Shown: positions 1 through 64,000 of the stretch, piece after piece
Layout: every line of letters begins with the position of its first letter
Numbering within the stretch: the first letter of the stretch is position 1
Source: Cyanidioschyzon merolae
Taxonomy: Eukaryota
Assembly: GCA_000091205.1 (NCBI GenBank)
Contig: AP006492.2
DNA: 64,000 bases
Direction: 5' to 3' (one strand)
Notes under the pieces: model-generated
The model's database searches: none
Told to the model about the DNA's origin: nothing
The model's input: the letters and a program-made list of their open reading frames with translations, nothing else
Translations under genes and position numbers: made by a program

Positions 1-18
1 CCCCCCATTCCCCCATTC
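1..18. repeat. Two degenerate units of CCCCCCATT (complement AATGGGGGG); telomere-type repeat remnant at the window edge
   Basis: Sequence begins ccccccatt cccccatt, followed by a more degenerate ccccatt. AATGGGGGG is, to my recollection, the telomere repeat of Cyanidioschyzon merolae. Only about 2 units are visible. Confidence 0.3.
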
Positions 19-169
19 GACGCAATGCCCCATTACTGCGGTGTTCTCAGAGCAAAAGCATCTGTCAGAGCGATGTCTACCAATCCAGGTTCGTTCGGGT
101 ATTTTTCCGGCGGTACGATCTGAGCAAATACGCATCTGTCTTATCTACATCCAGCACACCAGTGCCCTT

Positions 170-3100
170 ATGGATCTCCTTCCAGCGCTTTGCTTTTGTT
201 TGTTTCGACAGAGCCTGTTTTACTGACCAGACGCCGAGATTGCCGGATTGATACTTGTTTCGGAAAATCCTTCGTCACGCTGGACAATTTCGGTGATTTT
301 TGTCGCATTTACCTAATCTCGGCTGTACTGATTGTATCTGACTTTCTATCGTGCGCCGTTTACCTACCTTGAGCACCCGTTGTAGCCTCTCTATCGCCGC
401 TGTGGGTGCTCTCCGGAAGCAGGGCTGCTCTGACATACCACTGGGCGCGTTGGAAGGGGCTTGGTTCATGCTACATGGGATCAGGGAGATTTATTTTCTT
501 TGGAGCCTCCAAGCGGATCTTGCAGACGATTTGCATGCGGTAGCGTAAAACGGCGTACTATCTGTTCACCGCGACGGTGTTAGCGCTCAGACGCAGCATG
601 CCTGCTCCTAGTCCCGAAATTAATTGCGTTTTGGATGAGTTGCCCAAGTGTCTCATATCACTCTCCACTGAAAGTCACACGGAGGGCAGGCCGGTAGTCT
701 CGCGGCACGCAGACCTTCCGATTAAATGTAACACTTTGACCATACGCGAAATCATCTTCTTTACGTTTACACTAGGTTGCAATAGTACTTGCTATCCTGT
801 TTGTGCATATTGGTTAATTTTTTTGCATTTTCTCTGTCGTGCGTCCTGGTAACGCATCGCGAAATCTGGCCGTCACGTCACCCAACGTGCGCCTCTCCGA
901 TCAAGAAAAACGCGGTAATGACCTCTTCTGGAGCGACTGCTCTATCGGGGCCACTTGTATTTGCGATCGAATCGTAGCAAAGTATAGTTTTGGCTTCAGT
1001 GGCGTTCCAATCTTAAAGTAACTCTATTCACCAGATTCTCGCCGTTCAAAGCAGAAGCGTCCAATGAGATGTTCTCCCAAAAAATCTGACACTTATGTAG
1101 TATGATGTAGTGGGTTTGGGGTGGCCGGTGCTGCCGGGTGTCAGAATGAAATGAGACATATTGCCTAGCGAAGAGGGTCAGGAAAAGAAGAAGAAGCAAC
1201 ATGGGGGGCCTTACATCGAAGGCCGAAATTGTGACTTCTGTACGACAAGATGGTGGTGGAATCTTATCTTCTCCAACATATCAATGATCCGTACGACTGA
1301 TTGTTGCGAGACGCTATCAGAAACCGTGGCGGATCGTAGGCCGGGTATGTTTGGAGCTTTTCTTTAGGACGTTGGCATTTGGACAGCGACCTGCATCGGG
1401 ACGTAACGCTTATTGCGAAAATGATGTTTCCGGAAAAATTTTTCCAAAAGACTTTCATCAACTACCTGATTGTTTTTAATGGGAAAACATCGGGGATAAG
1501 TGAGCGAGTGCATGCCTTTCTCAAAAATTACGCCAAATTCCTCGTCTTCCGTGCTGAACACAGGGGTGACGCAGACATTTACGAATACAGGGCAAAGAGG
1601 TGCCTTATGAATGTGAGGAACCATAAAATGGCAAACCTCGATTGTTTCATGATACGCGTCGTCTTTGTGCTGTACCCGGGCACATTTCGCGAAGTGATGC
1701 TTGCAATCATCGATGGTATGAAGAACGATCGCCAGCATGGACAGGAGATCAGACTCGTCGACAAGAGGACATCACGCAGGATAATGAATGATGCTTCTGT
1801 AATTCGCGCCACTATTCTAAAACATCGTTCGGTCTTGGGTCATGTCAACCCAAGAGAAAACTCTCGGATATGAGAAACGACGGAGAGAGTTGTTACTCCC
1901 TCATCCTGCCCTGCTTCATGTTTTCGGTCCGAGACCTCGACCGCAGAGCCGACATGGGGCTGAGTGAGGAAAAAATGACGAGTGGGAGAAACGACATTGA
2001 AGTCTTCTCCAGATGCGCTTCAATGTCGGTCAGTTATGCGAGTCCAAGTCACATTTTGTGAGTAACCACTCCATAGTACTTCACGACTTCACGATAGAGA
2101 TTTGTCCAGAGCTCGATGTAATCAACAAATAGGTCTCCGGTGAAGATCGGGACGCCTACGAGAAGAATATCTTCGATTTCAAGCGTCCCGAACCGGCCAA
2201 AAAAAGTTTATTCACTGGAACAATCGATCTCGATGTGGCGCACATATGTGTACACCATCAGCGGTTGAAGGCAGCTCGTCCTATCCCGTCTTCGTTACGG
2301 GCGTTGCCGAAGAACGAACACAGGTTGACGGGCTATGGAACGTATAAGCCCCATGAAAACCACTTTGGCGTCGGCCTTAGTCCCTGGTGCACGAATATCA
2401 TAACCATCGCTGTTCCTAAGCGAAGGGAAGATTGCACTGACTGCACCTTACGTCACAAACATATGCTTCTGCTGAGGTTTTCGAGAGAGAGATACAATCG
2501 AGAATCCGGTATAACGAATGCAAGGAAGAAGATGGTTACGTGGAATGTAGGAATGAAGGATCACCTGGAAGCTTTGAGCGTGGTGACGAGCTGACGAGCG
2601 GACATTCAAGCTTTTCTGAAATTCATGGAAGTTCGTGTTGCTCATTCCGTGGCGCTGTAGGGCGAGTATACAAAGCACCGCTGGGCACGTTTGCGTATGA
2701 ATCTGTGCCGTGGTAAGCATCACGCATTCGCGAGCTTTTTCAATCGATTGAACGCCTTGAAATAGGATCAAGTCAGAGGCTCGTTGTTACATATGGTGTA
2801 GGGAGCTGGGCTCCGAAAAAAAGGGACTCCACCAGCTCCAACGGCAGGAATGGGCAAGGAGTGCGCACTGGGTCTCGCTACGGTACCTGTGGGTGGGTTC
2901 CGAACATCGTATACACACCACGAGTTGGGATGTACTCTTCAGAAGATGGAGATTGAAAAGTGCCCGCGGAGTCGTCATGATATAAAAAAGTAAGGGATAG
3001 CTGACGGGAGAGGAAATGGAAAGGAGGGAAGAAGCTCGTGGACTACTTGCATTAGTAAGTACGACTACCATCGGCAAGAAACGTATGGAGTTCGCGAACC

Positions 3101-3375
3101 GAGTCTTTAACGCTGCAATCAATCTACGGAGATGTGCGGGAATAGACAAAAGACTCCCAGCGGTGACACGAGAGTCCATTGTTGGACAACCTCTTAAACT
3201 GGAACTATATGAGAAACAATGGTGTCCGCAGTAGGTGGCCGGTCGAAAAAGGCGGGAAGGCGTCTGCACGTCAGTTGGCGACTTCTTGTCTAGGGCGCGG
3301 TTGCCGCCACTACTGTACACTGTCGGCAGCAACGTTTTTGTTTCGAAAGATGTTTGTTGTCGTCGGCTGCGGTGG
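170..3375 (+). mobile_element. Fanzor/TnpB-like element, copy A (most degenerate of the three long copies)
   Basis: Collinear DNA similarity to copies B and C over the left end, the ~1 kb non-coding leader, the decayed nuclease ORF and the 3' conserved block (ggcgtctgcacgtcagttgg ... ctagggcgcg ... gccgccactactgtacac). Boundaries are approximate (+/-30 bp), judged by loss of inter-copy similarity. Confidence 0.6.
1199..3330 (+). pseudogene. Fanzor/TnpB-like RuvC nuclease pseudogene (copy A); multiple frameshifts, an internal deletion and an in-frame TAG
   Basis: ATG at 1199 in Kozak-like context (aagaagaagcaacATGG), conserved with copy C. Fragments in three frames match copies B and C: RFNVGQLCESKSHF, TNIITIAVPKR (RuvC-I region), FRTSYTHHELGCTLQ, RMEFANRVFNAAINLRRCAG (RuvC-III). 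In-frame TAG at 2658-2660 where copy B has TGG. Confidence 0.55.
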
Positions 3376-4508
3376 TCTTACGAGACGTTTCGGTCTCAGA
3401 AGCTCTAGCCGACGCTTCCAAGACACTGCAATACCGTTCTGCTTTTGAAGCATAACCACAATAGCTGCGTACGGAACGTCTCGGTGCAAGTTTGCGGAAG
3501 GCAGGGCTTCCGAAGGAGCGCTGCATCAGCGCCTGTGCTGCATAGAGCGAAACTTTGTACCAGAATTTCTGGGACGCGAGAGGGACGTCAGAGAAGCTGG
3601 AGGCACATTCCTGTTCACTAGAAGCGCTGACGCGACTCGGACGTTTCGGCACGATTTCGCCTCTACCGCACTGAAGCGCTTGTGCAGCCGCTCTCAAGGC
3701 AGAAGCTGTGCCATCATACCTACCTCAGGGTATTCGGTTCGTTCCACTTGCATCGTTAGGTCACTGTTCGTACGTCGCTTTAAGGGTTTTATTCGTCGCC
3801 CATGCGTGCTGATGCACACTTCCGGCTCGTGTTTTCCAGATCCATACGCATAGAGCAAAGTCTGTCACGGTCATACTCGGAAACTAAGCCTTCGGCGCCG
3901 CGCCCAGGTTCGTGGAGCGTTGCGATGCCGTCCAGCCAACATCAGTGAACGTTAAATCATGGCATACTTTTATCCTGCGGTTTAGGATGGTTGACCTGAA
4001 CCAGGGAATCTCGGGTCAGGCGCGATACATATCGGCATCCGGGTAAGCGTACGTTATGCCGTACCAGACCCGCAACTTTCGCCAGCTTTCATCCACGCAT
4101 CGCTTTGGAGAATTTTGAGTCAGTTGATTTGATCCTTGTTCGCTGTTGCGGATGCGAACTCCAGCACATCCGGTATCCATGACACGACTAGCAGGTTTCA
4201 ATGATGATAGTAGGCGAACGCTACTCTGCAGCTGCAATTCTGGTGCCACCTTGTCCTTCAGCAATGCTGTCCATTTGGAACAAGCTCGCCGAGATGGTTA
4301 CGGACGCTCCCCTCCACACCTTTTGTACGGTGCCAAGACCTACCAGTTTGGCATAGGTATCCAGCATATCTCAGTCCTCCTTGTCCATCCGCTTATTTTG
4401 AGTACAGACCGAGCACGCTTGTGCAGAGCCCGCACTTCGACGAGGCATTTGATTAACGTCCCTGTAAACGATGCGCATCCAACGCGTTACCATGCGCAGG
4501 CAACATGC

Positions 4509-5585
4509 TCAAGATGCTTTCTTCGGCGTGCTCTGGAGTGCCTCTATACTGGATTGGAGGTCTTCTTTCTCGTCACTTTCCATGAACGGCAGTATTTGTA
4601 GTACTTCAACGACACCATTCCGACCTAGCACACATGGCAACGACAAGAATACATCCGCCGACTCGAGGCCTCGCAACGAGCCCGCATGCGTCGTTATTGG
4701 CAGCACTTTGCGCCGATCATGCACAATCGTTGTAACGATGCTTCCAACAGCGCTGCCAATGGCCCAGTTGGTGTAGCCTTTCAGCTTAATGACCTCGTAA
4801 GCCGCGGCTACAACTTGCTGATGGACACCTTTCACCAGATCATAGAATGCTGTGGACGCGCTCGCAGCGTCGGTCATGCGCTCGAAGCATGTTCGCAACG
4901 GTACGCCACCAACCGTAATACCACTCCGGTACACGAACGAGGAGTCTCCGTGCTCGCCCAGTACCATGGCCTGGACGGAAGCGGTATCGATGCCCAGCCG
5001 CTGCGCCAGAAGTGTGCGGAAACGCGAAGAGTCCAAATATGTCCCTGAGCCAATCACACGTTCGCGGGGCAAGCCACTCATCTGCCACGCTAGATGTGTC
5101 AGTAGATCAACGGGGTTACTCACAACCAACAGGATTGTGTTCTGCGAATACTGCACCAGGGGCGGAATAATGCCTTTGAACAATGCGGCATTGCGATCCA
5201 TGAGCTCAAGACGACTTTCTCCGGGCCGCTGACGCACACCTGCCGTTATAATACATACTGCCGAATGTGCTGTATCCTCGTAGGACTCGGCAGCCCGGAT
5301 GCGGGTGCTGTAGAACGCACCTCCATGCTGCAAGTCCATAACTTGACCCTTGAGTTTGTCCTTGAGAACGTCCACCAGTACCAGCTCACTACAAATATCT
5401 CGGGTCAAAATATTATAGGCGCAAGCAACGCCAACGTCACCAGCTCCAACCACGGTGATGCGGACGGGGTACGAACGTGCAAGCGCCGCACCCGGCGTGT
5501 CGATCGCAGGCGAGACCTCCCCAAAGAGACTTCCCTGAAGCTCAGCCGCCGCCTCGTCGATCCCTGACGTCGTTCCAAAGAGCAC
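4509..5585 (-). CDS. L-lactate dehydrogenase (LDH/MDH superfamily, LDH-type)
   Basis: 358 aa single ORF with Rossmann motif VVGAGDVG. The segment TAGVRQRPGESRL aligns to LDH Q102...R109. IGSGTYLDSSRFR and VLGEHGDSS are LDH signatures (catalytic His in EHGDS). Stop codon is TGA. Confidence 0.85.
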   Translation of the reverse strand: MLFGTTSGIDEAAAELQGSLFGEVSPAIDTPGAALARSYPVRITVVGAGDVGVACAYNILTRDICSELVLVDVLKDKLKGQVMDLQHGGAFYSTRIRAAESYEDTAHSAVCIITAGVRQRPGESRLELMDRNAALFKGIIPPLVQYSQNTILLVVSNPVDLLTHLAWQMSGLPRERVIGSGTYLDSSRFRTLLAQRLGIDTASVQAMVLGEHGDSSFVYRSGITVGGVPLRTCFERMTDAASASTAFYDLVKGVHQQVVAAAYEVIKLKGYTNWAIGSAVGSIVTTIVHDRRKVLPITTHAGSLRGLESADVFLSLPCVLGRNGVVEVLQILPFMESDEKEDLQSSIEALQSTPKKAS

Positions 5586-7774
5586 AGTTCCACGATTTGC
5601 TTCCTTGCCAGACAGATCCTCGAAAAAGTCCGACTACAGGTTTCAGATCGCCCGAGCTGCGGTGCAGGGTTGTTTCCAGCACTGGTGCCGAGATCGCTAC
5701 AAACCCGTGATCGTTTTGTTCTCCAGCACTATAGGCCTCGCCAAAACTAGGTACAGTGCTCTTTGATAACACAGCTGTCGGATCCACGAAGGTATTGCTT
5801 TAAGTCAGAGGGAACGCTCGAGACTGAGCGCCCCGAATAAATCATGCTATCCGTTGAGGACACAAAGATGCACTTGAGGGCTTTCGCGATCGCCCAGAAG
5901 CGCCTTCCGGAGATTCGATCCAGAGCGATGCGCGTCTCGATGACGAGTCCGCCTCGGGGCGTTTTTTTCTTTTTGATGAAAAAACGTTTGCATTGACAAT
6001 GCATCCCAGAATTTGGAACGCACGATGGCTTCCGGGGATATCTCGATCATAGTGCACCTGTCCTCAAGTCCCATTATCCATACTACCTCTCTGATATATT
6101 GGTCGTTTCGTATGTTCTATCGAGCGCCGAGCCTGTTGTGAGCACCCGCTGTAGCGCTTATACCGCTGAAGCAGGTGCTGCACAGAGACAGAACGGCTTT
6201 GCCATACCACTAAGGGCGTCCGCTCGAGGAATGATTCACCTGAAACGGAATCAGGGCTATTTGTCATTCTGGGAACATGCAAAATGCGCAGACAGACCTA
6301 CTACCTGCGACAGCGCGAAGTGCTGTACTAGGATTCCACTGCGACCAGTGCGAGGCCCAACGCAGCGTCCTGTGCATATTCTCAGGATAAAATGCGTTGT
6401 GAACGAGCTGCGCAGGTCTTGCAGCAGCAGCAGCAGCAGCGGCAGCGGCCACTTTAGAGGCATACCGAGCTCTAGCCCGGTAGACTCGACCGGCTCGCGG
6501 GACCTTCCGCCTCGAACATAAGCTTCCGATAATACGGCGATCTATTTCCCCTTAAACGCTTATCGTAGAGCGGGAAAAAATTTTATATCGTTTCTTGTAA
6601 ATCGTAGGTCACTGTCCTTTTTCCTGTATGGCGCGCTCGATACGTGCATCTCCAAGTATGGCACTTACGAGACACGACGCATCTGTCGCCTTTGAAGAGA
6701 AACGCGACCGTGACGACACGTTTTCTTGATGTTCTAACGGGCAAGCTGTATTTGCGTGGAAGTCGTAACAAAATATAGTTTCCAGTTCGATTGTGTCTCA
6801 ACCCTCAAGTAAACATATTCAATTGATTTCTCGCAGTATATAATAGAAGGGTTCAAAGAGCGTTCTTTTTCACACAAAAAAATGAAAAGAAAAGCTATGA
6901 AAAAGCAAGTTGACGATCCTGGAGGCCCAGTGTCGCCTGCTGCCAGAAATAAAAACAAAAAACAGAGCCGAGTCCAGAAGAACAGGAAAAGAAGAAGAAG
7001 CAAAAGGGGAGGCCCTAAGTCGAAGGCGGCAAGAAAGACGACTGTTCGACGAGATGATGGTGAAAGCCTGTCTTCTTAAACAAATCAAGCATCCTTACAG
7101 GGAAAATTTGCGAGACGCTATCAAAAAACGATTCGATTCGTACTCCATTGGTATTTTCAAGGCGTTGTCAAGACTGATGCATTTGGCGAGGGAGATGTAC
7201 GAAAACGTGGCGCACTTGGAAACGGTCGAGATTCCGGACGATTTTTTCGGTAAGACATTTATTCGACACCTAATGCTTGGCACAGCGGAAACGCGGAGGG
7301 AAAATGTGCTAGTGCATGGCCTTTACGAAAAACATCCCCTCTACAGCTTCAACAGTACTCTGTACAGGGGTGATTCGAATGTTTACGTATAAGGGGCGAC
7401 GAAGTACATCACGAAACTGTGGTTCACGTGATCGTGAAACTCGAACGTTTCATGATACGCGCCGTGTTTGCGCTGTACCCGGGTATCTCTCGCAAAGGAA
7501 TATGGGAGATTATCAACGGCATCAAGAACGATCGCAAGCATGAAGGTGAAGTCGAATTCGTCGACACGAAGGCGTTTAACGACAGCACGAATGATACTTC
7601 TGTAATCCATTCGGTTATACAAGAGCACCGTGCAATCTTGGGGCCGGCGAATCCAACAGACAAGACATCAGAGTTGAAAAAAGATAAGGAAAGATACTAT
7701 CGTCTTATTCTGCGCTATTTCATGTTTCTCGACCGAGAACTCGAGCGAAATGCGGAGATGAAGCTGAGTGAAGA

Positions 7775-7781
7775 AAAAAAG
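7775..7781 (+). other. Candidate -1 programmed ribosomal frameshift site: slippery heptamer A_AAA_AAG at the junction of upstream and downstream reading frames of the copy-B nuclease gene
   Basis: Frame-0 codons are gaa|aaa|aag (7773-7781). The downstream conserved frame (frame 2) opens after TGA at 7769-7771 and codes EDWERRKAVLMGKRFNVVPM, conserved with copy C (EELGRRKAAIVGKRF). The upstream frame ends at TAA 7809-7811. Copies A and C change frame by -1 at the same place. Confidence 0.35.
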
Positions 7782-8128
7782 AAGATTGGGAGAGACGGAA
7801 GGCTGTCCTAATGGGTAAGCGCTTCAACGTGGTTCCAATGTGCAGCATCAAGTCACATTTCGTGAATATCGATTCGGACGTGTTTTACGGCATCATGAAG
7901 GAGATCAGTCCAGTGTTCACTGTTATCAGGGATGACTTCACCGGTGAAAACCGGGCGACGTACTTGAAGAACATCTTCAATTTCAAACGGCTCAAAGTGA
8001 GAAGCCAAAAGGTATTCACTGCGTTGATCGAGACCGATGGAGTAACCTTGTATGTACACTATCGGCGCTTGAAAGTGGACCGTCCGATTGTGCCTTTCGC
8101 TTCGCCCTCTGCGAAGCATTAAAAAATC

Positions 8129-8428
8129 AAAGAAGCGGATCCTGCGACACAGGAGGTGCAGGATGACGACTTTGTCGCTGACGCGGTGAAGGATGAAAAA
8201 GAGAAAGAGGCGGAACCTGTGATGCAGAAAGTGCAGGATAACGACCGTGTCGTTGGCGCGGTGAAGGATGAAGGTCAGAAGGAGGCGGATCCTGCCGAAC
8301 AGAATGTGCAGGATAACGACTTAATGGTTGACGCGACGAGGCATCAAGGAAAGAAAGAGGCGGATCCTGCCATACAGGAAGTGCAGGATAAAGACATTGT
8401 GGTTGGCGCGGATCCTGGGAACACGAAT
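8129..8428 (+). repeat. In-frame 75-bp tandem repeat, 4 units, inside the copy-B nuclease ORF just upstream of RuvC-I
   Basis: Units encode KEADPATQEVQDDDFVADAVKDEKE / KEAEPVMQKVQDNDRVVGAVKDEGQ / KEADPAEQNVQDNDLMVDATRHQGK / KEADPAIQEVQDKDIVVGADPGNTN. Copy C has a single unit (YEKEADPAIQKLQDSDFVVGLNPWNTN). Confidence 0.8.
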
Positions 8429-10585
8429 ATCATCACCATCGCAGCACCGAAGCGTGCGGAAGATGGCATGGACGGTAATTTACGCCAGAAAGACATGCGT
8501 CTGCTGAGGTTCTCGAGAGCGAGATACCATCGAGAATCCGTTGTAGTGAATGCAAGGATGATAATCGTTACGTGGAATGCAGGAATAAAGCATCACCTGG
8601 AAGCTTTGAGCGAGGCGACGAGCCGCGGAGCGGTCTATGAAGCTTTTCGGAAATTCATGGAATTTCGTGTTGCCCATTGGGATGCGCTGTGGGAGGAGTA
8701 TAAAAAGCCCCGGTGGGCTCGTCTGCGAATGAATCTATACGGTGTGAAGCAGCGGGCGTTTGCGAATTTTTTCAATCAGTTGAGCGCCTTTGAGGGGGAT
8801 GACCGTCAGAGGCTCGTAGTAGCGTATGGAGCAGGGCGCTGGAAGAACAGAAAAGGAACTACGCCAGCTCCAGCGACGAAGCTGTACAAGGAGTGCGCCC
8901 GGCGTCTCGTTACGATACCTGTATATGAGTTCCGGACGTCCTATACATACCAGGAACTGGGCTGCACGCTTCAGAGGGTAGAGATGGAAAAGTGCCAGAA
9001 GAGCGCTGAGGAAATTGCAAAAGTACGGACCGCTGGCGGAGGAGCAACTGTAAAGGAAGGCGAAAGTTCAAGGGTTACTCGTATTGGTGAGTACAGCTCC
9101 CAACGGCACGAAATGTATGGAGTTCGTGAACCGAGATTTTAATGCCGCTATCAATATACGGAGATGTGCGGTGCTGGAGAAAAGACCTCCAGACTGGACA
9201 CAAGAGGATTTTATTGGACAACCTCTCAAAGTCGAACTATATGAGAAAAAATGGAAGCAGACGTTGGTGGCCGGTCCAAAAAAACGGGGAGGCGTCTGCA
9301 CGTCAGTTGGAGACCCCTTGCCTAGGGCGCGTTCGCCACTACTGTACACGGCCGGGGGCAACGTTTGTCTTTTGAGAGGCGTTCGGTGCGGGCGCGTCAC
9401 GTCGCTTATTCAGAACGTATTTGCGAAGAGTACCTAGAGTATATGTGGTAATAGTTGATGCTTTTCGTGAAGATATTGCTGCCATGGCTGTAACAGGACT
9501 GATGTGACAGAAAATGTGGAAAATGGGCAACTCGAGTTCTTCTGTATTCGATACATCATCCGCTGCCTTGTCGTTTATCTATCTTCCGAGGGTCCTGTGT
9601 CCATTTATTAGCAACGGATCCGTTTACCAATTTGTTTGCAATGATATAGAACAAGATCAATTGTTTAGAATCGATACTGGCCGCTTCTAGAATGCCTCCA
9701 GCTGTGCTCAAGGTGCTGTGGTAATGCTTACATAGCGTACAGCTCGTCTCAGGATGTGACTGCCTGGCATGATGTGCCTCTGGACCGAGTAACGGTAACT
9801 GCGCATCTACGTCTTCACGGCTTACCACCACTTCGTTCTCGTTTTTTTCTAGTGTACAAGACATAAACATAATCCGGAAATCAGCACAACACTTCAGACG
9901 GTTTTATGGACGTAGCCTACGAGCAACGGTAGGCAACAGTGGTGAATATATCGAGACGATGCCTCGACCGCCAGAACAAGCTATAAGCACTTTCAATGTT
10001 AGAGCTATAAGTGCGCTGTGAGGCTGGCGGCCCTGCTTCCATTCGTGCCAAGCGGAGCCGGAGCCCGTAGGCAGGCGTCACGAATATTAGCTTTTCCTCA
10101 AGAGGAATCGGATTTTGGTGAAATTTGCGGTTGTACGGATCGAGTCAAATTTGCTCCAGAACCTCTCCTCAGGACTAGAATGTGCTCAAGTACAACGAAA
10201 CTCAAAAAACAGTTCCAGACGCTCTACTGCAGACATACTCGCTACATGCAACTCGGAAACCGTATTCCGACTACAAAGAGAAGAAAGGGTACCAAGATAC
10301 CGCCATTACCACCAAGGCTATCATCGGGGGCAAGCTCATAGGCATAGGTAATCATTCCTTTACGTTCCAAAAGCAAATTCTGGTCCATTCTTTCTGTTCA
10401 TCAGATCTCTGAATGTCAGCCCCCGAAGAGGACCTCAGATGACACTTCGCGCACAAATATCCACATTAACGCATTCGTTCATTCGTACTCTCGGGTCTTG
10501 TGAACATGAGTGGAATATTGTCGCAACAGAGGATCAGCATAGACGTGATCTAGACTGTGGGCAAATTAACAGTTGAAACGTTCGC

Positions 10586-13500
10586 TCACGCAGTCGGTGG
10601 AGCTGAAGATGTCGCTGATTCCGAGGCGCTCGCAGACGTCGACACAGAAGCTGAAACTGAAGCACTCGCTGATGCACTCGTTGATGCACTCGCAGACACC
10701 GTCGCAGAAGCTGTCGCAGAGACTGTTGCAGACACCGTCGCAGAGGGTGCCGCTGTCACAGCCACGGGACTCGGAGTCGGTGTTGAACTAATCACCACAC
10801 ACTGGTTGTTGATGCACTCCTCGTCAGCGCGGCAGCAACGCACCTTGCTCACAAGGTTATCCGAAGGGATCAGGTACGTCCCGCACTGCTTCGTAGGGTC
10901 CTTGCACACACAGAATGACGGCAGCAGCACCTGTTGTTGCTGCTGTTGCTGCAGTTGCTGCTGCTGCTGCTGGTTGTTGTTGTTGCTGAACGGGTTGTAC
11001 GTGCAGTTCTGCGTCTCGGCGTTGCAGCACTCGGGGCCGCAAGCAATATAGCTCGAGTTCGATACGTTGCTAGTGGTGCCGCTCAGCGAGTTCGACACAT
11101 ACCCGTAGGTCTGGCACACGTACTCGGTCATCGGCTGGAAGCACTCGTTGCTGAGCCCCAGGCAGCAACCAGCCTCCAGACACTGCTGTGGCGAGTAGCT
11201 CGTGCGCTGCGTCCCGTGCTGCTCTCCGTACAGGAGCGTGTTCAGCAGACGCACAAACTGGTTGTTGTTGATGTTATTGTTCAGCTGCTGGTTCTGATTC
11301 ACCGCGTTCGTGCACGGCTGGCGCTCAAACTCGCCCACCGCGCACGTCTTCTCGGGCTGGAAGCAGTACGGGTTCGACTCAAAGTCGCTCTGCTGCTTGC
11401 CGTTCTGCACCCACTGGTTCTGCGCCTGCGAGTCGTAGCAGCAGCCCTGGGCATAGCACGTAAACTGGTTGATACCCGCGTTGCCGCACGGCTGGCGCTG
11501 CGCTCCCGGTGACGGGCAGACGGGTACTGGTGCCTGCACCTCCTGCAGCGCTACAGAGGCCTGCGGTGCATGGTTGATGTCGTAGTAGCACCAGGGTGCC
11601 AGGATGCCGTTTGCCGTTGGCTGCCAGCAGCATCCCGGTATCGCAGTGCACTCGTCGGGATAGATGTAGCTCCAGCCGCAGGGGACGCGCTGCGTCACTG
11701 GAACAGCGCTGCACGCCGCTGAGACGCTCTTCAGGGTGCACGCGTTCGTCTGGGAGTTAAAGCAGCACCCGACTTGCTCGCAAGCGTCCTGGTTTGTGTA
11801 CTGGCCCGGAGAACCGCAGATTTCACTCGTGCAAACTGGTGTTGGCGTTGCACTCGGTGTCGGGGTTATAATAGCAAGTGTCGCACCAGAGGGTAGAATT
11901 GTAGAAAGCTGGTCGGTGAAAGTTTGAAGCACACTTTGCAGTTCACTGGCGAGGGATGTGTCTCCTGAGATCTTAATCACATAGGTCACAACACTGCCGC
12001 CCGAAGTGCGCACCAATGCTCGTTCCAGACGAAGATTGCTCTTGTCTAATGTGGTGGCGAGGCGCCTTGATGTGCCCGAACCGAAGACCGTGTCGCAGTT
12101 ATCAGTCACGCTGACATTCACTACCTGGCCCGTGAAGCGAGCCTCGAGATCGTTCTGCAAATCCGTCGCCACGGCCAAACAAAGAGAAAGATTCTGAACG
12201 GATATCGCAATCGAGGTGGAAATCGTCGTCGGCACGATTGTTGGTGACGTTGTTGCAGTTGGAGTCATCGTCGGCGTCATCGTCACTGTCGTTGGAGACT
12301 CTGTTACAGTAATCGTTGGCGATGATGTAATTGTCGGAGTCATCGTCGCAGTCGGTGTCGGTGTAGGTGTAGGTGTAGGTGTCGGTGTCGGTGTCAGTGT
12401 AGGTGTCGGTGTCAGTGTCGCAGTCGGTGTCGCAGTCGGTGTCGCAGTCGGTGTCGGTGTCGGTGTCGGTGTCGCAGTCGGTGTCGGTGTCGGTGTAGGT
12501 GTCAGCGTGGGTGTCGGGGTCGCAGTAGCAGTTGGCGTAATCGTTGGTGTCAGAGTTGGCGTTGATGTTGGCGTAGGCGTAGGGGTAGGCGTAAAGAACG
12601 TTTCACTCAGTGCGAAAACATCATTGAGATAGCCAGGAATGCTAGTGTTTGAGTATCCAAATCCGCCAAACATGACCGGATCAGTCCCACTTGTGTTCCA
12701 GAAAACTGACCCAGTTCGACCGCCAGGCGAAACACTAGGGCTGGTCTTATTCAAAAATCCATATACGGAAAGTGCAAATCCATTTTGGCTGCCATTGATC
12801 CACGCCCACTGACCCAGTGTCATATCAAATACCCACAAATCGTTCAAATCACCGGGGCTCTCACGAGTATTCCCATATCCTTCACCACCAAAAAGTAGCA
12901 GATTACCCAAAGAATCCACGAAACTCACGCCTGAGTCTCTTGCACCAGGGTAACTGGTTGGGGCGAAAGCACCGAGACTTCCATAAGATCCTGGATTGTT
13001 AATAGTGGTATTCCCTGCGATAAAAATCCATACAGATTGACTTATGTTGTAGACCCAGAGATCATTCAACTTCCCTTGTCCTGGTGCTGTGCTGTCGCCG
13101 TAGCCAAGACCACCGAACATCCAGAGATTTCCTTCAAAATCTGTCCAGGTATTCGCGACGATGCGCGCACCTGGTGCACTCGAATTGTTCGCCACGCCAG
13201 GTGCGCTATAGTTGCCAGGCTGGTTAGCAAGTTGTGATCCGCCTCTGTATGCCCATTGCAGTGTAGTGGGATTAAATGACCACAGATCGGAGACAGAATC
13301 CCCAAGATTATTTTCACCACCAAACAACCAAAAAGTACCGTCAGCACCCAACCAGAATGATGCACTGCCTCGGGACCCAGGATTGTAGGAAGGACCAAAG
13401 ACGCCCTCCGCTCCATATATCGTGCCGGCATTTACCGTATCATTCCCGCTGACCCAAGTCCAGACTCTGCTTTCTGTATCGTACATCCACATGTCGTTCA

Positions 13501-14011
13501 TGGGGCCAAAGTTTGCATTCCGATCATAACCGAGGCCACCAAACAACCAGAAATGCTGCTCGTCCATCTGCCAGTACGCGCTTCGATAACGACTGCCAGG
13601 TGTATTGGCTGGGCTGCCTGTGCCGACTGTGCCGTACACTCCTGGTTGGTCGGCTTCTGAGGAACCTCCTATCCACGTCCATTCATGTGAGGTCAAGTTG
13701 AAGGTCCATAGATCATTAAAGTAGCTCAGATATGGGTTTCCACCCCCAACCCCGCCAAACAAGTATACCAAGCTCGAACTTCCGACCCAGGCTGCAGAAT
13801 CGTAACGGCCACCTGGAACACTATCTGCTGAAGTCTGGTTCAGCGTTCCATAATTACCAGGATTATCTCTACCCGTCTCTCCACCTATCCAGGTCCAGCT
13901 AACCGTACTCACAGGCGACAACGCAGCTACAAGCGACACGGAAAACGTGGCCGCCAACAATAGACAAACAGCAACAACCAGGCCACGTACCAGAGAGCGA
14001 GCTCGAAACAT
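10586..14011 (-). CDS. Secreted multidomain protein: signal peptide, Kelch/galactose-oxidase-like beta-propeller repeats, Thr-Pro-rich mucin-like linker, 3-4 trefoil (P-type)-like Cys domains, polyQ, and a Ser/Ala/Val-rich tail
   Basis: 1141 aa single ORF. The N-terminus [30 protein letters not shown] is signal-peptide-like. Recurrent ...YLFGG / WLFGG ... NDLW(T/S/V)F blades indicate Kelch repeats. (TPTPTP...)n lies at about 12240-12600. Trefoil-like modules show R-x-x-C-G-x9-C-x4-C-C-[YFW] ... P(W/Y)C(F/Y): [23 protein letters not shown]...APWCYY and [22 protein letters not shown]...NPYCFQP. Confidence 0.7.
12240..12600. repeat. Low-complexity (ACN-CCN)n coding repeat (Thr-Pro linker); mirrored on the plus strand as the spurious (GV)n ORF 12216-12632
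   Basis: gtcggtgtcggtgtaggtgt... periodicity; encodes [11 protein letters not shown]... on the minus strand. Confidence 0.8.
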
Positions 14012-17000
14012 CTCGTTCGACGCTCTCTCAGTCCAATAAATACGGGTATTTGTTCTTTCTTGCGTGAATATATCTTCACTATTGTTTTTTCGTTATGGTC
14101 AACACGAACGTAACCACCGTGTGTTGTGAAAGCCAAAACAACAACGCACAAAGTGATAGCGCCAAAAACGCGAAACGCGCGCGCGCACTGCAGAGGAATT
14201 TGAATTGGGGTCATCATGATGCGATGAAGAATTCACGTTGATGTCGAGACTGGAGCGTAACGGACGTAGGGAATTCGGGGTACATAGTCCGAAATATTCA
14301 AGTTGAAAGAGGTACTGAAAGCTATATATAGGCTAGTGGGATTTCATTCGAATGAGTAACTCCCGAGTACTGCTCCTTCCAGGTGCGAGTCAGCAGGGTT
14401 CAGCAGGTCACGGCTCTAGGTAAGAAGGATAGCGAATAACGAACTATCAGTTGCTGAGGCTCGTCCACCACCCGAAACGCAGAAGTACCCCAATAGCGTA
14501 TTTTCTATCTCTTTTTTGCGAAATGATCATATTGGAAATATTCCGTGGTACTGCGAGTGTTTTGCAGTCCTTTTCTGGTGCAGACACCGAAGCAGAGTAG
14601 TTGGAAGGTTTGTGTAGGTCTGTACCATTGGTGTTTGTTTTAGATACGAAACATCGAATAATGAGCTCCTGCGTCTCTATTGCGAGGAAAACTAAGAAAT
14701 ATTTCTCGCGTGGGAAGTGGTCTCTCTTTAGGGACAGGCCGTCGTCGTTCGAAGTGGAACGCATATACGCGTACCCATGCTTCGACCTTCAACCTACGAA
14801 GCGAGAATTCGTAGGTGTTTTCTTCATCTAACCTCGTTCGGCCTAAGCTTGGAGCCATGTGTATCAACCGCTTCTGGCAAGCCGAGCACCAACAAGCATT
14901 TTCAAGGCTCGCGCAGACTGGTGATCCGCGGAGGATGCTGGCCCAATCGGAGACTTCATAACTTTTCATCCAGTTTTCCAACAAACGCTCCGTGTCATAT
15001 ATTTTTATATCTGCTACCTGCAAAGAAGGATCCGTTGCTGCAGATGACTCTATCTAGTTGAGTGTCAGCCTCACGGTAGCGCACCTACCCCATAGTTTCT
15101 CGGTACCGATCAATACCTAGTCTCGCATTTCCGAGTGGGATCTCCGTTGGACTTTGGAAACTCCATAGTCTGAATTGGTCTTTCGAAAGCAGCCAAAGCT
15201 ATTCTTCTACGTCTGCGGATTTGTTAATCGAGAATTGAGCATGCTTGCCTGCTTGATCAGTGTCGTTTTATGTGGAGCAGCTTTTACTTGAAATTGTCTG
15301 GTATGATGTCCAATCATATTCCCAGAAGCGTCGCTCCATCTCTATTTGGGTGACTAGCGGGCAGGTTAGAGCCACCAATACATGCCCTCCTCTACACGAC
15401 AATTTCCCCAGCAAAATCCCGGAATGTCTCCATGTAGTTATCGATCCATCAGCTGGACAGGGCCATCAAGTCTACAGACCAATTCCATTTTGAATTTCCA
15501 CCTTACTCGGTTTATGATGCCAGCACTTGTTTCGCAATGTGCTTTTCATACAGCACATTCCCCAGTACACATCCTATTTCCCAGAACTCTCTATCCGGAA
15601 ACCTTGCCCCGGATTCCTTGTTCTCTTTTGTCGACGTACTTGCGCGAGGCACGATCACTAGCTCTGTCAGTCAGCGGAGACATTATTCAATATCTTGGCC
15701 TCTCGCATTGATTTCTGTTCGATGCCTCGCTGCGACCGCTTCATCGGAGGTTATTCGGAGTTTCTCGCATATGAAGGCGCTTTCGAGGGTGGAGAGCTTC
15801 CTCATGCTATTATTCAGCGTCTGCAATATTGTGTGCAATCTAGCTTGCGGGCTGCTTGCGTGGTTCAGCTGCTTGCCCTGCTGTATTCTGTATGGAAAGA
15901 AAACAGATGCTCAATCCGTTCTTGCAACTTGATATTTGGCAGTTATCCCCGGCAGTAGAAGATGAATGCCTAAAACATCCTTCTATTTAACAATTTACCT
16001 TCTCGGGAGAATCTGCCTCCATCCGGTAAAAGCTGTAGAGGTGGTGCATCTTGCTTCCTCGCCGTGGTGGCAGTTTTCAAACACGACACACGTTGCTCTC
16101 CGTCAGCACTGCCTTCCCCTTACACACGGGGAAGACGCCGACGGTCTTCATGGCATCCTCGTAGTCCAGCTCCTTCGTTCTCGACTCTCGGTTGCTTTCG
16201 TTCGGCATAAGCATTCTACTGATATATCCTGAAGCAGCGTCCGGATGCTAAGACGCACTTGTGCGAAAAGATGGAGTACTCTGGAGCTCGTAGTACCTGC
16301 GTATACTCGGAAGTTGCCGCTCTTCTTTTCCATTGTACGCATGCAGCTCTTTCCGTGCCGGGATATTCTGGTGCGATACATACGTCATACGCCCGAAAAG
16401 AATCACCGAAAGCATGTTATATTATGTACCAGATCACACAATGAGCTCCAACAATAGAGATGCCCAATTCTGAGCGCTTTACTCTATATTCCAGAGCAAA
16501 TGCGCTCTCTGCAGTTGCCGCAAATGTGCTCTTCTCGGATGACGACCGCCTTCAGCATTCTCTGGCGCATTCAGTGCGAAGCAGTTCATAGCTATCACTA
16601 TACTAATCACTATTGCAGTACGCTTTATGACTTGCGAAGCATTGTTGGCTCTTCACATCAGGAGGAGCGCCCTCTCACTCGTTTAATATCCGATCGAATG
16701 TGCGGCAGGCCGCCTACTTGGTTCACCGTTGCTCCCACATCCGTCCTTGATGCAGCGATGTGCGCTCCGAAGGCGCCTCTCATCTTCGAAGCCATGAAAC
16801 TTCAGACAAGGGCCAAGATATTCGACTTTGGGCCTCGCCGCCGTAACGGCTGGTCCACAACGTCAAGATTCAGTTCGTATAGCTGATCTGCCTTGTCGAT
16901 TTCGTACGTTGGTTCAATAACCTGCGGTTTCGTCTTCTCTCGACCTTCCGTATATTCGCCACGCCACTGAAAATACGAGCCCGAGTCCGAGAAGCGCCCC

Positions 17001-17047
17001 TGGGTCGCCACTTCGACTACGCGGCGGCTGGCCTCCTCATTCGGAAT

Positions 17048-18061
17048 CTATTCCCGAGTGATGTACTTCTGAAGAATCGGGAAGAATATGTTGCGGAACC
17101 TGCCACGCTTTTCACGTAAGAGGTTGCTATCGGCGACACATCCCGGGAAAATCGCCACAGGGGTCACCCCGTCGCGGCCGTATCGATCACTGAGCGCCTT
17201 CATTGTCAATACGTTGGCGGCTTTGGCGTCTTTGTAGGCTTTTGTGGGCTCAAACGGACTATTCTCTTCCATGCCAGTCGTCCGCGGTCCGAGTCTTGCG
17301 TCGACACCAGACAAATCACCAAGACGAGCCTGCGGGGGGATCTTTCCCGGCAGCGAATTCGGCGAGTGGGTCTGAGTCGTCAAGAACACAATGCGCCCGC
17401 GCAATATTTTCAGCTTCGGCAACAGCTCCCGACATAGAAGCAAATGGCTCAGATGGCAAACCTGTATGGCCTTCTCGATGCCGTCCACCATGAAACGCGG
17501 TTTCTTGTCCCGCGGATGCCATATTGCGGCATTGCAGATAAGGGCATCCAGGTGATCGACGCGCGCCACACTCGATAGCTCTCTCATAGACTTCAACACA
17601 GAGGCGAAATCAGCCAGATCACAATGCAGCACTGTATAGGCGTCCTTTGGGAGGTTCACGCTGTTTGCTGTGCGTTCCGCCTGACCAATGTCACGACATG
17701 CCATGACGATGTGCCAATTGCCCTTGTTGATCAGAGCGCGAGCTGCATACAGACCGACCCCAGAGGACGCGCCAGTGATCACGGCGATCTGCGACTGTTT
17801 CGGGCCCATACGAAGATGCAGCATACGATGCCGGCGCGTTACAGGCGATCGCTGCACCATCAAGGGTAGCGGATGCTGGAAATGGTGACGATGTACAGCT
17901 GTGAAGCACCTGTCACGTGCGGTACGCAGCGGAAACGGTGCTCGAGTTGCAGCGGGTGCGCCAACTATGTGTTTTTCCTGGCACAGCGGAAAACAAACCA
18001 ATACGTCTTGCAGTTTTTTGGGATAGATTTTCTTTGGTGGTAAAGCTGCCAACTTCATCAC
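17048..18061 (-). CDS. Light-dependent protochlorophyllide oxidoreductase (LPOR)-like short-chain dehydrogenase with N-terminal transit-peptide-like extension
   Basis: 337 aa: IAVITGASSGVGL (NADPH Rossmann motif), NAAIW, YKDAK (SDR catalytic Y-x-x-x-K). The C-terminus GVTPVAIFPGCVADSNLLREKRGRFRNIFFPILQKYITRE closely matches the LPOR C-terminus (...YPGCIATTGLFREHIPLFR.LFPPFQKYITKG). Related RDH/WWOX-type SDRs are not excluded. Confidence 0.7.
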   Translation of the reverse strand: MMKLAALPPKKIYPKKLQDVLVCFPLCQEKHIVGAPAATRAPFPLRTARDRCFTAVHRHHFQHPLPLMVQRSPVTRRHRMLHLRMGPKQSQIAVITGASSGVGLYAARALINKGNWHIVMACRDIGQAERTANSVNLPKDAYTVLHCDLADFASVLKSMRELSSVARVDHLDALICNAAIWHPRDKKPRFMVDGIEKAIQVCHLSHLLLCRELLPKLKILRGRIVFLTTQTHSPNSLPGKIPPQARLGDLSGVDARLGPRTTGMEENSPFEPTKAYKDAKAANVLTMKALSDRYGRDGVTPVAIFPGCVADSNLLREKRGRFRNIFFPILQKYITRE

Positions 18062-18363
18062 CGACTAAAGTCGTTCGCGTACGCATACATTTCCAGGGAG
18101 AAATCTCTTTTTCGTTGCTGCACGAGTGATCGCCCATCAATTGCGCAGAGTCCGACTTGTAACTCCCGTAGACTGTCTAGCGTTGAGCGCATCGAGCACA
18201 AGCGCTCAATGTCTTCCACAGAGACTAGGCGAAACTCGCGGTTTGCCGTGCAATAATCTCGTCAGTACTGGTAACTCAGTGCTCCGCATTGTTGCGCTCA
18301 GATAGCGCAAAGATCGTAGTGGCACGATGCTGCACCCCGGGGTACGGCGCCGCGGACACGCAA

Positions 18364-18530
18364 GGGAATTCCCTCCGGCGGGATGATTTCGGTGCATACG
18401 CATCTGGTAAGGCGATGGTTCGAACAGCAGAGCCATTAGGGAATTCCCTCCGGCGGGATGATATCGGTGCATACGCATCTGGTAAGGCGATGGTTCGAAC
18501 ACCAGAGCCATTAGGGAATTCCTTCCGGCG
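18364..18530. repeat. 75-bp tandem repeat (about 2.3 units) abutting the 5' end of element copy C; the unit shares its first ~17 nt and a ggttcga(a)cag motif with the element left terminus
   Basis: Units start at 18364 and 18439 (gggaattccctccggcgggatgat(t/a)tcggtgcatacgcatctggtaaggcgatggttcgaaca(g/c)cagagccatta). A third partial unit gggaattccttccggcg runs directly into the element (ttatgcttttttggttcgacagaacgtttctactgacc). Confidence 0.8.
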
Positions 18531-21500
18531 TTATGCTTTTTTGGTTCGACAGAACGTTTCTACTGACCATGCATCCCATGTTTCCGGGTCGATATTGGCT
18601 TTCGGGAAAGCGTCCATCATGTTGGACTACTTCTGCACGTTACATCGCTTTTGCTTACTCTCTGCTGTACTGGTCGTCTCATTTTTTCTATTGTGCGCCG
18701 GTTGCCTGCCATGAGCACCCGCCGTAGCATCTCTATCGCTGGTGCGGATGCGCTACGAAAACAGAACAGCTTTGGCATACCACTGAGCGCGTCGGAAGAG
18801 GCATTGTACAAGCGATACGGAATCAGGGCTATGTATATTTTTGGGAGCCTCCAATCTGGACAGGCTGACCTTCTGCCTGTGGTAGCGGGAAGCGGTATTG
18901 TAGGATTCCTCCGCAACCAAGGTGATGCCCAGACCCAGTATACGCGCTCCTAGTGCCAAAATCAAATGCGTTTCGGACGAGGTGCTCAGGTGCGTCACAT
19001 CACCCACCACCGCAGAGTCACACGGCGTACAAGCCGGTAGAGTCTCGCGGCTTGCAGACCTCGCGCCTAAAAGGCAACTGTTTGACCAAACGCAAAAACA
19101 TCCTGCTTTGAACGTTTATTGTAGATGGCAATAGAACTTGCTATTCCGTTTGTGGATATTGGTTAGTTTTCGGCATTTTCTATTTCGTGCGCCCTGGCAA
19201 CGCATCTCGGAATCTGGCCGTCACTTCACACGACGTTCTTCTCGCCGATGATGCGAAACGCGGTAATGACCTCTTTTGGAGCTATCGCTCTATCGGGGCC
19301 AGTTGTATTTGCGCTCGAATCGTAGAGAAGGATAGTTTCGGCTTCAATTGTGTTTCATACTTCATGTAAGGATATTTAAGTGATTTCAGCCGTTCAAAGC
19401 AGAAGCGTCCAATGTGTTCTCCCCCAAAAAACAAAAGGTAGACTCATGTAATTGGAAGTAGAGGGTTTTGGATGGCCGGTGTTGCCCGAAGTTAGAAGAA
19501 AACGAGGAACAGTGCCTCGCAAAGAGAAACAGGACAGGAAGAAGAAGCAAATGGGGGAGGCCTTTTGTCGATGGCTGCAAGAGTGACGTCTCTACGATGA
19601 GATGGTGGTGGAATCCTGTCTTCTTCGACGTATAAAGGATCCGTACGAGGGAGAGTTGCGAGACGCTATGAGAAACCGTGTCGACTTGTACTCCATGAGT
19701 ATTTCCAAAGCGTCGTCACGACTGATGCATTTGGCGAGGGAGATGTACGAAAACGTGGCGCACTTGGGAACGGCCGAGATTCCGGCGATTTTTTCGATAA
19801 GACCTTTATTCGACACCTGATGCTTGCCACAGCGGAAACGCGGAGGGAAAATGTGCTAGTCCATGGCCTTAACGAAAAACATCCCTTTTACAGGTTCGAG
19901 GCTACTCGATACAATGCTGACCGGGATATTTACATGTACGGAGCGATGAAGTATATCACGAACCTGAAGAATCTTTTGGCAGTGAACCTCGAACGTTTCA
20001 TGATACGCACCGTGTCTGCACACTGCCCGGGCATCTCTCGCAAAGGAGTATGGGCGATTATCAATGGCATCACGAACGATCGTAAGCGTGAAGATGAGGT
20101 CGAATTTGTCAGGGAGAAGGCGTCATGCAGGAGTACGAATGGACTTCTGTAATCCGTGCGGCTATACAAGAGCACCGCGCAGTCTTGGGGTTGGCGAATC
20201 CAACAGACAAGATGTCAGACTTGAAAAAGATAAGGAAAGATACTATCGCCTCATCCTGCACTATTTCGTGTTTTTAGACCGTGAACTCGAACGCAAGGCA
20301 GCGATGAAGCTGAGTGGGGAAAAAATGAAGAGTTGGGGAGACGGAAGGCGGCCATAGTAGGGAAGCGCTTCAACGTGGTTCCAATGCGCAACATCAAGTC
20401 ACAATTTGTCACCATCGACTCCAGAACCCTTCATGGCATCATGAGAGAGATCAGTCCCGAGTTCAATGTTAACAGGGCGGAGGTGACCCGTGAAACCCGC
20501 GAGACGCACTGGAAGAATCCCTTCGATTTCAAACGTCACAAAGTCAGCAAACAAAAGAAATTCACCGGGATGATCGAAACCGATGGATTAGCCATGTGTG
20601 TACACTGTCGGCGGTTGAAGGCAAATCGTCAAGTTCCGTCTTCGATATTGCCCGTTACGAAGCATGAATATGAGAAGGAGGCGGATCCTGCGATACAGAA
20701 ACTGCAGGATAGCGACTTTGTCGTCGGCCTTAACCCCTGGAACACAAACATTATAACCATCGCTGTACTAAAGCGTCCGGAAGATTGCACCGACGGCAAC
20801 TTACGTCAGAAATATATGCGTCTTCTGAGGTTCTCGAGAGCAATATACAATGGAGAATCCGGTATGATCAATGCAAGGAAGAAAATCGAGACTTGGACTT
20901 CAGGAATGAAGGATCAAATGGAAGCTTTGAGCGAGGTGACGAGCCGCGGAGCGGACTTTGAAGCTTTTCTGAAATTCATGGAAGTTCGCATTGCGCATTG
21001 GGATGCGCTGTAGGAGGAGTATACAAAGCCTCGGTGGGCTCGTTTGCGTGTGAACTTGTACTGCGGGAAGCAGCGTGCATTCGCGAACTTTTTGAATGAA
21101 TTGAGTGCCTTGAAGAAGGATGAAAGTCAGAGGCTCGTAGTATCGTATGGGGCAGGACGCTGGGCGTCGAAGAAAGGGACTACACGTGCTCCAACCACAA
21201 GACCGTACAGGGAGTGTGCACGACGCTTCGTTACGATACCGATAGATGAGCTCCGAACATCGTATACTCACCATGAACTGGGACGTACACCTCAAAAAGT
21301 CGAGATGGAAAAGTGTCAGCAGAGCCCTGAGGATATAAAAAAGTACGGACCGCTGACGGAGGAGCAAATGGAAAGGAAGACGAAAGTTCGTGGACTCCTT
21401 GCATTAGTAAGTACAACCAATAATGGCAAGGAACGTATGGGGTTTGTGAACCGAGACTTTAACGCCGCCATCAATATCAGGAGATGCCCTGTGATGGAAA

Positions 21501-21718
21501 AAAAAAGACCCCCAGAGTCGACACGAGAGAGAATTCTGTTGGACAACCACCCAAAGTGGAACTATATGAGAAAAAGCTGGAATAAGTCGTACGTGGCCGG
21601 TCCAAAAAAACTGGGAGGCGTCTGCACCTCAGTTCCAAACGTTCTGACTAGGGCGCGTTTGCCGCCACTGCTGTACACCGCTGGCGACGTTCGACTTTAG
21701 AACAGCGTTGATGGTGCT
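18515..21718 (+). mobile_element. Fanzor/TnpB-like element, copy C
   Basis: Collinear with A and B across leader, ORF and 3' block. The right end (...gcgacgttcgactttagaacagcgttgatggtgctgcg) is shared with fragment E up to ...gttgatg(g/a)tgct and ends within about 4-8 bp of the WD40 gene ATG (21722). Confidence 0.65.
19551..21700 (+). pseudogene. Fanzor/TnpB-like RuvC nuclease pseudogene (copy C)
   Basis: ATG at 19551 (caaATGGGGGAGG). In-frame TGA at codon 12. Frameshifts near 19815 and 20100, plus the family-wide -1 junction at about 20320. In-frame TAG at 21011-21013 (copy B has TGG). The C-terminal part is continuous: IDELRTSYTHHELG...GKERMGFVNRDFNAAINIRRCPVM (RuvC-III). Confidence 0.6.
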
Positions 21719-21721
21719 GCG

Positions 21722-23482
21722 ATGAACCGCGTCCTCCTTGATCGTCTCTTTCCTTTTGTTCGAGCGCAGGTTCCGGAACAAGTCGAGTTCTCGCTGAGCG
21801 AGCACGGTACGGGTCGTTGTTTCGCTTTTACACCGCTCTACGGGAACGTTCTTGCAGTCGGACTCGCTGACGGCACCATTGCGTTATATGACCTCGTAAC
21901 GAGAGCGCTTGCCAAAAAGCTCTACGGACACACGAGCGACGTGTTCTCGCTAAGCTTTGTGCCACGCTCTACCTGGCTGTTGAGTACGTCTCTGGACGGC
22001 AGCCTGCGCCTTTGGGATGTATCTCAGCTGCGCTGCATTGTCTGCGTGCGCTTCGAGGCACAACTTGCGAGAGCTTCCGCACATCCACGCTTTCGGCAGA
22101 ATCGCCTGTGTTGCGTCTCACAGACTGGCCAACCGGTTCTTCTGGTACAGCTGCCTGTCGAACCAGGAGAGTACCATGTGACTCAGTGCCCGTCTGTTTG
22201 GGTGCTGTGGTCGGGCCCCGCATCCACGCTGACGATGAGTGCGCAGGAGCGGACTCCGACTGAGACTTTACAAGTACCGGAGTGTGCACACGTCCATGCT
22301 TCAGACACCGAGGACGGCAACTCGGTCTGTACGCGGAACTCGGATGCGCTCCCACCGGTACCTGAACGTGCACCACTGCTTCGAGAGCTCGGTACGCACG
22401 GCGCTGTGGAGTTGCCGCCGACGCTGACGGGAAGCATCACGATGCCAGTAGCGTACTTGGCTGCTGAATTCGACCCCACTGGTGCCTACATCATCACACA
22501 TGCTGCAGAGCAACCTGGTCTCTTGAAGGTTTTCAAGATCGAGCGCGCTACAGAGGCAGGCTCGGGTCCGAGGCTCACCGTTCACTGTTCCGCATCGTTC
22601 GCACTGCCGCCCCGTGCATTCGTGAAACAAATACAATTTGCTGAACGAGGGGACCTGTTCCTGGTTGTGGCGCATGATCGAATTGTTCGGGTTTTTGAGT
22701 GGAAACCGTTCGAACCGAACAAAGTAAGACTCTGGCGAGAGCTGAAAGATCGCGTTTCCTCAGTACAATGGCGATGGGCTGCATTCGCGAGCCACGACGA
22801 ATTTCTAGTTGCTGGAACAGCGGCAAGCGCTGACCATCGCCTCTATATTTGGGATCTGAAGGCGAATCAATTAGTGAAACAATTGGATGGGCGCCCCAAA
22901 GAGTCCCTCAGTATGCTAGCGTACCATGCGAATCTTCATGCACTGCTAGTCCTGGTGTATCAGAGTGGCTCCATTCTTGTCTATCACAAGACCGTAGCGG
23001 AGAACTGGAGTGCATACGCACCATCATTTCGAGAAGTATCTGAAAATGTCGAGTATGTGGAGGCAGAGGATGAATTCGACTTTGACCCCGACGGGAGCAG
23101 CGTATATGATCGCCGTCGTCGCAAACATTTCGCTCCAGCTGATGAGGATGCTACCGTGGTCGACATAACCGGGAGGCTCCCCGATTCTGATCCTGGATAC
23201 CAGCGATTCGCGGAAGCCGGCTGGAACGCGTCGTCATCGTCGTCCATGTCGTCGTCCAATGAGGAGCTGCTCTGTCTACCGGTAGACATCCCGCTGGATC
23301 TACCTCCGTTAGCATCAGAGGCTTCCTGGATCGGCGAGTATCGCGCGCTACGCAGACACGAATCGGAACAGCAAAGCTGCAGCGCAACGACGCTTCGACA
23401 AGACGATGCGTCGGCAGGTACCTCAAGTCAGGCAGTCATGCGCACTGTACGTGATGATCCTGCCGGCCAGCTGGCCAAATAG
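21722..23482 (+). CDS. WD40-repeat protein
   Basis: 586 aa. It contains GLADGTIALYDL...GHTSDVFSLSFVP...STSLDGSLRLWDV and a later ...DHRLYIWDL, which are typical WD repeats. No further family assignment. The start codon abuts the element C terminus. Confidence 0.7.
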   Translation: MNRVLLDRLFPFVRAQVPEQVEFSLSEHGTGRCFAFTPLYGNVLAVGLADGTIALYDLVTRALAKKLYGHTSDVFSLSFVPRSTWLLSTSLDGSLRLWDVSQLRCIVCVRFEAQLARASAHPRFRQNRLCCVSQTGQPVLLVQLPVEPGEYHVTQCPSVWVLWSGPASTLTMSAQERTPTETLQVPECAHVHASDTEDGNSVCTRNSDALPPVPERAPLLRELGTHGAVELPPTLTGSITMPVAYLAAEFDPTGAYIITHAAEQPGLLKVFKIERATEAGSGPRLTVHCSASFALPPRAFVKQIQFAERGDLFLVVAHDRIVRVFEWKPFEPNKVRLWRELKDRVSSVQWRWAAFASHDEFLVAGTAASADHRLYIWDLKANQLVKQLDGRPKESLSMLAYHANLHALLVLVYQSGSILVYHKTVAENWSAYAPSFREVSENVEYVEAEDEFDFDPDGSSVYDRRRRKHFAPADEDATVVDITGRLPDSDPGYQRFAEAGWNASSSSSMSSSNEELLCLPVDIPLDLPPLASEASWIGEYRALRRHESEQQSCSATTLRQDDASAGTSSQAVMRTVRDDPAGQLAK

Positions 23483-24763
23483 TTTTCAAGTAAACGCTCG
23501 AATTGATCGAGTGTGGCTCTATGAGCAACAGGCATTGCCAAGAATTTACTTCGATGTCGAAGAAAGGTCGTGACCGACGCTCCATACGTTGCTTCCACAA
23601 AGTCCGGATGCTCCCGTATACTTCCCGTTACCGATTTGCTTTTTCGTGTGCCTGTTACAGTTTTCCTTTTCAAGTCATGGATGCTTTGTTCATACCAAGC
23701 AACCGAATTCGAAGCCGGCATACGCAAAGGCAATGGAACGCCCAACAATCCCGGGTCGATTTCCATGTGCATCAGTTGCTGGAGCTGGACCGCAATCTTG
23801 CACTGCATACGCACAGGCAACTGGTTCACGAAGTGCGCAAGGATTGTTTAGAAAATCGTGTCAACATATCGCCAGTCGGAGGACCTCGAGGCCGGCAAGC
23901 ATCACTAGCCGCACCTGAAGCGAAAGGTTCCTGAATCCGTGGGCTAGCATCCATCCATTGACGGCGGACAAGTGATCACGATCCACGACAAGCGCGCTCT
24001 GGAATCGAACAGAGCACACTGCGCGACAAATGGTCGTCCAGTAGACAACTTTTCTGCGGCTTCGAGATCGCTTTCTAGAAACGTTCACCTGGTCCTCGAG
24101 AATGGCGATGAGGTCCGAGAAACCGGCTTTGGATTCCTTAGGACTGTACGTGCCCAAGCGTCACCTTGAGAGAAACAAATCGGAAACTTCAAGAATTCAT
24201 GATTCGAGCATGCTACGCGTAACGACCGGACAGCTCATGAATCCCATACGTATGAATCGGGAAATGATCGGGCTCATTTTACACACGCTGCTTCACGGGC
24301 GTCACGGAGCATCCTGATGCTGGCGATGTACCACACAGTCCGGCGGTAAAGAGGCGAAATCGCCACTTTGGAAAGACAAATGTGCAGACGAATTCACTGC
24401 GTAAATGCGTAAGCCGTTCATGTTGCACTTTGAGTGTCGAGGCTGAATATATAGGAAAGCTTAGCGCCGAAATCGAAAGCCAAGAACTGAACGACTATTT
24501 CAGTGCTCTATTTCCCTCAGAAATGGAGGCATCAGACGCTACCGGGCGAAAACCTGGTAGCGATTTGACCCATTTGCATGCCGAGCTTTGGCGGTAACCC
24601 CACAAGTCCTAGCACGCTCCTGTCGCACGCTCCGCAGTACATCATGAAGTTCGTCTCTCGATACCGGATGCCTAGAGCGCGTTCACCTGCACAGTGGCGC
24701 AGAGCAAGATTCATGTTCATGATCCAGTTGAATCACGTCACCAAGCGCATACGTGGTGCATCC

Positions 24764-27220
24764 TCAGGCCACCAGGTCCGTCTGCAGGGCACGGCGATAC
24801 CGTCCCAGGGCCCAAATCGCAAAAACCGTCTCGTAGTTGTACGTGATCATGCAGTTGCGATTGAAGACGCCCCTGATAAGCTGCTGATCCCACGAGCCAT
24901 CGCTTGTGCGTTGTGCGGACATGAGCACACGCGCTGCACGGTGGACAAGTTCCCGTTGTTCCGGACCGCGTTGATACCAACGCGCCGCGAGCAGCGTCAT
25001 CAGCGCCCAGGCGGTGTTGACTGTCTGTATTTCGGGAGAATGGTGCCAACGTTTCTTGCTGCAGCTCTCAAAGGTCTCGCCCCAGCCACCGAGACCGCTG
25101 GGGTGCTGGTGCTCTTCCAGGAACTGGCATGCGCGTTCCAGCGCTGGACACGAGTCAAGTCGCTCACCGGCGTCTACGAGCGCCTCGACAGCGAACCAGG
25201 TACCGTAGGTGAAGCACACACCCCAGTTCCCGTACCAGCTGCCGTCAGGTAGCTGGATTCGCTTCATGAATTGGACACCCCGCCGGATTGCTGTAGCAAT
25301 CTCAGCAGTCCGCGGATGATTCGGATAAGCTTTCAGAAAGACAATGAGCGTGCGCACACAAGCACTCGTGCACTCTACGTGATCCCAGTCAATCATAATA
25401 TCACTGAAGACCTCGCTTGGATTCAGGTATTCAAGCCACGGATAGCTGCGGGTGTTCTCATACGTTGCCCAACCGCCGGACGGGTTCTGGAAGCTCAGTA
25501 TCACGTTCACCGCATCGAAGATGCGCTCGTCGTTGATCGGTGGCTCCAGAAGCGCCTCCTTGCCGCGCTCTCGGAAGAGCGCACGAATGGCTAGCACGGC
25601 GCGAAGACCTTCGGCGGTGCAGTCGGAGATGGGCCACCCATGATCCCTGGTACTGAAGGGCCAGGCCCCCTTGCTGATATGACGATAGAAACGAGCCGCT
25701 TCCGGAACATCCTCGAGAACCTGAGACATCTCGAGGTAACGCCAGCAAGCGAGAAGCACGCGCTCCAGGCACGAGTCTGTGTCGAGAAAGAGGTCGGCGC
25801 TCTCTGCGTATGCCTGTGCGGCAAACGCCGTATCCCACAGCTGCGACCCATTATAGCCCTGCATTTTCATTCCGTCCTCAGCTACCCAGAGATAATCTTT
25901 CACTCGATCTTGATGCGCTCGAAAATGTGCTTCCGCGTCAGACGAGGTGCGATCATACCAGGCAACGAGCATGTTAATGGCCTTATTCACAGGACCGATG
26001 CAAATCCATTTGGTGTTATAATCCTCCTGACGCACCTGGAGCAACGTCTCTTGCAGGGCTCGCGGCCGAAGCCACCGATCACGTAGACGACGAATAAGCG
26101 GGTTGTTGCTCCACTCGTACACATAGAGCACATCCCAGAGCCATTTCTGCACTCGCGGACGATGCGTATACTCATCCAACGAGCTGCAGACGTGTCGGTA
26201 CCGCGGCCAATCAATCTGATCATAAGGCTCAATGTACAGCTCCTCACGCAATGCAAGCACGAGCGGCGTTTCTGGACCACTGGCACGCTTTCCGTATATG
26301 TGGCTCATGGGTAGGTACACCACCCGACAGTGGCACCAGTAGCGTGCCGGCATAATCGGATTTGCGAACCAGCCAATCGCCGGACGGGTGCTACCCGTAG
26401 GATCACCGCTTCCGTACGGCAGCAGCCACATCTCCGGAGTCAGCGGATTCATGCCTCGCCAACTGTAGCAACCAAGGCAGGCCAGCCAGAACTTGCCCCA
26501 GGACGGTGTCATAACAGCACCACCGTGTTCATGAATAAAGCGGCGAGCGGAGACCAGCGGCTCCTCGGAGGCCTCCATACCCAGCAGACGCAGCGCAACA
26601 TAGTTCAGCACAGTACCAAACATTCCCGAGGGCGCTTCAATGTGAAGTCCCCAGCCACCATCCGGATTCTGCATGTTCAAGAGATAACGACGCATTTCCA
26701 CACGATAGGGCTCAGGCAAAGCGGTGCGAGAGATATAGCACACAATCAACAGACCAGGCAAAAGAAACATAGGTCCGCCGTAGTCACCGGGCCAGTGTCC
26801 GTCGGGTTGCTGCAGTCGAGCGTACCAACAGAAGCCTCGCCACAACGTCGCGTCAAGCTCACCTAGCGTTGCTGCTTTCGCATACTCCTCAGAGAGTTCC
26901 GCGTTGCTCAGCACGCCCTGGGCACGCAAGAGCGCTTGGATCCTATATACCTGATCCGCTGCCTGTTTTCGCTCAAATCGGTGCTCGTGGAAGGTCCTTC
27001 TGGCCTCCTCGATGAGCGCAGCTTCCTTTGCAAGCGCTGGGTCATCAAGGTTCGTCTCTGCGTCACTGGTCGAGAAAGTCCACCATTGCCTGCCGTGGTC
27101 GCTGTGCAAGCGCCACATGCTCCGTGACAGAGTGACGCTAAACAGAGACACGCTACGAGACGAGGCACTTACGCCCCGAGCGACCTTTTTTGTCGGCGCT
27201 CGTGCTCCGCTTGCAGCCAC
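24764..27220 (-). CDS. CAS: Oxidosqualene cyclase, cycloartenol-synthase type
   Basis: 818 aa single exon. QW repeats and DCTAEG active-site motif (RDHGWPISDCTAEGL). Diagnostic residues by A. thaliana CAS1 numbering: MKMQGYNGSQLWDTAF (Tyr at the 410 position; lanosterol synthases have Thr) and DHGWPISD (His477/Ile481-type). The probable true start is the conserved MWRL at about 27118; the 34-aa upstream in-frame extension is uncertain. Stop is TGA. Confidence 0.9.
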   Translation of the reverse strand: MAASGARAPTKKVARGVSASSRSVSLFSVTLSRSMWRLHSDHGRQWWTFSTSDAETNLDDPALAKEAALIEEARRTFHEHRFERKQAADQVYRIQALLRAQGVLSNAELSEEYAKAATLGELDATLWRGFCWYARLQQPDGHWPGDYGGPMFLLPGLLIVCYISRTALPEPYRVEMRRYLLNMQNPDGGWGLHIEAPSGMFGTVLNYVALRLLGMEASEEPLVSARRFIHEHGGAVMTPSWGKFWLACLGCYSWRGMNPLTPEMWLLPYGSGDPTGSTRPAIGWFANPIMPARYWCHCRVVYLPMSHIYGKRASGPETPLVLALREELYIEPYDQIDWPRYRHVCSSLDEYTHRPRVQKWLWDVLYVYEWSNNPLIRRLRDRWLRPRALQETLLQVRQEDYNTKWICIGPVNKAINMLVAWYDRTSSDAEAHFRAHQDRVKDYLWVAEDGMKMQGYNGSQLWDTAFAAQAYAESADLFLDTDSCLERVLLACWRYLEMSQVLEDVPEAARFYRHISKGAWPFSTRDHGWPISDCTAEGLRAVLAIRALFRERGKEALLEPPINDERIFDAVNVILSFQNPSGGWATYENTRSYPWLEYLNPSEVFSDIMIDWDHVECTSACVRTLIVFLKAYPNHPRTAEIATAIRRGVQFMKRIQLPDGSWYGNWGVCFTYGTWFAVEALVDAGERLDSCPALERACQFLEEHQHPSGLGGWGETFESCSKKRWHHSPEIQTVNTAWALMTLLAARWYQRGPEQRELVHRAARVLMSAQRTSDGSWDQQLIRGVFNRNCMITYNYETVFAIWALGRYRRALQTDLVA

Positions 27221-30200
27221 GACTGGAGGCGTTCGTGGCCGGAAACAGCGGCGATTGCAGCGCCGGCTTCGGAGCCAACGCTCCTGAGGAGCATCGCTGC
27301 ACGAAGAATTCGCAGGGTGCTTTGAGGCATTCGCTAGACGCGTGACATGTTGAAGGGATGTGCTCAGCAGTCCAGGAGCGTGGAAGATGGTGTTCGTTCA
27401 ACAACCGTCCAGGATACCTGGGCGTGCTGCATGTATGAGGCGCTTCAGCTGTGCTGAATCTCACTGATCTGTTTTGTACCAGTGGCTTGGATTCCAGGCG
27501 AGCATGCGATCCGCCAGCTCTTCTGACTGCTCATTTTTGTTTATCACAGCCCTTCAATGATACACCATGATGTTTCTAGTGAATGCTGAGGAGATTCCCG
27601 GAATGTTCATGCCACAAATAAGCGACTGGACTGTCATACCGCGCTGCACATATCCAGATGTTGATCTGGGCATGCAACTCGCGGAGCAGGGCATGCTTGC
27701 GAGCCCGTTGCTACAGGGTGGAATCATCCCCAAGCGGGTCTTTCACCCTCATTTTTCTTCGATATCTGGCATTCACTGAGCTTACCGTACACCATCTCTC
27801 GCATTCGGCTCTGTTTTACTGGCTTCTTCTCTTCCAGTTTCAGCGCGTACCCGTGCTCGTGTCGGATATGTGTCGTCCCGTATGCATTGAAAAGGATTTC
27901 GTACAGAATCGATTTCCGCACTCGTCGCAAGCGCTCTGCGATGGTCTCCGAGTCCAGATCTTGGGCGCTACTGCAGGTCTTTCGCCACAGGCTGCAAAAC
28001 TAGAAGGTGACGTCTCGGTTATTTCCGTCTGCGACTCATTCAACAGATTGACGACCTCCGTTCGCGTTCTGATGTACTCCAGTCGACTATCGTCTTCGTG
28101 AGCCATTGAGGTGTTCACGTACGATCTGAAGCGAAGAATCTCTTCCGTCGCATCGCGATTTTCGGGAACGCGAAGGTGAGGCTGCGAACCCAGCAGTGTG
28201 TGCGCTCCATAAAGCGTCGAACGTTGACCTGAATTTTGTTCTTGTTCTTAGGGTTGGCTGCAGACCTGTTCGCACGTTGGCAGTGAAAAGCTTTCTCAAT
28301 CCATAAAGTTGCGCGGCAACACGTTGAGGACATCTCTGAAGCATTTGTGCAAATACGTAAATCTGCTCTCAGATCGTATTGAATCCTCTGTCCCGCGTAT
28401 CGACTGCCTTGCGACACCAAGGTTTGATCGACGCACTCGAAATGAACGTGAACAGCTGACAGGCCAGCGTCCGGAACGCAGACGAACAGTTGCTTGGAGA
28501 CGTCCATAGAGACTGGGGTGGAAGACGTGTTTTCGAAGCTCGATTTTACTGAAAACTGCGTCACAAATGCGAACGTCCCTTCTATATCTATGTATTCGTG
28601 AGCGTCAAAACGGGGTTTTTAAACAAAAATGACGCCTTCGACTGCACTGAACAAGGCAGCACATACTGGAAAAAGAGCAGCGAAACGCCGATGGCGGCTG
28701 CGTGTTTCTTAATGGCTCTTTGAGGAACGGAGTGCAACGCGATCCAATAGCAGGACAGAGGAATTCGGGTTGGAAATGCCCCGAAGCGTGCTTCGGAAAA
28801 GGACGACGTTTTGGACGATTCTGCGCGTTTGGCGATTCATTGGCAACTACACCGCTGAGTCGACGCAAGGGCTCATGTCGTCGTCACGCTTGCTTGTTCC
28901 TTCTCTAAGAGCAGCTGTTCGGGCTGCTGTGAGTACGACTGCGAAGGTTTTATATGCTTCACCATAAAGTGGAATCGGCTGAGACGGATATTCGTGGCTC
29001 CTCTGATACGCATTCGGGTCTCGGTACGAAATCGCAAGTGTGTAGCTCAGCGCATGATTTTCTCCCATCGAAGCACTCTTCGTCCTGTGCACGTCCGTTT
29101 CGATGTAACTCCATTTGTATCAAATGTGCGGATACATCGCATCCTGTGTCGTCCTTGATAGTTTGGCAGAGAAAATGTACGCGTTTGACTGGATTGACGG
29201 GCGGGAGTCGTCCAGATACCAAGTTATAAGTTCTGGCTTGTGTGCAAGAATTTAGGGATCAGGACCATGAAAAGCCCGATTCATGTACGAGCTTACGGCA
29301 GAATAACTATACATAAGACGCAAAGGCTGTTTTGTCGCAAGCTGATCGTAACAACGTAAATCTATCACGGGAAGTTTGCCCAGTCTGCATGATCCATTGC
29401 TATTGTTCAATGTCCGCGACAGAAACAAACGATCAACAAGGATTTGCTGATCAAGATGTTCCAGAACTTGCTGCTCTGAATAGGATGCCCAATGCCCCTG
29501 TGCGGGGTGATTCGAAAAGGACACGATCTATTCAACAAGGACGTGGACTCAAGGTACGCTTCGGGTCGTGCTCAGTGCTGCTGTCGCCCAAATTAACAGA
29601 GCGCGACGGACGTTAGCTATTGCAGCATGCTGCACCTCAAAAAGACGATACGCTGTCTCGAGTGATGACATGAATGAGACCTGCGTCTTTTGTCGTCGTT
29701 TTTTCCCAAGTGATCCAACACCAGAGGATGCTCAGGGACTGAATTTGCGACGGGAGCGCCGTTCTGTCTGGAGACAGTCACCGCAACTTTACAAGATCGA
29801 TTGTATCTGTGTGCCCTGGAGAGCTACGACCTAAATTGCTGTGGAATACGCATGCTTCCGCGGAAAAACATGGGTTGAAGCAAGCTTACAACCGGCTGTC
29901 TTGCACTAGGTGGGGTCCGATTTGTTTCGTGCATTTAGCGCCAAAGAATTCTCACCACGTCGCACAGCGTTCCCTACGCTGCCCGGATTAGATACACACA
30001 GCACAAAGCCGAGTCTTTTGGGGTGAGCATCGGATGCGAGGCTGCTTCACACATTTGCGCATAGCATAGAGGTTTGGGCCCTAACGCCACTGGTGTCGGG
30101 AGAGCTAGCTTCATGCCACAGTCCATTCCTGACCTCCCGCTCTGGTGAACTCTTCGATGAGCGGAGCACGCGGCCGTCAGAGCAGCCTCGGTGCCGGTTC

Positions 30201-33200
30201 CGAGGGCGACTAAATCCGTTGAGCAAGTGCATCCAAAGGCCGAGCAAGCTCGTTCGTCCTTTGCCTCCACACTATCGTTCGCTGAGTAGCGTCATTGCGA
30301 CGAGCACTCCCCGCGGCACACGACCTCCTTCTCCGCGTCATACATGGACTCTAAATGTCTGTAATGCTTTCGCTGATTGGACAGAAATGCAGACAAGCCA
30401 GGTACGCAATGAGCGGCAGAATTGACGGCCCCGGCCCCGCAGAGCACGATGCATGCGCTCTTAGTACGCTGCAAAGACTGGCGACCTGAGACCTCCAGCG
30501 CAAACGAGATTGGAGGCTTGTAGGTGTTCGCGAACCCAAGCGAGCGCTGCCCAGATGCTTGCTGTCGCTCGAGGCCCGCACCCCTGATACGTAGAAGGGT
30601 GTGCACGATCGGTCTAGCAGCGAAAGCATTGCGTCCGAACCGCGCTCAGTGAGGCCGCCAGCCAGCGGGTACGCAACCAGTTATACGCAGGACCTCCAAC
30701 GATCACCGCAAATTCCATGCATGAGATGAGAGAGCTCCGGCGTTCTACTTCGTGTTCGGATATAGCGGCCAAGAGAAGCACCAAAGATGCTGCACATGAA
30801 GAGACGCCTTAGCGCGCACGCAAGTTGGCCAGCGGATCCGTCCGCGTTTGCAAAGTAGCTGATAGCGTCGCGACGCTTTTCGAAGCCGCTCCAGTAGACG
30901 CAAGGTCCCTAGCGAAGAATGCCCTATGGCTACTCGGGAGACATGAATCTCCGGGAGGCACACTAGCCAAGAGGCTTGCTCATTCACGTACTCAGCGAAA
31001 AGAAAACAAACTGCCCGCGTTCAGCGCAAGCTCATGGTTTTCGCAGCGATCGCGTTTCGCGTATCGTCAACGTGCATTCCGCAACGGTAGTGACCCGCCA
31101 CCACTCCTGTTACCGCTCTCAAGGCGAGCTTCACAACTGTTGCTTGTCGGGTATCGTACGCGACCGCACCGGAACGACCTGGGACTGACTGCTGACAAGT
31201 CCATAAGCTCAATGGCCGGAACTCTTCAAATGGTGAGTCTCTCGAAGTTCACCCCATACATGAACACGCAATTGTCGTCTCCCAGGGTCCGATCCCGCAT
31301 TCGATGCTTCTGTGCAGCTCGAGCACATCACTCGATCCAGCCCTGCAATCGGGCAATAGTTTCCAGACAGTCCAGTATTACCTCCTGTTGCTCTTCTGCC
31401 TTCGCATCAGACTCCAAGAGCGCCCGGAAACGTGCCGTGGGGCGTGTCTCGGCGAAACGTCGGCGACATTGTGGAGGCTTCTCATGAAAAACCACAGCGC
31501 TAGCGACGCTCTCCGATATATTGGATTGTGCAGCAGCACTCCCAGGCCTATTTCTCTCGAAGCATGCCTCGTTTCCCGGTAAAACGTCACGCGAACTTGA
31601 GGGCTGACCAATAGAGCTCGCGGGCCCCGCCCGCTCCCTGGGGGTTACCGACGAAGACGTGCTGGCAGCCTCAGTCGAGTTCCGCGCTGCTGCTTCACTA
31701 GTCTCTGCGTCGAGACGTGGCCACCGCCGCCGACGCTCCCTGAGATACGCATCCAGCACCTCAGGTGGTGCGTCTCTGGTTGGAGGCTGAGGCATCGTCC
31801 CGCCGGCGCCGTGTGGCTTGCGGCCTGGAGGCCACCACTGCGGACCAGCGCCTCCGGCACAGCCCCGTCGCCAGCGCTGCTGTAACCCGCTCTCCGTGGG
31901 CATACGGAGCGGTCTCCGAACTTAACAAGGGCCAATACACGCCTTACGAGATCCACGGACGACCCTGAGGCGGCAAGTCTCGTCCAAGGCGACTGCTGGT
32001 CATGGAAAACTGCTCCGGCGGAATCACACGTTTGCGTCAACGAACCGCCGTATAGATTGCAAAGCAAGCGTCACCTCGGCGTTACCTAGGAAAGCAACGT
32101 CTGACTGTAAACGGGTTTCTTTCTGGCGGGCCGTTTCCGACCTGCCAACAGCGCTAACGAACGAAAATCTATAGCGTTGCTGTTGCGGCAGGATCTATGC
32201 ACCTCTTTCGTAGATGGGATGGAGCCTCTTTCATGACCTCTTCATGGGCTTTCCGTTCAAATTGTTCTGCAACAAGGTACGTTGAGCAGCAGAAGATGGA
32301 CTTCAATATGCAGTGTACTCTATAGATCGTAGAAGAATTGCTTGTAGGATACACATTCTTTCCTGAAGAGTTCCAGGAGAACTCGAATTCTCCTTCGGAT
32401 GAGTCTTAACACAGTACACAGATGCGTGATTCACACGGAAAGAAAGAATCAGATGCGCTCCGCTCCAGAAACCGATATTTTCAGAGACTTTTTGAGGTCA
32501 CTGGTAGAGAACAACTGATTGATCGCTATAGAGAAAACCCGAGCGGCGAGCATGGACACCACGGGAGTCTCTGTTTCTCAACAGCTCGTTCCCGGGATCC
32601 TGAAAACACTGGGATACAGTCGGAAAAATGAATCCTATTTCAAGCACGGCCGTCTTGCACGGAAATCGCAACGGTAGCATTCCTGGAAAGCCGCTATCCG
32701 GAGAAAGCACCGGAACGTCGGTTTGTTTTTCAGTCGATGACACTTGCTTCGGATGAAACGGTCAGAACGTATATTGGTAATCGCGGAGACAGAGCATGTT
32801 ATCTGTACGAGTGAGCTCGAAGAGAACAAAGATATCATCATCGATTCTAGCTAGAGTGGATACACTCGGCGGCGTCAGTCGCGCTCGTGGAGCAGGCTCG
32901 CTCGACAGCACCCATTGGCCTAATAATTGAATACTTTTCACCTGAGGTCTGGTGACGTCCTTCTATTGAACAACGTAGCATTTCGCCATCCACTTGCGGT
33001 TGGGATTCTGCCGATTCGATCAAGGGTTAGAGTAGCTTTCCATTCCTGCGCACACTCCATGTTTCAACCCTATTGCATGAGTGTTTTCTATTGTGAATCC
33101 TATTGATCGCTTCAGTGGGCAAATCGCAAAATCGCTCTGTACAGGGTGACACTCTGGCACATGGTGTCTTTCATCCGCATTGACCATCTCCTCCGGCAAG

Positions 33201-33229
33201 GCCCTCATATAAGGGTATATAGAAGCGCG

Positions 33230-33660
33230 TTCATTTCCAAAAAAAAAATAAGGAATGAGCCGCAGTGCGCACTTCAGTAGGCCGAGATGGAGCGCCGGCA
33301 GCCAAGCGCATCGGTAATAGAGAAGCACGCAGAGCTGACAGAGCCCCAAATGGTACTAATGGCACGAGTTCGAGGAATCGGTGTACTGATGAGTTCCATT
33401 AGAGGCAATGCACGCATGGAATTCATAAACCGAGGCGTCAACGCCGCCACCAACATCAGGAGATGTTCAGCGCTCCAGACGAGACCTGCGGAGCATTCGC
33501 GAGCGAACGTTATCGTGATGCTTCTCAGGCTCCAAGTTTGCATGGAGAAACTGTAACCGATAGCAGGGAGCCGGTAAAAAAGGCTGAAAGGCGTCTGGGC
33601 ATACCTATTAATTTCCATTAGATGCTCGTGAAACGTTGTCGCTCCATCGGGCATATTCCA
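33230..33660 (+). mobile_element. Short 3'-end derivative of the Fanzor-like element (fragment D)
   Basis: ORF 33287-33556 encodes ...TEPQMVLMARVRGIGVLMSSIRGNARMEFINRGVNAATNIRRC, a decayed RuvC-III NAAINI region, followed by a diverged ggcgtctg block. It shares a subfamily-specific sequence and the same 5' breakpoint (...cacttcag(t/a)aggccgagatgg) with fragment E. Confidence 0.5.
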
Positions 33661-34809
33661 AGATAGATACTTTTTACTCATACGTTTGATATCAGGGCCA
33701 GGGGTCGTTTACACAGCGGTGCGACGTTCATCTGCAAGACGATATACGTCGATGCTCGCAAAGTGCTTCAGAAAGCGCTGCACAAAAGCGCATAGCGAGT
33801 CTGAACGTTGACGATGAAGTCGTCAGCGGCACCTGTCCGCAAAGGCCACGACACCCAAGTAACATGGACGACAAAACGCTTCAGGAGCCAGCCATCTGCA
33901 AAAATCTCTGTTCCTCGAACGTCTCCTGAGTGCTCTGCCCGACAGCAGAACAGGCGACAACCAGTACCCTGATGGGATTCATTGCGGAAACATAGGTACA
34001 TTGTCGCCGCCAAGGCATTCTGAGGTGCAATGAGCGAGGTGCGTTGTCTGACAAGCGTTTGCAAGACAAAAGTTGTGCATGCGAACGCCTCGAATGCTAC
34101 CGTCTACGTGCCCGCCTCATTCGAAGACTCGGCATACGCTAGTCGCAACGTGTCCAATACGGTACACGCACCGCGTTTATCATGTTGGCACTGCCGCTGT
34201 CCCGAAGCTGTCGTCTCGAACGAGGCGTCTGTAGTGATTCCTCGTGGTACGCGGCACCCGTCTGCATACGCGTAGCAGCTGCTGGCGCAATCCATGGGCA
34301 CTCGAAGTGGATTCCCTCCAAAAGATGCAGGATATCACGATCATGCACCGTACTAGACGTATGGGCATCGGGAAGTGCTGTATCTACGGCCGAAGCGGCA
34401 CTGTACGAGACCGTAACACCATGAGCACAGGTTCTGGGAGGAATACTCGTCCGGAATCTATGCAAATTCGGAGGTGCAGTGCAATGAAACTCCAAAGATT
34501 TTCAGATCTTTATGCGTTGCTCGGGACGCCTGCGCTTCACTAGATCCCGGCTTTCGGGGCGTTAACGCGCCATCAGTTTTCTCGGTCCACGATGCATCAA
34601 GCGTCTCTCGACGACAGCAGACTACAGCGTGATCCAGGCCCGCGCACAGACTGCGGGGCAAGAGCAGCTCTGTTCCAGAGTTGCTAGGCTGAAAACACGC
34701 ACCACCAGGCGCGAGAGCACGAACTACGTTTTTCCATTAGAGCCCACCGCATCCGAACGAATATACGTCGCCATTACTAGTGCATACTGCTCGCAAAATG
34801 CAGATGGTG

Positions 34810-35946
34810 CTAAGGCGATTCCGCACTTCGCATTGCAAGCTTGTACTGTGCATGCCGCAGCTGTCGGACAACAGGGGCGCGGGCGCACCACATAGCTCCG
34901 TATGATGGAATTTTCACGCTGGGATCCGAGCTGAACCGGTGCGGATGCGGCGTCTGGTCGTCGCCAAGTGGCTGACACAAAAAGCCACGCACGACGAGGT
35001 ACGGTACCACTTCACGATACACTGGTGTATAACTATTCACCTCGAGTACGAGATGGTCGACCTTTTGGAGCCACCGCTGTCCAAGCGAGCGTAACGCATT
35101 CATATCATGGCCTTCGACGTCGATCTTCATGAAGAATATACCCTGGATGCGTTCGCCGCTCTGGCGCTGCCAACGATCCAGTAGTGTGTCAAGGCGAATG
35201 CTCTCCACTGATATAGACTGAACGGTGTCCTCAGAGTCATCCGCAGACTTAATATGTGCCATGCCAATGTTGCCCTCGTAGCGAGCGTAATGCACGTCCT
35301 TGCTTGGCTTTTCATCGATGGCATACTGGTGGATAGTCAGACGCTGAGCAATGGCAGTATTGAGGCGCGCGGAAAGGGCGACAGTAGCGGCGACATCTGG
35401 TTGCATCTCAAAGCTGTGCACCCGATGACCGAGCGCTGCCGCGAAGAGCGCAAACGATCCATAGTTCATACCGACGTCCATGACAATCTTGCCACGGCCG
35501 GCGGTCGGCTTCGATAGCCGTCGAACCAACGTAAAGACATTGTGCACGAACTCTCGGTCCCAGAAACCCCCATTACTCAGCATGCTGTCGCAAACGAGAT
35601 CAGGAGTCACGCACAGGAATGTATACGGATTGGGACGCTCTGTTGCGGGGAGCTCGGTGTCGTTTTCGGGCACATATCGGCCGAGCCGGTACTGCGACCA
35701 GCGCTCATTCGGTAAGCCCAAGAGGTACTTGAACGATTGCGTCTCCGAGTTGCTGATAATATTTCTGATCGCACGCGCGTCTACATACTCAGAGAGACGA
35801 TCTCTCGAGCTCGCCGTCAGCTGAGACGCTGGGAAGACCGCAAGCAGAAATACAACGGAGAACAAAACAAAAAACGAAAGCGCCTGGCGGTGCCACCTGC
35901 TGCGGTTCTTGCGGTAAGTTCGAAGCAAGATTTCCAAAATATTCAT
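34810..35946 (-). CDS. FkbM-family methyltransferase with N-terminal signal-anchor (type II membrane topology likely)
   Basis: 378 aa. Hydrophobic N-terminal segment ALSFFVLFSVVFLLAVF. The FkbM core VMDVGMNYGSFALFAAALGHRVHSFEM (SAM-binding motif I-like) ... FFMKIDVEGHDMNAL ... LVLEVNS. Confidence 0.65.
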   Translation of the reverse strand: MNILEILLRTYRKNRSRWHRQALSFFVLFSVVFLLAVFPASQLTASSRDRLSEYVDARAIRNIISNSETQSFKYLLGLPNERWSQYRLGRYVPENDTELPATERPNPYTFLCVTPDLVCDSMLSNGGFWDREFVHNVFTLVRRLSKPTAGRGKIVMDVGMNYGSFALFAAALGHRVHSFEMQPDVAATVALSARLNTAIAQRLTIHQYAIDEKPSKDVHYARYEGNIGMAHIKSADDSEDTVQSISVESIRLDTLLDRWQRQSGERIQGIFFMKIDVEGHDMNALRSLGQRWLQKVDHLVLEVNSYTPVYREVVPYLVVRGFLCQPLGDDQTPHPHRFSSDPSVKIPSYGAMWCARAPVVRQLRHAQYKLAMRSAESP

Positions 35947-36076
35947 GCCTGCGCACGAAAAGTGCCGAAGAAGTACAAAATGTTGACTCCGAAAAACGTC
36001 AATCCAAAAGTTGCAACGTGAGCATGCTCAGAGCTCCGCTGTGCGATGCAACGCAGCACTGCCGCCCGGTGCATGC

Positions 36077-36392
36077 GTTCCAGTCCGTGCGGTAAAATCG
36101 ATGCGGTAAGCAACATATTATGAGACACGAGTGGACAGTAATGGATCGATTGCCTTGCATGCCGTGCGGTAAGATTGATGCGGTAAGTATCCAATTATGG
36201 GACAAGAATGGTCAATAATCGATCGATCATGATGCATGTCGTGCGGTAAGCTTGATGCGGTAAGTATCCTATTATGAGACACTAGTGAACGACCATCCAT
36301 AGATTGCCTTGCATGTCGTGCGGTAGGAACGATGTGGTTAGCATCATATTATGAGACAATCATGATCAATAATCGATCGATCACCTCGCACG
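36077..36392. repeat. Tandem repeat, about 80-bp subunits x4 (alternating two subunit types, effectively ~160 bp x2), in the 5' flank of the FkbM methyltransferase gene
   Basis: Recurrent gtgcggtaag(a/c)ttgatgcggtaag(t/c)a...attatgagaca... with the alternating blocks ggatcgattgccttgcatg and gtcaataatcgatcgatca. It generates the spurious overlapping ORFs 35943-36300. Confidence 0.8.
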
Positions 36393-37575
36393 CTAACAAG
36401 AGCACACTTCTCACAGACACGCACATCCCGCAGCTGGCAACTATACAGTAACACCAAAGCGATACTGGATTTGCATATCGCTACAGACGCGTACCGATAC
36501 CTGTCTTGGACTCAAAAGGATAATGTATTCTTGAGCAGAAGCGGATTCAATGGGAATCAATCCTGTTTCCGTACCAGGATGCCCTCTGCGCTGTACGAGC
36601 GCCTCGAAAGCATGTTCCCGCGGCGCAGAAGCGCGCCTGCGCAAGGCGATCAACGAGGGCGAGGTTGTCCAGTGGCCACCAGCTGTCGCGAAATTCAGCA
36701 CGCGTCCACGCGACTGTGTGGATCACGTGCCCGACTTCGTGCGTCGTGGCATTCCTGGTAATGCATCTGTGCTTGATACCATGCGCGTACATACATGAAA
36801 GTGCTTCATCTCGACGTTGCACCCAGAGCACGGGAGCCTGTGTCCTTGGCGCAGCACGGACCGGAGACGCAACCGTTCCAGGCGCCTCGTTGTCACAGAT
36901 GCAGCTCGAGCGCACGCGTCGGCTCATGCATGCGCAATGGAGAGCATCTCGAATACGTGCAAACGGCATACCAGCAACGAATTAAGATGCAACGGGTGCG
37001 CGGAAACTCGGCAACTGCAACGAGGGCGCCTTGCGCATGGATACAGTCGCACGGGGTGCGCTCCTGGAAATGGTATCCTAGAGCGCGCACCGTGCATTGC
37101 CAGCGTTGCCTAAACTCAACGTTTTCAGAGCAATTACTCCCTAGCTGCATGCAGCTACCAGCATGCCTCTTCGGAACACCGGCCTCTGCTCGACATCGCA
37201 TCATTTACCTCGGTGGTACCAGTTCAAAGTTCTCGGGCGGTGTTGCTCAAGAACGACTGCCGCCGGAAGTCCACGCTGCTGCAAGATTCGTGACCGTTCC
37301 TCTGTAGATGCTCTGAAAGAACGGGCGCGTCATCATAGAACATTCAAAATCATGCCAGTATCGCCAAATGGACGCCAAACCGCCTACCAGTACTGGGGAC
37401 GCATTGGAGCACCAGAGGCTTGATCAGCCCCGGACGTGTACGTCAACATCGCGCTGACGTGAGCATCGCATACCTGGGTGGACGCAAAACGCCCGGATCG
37501 TGGTGACCATGTCTCCAGATAAACCGATGCGACTTCAAGTCCGCAGCCTAAATACGCGATTCATGATGCATACGA

Positions 37576-38412
37576 TTAAACAATACGCTCCAGACCGCGT
37601 ATATACTCCATGGTGCGACTGACGGCTTCTTTCGCCAGCAGATATTGTGATGGTGCTTCCCTAATGTGATCTGAAGCGATGAAATGCACAGTCTCGTTTT
37701 GAACGACGTACTGCGTACAATCAAGCACACGTGCCAGCAGAGCGGGCACCTGTTCGACCGGCAAAGCTGCCATGCTCGCCAATTCTTCAAGCGTGACATG
37801 CGCATAGGCCTCCGCCCAACTCGTCACCATCTCCTGGATTGTCGTCTCCCGCAGAAGCTCGATAAAAGGCAACCACTCCGCACCTGCCTCAATGTGGAGG
37901 ATTTTCTGATAGCTGCCTTCCGTAAGCGCCTGCTCCACCTGAAAAGGAAAAAGCACGTATGGGTTCTGTTGCGGCTCTGTGGTAGGCAGCAGCTCCAACT
38001 CCATATGGTACTCTGCCAACCTGTTTTGTGCCAAGAGTCGCATCAGATTGAGTCCAACTAGGAGGTCGCGATGTGGCGACTGAATACCGGCTTGCCTGTC
38101 CAGCTCGTAGAGTGGCATTAGCTGCTGGATGTGACGCTCCATTGCCGCCCAGTCGCGTTCCATGACGGCGAGTCGCACACATAGTTCGTGAAACGTGCGC
38201 TCTGCCAGATGATCACCAACTCGGCGAAGCACCAGCTCTCTCTTTAGACTCGTGACCAGGTGATCGGCCTGCTGCTTCTCGGGCCCGCTGAGCGTACCAC
38301 GCTCCACCAAAACCTGCAAATCATGCAGGCTCGTAGTCACCGAAGCTGCTGCTGCTGCTGCTGCAGGTGAATCTGAGCCCGGCACGCCGTCCGTCATCGA
38401 TTCTGGTCTCAT
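37576..38412 (-). CDS. RPN12: 26S proteasome lid subunit Rpn12 (PSMD8), PCI/CSN8 family
   Basis: 278 aa. LLVGLNLMRLLAQNRLAEYHMELELLP, LTEGSYQKIL and the C-terminus ...EYIRGLERIV align closely with human PSMD8 ([26 protein letters not shown] ... LMEGSYNKVF ... EYARQLEMIV). Confidence 0.85.
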   Translation of the reverse strand: MRPESMTDGVPGSDSPAAAAAAASVTTSLHDLQVLVERGTLSGPEKQQADHLVTSLKRELVLRRVGDHLAERTFHELCVRLAVMERDWAAMERHIQQLMPLYELDRQAGIQSPHRDLLVGLNLMRLLAQNRLAEYHMELELLPTTEPQQNPYVLFPFQVEQALTEGSYQKILHIEAGAEWLPFIELLRETTIQEMVTSWAEAYAHVTLEELASMAALPVEQVPALLARVLDCTQYVVQNETVHFIASDHIREAPSQYLLAKEAVSRTMEYIRGLERIV

Positions 38413-39190
38413 GCCGTCAGCCTAGTGTGGTACAAGCGAATGAGCAGCAAAAGAGAAACAGGGATGCGAACGTATTTTCGAAACGCGCGCGTTCGCTAGC
38501 ACTTGGAGTACAGCCCACAGTTCTCCGATCTCGCTGTCTGGTAACACTGTTGTCCTTGCCGCGCCGGCGATGCGTGCGCTCCCTGCCTTGGGTCCGTCGA
38601 GAAGCGTACCAGTTGCGCACTTCTCTCGCTTACGCACCGTAGATGCGCTGCGCGTTGTAACAAAATGAGACGCGCCAGCCACAACGACTTGTTCTGCACC
38701 AAGAGTCTCTGAAACGCTGTGCAGCCCAGACCTAAACGACACCGGTTTTGGGCTCGCTCGCACTTGCGTTTACCTGCGTTTGCGTTTCGTCAACACCACC
38801 GCGAACGCAGAGCGTTTCAGCGACGGGAGCCGCGGCTCTGGTGTCGCGCGTTCCATGCAAGGGTGCATATGGGCGCTTTCTGTTTCCCGTGCATATCGAC
38901 CTGTGCAACACGTACAGTGTCCCATCGTAATGCAATGAATGTCTTGAATCATGTTGAATTGTCTGCTACATTGAAGCAGAGGGTGTTTCAGGATGGAGTC
39001 TCTTGAAAAATAAACCTATCCATATAGGGAACAAATTGTCCTCACGTGTCGCAACGAGTGACTTGCGCCACATGTACACAGCGTCCTATCGTCATGTAAC
39101 GAATATCTTGCAGAATGTCAATTAGTACGTTACATTGAAGCACCAGATTTTTAAAGGCTGAGCATCCCTGAAAAAAAATACGTACTTATT

Positions 39191-40705
39191 TTGCAAAACA
39201 AGCAGAGTACACTCCCGCAACTACCAACTTGCGCGATACCAGCGCTCAAGAAACAAGCACGATCGTACTCGCAGGGACGTTTTCTGTTCTGTTTGTGTGC
39301 CGTGCAACTTTACAACGAAAAAAGCCACTGGTTCACAGCCATCAAACTGTGCCGTATGCTAGGAACAGATCAGCGCATAAATTCTGATACATTGCTGCGA
39401 CGTGCTCCCAGGTTTTACTGTGGAAGCGGGTTCGTGTTTGCGGCGCTGCCGCCGTGGCTGGAGCCACGGACTGCGTGCAAGCACCGTGCCAGGTCGCCGG
39501 TACCACTGCAACGGCATCCGCGGCTGTTCCAGCGCTGCGGTACCTCAGTAAGTCGCCACGCTTTAATTACGCTCCGGGCGAAGAATGAACGACCGTCACC
39601 TCCGTGGCAGCTCATTCTATCGTTCGCGGCGCTCGTGGTGTTTGGTGCCCCACTTGTGAAGCCACTCGTGGATACGCTTGCGACGCACGTTGCACCGGGT
39701 TCTCAGGTGGCGTTAAGGACGTCTAGTGCACTGAGTGAAGAGGAAATTGCTGAAAAACTGCGCGTCATTCCTGTTTTCTGTGTTACGGACCGCGAAGGTC
39801 GACCGATTCTCACAGAAGTTGGGTCGGCGTCGAACACCCCGGCTGGTGCAGCGGCCCAGGCCGAGCTGGACGAACCCGAAACCTTGAGTGGTGCTCTAGG
39901 CTTGCTGGATATCGACTCGCAACAGCGAGTTCAAAAGCGGAGAGCAGGGCCTGCCACGGCGCACCGCATCGGCAGCTTTTACCTGAGCTATGACGATGCC
40001 TCGCGTTTCCTAGAACAGCTCTCGGAACGAAGCGCACAAGACAAGCAGAATCTCATTCGGGATGCTCGTATTGTCGTTGTTCCCCTCGATGAGGCGCTTA
40101 GCTTCGTGACGCCACGCGAAGGTGGCCGTGGCAAAGTGCCAGACCCGTCCGATGAGTTTCACCTTGTACCAAGTGAGCAGAGCGTGCGTTTTGCGGAGCG
40201 GGTGCTCAAAGCAAACGGGGCCCTAGGGGTGAATGCGCGCATACGAGGCGTCCCTCTGTTTACCATCCGCGGCTTTGCACTGCAGCGAGTCGTCGAGAAG
40301 GATGCTGGGGCGGGTTCAGAAGCGACCCAAGTATCTGAGACCGCGAACCTGTCAACCGAACCTTTGTTGCTCACACCAGTTTTCTTCACCCTGGATGATG
40401 TGCAGTTCGCATGGGATCGGTTGCGTCAAGTGAGCAATAATCAAGGAACCGCGCTGCCGTCGAAACTTCCTCTCGATCGAGTTTACGTAACGGATCTGCG
40501 TACGGTTATACAGGGAATGCGGCAAGGCTCGAGTGCCCTGGAACTCACCGACGGTAGCGCCGACTACCATTCCGTGGTGTTCTTGCCTTCGCGCTCCGCC
40601 ATGCCCGGAACACGCACGGATGCGAGCGGTTCGCAGCGTACAGACGCTCAGCCCGTTCTAGAAACGAGGGCTACCACTGAGCGCCATGATGGAGCCGGGC
40701 GCTAG
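39191..40705 (+). CDS. Tic22-like protein (plastid intermembrane-space import component family); start codon uncertain
   Basis: Four Tic22-type repeats: LRVIPVFCVTDREGRPIL, GSFYLSYDDASRFLEQL, RGVPLFTIRGFAL, LLTPVFFTLDDVQFAWDRL (compare Tic22 V-P-V-F-t-v and P-V-Y-F-s-x-e-D). The N-terminal ~190 aa of the ORF is probably 5' UTR or targeting sequence. Confidence 0.4.
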   Translation: MQNKQSTLPQLPTCAIPALKKQARSYSQGRFLFCLCAVQLYNEKSHWFTAIKLCRMLGTDQRINSDTLLRRAPRFYCGSGFVFAALPPWLEPRTACKHRARSPVPLQRHPRLFQRCGTSVSRHALITLRAKNERPSPPWQLILSFAALVVFGAPLVKPLVDTLATHVAPGSQVALRTSSALSEEEIAEKLRVIPVFCVTDREGRPILTEVGSASNTPAGAAAQAELDEPETLSGALGLLDIDSQQRVQKRRAGPATAHRIGSFYLSYDDASRFLEQLSERSAQDKQNLIRDARIVVVPLDEALSFVTPREGGRGKVPDPSDEFHLVPSEQSVRFAERVLKANGALGVNARIRGVPLFTIRGFALQRVVEKDAGAGSEATQVSETANLSTEPLLLTPVFFTLDDVQFAWDRLRQVSNNQGTALPSKLPLDRVYVTDLRTVIQGMRQGSSALELTDGSADYHSVVFLPSRSAMPGTRTDASGSQRTDAQPVLETRATTERHDGAGR

Positions 40706-42497
40706 AACCGCCTCGCGTGCCGCACAGAGCATCGGGACGCTGGATGGAATGTACGTTTTGCGGACGGGTGCTCCGTCTTGAACTCATACAACCAACATGT
40801 GGAACCGTCGTTTATCTTGCATGAAAGACGCAGAGTCATCTCCGAGCAGGTCGCTGAGCGTGTCATGCTCCAGAAAAACAGACTAGCTGGGACACTCGAC
40901 GGGACGAGCGTACCAGTCCCTGAGCTGGAAACGCGATCGCATCTTGTTTTATACATGAACGCCAGCGGCGACATATGGCAAATGTGGAGACTGTCGTGGT
41001 TTCGACCGTCTACGCAGCAGCACGCTGTATACCATAGCGGCAGCTTGTACCCTATCTTGAGCCGGACGAAAACGTACGCGCAACAAACGTAAACATTCCA
41101 GGGGTGTGTACCATCCGGTGCACATGCTTTCGCACGGCTTGCACGGAGACGAGCCTTAGGCGCCAAAGTGCGCTATGGTGCCTTACGGTACGCTAGCAGG
41201 TGCTCAATAACAGGATAAATGTGCACGTGTCATCAAGAGGTTCCTCAAGCTCCGCGAAGGTCAGGCAATCTCCGCTCCACTCGGGGATCGCCTGCGACAA
41301 GAGCGCAGCTCGGAGGCGCACGCTTTTCAAGGCGAAGCGCCTCCGGCCGGCATTTACCAAACTCAAAGGTTGCATAGATGCCAGCGCAATCGAGGGGAAC
41401 GTGCTACCAAGCTGGACTTCACGGCAGTGCACGTGTTCGGCAGCAAAGGCAACCACGAGCACCCGTCCGCGAACTGGGCGAAAACACGAAGGCAAGTACG
41501 CTTTTCGAACAGAAACTCGGATGCTTGGATGATGCCGGCTCCGTACCAACGCTCCATCACGTGTGCGTCGCTGCGCGGTCGATGAGACACCTGTCCATGA
41601 AGGCATGGAGCACTTCATGCGCCAGCGAACGCCACGATACAGCGAGATGAAGCGCGCGATCATGCGCACGAACAAGACGATCCGATGAGATTTGCCCTTG
41701 CGACAATATGGGATAAATTGATAACGCAGACGCCACGATCTGATGAGATTTGCCCTTGGGACAATGATGTACAAGCATGACATCGCATGAACGCAAACGC
41801 AACTTTTGGATGCCTGATATTGTGAACGATACGGCCGTACCAAGCAGCAGCAGCAGCAACCATTGCAAGTGACCTCTGTACACCCGCAATGAGTACGCAA
41901 CAGCCGCCAGTGGCAAAGGAACAACGCACTGTTGGGTATCGGGACGCTCCGTGCAAGTCGCAGTGCGAACTCATATACAGCAACGACCGCTGTCGCCTCT
42001 GCTGCAGGCCGGATAGAGCGTCCGATTCCTGTGCTGTCGCATGACGCTGCAGCCGCGAACGCGCCTACATCAGAAAGCCATGGCGGTTTTATGGATTGCG
42101 CTTCAGTCCGGAGCGCAACCGCGCCTCCTGGACAGATCACAGAATCATCGCTGGTGCCGGCTCAGCGTGTCCTGCTCATGACAGTAGCAACGACCATGGA
42201 CTCACAAGAATACAACCCAGTGAGTGTATAGCGTCGTCAGCTAGCAATCAGTTCAACATTTGCTGCGGAAACAGCGCACTTCATAAAGAGATGACCAGCA
42301 AAAGCGGTGCGCACGCGCTCACAAACATCGCTTCATCCCGGCGTTTGGCGTACGCCCGTGCACACCCGTGCAACGCGCTGCGTAACGATCTCAGTTGTGC
42401 AGGAATCCCAACAGCTTACTCGCTATCCTGCGAGTCCGGCTCCTGAATCAACAACACACAACTCAAAAAAGCAGCACAGGACGCGTTTCGTGAATCC

Positions 42498-44363
42498 TCA
42501 CTTGCACGCCGCCATCATTTCACGCAACTCCGCTTCAGTGAGAAATCCACGCATCAAATTCGGAAGCGTACCAGCGTTCGCAAACGGCTTCAGCGACCAG
42601 TTATGGAGATCAAAGTACACCAGCTGGTTACCGCTCGATGAAATGGACTTGGCATCAGACGGATCTGGAGCAAGGCTCTCGACGCCTGGTCCCGATCGTG
42701 CAAACCACGTCTTGAGCTCCTTGTGATACCGCCAACCTCGATTGAACAACTCCAGTGCAGCATATACTTGTACCAAATCACGCGGATATCCGTAAAAGAT
42801 AAGGATTAACGTCTCCGTTGAAAAGCGTTTGAAATGCGCAGGTTTCAAGCTCACTGTGCATGCGCTGTAACAAGACGGCAGAGCCGCAAATGCATCGAGC
42901 GAGTTGCCCACAGTCTCATCTGTTCGGGTATCCTCCAATGGTGCACCATTTCGTGATAAATCGGGACCAAACGGAGACGAAAACGAAGGATACAACGGCT
43001 CCGCGCTGTTCAGATTCAGACCCAGGGCCGTCAGGTCTACCCCGTGCGCCAATAGCGACAGGTCCGCATTCTGCGAGCGAATCGTCGCCAAGAGTCCCAG
43101 CATGCCGTACGGTGAGCCCCAGGTGCCGTTCTCCGCACCTGCCGCCTGACCCGACGCAGTCCCCGAGCCGTGGGCCAAGTTCAAGAGATTCAGCGCCATG
43201 GACGTCGCGCTGGCCGCAGCGGTCCCAGCTGCAGAGAAGACGCCCGACCGAGCACCAGCTTCAGTGGAAAACTGGCCCATTCCTAGTCGTGCACTCGGAT
43301 TCGGCTCGGCATTGAGTCGCGTACTCCACTCTGGGGCATCGGAGCGTGATCCTGCCGGGCCCGAAGACGACGACGCCGACGACGTTGTTGTTGTTGTTGT
43401 TGTTGCAAGCGATGCCAGCGTCGGCAAGGATGGAGGCGTTGCCAGCGGTGCTGAGGGTAACGGCGGTGGCGCTGATGGCGTTGCTGGTGCTGGCCCTGCT
43501 GCGTACGGCGGCAGCGAAGTGGGCGCTGTCGATGATCCCGTGGCGGATGGTGCTCCAAGGAAGCCGACCGTCGATGTCGACGACGCCGGCGGTATCGACA
43601 TCGCCGCCAGAGCACCGGTACCCGAGGCTCCGTTCCCGGCACCTGCTCCAGTACCAGCAACGAAGGAGTTGGGCACTGCGCCAGCCGTCACGTTGCCACC
43701 TATGGTTCCCAAGGATGGGTTCAGTCGAGAATGGACACCGAGCGTGGCCGGGTTCTGGAGTTTTGATCCCAGCGCCGGAAAGTCTCGCGCAGTAAGCTCC
43801 ACCCGCTGCGACATCGAATACGGGCTCCCCAGAACCCGACCGTACCCCATCATTGCATTGCCAGCTCCCGAGTTGTTCGCTGACTCTCCAAGAGAAGCCT
43901 GCGACGTTGCACCCTGCCCATGATTCAGCATCATTCCCACACCAAGAGCCGGGAAATCCGTCAGGTCGAAAACTGCAGTCTGTTGGCCCATGTGTGACTC
44001 ACTTGACGCGGGCGGTGTTTGGCCCAGTGGCGGAAACAGAGGCGAGCCACTGGTCAGGAGTGCAGGCGACACCGTCAGACCAGCGCTCGTTGTTGCTGTT
44101 GTTGTTGTTGTTGCTGCTGCTGCTGAGGCGTTGAGCGGGCCGCTCCCAAACCCAGCGTTGGAGTCATTAGCAGGGCCAGCTGAAGCCGGCGGTGTGGTCG
44201 CTAACGCGCCGCTTGCTAGCGCAGACGGCCCGTGTAGCTGTTGTGCGAACGACTGGAAGCGCCCAAGAAGCGGCGGGCTCCATCCAGCGCTCCCCGAAGT
44301 CGTCAGACCCTGGCCTCCGCCAGCGCCAGCGTTCGTTGGCATAGCGATGTTACCAGCCCTCAC
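42498..44363 (-). CDS. NOT2: CCR4-NOT complex subunit NOT2 (CNOT2-like) with long low-complexity N-terminus
   Basis: 621 aa. The C-terminal NOT box LTALGLNLNSAEPLYPSFSSPF...FKRFSTETLILIFYGYPRDLVQVYAALELFNRGWRYHKELKTWFAR matches human CNOT2 LTTLGLNLNSPENLYPKFASPW...LLFYLYYMNGGDVLQLLAAVELFNRDWRYHKEERVWITR. Confidence 0.8.
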   Translation of the reverse strand: MRAGNIAMPTNAGAGGGQGLTTSGSAGWSPPLLGRFQSFAQQLHGPSALASGALATTPPASAGPANDSNAGFGSGPLNASAAAATTTTTATTSAGLTVSPALLTSGSPLFPPLGQTPPASSESHMGQQTAVFDLTDFPALGVGMMLNHGQGATSQASLGESANNSGAGNAMMGYGRVLGSPYSMSQRVELTARDFPALGSKLQNPATLGVHSRLNPSLGTIGGNVTAGAVPNSFVAGTGAGAGNGASGTGALAAMSIPPASSTSTVGFLGAPSATGSSTAPTSLPPYAAGPAPATPSAPPPLPSAPLATPPSLPTLASLATTTTTTTSSASSSSGPAGSRSDAPEWSTRLNAEPNPSARLGMGQFSTEAGARSGVFSAAGTAAASATSMALNLLNLAHGSGTASGQAAGAENGTWGSPYGMLGLLATIRSQNADLSLLAHGVDLTALGLNLNSAEPLYPSFSSPFGPDLSRNGAPLEDTRTDETVGNSLDAFAALPSCYSACTVSLKPAHFKRFSTETLILIFYGYPRDLVQVYAALELFNRGWRYHKELKTWFARSGPGVESLAPDPSDAKSISSSGNQLVYFDLHNWSLKPFANAGTLPNLMRGFLTEAELREMMAACK

Positions 44364-47023
44364 ACCAGTTCGCTTGGCCTTCGGCTAGGGGCGTCCAACA
44401 AACAAAACCGTTTGTAAGGTGCAAAGGTTACCACGACTATGAAACCAGGAGCGATACGCACACCGTAGCGCTGCTGTTGCGCTCGACAGCGTGTCCAGGT
44501 CGCTGGCCTCGAACAAACCCCGAGTACCTGCAGTGGCAACAACGCTGCGAAGTTGTGCAGAGCACTGTAGCTGCTGCGGACTCGAGTCCCAACGTTTCGT
44601 GGACGTTACCTTTTAGCTGACAGCGTCCCTGCTCACGTCCAGGGCAGGTCGAAACCAGGGTCAGTGAACGTGGGTGTTATACAGTCCAGTGTAGAAGCAG
44701 CGGTCTGCCGTGCGCTCTCAGGGCGCAAAAACAGCACCACTGCCCGCTAGCGCCAGTTCAACGCCTGGACGACCACTGTTCGCCGGGCGCCAAAAGCACT
44801 GTACCCAGGTGAGCGCTGCCGAACGGTACAGAAACCTGCGGATGAACGTTCGGAGACCGGAAGACCTAACAACTCTTCCAGTAAGCTGGATGCGTCGCGT
44901 GTCCACTGCAAGTGCCGGACGCAGCACACGCAGCAGGAGCGTTTCGCGGAAACAGCTCAAGTCGACTGCCGGTCGCTGTTGCTGTCGGGGAGAACTTGCC
45001 AGCTTTAAGTTTTTTTTTCGGTGAACCGGAGAAAACTTATGAGTCGTAACTATGTTTCCTTCCTGTAAAGATGGAGGCGGGGACGAACTGGAGCCGCAGC
45101 TGCCGCTGCACGCACTCAAGATCCCGGACTCGTGTACGCTACAGCTTGACAAGGCGGGCTTGGGCAAACGCGTCTCCAGAGACGCTCACTCCAGCAGCAT
45201 CAGTATCGAGCGGTCTAGAGCTTGCCTAGTTTCTCTTCGACGAAAGAAAGCGCCGGCGACTTGGTGTGCACGCGCTCATGGACGCTCCCAGAGCGATAAA
45301 GTGCGCTGCGTGTGCAGTGTTCCCGGCATCGAAACACCTTTTCACTTGATGTATCTGGAATGCAGCGATTCATGCAATTGCATCCGCATGTACCCCGAAT
45401 ACTGTTTCGGCATCCATATCAGACGATAATGGAACGAGTCCTTTGGGTCATTGGGAAATTCTAATTTGTTGGGTCTCTTTCCATTGTCATCAAAAGCAGC
45501 TTTTGCGAGCTGGTGCTGCAGCTACCTCCTTTTGCCTTTCATATCTCCGGCTTTCGAGTCGCCTATCTCTCCTATCCATGCAGCTCCATTGTTTTACCGG
45601 TCGAACGAGCTTGATGTCACCGTGAACCTCCGGATTTCGCATCTTCCGGCTGTAGTCCACGCTTCTGGTGGATTGGAGGATGTTGCAATCCTCATTTCGC
45701 TCGCCATTTTCAGTCTACGTTTATGTACAGCCTTGATACGCCCGTCGCAGCGGTGAAACTTGAAGATCATCAGTTGTTCGCACATATCTACAACACCTTC
45801 GACTCCTCTGCATGCTGCCCTGTCGAGTGGGACGCTTGCTGCATCCCTAGGTACATGCCTCTTGGCGAGTGAAGACGATTTTTTCAATATCCCTTTCCGT
45901 TTCGACGCCAAGCACCGTGCGCTAGAATCACGGGCTTCTTCTGGGTGACTCCCGCAGCGCGTACGTTGTCTGCCGCTTGGCCAAGCTCACGCTTTGCCTT
46001 TTCATGGACGAGTGGTGTAACGCGATGATGTGCACAGTCAAAAACGTTCTGTAAGGAGAATCCGCTCTGAATATATAGCGGAGAAATCTCGATCCGTATA
46101 CGCTAGCTTTACCCAAAGCAGTGACCCACGATTGACTGGAATCGATCTCTGCAATGACTCCAGTGCAATTCCGGGACCCTTGTCTGTGCCAGAAGAATAG
46201 CCAAGAGTCCTGGAAGCATATCCCCTATCAAGAATGATACTGAAGTAGACTTGGATTCCGTTGATAGGCGCCGAGCGAAGAGCACTTGTTTTTCAAATAC
46301 AATCGATGATTTGGCGTGCCATACTCATTGATGTTCAGAAACGAGCTCGTTCACAAGTCGTCCATGGACAACATCGAGCATCTTTCGTCGTCAGTCTAAC
46401 TTTGCGAGTTGCTGTGGCCATGAGCAGCCCAGAAACTGGAAGATGCAATCGCTGAAGAAAGCCTGATTTGCGCATGCTACACTAATGCAAAGCGGTAACG
46501 TGCGTAACCTTGAACGTATGAACTGGAAAGTGATAACGCTTCATTTACGAACCTCGAGTCGAGCGCGTCGCGATGCATCTTGATTCCGGTAACGTCCATA
46601 ACTTCAGCGGCAGCGCGTCGCATGCGGTATTCCGAAACAAAAACGATCAAGAAACCTGAAGCTACGCATGAAGCCCCAAACCCATCCAGCTGTACTTGTT
46701 CGTTCGAGGCTGCATATCTAGAAAAACGCCGTAAGAAATCGCAAGACCGGAAAGGATCCAACAGTGCACTGTTCCATTGTAATCTGACACGAGTCGAGAA
46801 GCGAGTAAGGTTCCAGGTTTTAGTACCGCGCAAGCAACACCATTCTCAATACGTTTGGCAAGACGTTGTTCGGCAGATCCTTCTCTCCCACAAGCGTACG
46901 AGTACTGGTTGCAACAACGGTACGCGAGTCGTTCTGCTGTGGTTGTCTTCTGACCTCGAAACTGCTCACTGGACCCGCCGCTCCGCTCCGTGCAAACCGC
47001 AAGAGGCGCGCGATCCACGAAAA

Positions 47024-48493
47024 ATGGCTTCGACATGCTGCTCCGCAACAGCAATCGACACAACGCAGATCGTCATTCTGGGCAGCGGGGGAGCAGCCAT
47101 GGCAGCAGCGATAACCGCTGCAGAGCGGGGTGCTCAAGTGCACGTGGTAGAGCGAGGTACCATAGGCGGCACGTGTGTGAACGTGGGCTGCATCCCGTCA
47201 AAACACCTCGTCCGATGCGGTCAACTGGAGCACTGGTGCGAACTGCACAAGCACCAAACCGTGTCCAACGCAGTGAACGGTTGTCCCTGTCCCGGTATGC
47301 TCGACGCCCCTAAACTGCGTACCGCTCGACAAGCGCTCGTAGAACAGCTTCGCTATCAAAAGTATGAGCGGGTGCTCGGTGAGAACCCCCGAATCACAAC
47401 TTGGCACGGAGAGGCGCGTTTTCACGATCCTCAGAGCGTCTGGGTACGAACCACTGCAGATGACGGCAGTCGTGTCGACACCCTGCTGCGCTTTGATCGT
47501 TGTCTGATTGCTGTGGGTGCTGCACCCTGCATACCGCCGATTGACGGACTCGCAGAGGTCCCTTTCTGGACGTCAACGGAAGCACTGGCGAGCGACCAGA
47601 TACCGCGGAGACTCGCGGTCATCGGGTCGTCTGCTGTAGCGCTCGAACTGGCCCAGGCTTACGCACGTCTGGGTAGTCGCGTCTGGATCCTCGCTCGCCA
47701 TGGACTATGCACGCGAACTGACCCGCTCGTTGGCGATACACTGGGTGCGGCTCTGGTAAGTGACGGACGCATTGAGATCCGCTGCCATACTCGGGTCGAG
47801 CGGGTCCGGTATCGGGACGGCCTGTTCACGATGACGCTGGACTCGCAGGAAACGAGCGTGGAGGTAGACGCTTTGCTGGTTGCGTGTGGGAGACGTCCGA
47901 ACACTGCCGCACTGCAGCTCGATGCAGCTGGTGTGCACTGGGATGCGGCCTCGGGCACTGTCCCAGTCAACGATAGGATGCAGACGAATGTACCAAACAT
48001 ATACGCAGCAGGTGACTGTACGAACATGCCGCAGCTGGTGTATGTGGCGGCTGCAGCTGGTACCCGTGCCGCAATCCAGATGACCGGCGGTGACGCCAAA
48101 CTGGATTTGTCGCTGGTGCCTTGGGTGATCTTTACGGATCCACAGGTGGCGGCTGTGGGTCTCACAGAGGCGGAGGCACATGCGCTTGGTCTCCAGACGC
48201 AGGTGCGCACGCTCCCGGTCACGAATGTGCCACGGAGCATCGTGCACGGCGAAAAGTACGGATTTTTGAAAGTCGTCGCGGATATAACGAGCAAGCGTAT
48301 CCTGGGGGCTCAGGCGGTGGCATCGGAAGCCAGCGACATGATTGCCACCGTCGCGGTTGCCATGCGCGGTGGTCTAACTGTCCCGGATCTGGCGGAGCTG
48401 TTGATACCATACCTCACCGCGAGCGAGGCAGTCAAGCTGGTTGCCCAGTCATTCACGCGTGATGTCCAGAAGCTGTCGTGCTGCGCTGGCTAG
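47024..48493 (+). CDS. merA: Mercuric reductase (MerA) core enzyme, bacterial type, lacking an NmerA metal-binding domain
   Basis: Class I pyridine-nucleotide disulfide oxidoreductase: VILGSGGAAMAAAI (FAD), redox-active GGTCVNVGCIPSK, second Rossmann AVIGSSAVALELA. The C-terminus ...FTRDVQKLSCCAG is near-identical to Tn501/Tn21 MerA ...DVKQLSCCAG (C-terminal Cys pair). The in-frame ORF extends upstream to 46580; Met at 47024 (MASTCC...) gives a MerA-core-sized protein of 490 aa. Stop is TAG. Confidence 0.85.
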   Translation: MASTCCSATAIDTTQIVILGSGGAAMAAAITAAERGAQVHVVERGTIGGTCVNVGCIPSKHLVRCGQLEHWCELHKHQTVSNAVNGCPCPGMLDAPKLRTARQALVEQLRYQKYERVLGENPRITTWHGEARFHDPQSVWVRTTADDGSRVDTLLRFDRCLIAVGAAPCIPPIDGLAEVPFWTSTEALASDQIPRRLAVIGSSAVALELAQAYARLGSRVWILARHGLCTRTDPLVGDTLGAALVSDGRIEIRCHTRVERVRYRDGLFTMTLDSQETSVEVDALLVACGRRPNTAALQLDAAGVHWDAASGTVPVNDRMQTNVPNIYAAGDCTNMPQLVYVAAAAGTRAAIQMTGGDAKLDLSLVPWVIFTDPQVAAVGLTEAEAHALGLQTQVRTLPVTNVPRSIVHGEKYGFLKVVADITSKRILGAQAVASEASDMIATVAVAMRGGLTVPDLAELLIPYLTASEAVKLVAQSFTRDVQKLSCCAG

Positions 48494-49183
48494 CACCCCG
48501 ATAACTAGTCCCTGATCCGCCCAATGCGATTCTTGTTGGAAATATGCGACCAGGCATACCTGGTTTCCAGTGCATGCTGCGCCAGCTGTTGACGCCAACG
48601 CCCTGGATACGTGGGATTCGCCATCAAACCGAGTCCAAGGCGGTATCCGTAAATCCGTTCGTTTTCAAACCTAAAAGTCTGGAAATGTTTCAAGTAGTAT
48701 CGACGGCACTGAGGAGCGTCGCACACACGCGCATCCCAACTGGAGTCGCGTACGGGCGACGCGTGTGCGACGCTCCTCAGTGCCGCCTTGTTTGCATCGG
48801 CCAACTGTGCAGTGCCGGCCTGCGACGTACATTAGTATCGTATCGCATCGTATCGTGGCTAGGCTAGGCGAGGCGAAGGACAATGCTTGATGGTGCTCCA
48901 TCGGTGCATCCAAGAGGCTCCCCATGCAGCGCGTTCTCGTTCAATGATCAAGCACGAGGCCTCGTGCCCTTTGAAGACGCTTCAACAAAACCCACATCCA
49001 CCGGTTCAGTCTTCCTGTCGAGCGTAGAAGCGACGCTTTCGACACGCTGCGGTCGCCAACTTGCCGTATCGTGCACCCTGCCTCATATCGCATAGAGTCC
49101 CGAAGCGCTAGACGTTCGCATACGCATCCGGTTGCCTCGAATACAACGCAGCTGTTGGTGGAACGCTACGCTCGCGATACCAG

Positions 49184-50383
49184 TCAAGGAAGAAGCCGAC
49201 GCTCGCCGCGCACCACGCCGTGGTCTGTAAATATCCGAATACCGTGCGTTTCGCTGATTTCAAGCACCTCGCAAGCGCCACCATACGCGGCACTCATGCC
49301 CGTGTCGACACGCCACACGCGACCCCGACACGCTCCATTGATGACGACTTGCGGTGTATGGCCTACAACCATGCGTCGTACACCAGCGCGGCGCAACGTC
49401 TCCTCGAGCTCGCGACAAGCGTCCGAGTCAGAACGCAAATGCGGCGCCGAGTATGTTCGCATCCATACCGGGGAGCGCGAGCCCTTCAGGAACTCTGGCT
49501 TAGATGAGACGTCTGCTGCTGCTGCTGCTGCTGCTGCTGTGGAGCCAAAGCGCGCAACCCCGACTCTGGGGACACTTTCGGTGATGCGCGGTATCGTGGC
49601 CTTCCAGGGATTCATCGGCAGCCGTGTCGACCATGCCGCTGCCGCACGTCGCTCCATCCAGGCACGAGTCTCGGCGTTGAGCCGCTCGAGGCCATACGCC
49701 ACGTGATCCGGACGCAGGCCACCGTGCACAAACAACGTGTCGCCAATGATCAGCACGAGCTGTCCGCGTTCCGCCAAAAGTCGGGCGGTTGGGCACCCCG
49801 GAGCAAGCGCCATCGCGCGGGCACGCTGCTCTCGGGGTAGCGCCTTGACGCGCTGACGCAGCACCGGCGGCAACTCTCGGTAGGCCTTCTCGAGGGCGCG
49901 ACCGGCGAGCTCCCAGTCCCGCCGACGGAACTCGGCAAAACCACCAGGCGTCACGTATCGAAAGTCCAGGTCTACATTCATGACCTCGTGATTTCCGAGC
50001 AGTCGATAGACGGCGCCGCCACGCTCACGCGCTTGCCTGTCGAGGGTGTCGAGAAAGTGCAAGACTGCCCGCTCAGCGTCGCCACGATCGAAGACGTCGC
50101 CGACTTGCACCACGACGGCATCCCCACCGATCCACTCACCATTTTCATTGATCACATTCGCCAGCGATAAACACTTTCGCAACGAAGCCAAGTCACCGTG
50201 AACGTCACCGAGCGCCAGGAGCCTGCGTACGGCGGGGCGGCGTACGCTGGGGCCAGCTGCCGTCACCCGCGCGAACGCTGGGCGCACTTTCCACAACGAA
50301 GCGAGCACATCTGCTCGCAAACGGTGCAAGGCATCTTCACAAGTTCGCTTCCAGTCCACCAGGGTAAGTCCGGCAGATGCCAT
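49184..50383 (-). CDS. Shewanella-like protein phosphatase (SLP/Shelph), calcineurin-like metallophosphoesterase of the PPP family
   Basis: 399 aa. LALGDVHGDL (GDxHG), VGDVFDRGDAE (GDxxDRG), LLGNHEVMN (GNHE). It includes an in-frame (GCA/GCT)n Ala run at about 49510-49540. Confidence 0.7.
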   Translation of the reverse strand: MASAGLTLVDWKRTCEDALHRLRADVLASLWKVRPAFARVTAAGPSVRRPAVRRLLALGDVHGDLASLRKCLSLANVINENGEWIGGDAVVVQVGDVFDRGDAERAVLHFLDTLDRQARERGGAVYRLLGNHEVMNVDLDFRYVTPGGFAEFRRRDWELAGRALEKAYRELPPVLRQRVKALPREQRARAMALAPGCPTARLLAERGQLVLIIGDTLFVHGGLRPDHVAYGLERLNAETRAWMERRAAAAWSTRLPMNPWKATIPRITESVPRVGVARFGSTAAAAAAAADVSSKPEFLKGSRSPVWMRTYSAPHLRSDSDACRELEETLRRAGVRRMVVGHTPQVVINGACRGRVWRVDTGMSAAYGGACEVLEISETHGIRIFTDHGVVRGERRLLP

Positions 50384-51627
50384 GCGCTCGATTCTTCAAA
50401 AAAGAAAACGGTTCAGCAAGGCGAGAGCACTGGCGGCGTCTCTGGGCTCTCGCAAACCGCTCACGCCGTCCGTAGGTGTAGCAAGTGACCAATTCTTCGA
50501 AAATTCCAAGAGCAATTCGTCTAGTTAGAGGCTAGTGGATGCGTGGTTGTCGTCGGCAACCAGCCTCGAGACCTCGTTCGTCTCTGGAAGCCGCCCTCTT
50601 TGCACAAGCCCCAAGCAAACCCTTCGTCAAGGATGAGATGCACTGCCTGCAGCGTGCTGTGAACGATGTGCAGCGAAGGGCACGCGTCCCGCTGAGGCCG
50701 CCGTCTATTGACGGCTATGCAGGCAGAGCGTATCTCCGTTTTGCTCTTTGAAGGTTCGTTGAACCTAACCAGCGATTCCGGACTGTGTCATCAATGGGAG
50801 CGTTTAGAGAAACAGCCAGGATGAAACTCGATATCTCCGAATTCGAAATTGCACGACCCGGGCTTGTCTTCGGACGCCAGACTGCTTTTAGGAAATACTG
50901 GGGTGAAGCGGCGCTAGCGTCGAGCGACGTACATGGAGCGGGTAACGGGCTGCTCACAGAACGTGGTAATTAGATCCGGCCTCTATTCTAGACCGGAGCA
51001 CGGTCTGCGGGCCCTGGAACGATATGACGTCTGCTACCAAAGAATGCTGTCGCCTGCTTGATAGCCGCCAGCACGCACGTATCCAGAGGATTCCGGCATG
51101 ACACTCTGGATCCGCACAACTGGAGCATCGTGGCGGTACGCGCCGAGAACGCCCCCGGGAACGGCTTCGCACTGCCGCCTGACGCAACTGCTGCGCAGCG
51201 GGACTTCACCGCATACGATGCACAGAGACGCATGGAGCACGCGCAATGCACGCCTGTGAACCGCTGGTCACACCATGGATACTATGCTTTATCCGGGAGC
51301 AAACCATAGCCTGAATGGACGCCGCAGGGTGCTGATTTCTGGGTCCCGTCGAGAATCGCAGCCGGGAACGTCGCTCGGTGGTGCCAGGCAGGCGCCGGAA
51401 CGCGTCCAACAGGAGCGCGCCTTTCGCGCACGCATGGCGATGCTTGCACCGCAGGCGCCATCGCCATCAAAAAGAGGTAAAAGAGACAAAATGGTCGCTA
51501 TGTCGACTGTCATCAGAAAGAGAAATACATAGATAAAACGGTCGCTACGGCGATCAAAACCAGAAACCCAAAAACGACGGTTGTCATGCGTTCGTAGCGC
51601 GGCGGACACGCGCTCGAAGCGCCGGCG

Positions 51628-53568
51628 ATGGATGCATTGCATACCGCAGGCGGTTGCTCCAGCAGGAACGTTCGTCGCAGCGTGCCAGCACAGCGCACTA
51701 GGAGGTCGTGTTTCTTTTCCTCTCGACGACAAGGTCATATGCACTCCGCTTTACAACCAGCCGCACAGCCGTGTTTTATCCTGGCGCCCGGTTTGACCAG
51801 TAACCGAAATGGGTTGACGCGTGCTTCGTGCGCGCACGAGCTGCGGCGAGCGCCTTGCGTCTGGCTCGCAAGGCGTCGCTTTCCCCGGCAAACAGCAGGC
51901 CCACAGCACGATGCAAGTTGTCTGGTGCCAAGCTTTCATCGACAGGAACTCCATCGCCAACGAGTTGTTGCGCTATCGCGCCGTCGTACGAAGCGCACTG
52001 CCCCACTAGACATAGTGGCTGAGCGAAGCGACTCGGGCAACGCCCAGGCCGTTTCCGGAACCCAGTTTCAGCAGGAAGCGACTCCGACAGGCGCTCCCGG
52101 CAAGGTCTATGACCGTGTCGTGTGCAAGTTTGGTGGCTCTTCTGTCGCCGACGCGGAACGTATGCGTGAGGTAGCGCGACTTGTGCGGCGTCAGATTGAG
52201 CTGTCCCGCCAGTACCCAGTGGTGGTGCTGTCGGCGATGGGCTCGACCACAAACGACCTCATTGCCGCCGGAGACGCCGCACTTTACGAAGGTATCGTTG
52301 ACTCGACAGTGGTCCGAAACCGCGCCTACGCGGTCTGTGATGCTCTCGGCCTGGACCGGGAGGCGCTCGTGGACCCCCTGCTCATGCAACTGGACCAGCT
52401 GCTCATGGGTGTCAAGTTCATTCGGGAGCTCTCGCCGCGAACCCGAGACTACCTGGTCTCGTTTGGCGAGCGGCTTTCGGTTCGCATTTTCGCAGCGCAT
52501 CTGCTGTACAATGAAGGACTACCTGCACGCGCCTTCGATGCGTTTGACGTCGGCTTTCGAACGGACTCGAATTTTCAGAATGCGGAGATCCTCGAAGAGA
52601 CCTACGACCTTATCCGAAGCTTTTTCGAGCGGGTTGTAAGCAACCAGACCCTAGCGGTGATCACCGGTTTTATTGCGAAGGACAATGAGGGTCACGTTAC
52701 CACTCTGGGGCGCGGAGGCTCCGACTTGACTGCCACCACGCTGGGTGCAGCGCTGGGCGCCACCGAAGTCCAAGTCTGGAAGGACGTCGACGGTATCATG
52801 ACAACGGATCCGCGTCTAGTGCCGAATGCGATACCCGTGGCTGAAATGTCTTTCGAAGAAGCCGCCGAGCTCGCTTACTTTGGCGCCAAGGTTCTGCATC
52901 CGGTGGCGATGCAACCGGCGTTGCGCTTCAATATACCGGTGCGCGTGAAGAACTCGTACAATCCGGAAGCACCGGGCACTGTGATTCTTCGACGGGAGTC
53001 CGCGACCATGGATCGCCCTGTCACAGCGCTCAGCGTGAAACGCGGAGTCCAGTTGGTGGATATTGTATCCACGCGTATGGTCGGTGCATACGGTTTTCTG
53101 GCGCGGGTGTTCGCGTGCTTCGCGACCCACCAGTTAAGCGTGGACGTTATCGCTACATCGGAAGTGAGCCTATCGCTGACACTGGACGCAAACGCCTGCG
53201 ATATGACGCGGCAGCAGCGCATCATTAAGGAACTGCAACAGATCGCACAGGTGAGCTTCAGCTCCGGACGCGCCATCATTAGCATCATCAGCAACGTTCG
53301 GCGGAGTAGCGAAATTCTGGCCAGAGCGATGAAAGTGCTCCACGAGCAGAACATCGAGGTACAAATGATATCCCAGGGAGCTTCCAAATTCAATATTAGC
53401 TTGGTAGTCCACAACGACGAAGCTATCACTGCAGTGCGCGCCTTGCACGATGAGTTCTTCCATTGCTCGCCGTCGGCAAGCAACGGAACGTCGACGTCGG
53501 CGACGGCAGCAGCAGCTGCTGCAGCAGCAGCGAACGCAGACGGCGTCCGCGTCGCGGGTGCCGCTTGA
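51628..53568 (+). CDS. Aspartate kinase (monofunctional, two C-terminal ACT domains), with long Arg/Ser-rich N-terminal extension (transit-peptide-like); true start may be downstream
   Basis: The core begins VVCKFGGSSVADAERM ... VVVLSAMGSTTNDL ... and ends with ACT-like LSVKRGVQLVDIVSTRMVGAYGFLARVF ... ISQGASKFNISLVV. Stop is TGA. Confidence 0.85.
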   Translation: MDALHTAGGCSSRNVRRSVPAQRTRRSCFFSSRRQGHMHSALQPAAQPCFILAPGLTSNRNGLTRASCAHELRRAPCVWLARRRFPRQTAGPQHDASCLVPSFHRQELHRQRVVALSRRRTKRTAPLDIVAERSDSGNAQAVSGTQFQQEATPTGAPGKVYDRVVCKFGGSSVADAERMREVARLVRRQIELSRQYPVVVLSAMGSTTNDLIAAGDAALYEGIVDSTVVRNRAYAVCDALGLDREALVDPLLMQLDQLLMGVKFIRELSPRTRDYLVSFGERLSVRIFAAHLLYNEGLPARAFDAFDVGFRTDSNFQNAEILEETYDLIRSFFERVVSNQTLAVITGFIAKDNEGHVTTLGRGGSDLTATTLGAALGATEVQVWKDVDGIMTTDPRLVPNAIPVAEMSFEEAAELAYFGAKVLHPVAMQPALRFNIPVRVKNSYNPEAPGTVILRRESATMDRPVTALSVKRGVQLVDIVSTRMVGAYGFLARVFACFATHQLSVDVIATSEVSLSLTLDANACDMTRQQRIIKELQQIAQVSFSSGRAIISIISNVRRSSEILARAMKVLHEQNIEVQMISQGASKFNISLVVHNDEAITAVRALHDEFFHCSPSASNGTSTSATAAAAAAAAANADGVRVAGAA

Positions 53569-53879
53569 GAAGTAGCACCAGGTAGCGCGCTACGGCGGTA
53601 GAGGTGCGCGACGCCACCTCGCGTGGCACGCCCGTTGTTGACCCAATCGATAGGAACGATCGGATAAACTCTGACTTGATCGCACGATGCGGGTGTTCGC
53701 TCGTTTGTAGCCGAGCAGCAGTGAGCGTCAATCGATGCAGCGCGTGACGCGCGACGCAACACGCAGTTGATGCGCTGGGTGAATCGGACGCGCTACGTCA
53801 CTGTGCGGTGAAGCGGCACGTACACAGATGTTCCAGAGAAAGCGCACTGAACGCCGGCCAGCTTCAGACATGATGTCAT

Positions 53880-56800
53880 TCAAGCTGAATCGGCACAGGG
53901 CGCGAATTCGCTGCTCCTGATCTGCGTCGTACAGGCGTCGACAGTGCTCTCGGTCGCATCTGATAGCAGCACTGGGCGGCTGGGGCGCATACCTCGACGA
54001 TCGCGCATGCGAGCGGCGAGCCCATTGGCGGGCGCACGTGCGGTCGGCGCTGCAAGGGCATCCACGCCACGAGCGTCTTTCGGGGCGGGGGGTGTCGTCA
54101 ACATCAGAGGCGACGACGACGATGAAGATGATGACGGCGAGGACGCAAACCATGAGGTTGGCTGCGTTCGCTCGTCCGCTACGGTACCGGTCGGTGGTTG
54201 GCCAAGCGACTGTCCAGCAGTCGACGGTACGGTCAAGTGTCGGTCTGGAGACGCACTGCTTCGGGGCGGCGCTCGATGCATTGCTAATGATTCCCTCGCC
54301 TCCGAGACCGCGGCTGGGCGACCCTTACAACGACCAATCAGCGCCTCGATAAGGAGCAACGGGCGCTCAGCCAGCCGTTTGCGCCAAGCAGAGGCAAGCG
54401 TCCTGCTCAGCTGCACCATATCGTCGAGCGCCGACGCTGCATCCCGGCACGCGGACAGGCGCAAACCGCTCTGGGATCGCTGGTGGTCGGCGCGCCTCTC
54501 GAATGCTGCGCTACAGACGAGCAGCGCATGCCAACTGAACATATGCGATGAAACTGCTGCAGTAGCGGGCTCAGCGTCGCCAAAAGCAGCTGCAGCGGTC
54601 CAGCACTGAGCCAAGAGGTCCAGCGCGCGCAGCCAGCCGCTGGTTTGATACAACGGCGCCGGCCAAGTCTGCACCAGCACCTCGTAGAGCGGTAGCAAAA
54701 GGCAGTGCCCTAGTCGTGGCAATCCGTAGATGCACCGCGCGAACTCGTGATTCTCTGCAGGTGTACATGCGTCCAAATCGTGATGCGGCCGAGGCAGCAC
54801 ACACTTACCGACGAATGCGAAAAGCCACAACAGACTGAACGCTCGATCCAGGTACAGGCGCGAGCACCGACGCCCATCCAAGCGCGGGATCGCGCGCGCC
54901 ACGGTGCATACTGCGGTGCGATTGGCACAGCAGAAAGCAGCGAGACGGCGTAGGCCGTCCACTTCAGCGAGTAGCGCCCGCCATTGAAGGAACACGAATC
55001 GCATGATGGTCTCGGGCGGCACCAGGTAGGCTACCGCCAGAACAGGAGGCTCGGACTCGGTACCGAAGCTGTCCTGCTCCCAGGCATCCTGGTGCTCCTC
55101 TGCTGCCGCCGAGCGTCGCCGACATCCCCCCGAGTGCACGCGAATGCAGGCACAGAGAATCTGGAGAGCAGCTTGAAGTGGCACATCGCCCAGCAAAGCG
55201 TCCATCAATGCCTGTTTCCATTTGCTGTTGGGCGGTGCATGCTGAGTAAACCGCTCACCGGTGCTCGCTTCTGGCAAAGTCGGCCTCTGATCCCGATAGA
55301 AACGCTGGGTTAATTCGTGATGCAACTTGTCAGCGATATCGCTGTCGTGGACCATCTCGGACAGGCACAAAGACGGCCATGCACTGAGGTCGTCCGGCAC
55401 ACGGCCATATCCGTGCGCCTCCAGCAGCAGCAAGACTGCGCGGCTTCGGGCGCACCAGGTTGGCTCAGCGACCTGCGCGGCCTGTTCCCAAAAGTGAAAC
55501 TGCATGATCGCAGACGCGAGTTCAAGAAAAGCTGGTAACTCTGACCAGGGCGCTGCACTTGGGTTGCGCACAGCTCGCACGAGCTGACGCAGCCCATACT
55601 GCCCTAACTCGTAGAGCGCGAGTCCGGCTTGGCGGACCCACAGCGCCCACGCGGCAGCCGCCTGCGGGCTGCTGTCGACGGTGGTGCCCGCGTGCCTCAC
55701 CAGCGGGCCGAGTCCGGGTTCGGTTTCCGTTGCCGACAGGGCGGCGAGGCGGGTCCAGCTTGGCGGTAACGTTCCTACTCGCTTCGAAGGGTTGTAAAAG
55801 ACGGAGGCGTTCTCGGGCTGCAGCGTCCCCAGGTCGCTGCGGCGCGCTCGCTCGCCGTGCCAGTCGCCTGCTCGACCGCATCGCCTCAGCGCCTGCTGGA
55901 AACAGGGTGCGTCTTGCTGCAGTTCAGACCAGAGGTCATCGGGGTCGAGCGCGACGCGCTTCCGACTCGTGCCAGTGCCGCGAATACCGTCTGAAGGGGA
56001 GCATTTTGGAACGACAATCCAGGTACTAGGACGCTGTGCCGCCCAGCGAGCGGTGCGCATTAAGCCGTGTCTGTTCGCCCTCTGGTCACGTTCACGATCG
56101 AGCCTCGCCTGCAGTGGTTGCCAGCCATCAAGGAAGGCCTTACGCGCATGATCAACTGGCGTACCGCACTCCGTGAAAACATGCTCAGCAAAATGTTCTA
56201 CTGGAAAGAAACGCACCCATGCCGCATGGTAAATCTCGACTGCAGCATTCATCACAGAATCCGTCATGCTGCACGTAGTCGTGGCCGTTGCACTTTCCAG
56301 GTGCGGCGCCTGCATGACAACCGCATGAATAAGGCGGAAAAGATCGAGCTCCTCGGGACACATCAGCTGCAGAAGCAGTTCCTGGGCGATCGACTGCGCT
56401 TCCCGATGCGTTGCCAGTCGAGCTTCCCGATCGAAAGCCGCGGGAATGTGCTTTTTCGACCAAGGCGTCGGCCGATCAAGGCATGCTGGTTCGCGGATAA
56501 ATGCCGAGAAGAGGAGCAGGCAGAGCTCCACATCGGACCACGTGGCCGGCAACGCACGAACGGCACTAACGAACATATCCGCGATCCAGTCCAGCGCAGA
56601 GAAGGGAGCATCTTCGCCGGCACTTCGTTGATGCGTGCGGTGGCGCACCAGAAGCGCTCCAAGCTGCAGCACTGCTGCGTGGATCTCATCGAGCGCTTCA
56701 CGAAAAGCAAGCGCTGCTACCACAAGAGGCGACGAATTCGGTATGGACGCGTCGGCGAAATCCGTCTCCGAGGCTCGGCTCGGTCGCTGTTGCGGTGTTT

Positions 56801-57587
56801 GCTGGAGTACGTTCGCGATCTGGCGTATAAGCGATGCTGGCGGAGGCAGGATGACTGCAACAATAAGTTTCATGAAGCTCCTGAGCAGATGCATCAGAGC
56901 TTCCAGACGCGCATGACACGCAGCTGCGGCTGAACTTGTCATGTCCATGTCTGGGAAGCTTCGCGTCGGTGGCGGTAGATACGCAAAGCTCTCAAGGGCG
57001 ACGCCCAGCACACCAGTACGAAGAAGGCCGCGGCGCGCAGCCAGCGGCGCCAGACCGGCCTCCGCCACCACCCCGTCAGCGTCGACGTACCAGTCCAGCG
57101 TTGGAACGGGCGGCGCTCCATCGGTATCGACCTCACCACCGTAGGAGGGATTTAGAAACTCATCCCATTCACCGAGGAACGCGAGCAGGTCTTGGACCAG
57201 GCTCGAGAGCGCTCCCAGATCCACGTCCTGGCTCCCGGCCTGGGTTATTAACAGACACGGGCTCGCGTGTTCCACCGGAACGCCCGAAGCGTCCCAGCTG
57301 CCAGGTGGTGCAGTCCCCAAAGCCGGCAAACTCTCGTTGCTGCCAGCACCAGTGGCGGTCGCGCCGGCGTCGCGCGAGTTCGCAGCCTGTACCTGGACGA
57401 GAACCCTCAGACCTCGCACAATTTCGGAGGTCGTGCACGAGAGCGCCTCGGCTGCTTCTCTGGGTAGCAACGCATCCTCGGGTGCTGCCTCGGTAGCACG
57501 ACGTCGCATCTGTACAGTGCCAAAAGCGCTCCGTGAGGGGTACGTACCAACGCGTTCAGCAGTGCACGCACCAGCACCCAAGCACAC
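53880..57587 (-). CDS. Large hypothetical protein (1235 aa), predominantly alpha-helical, no family recognised
   Basis: A continuous 3.7-kb ORF in DNA with a standard genetic code is very unlikely by chance. The C-terminal region is Ser/Pro/Arg-rich. It overlaps smaller opposite-strand ORFs that I regard as artefacts. Confidence 0.5.
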   Translation of the reverse strand: MCLGAGACTAERVGTYPSRSAFGTVQMRRRATEAAPEDALLPREAAEALSCTTSEIVRGLRVLVQVQAANSRDAGATATGAGSNESLPALGTAPPGSWDASGVPVEHASPCLLITQAGSQDVDLGALSSLVQDLLAFLGEWDEFLNPSYGGEVDTDGAPPVPTLDWYVDADGVVAEAGLAPLAARRGLLRTGVLGVALESFAYLPPPTRSFPDMDMTSSAAAACHARLEALMHLLRSFMKLIVAVILPPPASLIRQIANVLQQTPQQRPSRASETDFADASIPNSSPLVVAALAFREALDEIHAAVLQLGALLVRHRTHQRSAGEDAPFSALDWIADMFVSAVRALPATWSDVELCLLLFSAFIREPACLDRPTPWSKKHIPAAFDREARLATHREAQSIAQELLLQLMCPEELDLFRLIHAVVMQAPHLESATATTTCSMTDSVMNAAVEIYHAAWVRFFPVEHFAEHVFTECGTPVDHARKAFLDGWQPLQARLDRERDQRANRHGLMRTARWAAQRPSTWIVVPKCSPSDGIRGTGTSRKRVALDPDDLWSELQQDAPCFQQALRRCGRAGDWHGERARRSDLGTLQPENASVFYNPSKRVGTLPPSWTRLAALSATETEPGLGPLVRHAGTTVDSSPQAAAAWALWVRQAGLALYELGQYGLRQLVRAVRNPSAAPWSELPAFLELASAIMQFHFWEQAAQVAEPTWCARSRAVLLLLEAHGYGRVPDDLSAWPSLCLSEMVHDSDIADKLHHELTQRFYRDQRPTLPEASTGERFTQHAPPNSKWKQALMDALLGDVPLQAALQILCACIRVHSGGCRRRSAAAEEHQDAWEQDSFGTESEPPVLAVAYLVPPETIMRFVFLQWRALLAEVDGLRRLAAFCCANRTAVCTVARAIPRLDGRRCSRLYLDRAFSLLWLFAFVGKCVLPRPHHDLDACTPAENHEFARCIYGLPRLGHCLLLPLYEVLVQTWPAPLYQTSGWLRALDLLAQCWTAAAAFGDAEPATAAVSSHMFSWHALLVCSAAFERRADHQRSQSGLRLSACRDAASALDDMVQLSRTLASAWRKRLAERPLLLIEALIGRCKGRPAAVSEARESLAMHRAPPRSSASPDRHLTVPSTAGQSLGQPPTGTVADERTQPTSWFASSPSSSSSSSSPLMLTTPPAPKDARGVDALAAPTARAPANGLAARMRDRRGMRPSRPVLLSDATESTVDACTTQIRSSEFAPCADSA

Positions 57588-59336
57588 GCAGATGCGTGCT
57601 TTCGCGGGAACGCGGTGTCATGCATCCGAGGTGTCGCTGCGCCTTTTGTGCATCCGTACGGGGGGCGTGCGCGCGATCGCTCTTCGGCAGCGCGGGAAAT
57701 GGGGCAGCATGCGTGCGTGCGTGCGTGCGCCGCGGATCATCTGCGCAGCGGCGCTTTCGATTCGTTGGTATCGGCAGCAGCAGCAGCTGCTGCACCAGAA
57801 GCAGACGAGCCCCTGACGCCTTCAAAGCAGCATCCTCACTAGATTACAAGTGCTAACTAGACTTTTACTGGCAACTGGCATCCATATTGAACGTCACAGC
57901 AACTACTGATACTCGTTGTTGGTCCGGCATTAAATAATATGGACGTACGAGGGCTCGCGGGACGCAGGGTTCGTGGCGCGCGTTCCTGGCTCCAGTCATG
58001 CTGCATCGAGCAGACGCCCGCCGGGCCATCACCAAGCCGTCCAGTGTCTGTCAAACGTCTCGGGGAGCGAACTTCGTGCTGCAGGAATGTATGACTGGGT
58101 ACGGGGTGGCGTGCACGGTTTCAGCAGCCGATGCCTCCGGTTCCGCAGGCACCGCTGTGCTGTCAGAGATGGCGACATATCGCATCGTTCGCCGCGAGGG
58201 CCAAGCGGAGGCTCTGACATTTGGCTACATTCGCGTATCCAGAAACGCTCTAGTTGGCTCATTGCTCCTGTCCAAAAGAAAGAAAATGGATGACTCTAGC
58301 TGGCCCTCGTCGCCAACCGGGAGAGACCGATTCTTTCGGAATTCTTGGGAGCGTCATTCCTTGACGTTCGTTGCCTTCCGTGCGCTCCTGTGAGCGAATC
58401 TGTAAACGTATGCAGTCTGTTTCATGGGTCTGGAAGTGTCGGTACTCGCAAAACGACATCAATGCTGGTGGATGGCGCGCCAAGTGCTTCGTCCGGCTGG
58501 ACGAACTTTCTCAAGCACTAGTCTCTGTGTGAGATCCATGAGACAATCCAGATTGCACCGGATATATAGTTATCATCCGCAACCAGGCAAGTGACTGCAG
58601 ACTCTTTCCAGATGCATCTGCGTTCGACCACACCGGCGTTACGCGAGAGTTGCTGTCGCACACAGGGCATTGTGCCACAGACGTTTCGGGGCGGCGGTAA
58701 TCCCAGGTGGTCTTGTCGACCCTGGATGCGTCGTGGCTGTTCCCAGACAGAGATAGAACGGTATCTGTCGCCTTTACGCACGTTGGCCTGAGGCTCTGCA
58801 GCCAATGATACAGAAAACACAGCCGAGTTTTTGCGTACAGATCATGTAAAGCGTGCAGCGTATAACGACTTTAAATGGTTCATGTGAGTAACTCCTGCAT
58901 CCATATGCGCCGGGTCTGCGCCTTTTTCACTTCCCCGAGAGCCCAGCTGCGCACGCTAGAGTCCGCAGCGCAGACATGGAGCGTGGTGCAAACCAGAGCG
59001 CTTTCAAACGTACTCATGTGCCATCACTCCGGAAAACCCAAGCTTCACGTAAAAACACAGCACCGATGCATTCACAACAAGTTCCGTAAACGTTTACGAT
59101 GCAAGGCAAAGCATGCCGATCTTTTCGTGACCGTAGGCGCTGCTTGGACGCCTGCGTATCCAGCTCCAGGACCAAAGGCACTGCTCCTTGGACCCAAGCT
59201 GCATCCCGGTCGGCGTGAAGCGCATCCATACTCGCCGCAGACGATTACGGTGTGATCGCAGTAGCCAACACAATGCAAGTCACGCTGAAACTACCAGCGA
59301 GCTATCGCAAAGCGCATCGAGAAACACGTTAAGAGC

Positions 59337-60306
59337 TTACAGAGCAACCTCGGAAGCCAATGAAACAGTATTCACGCTCAAGCTACCAGCAGAGGGCAAT
59401 GCCGTGTTCGCGGGAAGATACCCCCCGACCTGCAACGGGATCGGTAGCGTCACCAAACGCAGCGGGTTGCGGCCCTGGTTTGAGTCGTCCTCAGAGGCTC
59501 TTTGCCCGGTATCTGACACTCGTACCAGGAAGTGGATGCTCAGAGTCCATCGCACCTGCACAACGCGAGTCGCAAAACTAACCGGAGTATCTTCCTCAGA
59601 CGGAATCCGTGGCGTCCAGTGCCACCTACAAAGGCCTGCACAAGGCTCGGCGCGCTCTGCGTACCTCCGCCGATGGCACAGGGTCGCACGCTTGCGCCTC
59701 TTAGGAGGCACTCGTGCGCATTTTTCGAGGCTGCTTTTCGAGAAATCATTTGCACATTCAGGATGCAGGATTTCCAGTGCGTCCAGCGTTCCTCGAATGT
59801 AAACACAGCTTGAAGTCGCCACGCTCAAGTCAATAGACACAGGCACCAGCTCTCCGAGCACGAATCCACGGCGCTGTAAGTGTACCGTGGCGATCCGACC
59901 CAGCCCGGTCGCCTCGACGCGTGCTATAAAAGGCATCCATACAGATTCGAGTTGGTCCAGCGGTGCTGTCGTAGGCGAGACGCTCCCGCTCCGTAGACCA
60001 CTGGCTTGCGTCGTACCATCCACAACCGGTGATGTACCCGAGTTCGTGCCGTCAGCCGCATGCGATCGACTTGCGATTCCGCTTTTCCCCGGCAACGTGT
60101 CCAGTATTGTCGAGTCGTCCCATTCGCTCGGCGTCGTTACCGGGTAGGCTGTCAGTCGACTGTTTGAGGTCGCGGACAGGATAAATTCAAGGTTGTTGGA
60201 GATCTCCAAAGCCACCTGGAAAGCCTTCAGCTCCATGCGGAGCGGCGCATCGGCATTTCCCGCTGCGTGCTCCTGTGGCGGCTCGCCTCGTGTAGAGACT
60301 TGTTCC

Positions 60307-60337
<31 letters not shown>

Positions 60338-61547
60338 GCAGGAACTCGGGCATAGCAGGCGAGCGTGGCACAGATGCCGACAATGTCAGGAGCGACGGCG
60401 AGGAGATACGGCGCTCCGACCAGGTAGGCGACATCTGCGGTAACGGTGGTGGCGATGCCGAGCCCGTGGAGCTCCCCGCGGCACGAGCCCCCGCTGCAGA
60501 GGCCGGTCTGATCACTTCTGCCATCATCCTATCCGGTCTCGTAACTGCAGCGCGCGACACTGCATCCAAGCGTACGCGCAGGACCTCGTTTGGATCCTGT
60601 AGTGGAGGCATCCCGTCGGCTCGCGACGCATCGCGTTCGTGATCACGTAGCGCCGCCACGGGAGCAGCAGCAGCAGCAGCAGTAGCAGCAGACATAGCAT
60701 CCGGCGCGGAGAGTACCGGTACCTTTGCCATTCGAGAGCTAATCGGAGGATGAATGCGGAACCGCAGGTGGAGCTTTACTGGCGCAGAGCCAGTTCGCTG
60801 GGCAACCACAGCGACGCCATACTCGTACCGTACATAAGTGCCGTCGAACGAGGGTGGTATCATCGACGGCAGGCATCCACGCACCAGGAACGCCAACAGT
60901 TTGTCACGCTCCAGACGAAGCTTCCTGGCGACACAACAGGCTCGACTCGCAAACACCAGTCCGTGATGCGCTGGAAGCTCAGAGTGCTGACTGCCCTGCG
61001 CCGAGCGCACCGGGTAAGCGTTCGCTTCAAGCAGGTCCCAGAGGGCAGCGAGCCAAGGCATCGCTTCCGCTGGTACCGCATCCTCTGGTCCGTCCAAGAG
61101 GTCCGGGGCCAGCTCTTCGCCTTCCCAGTCCCAGAAAGTGGTAGCGAAGCGTTTGGTCCGCTCCGCCTCAACTAGACCTGGAGCGGTTGACGGTTCGTGT
61201 TCGCCGTTCGCTTTTGCTTGCCCTGTTACTACAGCGGCAGTTGCAGGGCGCCGATGAGCCTCTGGCTTGGTCCAGCGAGCATCGCTTCGCCAGGCGCCAG
61301 CCACAGCACAAGCCAGAAACTCTAGCTCGTGTTCTGGGACGGGAACTTGGCGAGCCGTGCCAGTCGGCTCGTTCCCTGTCGTGTCGAGTACCAGCACGAG
61401 GCAGAATAGCGAACCAGGTTCGAGGTTCTGCGGTGCAATCCTAGCGTGAAGCCGCATGCTTTTTCGGAGGATCGCAGCACTGCGCTCTGCAGGAATGCCG
61501 CCACAGACTGCTGTAGCAGCCACGAAAACGATCGGCCCCCGGAACAC
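59337..61547 (-). CDS. Hypothetical protein (736 aa), no family recognised
   Basis: Long uninterrupted ORF with an (Ala)n run near the C-terminal third. Opposite-strand ORFs 59188-59802 and 60193-60642 are probably artefacts of GC-rich sequence. Confidence 0.45.
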
Positions 61548-62742
61548 GGCACGGTGGTAGTCTTTAAGGACTTCAACTTCGGTACATAGGGTCAGCGGAG
61601 AGCGTCAGTCCAGCAAGGTACGAACCGTGGTCCACAGAAGCCCAAAGCGGCAGTGTCCTGTCTCCGTGGACCTTAACCAACGTCGTTATTAGCTGCTTGA
61701 AACCGAGGCGTTGCGCTCGACGCAGCACGACCTGTGGGAACGCGTTCCGGTGTCGTCGTAAAGTGCGATGTGCAACTGCCAAACAAGACAAGCTGGCAGA
61801 CTCGAAATGGAAGATAAGACCGTGTATGGAGCATGGACGATAACGTCCACAGAGAATTGCATTGGTTTTTAGGTATGTTTTACTGATGTGCTCGGTTGCA
61901 TTCAATCCTCCTGGAGCATTCACTGTGTATATCCAGGGCATTCCCTGGGCGCACGAAGGAGTCGACAATGCGTCGGGGCCTCTGATCCGGATGCGATATC
62001 CTCGTTCGCTGCACATCCTCTCTTGGGATGGATGAATGGATGGATGGATATGCAGGGCGCTTGTTGTTGAAAGAACTGCAGGAGAAGTGCACCAGGTACA
62101 TTTAGGTGTCAAACACATGATCCCCATTGAATACGATCATGTGTACGCGACAAGTCCCAGAGATCATTCGTGTAGTTTGAACCCGAGAGCAGCGACACAA
62201 GCCCGCCGCCGCGTCTAGCACAGGCGCAGAACTGGGCATCAAAAGTGATGCAGTCGACGCTCGATGTATTCCAAACGCGGAGACGCGCCTAAAGAAATTG
62301 CAGGTTCAAAGGACTGCATGGAGGGCCCCGGCGGTGCGCAACATCCCCGCAGAGCCATCCAGGCTCGATGTCTCAGTCTACGACCCCGAAAAGCGATCGC
62401 GAATTTGTTTCCTAACCGTCGATGCTCGTGCACTCGACACCCATATCCGCAACAATGGGGCAACGCGGAGCCTTCATCCACTGATGTCATCGGAAGGGCG
62501 AGACGGTGCCTACGATCCGCTCGGAGACGAGGCACCCGACTGCGTCGGGTGATTCAGCGCTTGACCTCTGCGAGACCCTGGACTCATTTAATGAGCGGCA
62601 ATGGTATGCTTCTCCGGCAGACCCGATCTACTTGGGGCATGCTCATTTCTGACGCGGTCTATACACTGCAGTATGGACACAACAGAACGTTGTCTAACGC
62701 GGCGTTGATGAGGTTCCGCACGACAGGGCCTGCTGCTCAGCC

Positions 62743-63435
62743 TCATCGCGAGTCGTCCGTTTCGGTACCCCATACACGATAGGGTCGCTTCTGCAGCGCG
62801 GAATTGTAGTATCGTTCGTCGAGTGTGACCTCGTCCGCCAACCAGGTCGGCCGCTCAAACGCCGTCTCGGGGGTTGGCAGCTCGATCTCCGCGAGGATAA
62901 GAGGAGCATTATCACCCAAGAACTCATCGATCTCCCAAACAAGGCCAGCTTCCTTTGCCGGTATTCGATAGCGCACTTTTTCGATAAGTGGCTGTACACA
63001 GAGTGTGTTCAACAACTCTCGAGCGTCCTCGACTGGGATCGGGTACTCGTACTCGGCCCGCGTGCAACCGTGGGTGCGTCCCTTGATCGTCAAGAAGCCG
63101 CTCATGCCAGCAACACGGACGCGTACGGTGCGGTCGGGTTCACTGCACAGGTAGCCTTGCGCGAGATGTGTGCCCTGCGAAGTGCACAACAGCCGACGAA
63201 CTTGGTCAGCGTGCACCAGAAACTTGCGCTCAGTCTCGCGGTTCGCTGCGCGGTTCACCCCACCGTGTTGCATTCGCGGAGCACTGGATCCTAAAAGCAC
63301 CGAGATTTTCGAATCTAGCTTTAGAGTGTGAACTCGAGGAGGAGGAGACCACCTGAACGTGGTGCGCCCAAGAAACGGCCGTGCAGCAGGCACGAAGAGC
63401 ATCATCAACGTCGTTCGAAAGTCGAACGACGTCAA
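62743..63435 (-). CDS. CYTH-domain protein (CyaB/thiamine-triphosphatase-like triphosphate tunnel metalloenzyme)
   Basis: ETERKFLV (the CYTH hallmark E-x-E-x-K near the N-terminus) ... RVRVAG...FLTIKG ... EYEYPIPVEDARELL ... LVWEIDEF ... LILAEIELP. The likely start is Met at 63273 (MQHGGV...), giving about 176 aa; the upstream 54 in-frame codons are uncertain. Confidence 0.7.
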   Translation of the reverse strand: MTSFDFRTTLMMLFVPAARPFLGRTTFRWSPPPRVHTLKLDSKISVLLGSSAPRMQHGGVNRAANRETERKFLVHADQVRRLLCTSQGTHLAQGYLCSEPDRTVRVRVAGMSGFLTIKGRTHGCTRAEYEYPIPVEDARELLNTLCVQPLIEKVRYRIPAKEAGLVWEIDEFLGDNAPLILAEIELPTPETAFERPTWLADEVTLDERYYNSALQKRPYRVWGTETDDSR

Positions 63436-63890
63436 CGGTGTACAGTAGTGGCGAGTGACCCGCCCTAGTCAGAACGTCTCCAACTGACGCGCAGAAGCCC
63501 CACAGTCCTTCACAACCGGCCACCTACTACTGCGTCCAACTTTCTCTCAAATAATTCCACTTTGAGAGATTGTCCAATAAAGTTCATTCTTGTCGAGTCT
63601 GGAGGTCTCGTCTGCAGCACCGCACATTTCCTTCTATGGATAGCGGCATTCAAGTCTCGCTTCACAAACTCCGTACGTTTGTTGCCCCCGTTGTTTGTAC
63701 TTACTAATGCAACAGGCCCTCGAACTCGCGCCCTTCTTTCGATTTGCTGCTCAGTCACCTCTTCGTGCTTTTCTACCGCCGATGCGCTCTGCAGCCTGCT
63801 GCCCATCTCGACCTTCTGAAGTGTGCATCCCAGCTGATCCCTTATGTTTTCAAATTAACGCAAAGCTTTATGCGGTTAGGTGAGAACAGT
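63398..63890 (-). mobile_element. Short 3'-end derivative of the Fanzor-like element (fragment E), minus strand, same subfamily and 5' breakpoint as fragment D
   Basis: ORF 63510-63806 (-) encodes ...VEKHEEVTEQQIERRARVRGPVALVSTNNGGNKRTEFVKRDLNAAIHRRKCAV (RuvC-III region). The reverse complement of 63436-63510 matches the 3' conserved block (gcgtcagttggagacgttctgactagggcg...gccactactgtacacc). The terminus ...cgttgatgatgct is shared with copy C. Confidence 0.5.
63408..63432. other. Perfect 11-bp-stem / 3-nt-loop palindrome (aCGTCGTTCGA aag TCGAACGACGt) at the subterminal right end of fragment E
   Basis: Read directly: 63409-63418 cgtcgttcga, loop 63419-63421 aag, 63422-63431 tcgaacgacg, with flanking a/t extending the stem. 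The homologous position in copy C (cgacgttcgactttagaacagcgtt) is a degenerate version. Confidence 0.7.
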
Positions 63891-64000
63891 CCCCGAGGGA
63901 GTCGGACCTGCGCAGGAAAGACAAAACGTGCCACCGGTTTGTATCCGTGTGCTGGAAGCCGCATTGATTCGCCCAGTGGATCGATCATTCCGTTGCACGA

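Follow-up and report, generated by a model that had tools for sequence, protein, structure and literature searches.

A mercuric reductase gene of probable bacterial origin in the red alga Cyanidioschyzon merolae encodes a short Cys-Cys tail in the position of NmerA

Mercuric reductase (MerA) is set apart from its paralogues by a vicinal cysteine pair at the C terminus, which carries Hg(II) into the active site of the partner subunit. The N-terminal NmerA domain (an HMA domain of ~70 residues with the motif GMTCxxC) is accessory, and membership in the MerA family does not depend on it. Two tyrosines of the Tn501 enzyme, Tyr194 and Tyr535, are established in the MerA literature as Hg ligands. 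NmerA is also missing from many bacterial and all archaeal MerAs (PMC4500099). The algal gene considered here was reported as a horizontal transfer in the Cyanidiales (OG0002305; Rossoni 2019, PMC6629376), and a later study found merA to be bacterial in origin, with separate acquisitions in the Galdieriales and the Cyanidiales (Cho 2023, PMC9812998). Cyanidium carries five subtelomeric merA copies, and other Cyanidiales have one non-subtelomeric copy (PMC9812998). The gene of C. merolae, a red alga of hot springs, is therefore already annotated and its bacterial acquisition already published, and it makes a clean textbook example of prokaryote-to-eukaryote transfer that gives heavy-metal tolerance to an extremophile.

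We analysed the gene within a window of 64,000 nucleotides of C. merolae DNA, the whole stretch under study, whose features are collected in Table 1. An open reading frame spans 46580..48493 on the plus strand, and the ATG at 47024 opens a product of 489 amino acids with the N terminus MASTCCSAT; the stop codon occupies 48491-48493, and the C-terminal KLSCCAG comprises residues 483-489. This product is identical to XP_005534772.1/BAM80165.1, 'mercuric reductase [Cyanidioschyzon merolae 10D]', from an 839,707-bp record, and the public annotation uses the same start codon. On the comparisons set out below, the coding sequence is very probably the single-copy nuclear merA, predicted to encode a homodimeric FAD/NADPH mercury(II) reductase of the Tn501 (Proteobacteria-type) lineage that would have been acquired by the ancestor of the Cyanidiales from a bacterium and inherited vertically since, with a mechanism that we infer from its relatives.

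Table 1 Features of the merA locus and its neighbours, in coordinates of the window
Feature	Coordinates	Strand	Basis or remark
merA coding sequence, 489 codons plus stop, single exon	47024..48493	+	Exact match to annotated protein
Cys5-Cys6 codons in the short N-terminal tail, at the place of NmerA	47036..47041	+	Alignment of Cyanidiales orthologues
Redox-active disulfide motif GGTCVNVGCIPSK (aa 48-60)	47165..47203	+	Residue-by-residue alignment to 1zk7
Cyanidiales-specific His/Cys-rich segment QLEHWCELHKHQTVSNAVNGCPCPGML (aa 66-92)	47219..47299	+	Alignments A1 and A2
KLSCCAG C-terminal tail	48470..48490	+	Alignment to 1zk7 and 4k8d
148-codon open stretch in frame with merA, containing SSCTCS	46580..47023	+	Read as non-coding 5' flank (promoter or 5'UTR)
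Oxidosqualene (cycloartenol-type) cyclase	24764-27220	-	
PSMD8/Rpn12	37576-38412	-	
Tic22	39191-40705		
ORF without Pfam match	41193-42140		
NOT2	42498-44363	-	
Metallophosphoesterase	49184-50383	-	
Aspartate kinase	51628-53568		
Rgp1	59337-61547	-	

The original prediction, made from the DNA sequence, had described an unmistakable MerA core that keeps the C-terminal cysteine pair and lacks NmerA, and each of these points was borne out. Pfam searches of the 489-residue product returned Pyr_redox_2 (6e-58) and Pyr_redox_dim (3e-30), and the protein exceeded the cutoffs of two NCBIfam models, the MerA equivalog TIGR02053 (mercury(II) reductase, EC 1.16.1.1; 506.5 bits, cutoff 454.45) and PRK13748 (602.4, cutoff 600). 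Scores for the NCBIfam paralogue families (lipoamide dehydrogenase, glutathione reductase, RclA and others) fell far under their own cutoffs, ruling out a lipoamide dehydrogenase or a glutathione reductase. The closest solved structure was the Tn501 MerA core (1zk7, E=6e-155), and an AF2 model built from a 36-sequence alignment (mean pLDDT 83, pTM 0.81) matched 1zk7, 4k7z and 4k8d in Foldseek with TM scores of 0.90/0.94. The class I pyridine nucleotide-disulfide oxidoreductase fold is present, with FAD and NAD(P)H Rossmann domains and a dimerisation domain. Pfam found no match to the NmerA/HMA family (PF00403) in the 489-residue product, the match to PRK13748 begins only at profile position 95, and the Rossmann strand already begins at residue 15. 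A transit or signal peptide would not fit ahead of it, so the protein probably resides in the cytosol.

Residue-by-residue alignment placed every catalytic position of the Tn501 enzyme in the algal protein (chain numbering differs from Tn501 numbering by an offset of 94, as the titles of PDB entries 4k7z and 4k8d show). Cys51 and Cys56, within GGTCVNVGC, correspond to Tn501 Cys136 and Cys141 (1zk7 chain positions 42 and 47), and Cys486 and Cys487 of the KLSCCAG tail to Cys558 and Cys559 (464 and 465). Tyr114 (in KYE) and Tyr463 (in PYLT) align with Tyr194 and Tyr535 (100 and 441, respectively). All six residues are invariant across the 36-sequence alignment. From this conservation and the known Tn501 mechanism, a catalytic cycle for the C. 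merolae enzyme can be proposed, in which the flexible Cys486/Cys487 pair of one subunit would take up an Hg(II)-thiolate and deliver the metal to Cys51/Cys56, the redox-active pair next to the other subunit's FAD, where Tyr114 and Tyr463 would serve as further ligands. NADPH, acting through FADH-, would then reduce Hg(II) to volatile Hg(0), which would diffuse out of the cell. Hg(II) reductase activity, a cytosolic location and induction by Hg are accordingly what we would expect of the C. merolae enzyme by inference from its relatives.

Beyond the shared catalytic residues, the alignments revealed a set of positions particular to the algae. The algal clade invariably has H70, W71, C72, H75, C87, C89, C229 and C254, none of which is shared by bacterial MerA. 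The first six of them lie in the His/Cys-rich segment listed in Table 1, within which residues 79-91 were modelled with pLDDT <50, so that C87 and C89 fall in a low-confidence inserted loop.

These residues raise the question of whether the protein is a MerA-derived enzyme with a shifted function, for example one acting on another metal or disulfide in a manner comparable to the RclA Cu(II) reductase, with the extra cysteines and histidines serving the new role. Seven algal-invariant Cys/His residues absent in bacteria (H70, C72, H75, C87, C89, C229 and C254) would fit such a change, as would the lack of any other mer gene in cyanidiophycean genomes, where merA has no companions alongside (PMC9812998), and the existence of related flavoprotein disulfide reductases with other substrates (in NCBIfam, RclA and a hypothiocyanous acid reductase also named 'MerA'). 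However, all Hg(II) ligands are kept, including both Cys pairs and both tyrosines, and the protein scores above the MerA equivalog cutoff and far under the cutoffs for RclA and other paralogous families. The habitat is Hg-rich, Cyanidium has expanded merA to five copies, and between-species Ka/Ks for merA is low (0.10) (PMC9812998). We therefore regard a change of substrate as unlikely and retain the reading of the protein as a mercury(II) reductase.

A second alternative concerns the start of the protein. The original prediction had pointed out an in-frame open stretch of about 148 codons upstream of the ATG, reaching 46580 and containing the Cys-rich SSCTCS, and had left open whether it encodes a targeting or metal-binding extension. 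The stretch is present as described, and with its C-x-C and an in-frame ATG at 46622 it could in principle yield a 637-residue long form, or a product starting at 46622, with a targeting or Cys-rich metal-binding extension. Several lines of evidence speak against such an extension. First, the upstream stretch is interrupted by two in-frame stops (TCG>TAG, inside SSCTCS and destroying it, and CAG>TAG) in L007, a metagenomic contig of a strain that is 99% identical, whereas the MerA frame of this contig is intact from the ATG onward. Second, the orthologous loci of two related algae also carry upstream stops, three codons 5' of the orthologous ATG in contig L006 and ~75 codons 5' in contig L003, and the upstream translations of the window, L003 and L006 share no similarity; blastn and tblastx picked up similarity to these contigs from ~47065 onward and none over 44.33-47.06 kb of the window. 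All orthologues, including the annotated GenBank models, begin at the equivalent methionine (M-x3-CC). Third, the upstream stretch has a codon score of -0.004 and a GC3 of 0.51, both under every one of the 14 host genes tested, and gave no match in Pfam. The long isoform is rejected on the L007 stops, the orthologue stops and the non-coding codon score, and we consider it very unlikely. By these comparisons the translation start is the ATG at 47024 and the 148 codons upstream are not coding; since the non-coding frame nevertheless contains an in-frame ATG at 46622, transcription most likely starts downstream of 46622.

The original prediction had also proposed that the gene was acquired horizontally from bacteria, with phylogeny as the check. 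In a search of 5.8 billion proteins, the closest match was the C. merolae cluster itself, including near-identical (99%) metagenome variants, followed by Cyanidiococcus (70%), Cyanidium caldarium (69%, five paralogues) and the metagenomic protein P0004 (67%). After the Cyanidiales, identity dropped to 52-56% for hundreds of bacterial MerAs, and no eukaryote other than Cyanidiales was found among the 120 matches listed. A library of 1.84 billion representatives gave the same picture, with the algal clade forming one cluster under a single representative, directly followed by bacterial MerA clusters. In neighbour-joining trees (Kimura-corrected distances, 200 bootstraps), Cyanidiales monophyly was supported at 100%. 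A focused tree grouped the Cyanidiales with a Tn501-like, Proteobacteria-dominated cluster, against more distant MerA clusters, at 99%, placing them as sister to almost all of that cluster in 129 of the 200 replicates and, in 70, to a small part of it. In a broad tree of 174 sequences, support for the placement of the algal clade was 0.18-0.47, and a single bacterial donor was resolved in neither tree. The grouping with bacterial MerA agrees with both the proposed horizontal origin and the published account.

The same results bear on the possibility that merA is an ancient flavoprotein, inherited vertically in eukaryotes or derived from the cyanobacterial ancestor of the plastid. Host-like codon usage and conserved synteny (see below) do show that the gene is old, as such a history would have it. 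Yet the eukaryotic matches listed were confined to the Cyanidiales in the one library and to the lone algal representative in the other, merA is missing from mesophilic red algae and other Archaeplastida in a published survey (PMC9812998), and the clade sits with the Tn501-type cluster at 99%. A vertical or plastid origin is rejected on the restriction to Cyanidiales and the 99% grouping, and appears extremely improbable beside acquisition from a bacterium.

The neighbourhood of merA is eukaryotic. The original prediction had named NOT2, Rpn12 and a cycloartenol synthase as clearly eukaryotic neighbours, and we recovered NOT2, PSMD8/Rpn12 and an oxidosqualene cyclase, together with Tic22, aspartate kinase and Rgp1. 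The order Tic22-NOT2-merA-metallophosphoesterase-aspartate kinase is kept, in the same orientation, on two independent contigs of related algae. One, L003, is a 40-kb contig from a JGI metagenome and encodes P0004, a MerA with 67% identity; the other, L006, is an 8.8-kb contig from Logan, and its MerA, P0002, has 70% identity and falls in a cluster with Cyanidiococcus yangmingshanensis KAK4533158.1. A bacterial mer operon links merA to merR and transport genes (merT/P/C). Here, the large ORFs that we scanned across the window were eukaryotic housekeeping genes or had no Pfam match, with no mer-family gene among them; scans with Rfam (40-52 kb) and for tRNAs gave no matches, and neither tblastx nor blastn detected a conserved element in the 2.7-kb spacer between NOT2 and merA.

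Base composition and codon usage, which the original prediction had suggested comparing with neighbouring genes, placed merA among the host genes. Its GC content is 0.60 and its GC3 0.63, with a codon-usage log-odds score of 0.198 that falls inside the 0.067-0.215 spanned by 14 host genes under leave-one-out scoring, whereas the merA of a bacterial relative (P0114, in contig L001) has a GC3 of 0.82. As both GC3 and codon score are inside the host range, merA is old and fully ameliorated. Synteny and codon usage together provide independent evidence that the transfer took place before the Cyanidiales genera diverged. Bacterial contamination or a chimeric misassembly, which might be suspected from the ~55% identity to many bacterial MerAs and a C terminus nearly identical to that of transposon-borne MerA, and which had already been judged unlikely, is refuted by the synteny on two independent related-alga contigs and has next to no chance of being correct given the eukaryotic genes adjoining on both sides, a GC3 of 0.63 rather than 0.82, bacterial identities of at most ~56% among the matches listed and the lack of mer operon genes in the large ORFs scanned.

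Starting at the annotated methionine, the enzyme carries only a 13-residue tail in front of its core. Met1, Cys5 and Cys6 are the sole invariant positions of this tail across four Cyanidiales orthologues (M-x3-CC), and residues 1-11 are predicted to be disordered (AF2, pLDDT <50). The Cys-Cys at residues 5-6 is not mentioned in the original prediction. An M-x(1-4)-CC tail also occurs in bacterial MerAs without NmerA, across several different MerA lineages. It was present in 9 of the 58 short-tailed representatives with a MerA signature in a 50%-identity library; P0168 (MSTCC...) and the Omnitrophota MAG protein P0161 are among these nine, and the bacterial P0114 (MDDCC...) is encoded within a merR-merC-merA operon. 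Three further representatives with the tail lay outside the motif filter: P0217 and P0237, which have the MerA-type C-terminal Cys pair, and P0166, a fusion protein with a different C terminus. In the literature searched, an open-access subset that covers part of the field, we found nothing specific describing an N-terminal Cys-Cys tail or NmerA-less classes.

The conservation of the tail in the algae and its recurrence in bacterial NmerA-less lineages suggest that it could be a minimal arm for handing off Hg(II). We tentatively propose, as a possibility with the odds somewhat against it, that Cys5-Cys6 may functionally replace NmerA in minimal form, acting as a flexible dithiol arm that would strip Hg(II) from cellular thiols and pass it to the C-terminal Cys pair, and that it may have been inherited from a bacterial 'CC-tail' class of MerA. 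The His/Cys segment of the Cyanidiales may provide a further site, for metal handling or for stability, that suits a eukaryotic cytosol in which MerT and MerP are lacking. If functional, the tail would refine the view of how Hg(II) is delivered to MerA cores without NmerA, and could guide the design of minimal MerAs for bioremediation in eukaryotic hosts.

Among described systems, the algal protein is most readily compared with the Tn501 MerA core of Pseudomonas aeruginosa (1zk7, 4k7z and 4k8d), to which it is 53-54% identical (TM 0.90/0.94). The two have in common the GGTCVNVGC disulfide, the C-terminal ...LSCCAG pair, the Hg-ligand tyrosines and an R-x5-R motif on the NADPH side. Unlike Tn501 MerA, the algal enzyme has neither an NmerA domain nor a linker, and carries the 13-residue tail with Cys5-Cys6 instead. 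It further differs in a 5-residue insertion together with the His/Cys-rich segment (aa 66-92), a 4-residue insertion near residue 145 and the extra conserved C229 and C254, and its gene is nuclear and eukaryotic, without merR, merT or merP. The MerA of Galdieria (Galdieriales) is likewise a bacterially derived enzyme of an extremophilic red alga (PMC5398495, PMC9812998); it was absent from the closest matches here, and has been reported as paraphyletic with the Cyanidiales gene, pointing to an independent acquisition (PMC9812998).

The bacterial MerAs with a Cys-Cys tail (P0114, P0168 and P0161) resemble the algal protein along their length, with M-x(1-4)-CC, ~8-20 residues, the Rossmann strand, the MerA core and the C-terminal Cys pair, as in the algae. 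They are embedded in operons where the context is known, and are scattered over several lineages. P0114 is the only one of them inside the Tn501-like cluster, and no specific sister tie between it and the algae was resolved. The other Cyanidiales MerAs (KAK4533158.1, Cyanidium caldarium KAK4536540.1 with its four paralogues, and P0004) are 67-70% identical to the C. merolae protein and have the same architecture, although the insert in C. merolae is longer by five residues (QTVSNAVNG). They share with it the N-terminal Cys-Cys and the clade-specific Cys/His residues, and in L003 and L006 the flanking genes are the same.

All Cyanidiales MerAs carry a short N-terminal tail of the form M-x(1-4)-Cys-Cys, represented in C. 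merolae by Cys5-Cys6. The same tail is borne by MerAs from several bacterial lineages that, like the algal protein, lack the N-terminal HMA metal-binding domain (NmerA), including P0114, encoded in a merR-merC-merA operon, and P0153, P0159, P0161, P0167, P0168, P0171, P0177, P0236, P0217 and P0237. Those short-tailed Cys-Cys representatives that our filter had flagged as lacking the MerA motif signature all proved to be MerA-like as well. We found no account of this tail in the open-access subset of the literature searched. In two other bacterial MerAs, P0050 and P0051 (479 aa), NmerA is represented by its metal-binding motif GMTCESCGG alone, which is fused straight onto the catalytic core (MTQLRPTGMTCESCGG-LHVAVIGSGG); their N-termini look like an NmerA cut down to its CxxC loop.

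A second set of residues, H70, W71, C72, H75, C87, C89, C229 and C254, is invariant across the Cyanidiales MerA clade and missing from bacterial MerAs. The inserted loop that carries C87-x-C89 has a pLDDT <50 in the predicted structure of the C. merolae protein. These Cyanidiales-specific His/Cys residues could form an extra metal site or a stabilizing feature.

Table. Positions of features in and around merA and of other ORFs in the window.
Feature	Location	Strand	Description
NOT2-merA spacer	window 44364-47023		2.7 kb
Cys5-Cys6 of C. merolae MerA	window 47036-47041		short N-terminal Cys-Cys tail
His/Cys segment of C. merolae MerA	window 47219-47299		aa 66-92; further invariant residues: Cys229, Cys254
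P0114 (bacterial MerA)	L001 6001-7437		Cys-Cys tail example
1141-aa ORF	window 10586-14011	-	Kelch repeats and Trefoil domains
315-aa ORF	window 41193-42140	-	no Pfam match at E<=1e-4
1235-aa ORF	window 53880-57587	-	no Pfam match at E<=1e-4

In the merA tree (neighbour-joining; Cyanidiales sequences C. merolae, P0002, P0003 and P0004), Cyanidium, Cyanidiococcus and the metagenomic Cyanidiales protein P0004 grouped together with C. merolae outside (100% bootstrap). This outside position could stem from an accelerated rate of evolution in C. merolae or from the tree being rooted on a long branch of bacterial sequences.

Upstream of merA, the NOT2-merA spacer contained no conserved ORF, gave no match in Rfam and tRNA scans, and showed no similarity to the orthologous spacers of the related-algae contigs L003 and L006; its GC content (0.49–0.52) is below that of the flanking genes. 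Elsewhere in the window, tblastx matches to L006 at 54273-54720 fall within the 1235-aa ORF, and at least part of this ORF is therefore kept in L006. The 1141-aa ORF is a member of the 'K+T' family, for which subtelomeric duplication has been described in Cyanidium (Cho et al. 2023, PMC9812998).

Follow-up and report, generated by a model that had tools for sequence, protein, structure and literature searches.

Repeat copies and genes in the window

The window, by which we mean the whole 64,000-nucleotide stretch of Cyanidioschyzon merolae DNA analysed here, was compared with itself by blastn. This revealed three long copies of a repeat in direct orientation, A, B and C, which are 65–78% identical, and two fragments, D and E. 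The features referred to below are as follows.

156..3354 (start approximate), plus strand: long copy A, a pseudogene with mutated RuvC residues (D to S, E lost, RD to RV)
194..213, plus strand: left-end motif of copy A, TTTTGTTTGTTTCGACAGAG, resembling its right-end hairpin
3331..3354, plus strand: terminal hairpin of copy A in the T-rich type 2 register, AACGTTTTT...AAAGATGTT
5960..9383, plus strand: long copy B, with D/E/D kept and the ORF broken by frameshifts and stops
5960 to ~6580, plus strand: TE-N2-like 5' module of copy B, the Fanzor unit starting near 6631
5960..5986, plus strand: left-end hairpin of copy B, CGTTTTTT-(11 nt)-AAAAAACG
9263..9383, plus strand: conserved tail of copy B, with its terminal hairpin at 9360–9383
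18537..21709 (start approximate), plus strand: long copy C, a pseudogene with RuvC-I D to N
18544..18560, plus strand: left-end motif of copy C, GTTCGACAGAACGTTTC
21589..21709, plus strand: conserved tail of copy C, with a degenerate type 1 hairpin at 21684–21709
32308..33600, plus strand: module X (32308 to ~33243) and fragment D (33243–33600)
62743..63273, minus strand: host CYTH-domain gene, not part of the element
63407..63838, minus strand: fragment E, comprising ~430 bp from the 3' end of the element, with a remnant of the Fanzor C-terminus (KRDLNAAIH), tail and hairpin
63407..63527, minus strand: conserved non-coding tail of E, a putative omega/fRNA scaffold (nhmmer with the tail profile, E = 2.5e-32)
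63407..63432, minus strand: right-end terminal hairpin of fragment E, ACGTCGTTCGA-CTT-TCGAACGACGT followed by T
63839..64000, minus strand: 3' part of module X in E, continuing past the window edge in related locus L081

Frameshifts and stop codons disrupt the ORF of every long copy, and A and C have lost catalytic residues as well; judged by their sequences, the element copies within the window are dead relics. Fragment D belongs to the same chimeric subfamily as E and is cut ~40 nt into the tail, so that it has no hairpin. Fragment E holds an ORF at 63510–63806, and the end of the window in which it lies is 99.3% identical to contig L081. The ATG of the CYTH gene is found ~135 nt downstream of the E hairpin on the same strand. 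The CYTH protein has 100% matches in two JGI metagenomes and is 75% identical to its counterpart in Cyanidiococcus yangmingshanensis and 53% identical to that in Cyanidium caldarium. An exact-protein look-up of a WD40 ORF in the window returned no record.

The palindrome of fragment E

A sequence-only reading of this DNA had described a perfect palindrome at the 3' end of fragment E. It is present at 63408–63432 as ACGTCGTTCGA-aag-TCGAACGACGT, a perfect 11-bp stem closed by a 3-nt loop (11 + 3 + 11 nt). On the minus strand, the stem is followed 3' by T and then by GATGATGC, which matches the 'gttgatgatgct' given in that reading. The window has 44 short inverted repeats, and of the 25 longest no other forms a perfect stem-loop whose separate arms reach 11 nt; as a rough estimate, the chance expectation for a hairpin with 11-nt arms and one loop size is 64000/4^11 = 0.015.

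The same reading had noted a degenerate palindrome at the corresponding place in copy C, and this too is found, at 21684–21709, along with homologous hairpins in A, in B and in related loci. In all, a hairpin is present in 4/4 tails in the window and in ~59/70 distinct tails from related loci, the latter from hot-spring metagenomes, and the palindrome is accordingly not private to fragment E. The E hairpin is a perfect variant of the type 1 hairpin described below, in which a single G to A change has turned a G.U pair of the family into A-U. What is private to fragment E is the perfection of the pairing only; the hairpin itself is family-wide.

A conserved tail and hairpin at the right end of the element

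A total of 267 related loci were found, 80 of which were retrieved. Following the ORF is a tail of ~130 nt that is conserved as GTGGCCGGTC...GGCGTCTGCACGTCAGTTGGAGAC...CTAGGGCG-loop-CGCCACTACTGTACAC and leads into the hairpin, after which similarity stops. A profile of this tail has exactly four matches in the window (A, 3231–3360; B, 9263–9388; C, 21589–21715; E, 63527–63403) and 90 in the related loci. The hairpin motif, with up to 5 substitutions allowed, occurs 72 times in ~770 kb; 69 of these occurrences follow the tail core, and the remaining three are E on the opposite strand. At ~12 loci, the tail stops at the 5' foot of the hairpin.

We considered whether the tail might be coding sequence and rejected the idea: the open frames through it differ between copies, with stops at variable positions, and the tail is therefore non-coding. 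L009, whose ORF is the longest among the copies (778 aa), has its stop codon 45 nt upstream of the tail.

The position of the element end is given by two related loci, L010 and L031, which align without gaps over 982 nt at 99.2% identity (8 mismatches), up to ...TAGAACGGCGTT, and whose flanks from that point are unrelated and unique. This puts the end of the element 2 nt past the stem, at ...GGCGTT, and the hairpin, which had been called subterminal, is terminal to within those 2 nt. By this rule, the right ends in the window fall after 3354, 9383 and 21709, and by analogy with the L010/L031 breakpoint, the junction between element and host at E would lie between 63407 and 63406. The flanking positions +1 to +5 are weakly G/T-rich, at 0.3–0.6 bit per position, which we read as a target preference. 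The L010/L031 pair suggests recent movement, strain-level rearrangement being the alternative.

The copies show a constant order, in which the Fanzor1 ORF is followed by the ~130-nt non-coding tail, the hairpin and, 2 nt further on, the junction with the host. The earlier view of the hairpin as belonging to the end of a mobile element holds, and the feature is conserved.

Structure and folding of the hairpin

The hairpin exists in two forms, which occupy the same position in different pairing registers. Type 1 is CGTCGTTCGA-CTT-TCGAACGGCG, with one G.U pair, and type 2 is AACGTTTTTC-TTTT-GAAAGGCGTT, with two. Folding predicts a hairpin in ~38 of 40 distinct ends, with a mean energy of –8.8 kcal/mol on the sense strand versus –5.1 kcal/mol on the antisense strand. 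The sense strand is the more stable in 36/40 ends (Wilcoxon p = 1.5e-7, a value that overstates independence as the sequences are related by descent). Non-Watson–Crick cells comprise 55 G.U versus 9 A.C, in related sequences in which most are inherited consensus wobbles. The G.U pairs of the consensus form on the sense strand only, and inherited wobbles at three positions largely account for the sense-strand bias; the derived changes in type 1 are unbiased, with about as many extra G.U pairs as extra A.C pairs.

Covariation was assessed on a hand-drawn structure of the tail, where 7 two-sided pair changes were counted versus 8.7 expected from shuffles, a number not above chance. RNAalifold gave a weak consensus for 4 tails and for 59 tails, with a consensus stem of 3 bp only, and a search of Rfam returned no matching family.

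The element encodes a Fanzor1 protein

The ORFs in the window carry the motifs GADPGNTN, VDEFRTS and NRDFNAAINI (given also as GADPGNTNIITIA, VDEFRTSYT and VNRDFNAAINIRRC). The repaired protein has 58 homologues, mostly from JGI metagenomes, and the window copies are 55–78% identical to members of this family. A library-wide profile search yielded 4446 cluster representatives at E ≤ 1e-3. Searches of the PDB with a single protein and with a 7-sequence profile gave no match; only a 33-member family profile succeeded, aligning with PpFz1 from Parasitella (9cf0; E = 1.7e-22), SpuFz1 from Spizellomyces (8gkh; E = 4.6e-19) and GtFz1 from Guillardia (9cer; E = 6.6e-12). In the alignment, the DPG, DEFRTS and NRDxNAA motifs of the family fall on the catalytic IDPN, DEYKTS and NRD of SpuFz1. 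The RuvC D...E...D residues are kept in the family and in copy B; all three are lost in A, and the first Asp is lost in C. PF07282 (Cas12f1-like TNB) is detected in 14 of the 33 relatives, with a best E of 9.8e-9; the window ORFs reach only E = 0.09. The CxxC ligands of the zinc ribbon are mostly absent from this clade. An AlphaFold model calculated from a 7-sequence alignment had a pLDDT of 44.9 and was left out of the fold search.

From these profile matches, we identify the gene of the element as a Fanzor1, a eukaryotic homologue of TnpB, in keeping with the earlier proposal that the copies carry TnpB. The family resembles the Fanzor1 omega-RNA systems SpuFz1, PpFz1 and GtFz1 in the profile-level match of the protein, with the catalytic D/E/D aligned, and in having a conserved non-coding region that runs from the ORF to the right end. 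It differs from them in its very low sequence identity, in the zinc-finger cysteines, which are mostly absent here, and in being known as a sequence family alone; the type of associated transposon may differ as well.

Probable assignment to the CMe-1A family

CMe-1A of C. merolae has been described as a family of ~150 copies of ~3 kb, ~80% identical to their consensus (Bao & Jurka 2013, PMC3627910). It is without terminal inverted repeats, its target-site duplications are undetermined and its class is unknown, and termini, hairpins and target sites were not given (PMC3627910). The 5' 635 bp of CMe-1A is identical to a separate element, TE-N2_CMe (PMC3627910). In the present data, the long copies are 3.2–3.4 kb, the median identity of non-orthologous copies is 83.5%, and a ~620-bp 5' module is also found alone. 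Matched on the published description (length, age, copy number, host group and 5' TE-N2 module), the repeats in the window fit CMe-1A.

Both are an old Fanzor1 family of a cyanidiophycean red alga with many copies of ~3 kb and ~80% similarity, without terminal inverted repeats, and in both the 5' ~635 bp is an element repeated separately. The present description differs in that the right end is exact to the nucleotide and in adding the terminal hairpin, the ~130-nt tail and further subfamilies of 5' module. The family was probably already known as CMe-1A; the structure of its end is newly described.

Left ends and 5' modules

Each long copy had been said to have a right end resembling its own left end. 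When the left ends (A, 194–213; B, 5960–5986; C, 18544–18560) were compared with the right-end hairpin, 0/2000, 1.7% and 2.1% of shuffles, respectively, reached the observed score, and the similarity therefore stands. The specificity to each copy does not: own left/right pairs have a mean score of 16.5 versus 14.7 for non-own pairs, which is not clearly better, and on this ground the similarity is that of a family-level motif in direct orientation. A few variants are shared by the left and right ends of one copy, for example, TTTGTTTCGA of A.

The long copies start at their 5' side with a T-run and the hairpin-like motif, followed by the TE-N2-like module. Upstream of these left ends, the long copies have nothing but the T-run in common, and no conserved 4- to 5-nt target was found there. 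The TE-N2 module, which has no Fanzor gene beside it, carries a similar hairpin motif at its left end. The Fanzor unit itself begins at a fixed point, in copy B at 6631, (G)CATCG/CGCTCGGTGAGCGC, where reading of the sequence points to a small hairpin; [G/C]ATCG is seen at the junction of the Fanzor unit. At other loci, the start of the Fanzor unit is joined to an inverted TE-N2, to module 'b' or to module 'a', the last of which is cut short by differing amounts. In two loci (L033 and L069) a 5'-truncated tail and hairpin lie upstream of module 'a'.

In the subfamily of D and E, a module X of ~900 bp is fused to the 3'-terminal ~440 bp of the element; positions 1134–2092 of L081 match 32308–33290 of the window. 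The view of E as a simple 5'-truncated copy was rejected, as E and D share the upstream module X. Internal-deletion derivatives are also present. The subfamilies carry at least four different 5' modules between them, and nothing but the 3' end, with its tail and hairpin, is common to them all. A Pfam search of the ORFs in the 5' modules revealed no Y1 transposase, no other transposase and no recognisable domain.

Empty sites

In a comparison of the window with the 80 related loci, no match of at least 90% was found. The left flank of copy C (14887–18455) occurs also in L033, L069 and L077, all three of which are occupied and have unrelated right flanks, so that none is an empty site. The orthologous CYTH loci, L083 (Cyanidiococcus) and L084, are without tail and hairpin, and their intergenic DNA cannot be aligned. 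No empty site at base level and no target duplication was found among the 80 related loci.

Discussion

We propose that the palindrome is the terminal stem-loop at the right (3') end of a CMe-1A-like family of Fanzor1 transposons in the Cyanidiophyceae and that it probably serves as the last stem of an omega RNA, as a one-ended cis-acting signal, or as both. We hold this account to be the likeliest of those considered, with some reserve. In characterised systems, the source of the omega RNA or fRNA is a conserved non-coding stretch on the 3' side that reaches to the right end, and the guide is taken from the flank (PMC10432273, PMC10530073). By analogy with these TnpB and Fanzor systems, the tail would be transcribed together with the flank as an omega (guide) RNA; its scaffold would have the hairpin as the guide-proximal stem, and host sequence next to the hairpin would act as the guide. 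On the other side stand the covariation, which does not exceed that of shuffles, the inherited basis of most of the sense-strand bias and the negative Rfam search. Further, the ~12 tails that stop where the 5' arm of the hairpin would begin count against the scaffold reading and imply that the scaffold may end before the hairpin, and the motif at the left end of TE-N2 without a Fanzor gene points to a role at the level of DNA or in end recognition rather than in a guide RNA. The sequence of tail and hairpin is probably also a cis-acting end signal for one-ended replicative mobilisation in trans, since the hairpin-bearing 3' end is the sole cis element common to the subfamilies and the elements are non-autonomous; as no transposase is encoded by the elements, the mobilising activity would have to come from elsewhere.

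Of the other accounts, the one that survives best has the hairpin as a one-ended rolling-circle signal in single-stranded DNA, Helitron2-like or IS91-like, serving as origin or terminator for an HUH Rep encoded elsewhere, with Fanzor as cargo. We regard it as a real possibility that falls some way short of probable, and it is compatible with a guide-RNA role. The constant 3' end, the variable or truncated 5' modules and the internal deletions would all be expected, as would the direct-orientation hairpin motif at the left ends of the long copies with its preceding T-run; the strand bias fits too, G.T pairs being tolerated in single-stranded DNA. A precedent, and the closest published analogue, is provided by the Fanzor1 families CRe-1, CRe-2 and CRe-3 of Chlamydomonas, which are non-autonomous Helitron2 elements, 5'-truncated with intact 3' ends, with hairpins at both ends and insertion after TTTT (PMC3627910). 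The present family shares with them the Fanzor1 cargo, the intact 3' ends with 5' truncation and internal deletion, the hairpins at the 3' and 5' ends and a T-rich site upstream of the 5' end. It departs from them in having no convincing asymmetric terminal inverted repeats, in a hairpin that is terminal rather than at least ~10 nt from the end, and in that no RepHel partner is known in red algae.

Of the traits of Helitron2, an excess of 3' ends is seen, and so are hairpins. The candidate for an asymmetric terminal inverted repeat, CGCGCTCGGTG at the start of the Fanzor unit with CACCGCTGGCG before the hairpin, is complementary at 8/11 positions with no co-variation and was rejected. Canonical Helitrons have the form 5'-TC...CTRR-3' with a hairpin ~10–12 nt before the 3' end, whereas here the element ends in ...GGCGTT with 2 nt after the stem. 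The suggestion of a Helitron in its classical form is thus not supported, the end not being CTRR and the hairpin lying 2 nt, not ~10 nt, from it. In addition, no RepHel or HUH gene was seen among the ORFs of the 5' modules, and a related Rep is not reported for red algae in the paper on Replitrons (PMC10288648).

It is unlikely, in our judgement, that the hairpin is a 3' stem-loop of an RNA recognised by a reverse transcriptase, with a non-autonomous element spreading by LINE- or SINE-like retroposition. In LINEs of the stringent type, the stem-loop that is recognised lies at the 3' end, with short repeats after it. Here the 3' tail is common to the subfamilies with 5' ends truncated or swapped, the sense strand gives the more stable hairpin, and the G/T-rich flank after it has short repeat-like runs such as TGTTGTTGG and GTTGGTGTGTG. 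An association of Fanzor1c with LINEs has also been reported (PMC10530073). However, no reverse transcriptase was seen among the ORFs of the 5' modules, there is neither poly(A) nor a clear microsatellite tail (0.3–0.6 bit per position after the hairpin), the flanks of L010 and L031 diverge at once with no shared tail repeat, and no target duplications are documented among the loci compared.

Peel-and-paste transposition of the classical IS200/IS605 kind, in which the end hairpins would be bound by a Y1 TnpA, had been put forward from subterminal hairpins and insertion beside a short specific motif and appears very improbable. As in IS608 and ISDra2, a gene of the TnpB family lies beside a right-end hairpin, here within the putative guide-RNA-coding region, and the hairpins at both ends of the long copies are on one strand. 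The present elements differ in their eukaryotic host, in a left end that varies and in lacking both a Y1 TnpA and a defined target tetranucleotide: the 5' modules contain neither TnpA nor any other Pfam domain, the left end is not conserved across subfamilies, and no conserved 4- to 5-nt target motif adjoins the long-copy left ends. The IS200/IS605 assignment is not supported, given the lack of a Y1 or other transposase domain and the variation of the 5' end. Integration cores of the attL/attR kind are scarcely credible as an explanation, as is a palindrome that arose by chance or regulates the host CYTH gene: the hairpin does lie ~135 nt upstream of the CYTH ATG and a short G/T-rich motif does follow it, but it moves with the element to dozens of unrelated flanks, the CYTH orthologue loci have neither tail nor hairpin, and the two junctions share no flanking core, the similarity on which the att proposal was built being the hairpin motif that is not specific to any copy.

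Returning to the terminal stem-loop of a Fanzor1 family as the preferred account, the finding has several consequences. For the window, it makes the palindrome a transposon relic and not a host regulatory element. The constant 3' and variable 5' ends narrow mobilisation to one-ended replicative mechanisms. The right end, exact to the nucleotide, would mark the start of the guide as the host sequence directly after ...GGCGTT, and the terminal hairpin with the ~130-nt tail is a concrete candidate omega RNA, open to testing in the genetically tractable thermo-acidophile Cyanidioschyzon. A bolder idea, which we offer as a speculation with the balance well against it, is that CMe-1-type elements form a distinct eukaryotic one-ended class, in which one stem-loop is both the last stem of the guide RNA and the only cis signal needed for replicative spread; at least one lineage, that of L010/L031, would still be moving. 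If true, the right end of these elements would have the dual use known from IS200/IS605, in a eukaryote and without a two-ended transposase.

Flanking sequences and host genes

The left flank of copy C, one of three long decayed Fanzor1 transposon copies (A, B and C), is common over window positions 14887-18455 to three metagenome contigs, L033, L069 and L077, at 79-85% identity. The right flanks of these contigs match neither the window nor one another. This combination of common left and differing right flanks suggests that dispersed copies have recombined ectopically or, alternatively, that the assemblies are chimeric. The left end of copy C is directly abutted on its upstream side by the first of the tandem repeats listed here:

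18363-18533: 75-bp repeat beginning AGGGAATTCCCTCCGGCG; 2.3 copies, 97% identical
8113-8412 and 20659-20733: 75-nt acidic repeat of the Fanzor ORF; also in the relatives P0001 and P0014
12278-12595: long Pro/Thr-rich repeat with 12- and 18-nt periods, inside ORF 10586-14011 (-)
36086-36393: 77-bp repeat; about 4 copies, 75-81% identical

The GGAATTYCCTCCGGCG motif of the repeat at 18363-18533 also lies upstream of the left ends of A, L014 and L077, and upstream of a truncated tail (the conserved non-coding stretch following the Fanzor ORF) in L033 and L069.

On the other side of copy C, the ATG of a 586-aa WD40 ORF is located 13 nt past the right end on the same strand (window 21709-21724), and copy C adjoins or replaces the 5' region of this gene. 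Outside the algae, the red-algal CYTH gene adjoining fragment E (window 62743-63273) is most closely related to CYTH proteins of betaproteobacteria (about 60% identity), a likeness that may reflect an old horizontal transfer. ORF 10586-14011 (-) encodes a 1141-aa protein whose sequence appears by eye to be Kelch-repeat-like and cysteine-rich; the protein resembles a cell-surface glycoprotein of the host.

Variation within the family

The acidic repeat, with a 25-aa unit (KHEEKKEADPATQKVQDNDFVV), is immediately N-terminal to the RuvC-I catalytic motif and varies in unit number, with four units in B, one in C and up to five in the relatives.

Approximately 12 tails stop at, or a few nucleotides from, the 5' foot of the terminal hairpin and give way to unrelated sequence (L001/L041, L016, L019/L017/L080, L032, L047, L058, L059/L060 and L076/L077). 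Such tails may mark an alternative end of the element, or the palindrome may have been deleted repeatedly.

Two copies from different metagenomes, L010 (2127-3108) and L031 (1-982), are 99.2% identical, the family median being 83.5%, and have unrelated flanks. The pair may record recent transposition of a copy in which the RuvC-III motif had already changed (RDFITAINI).
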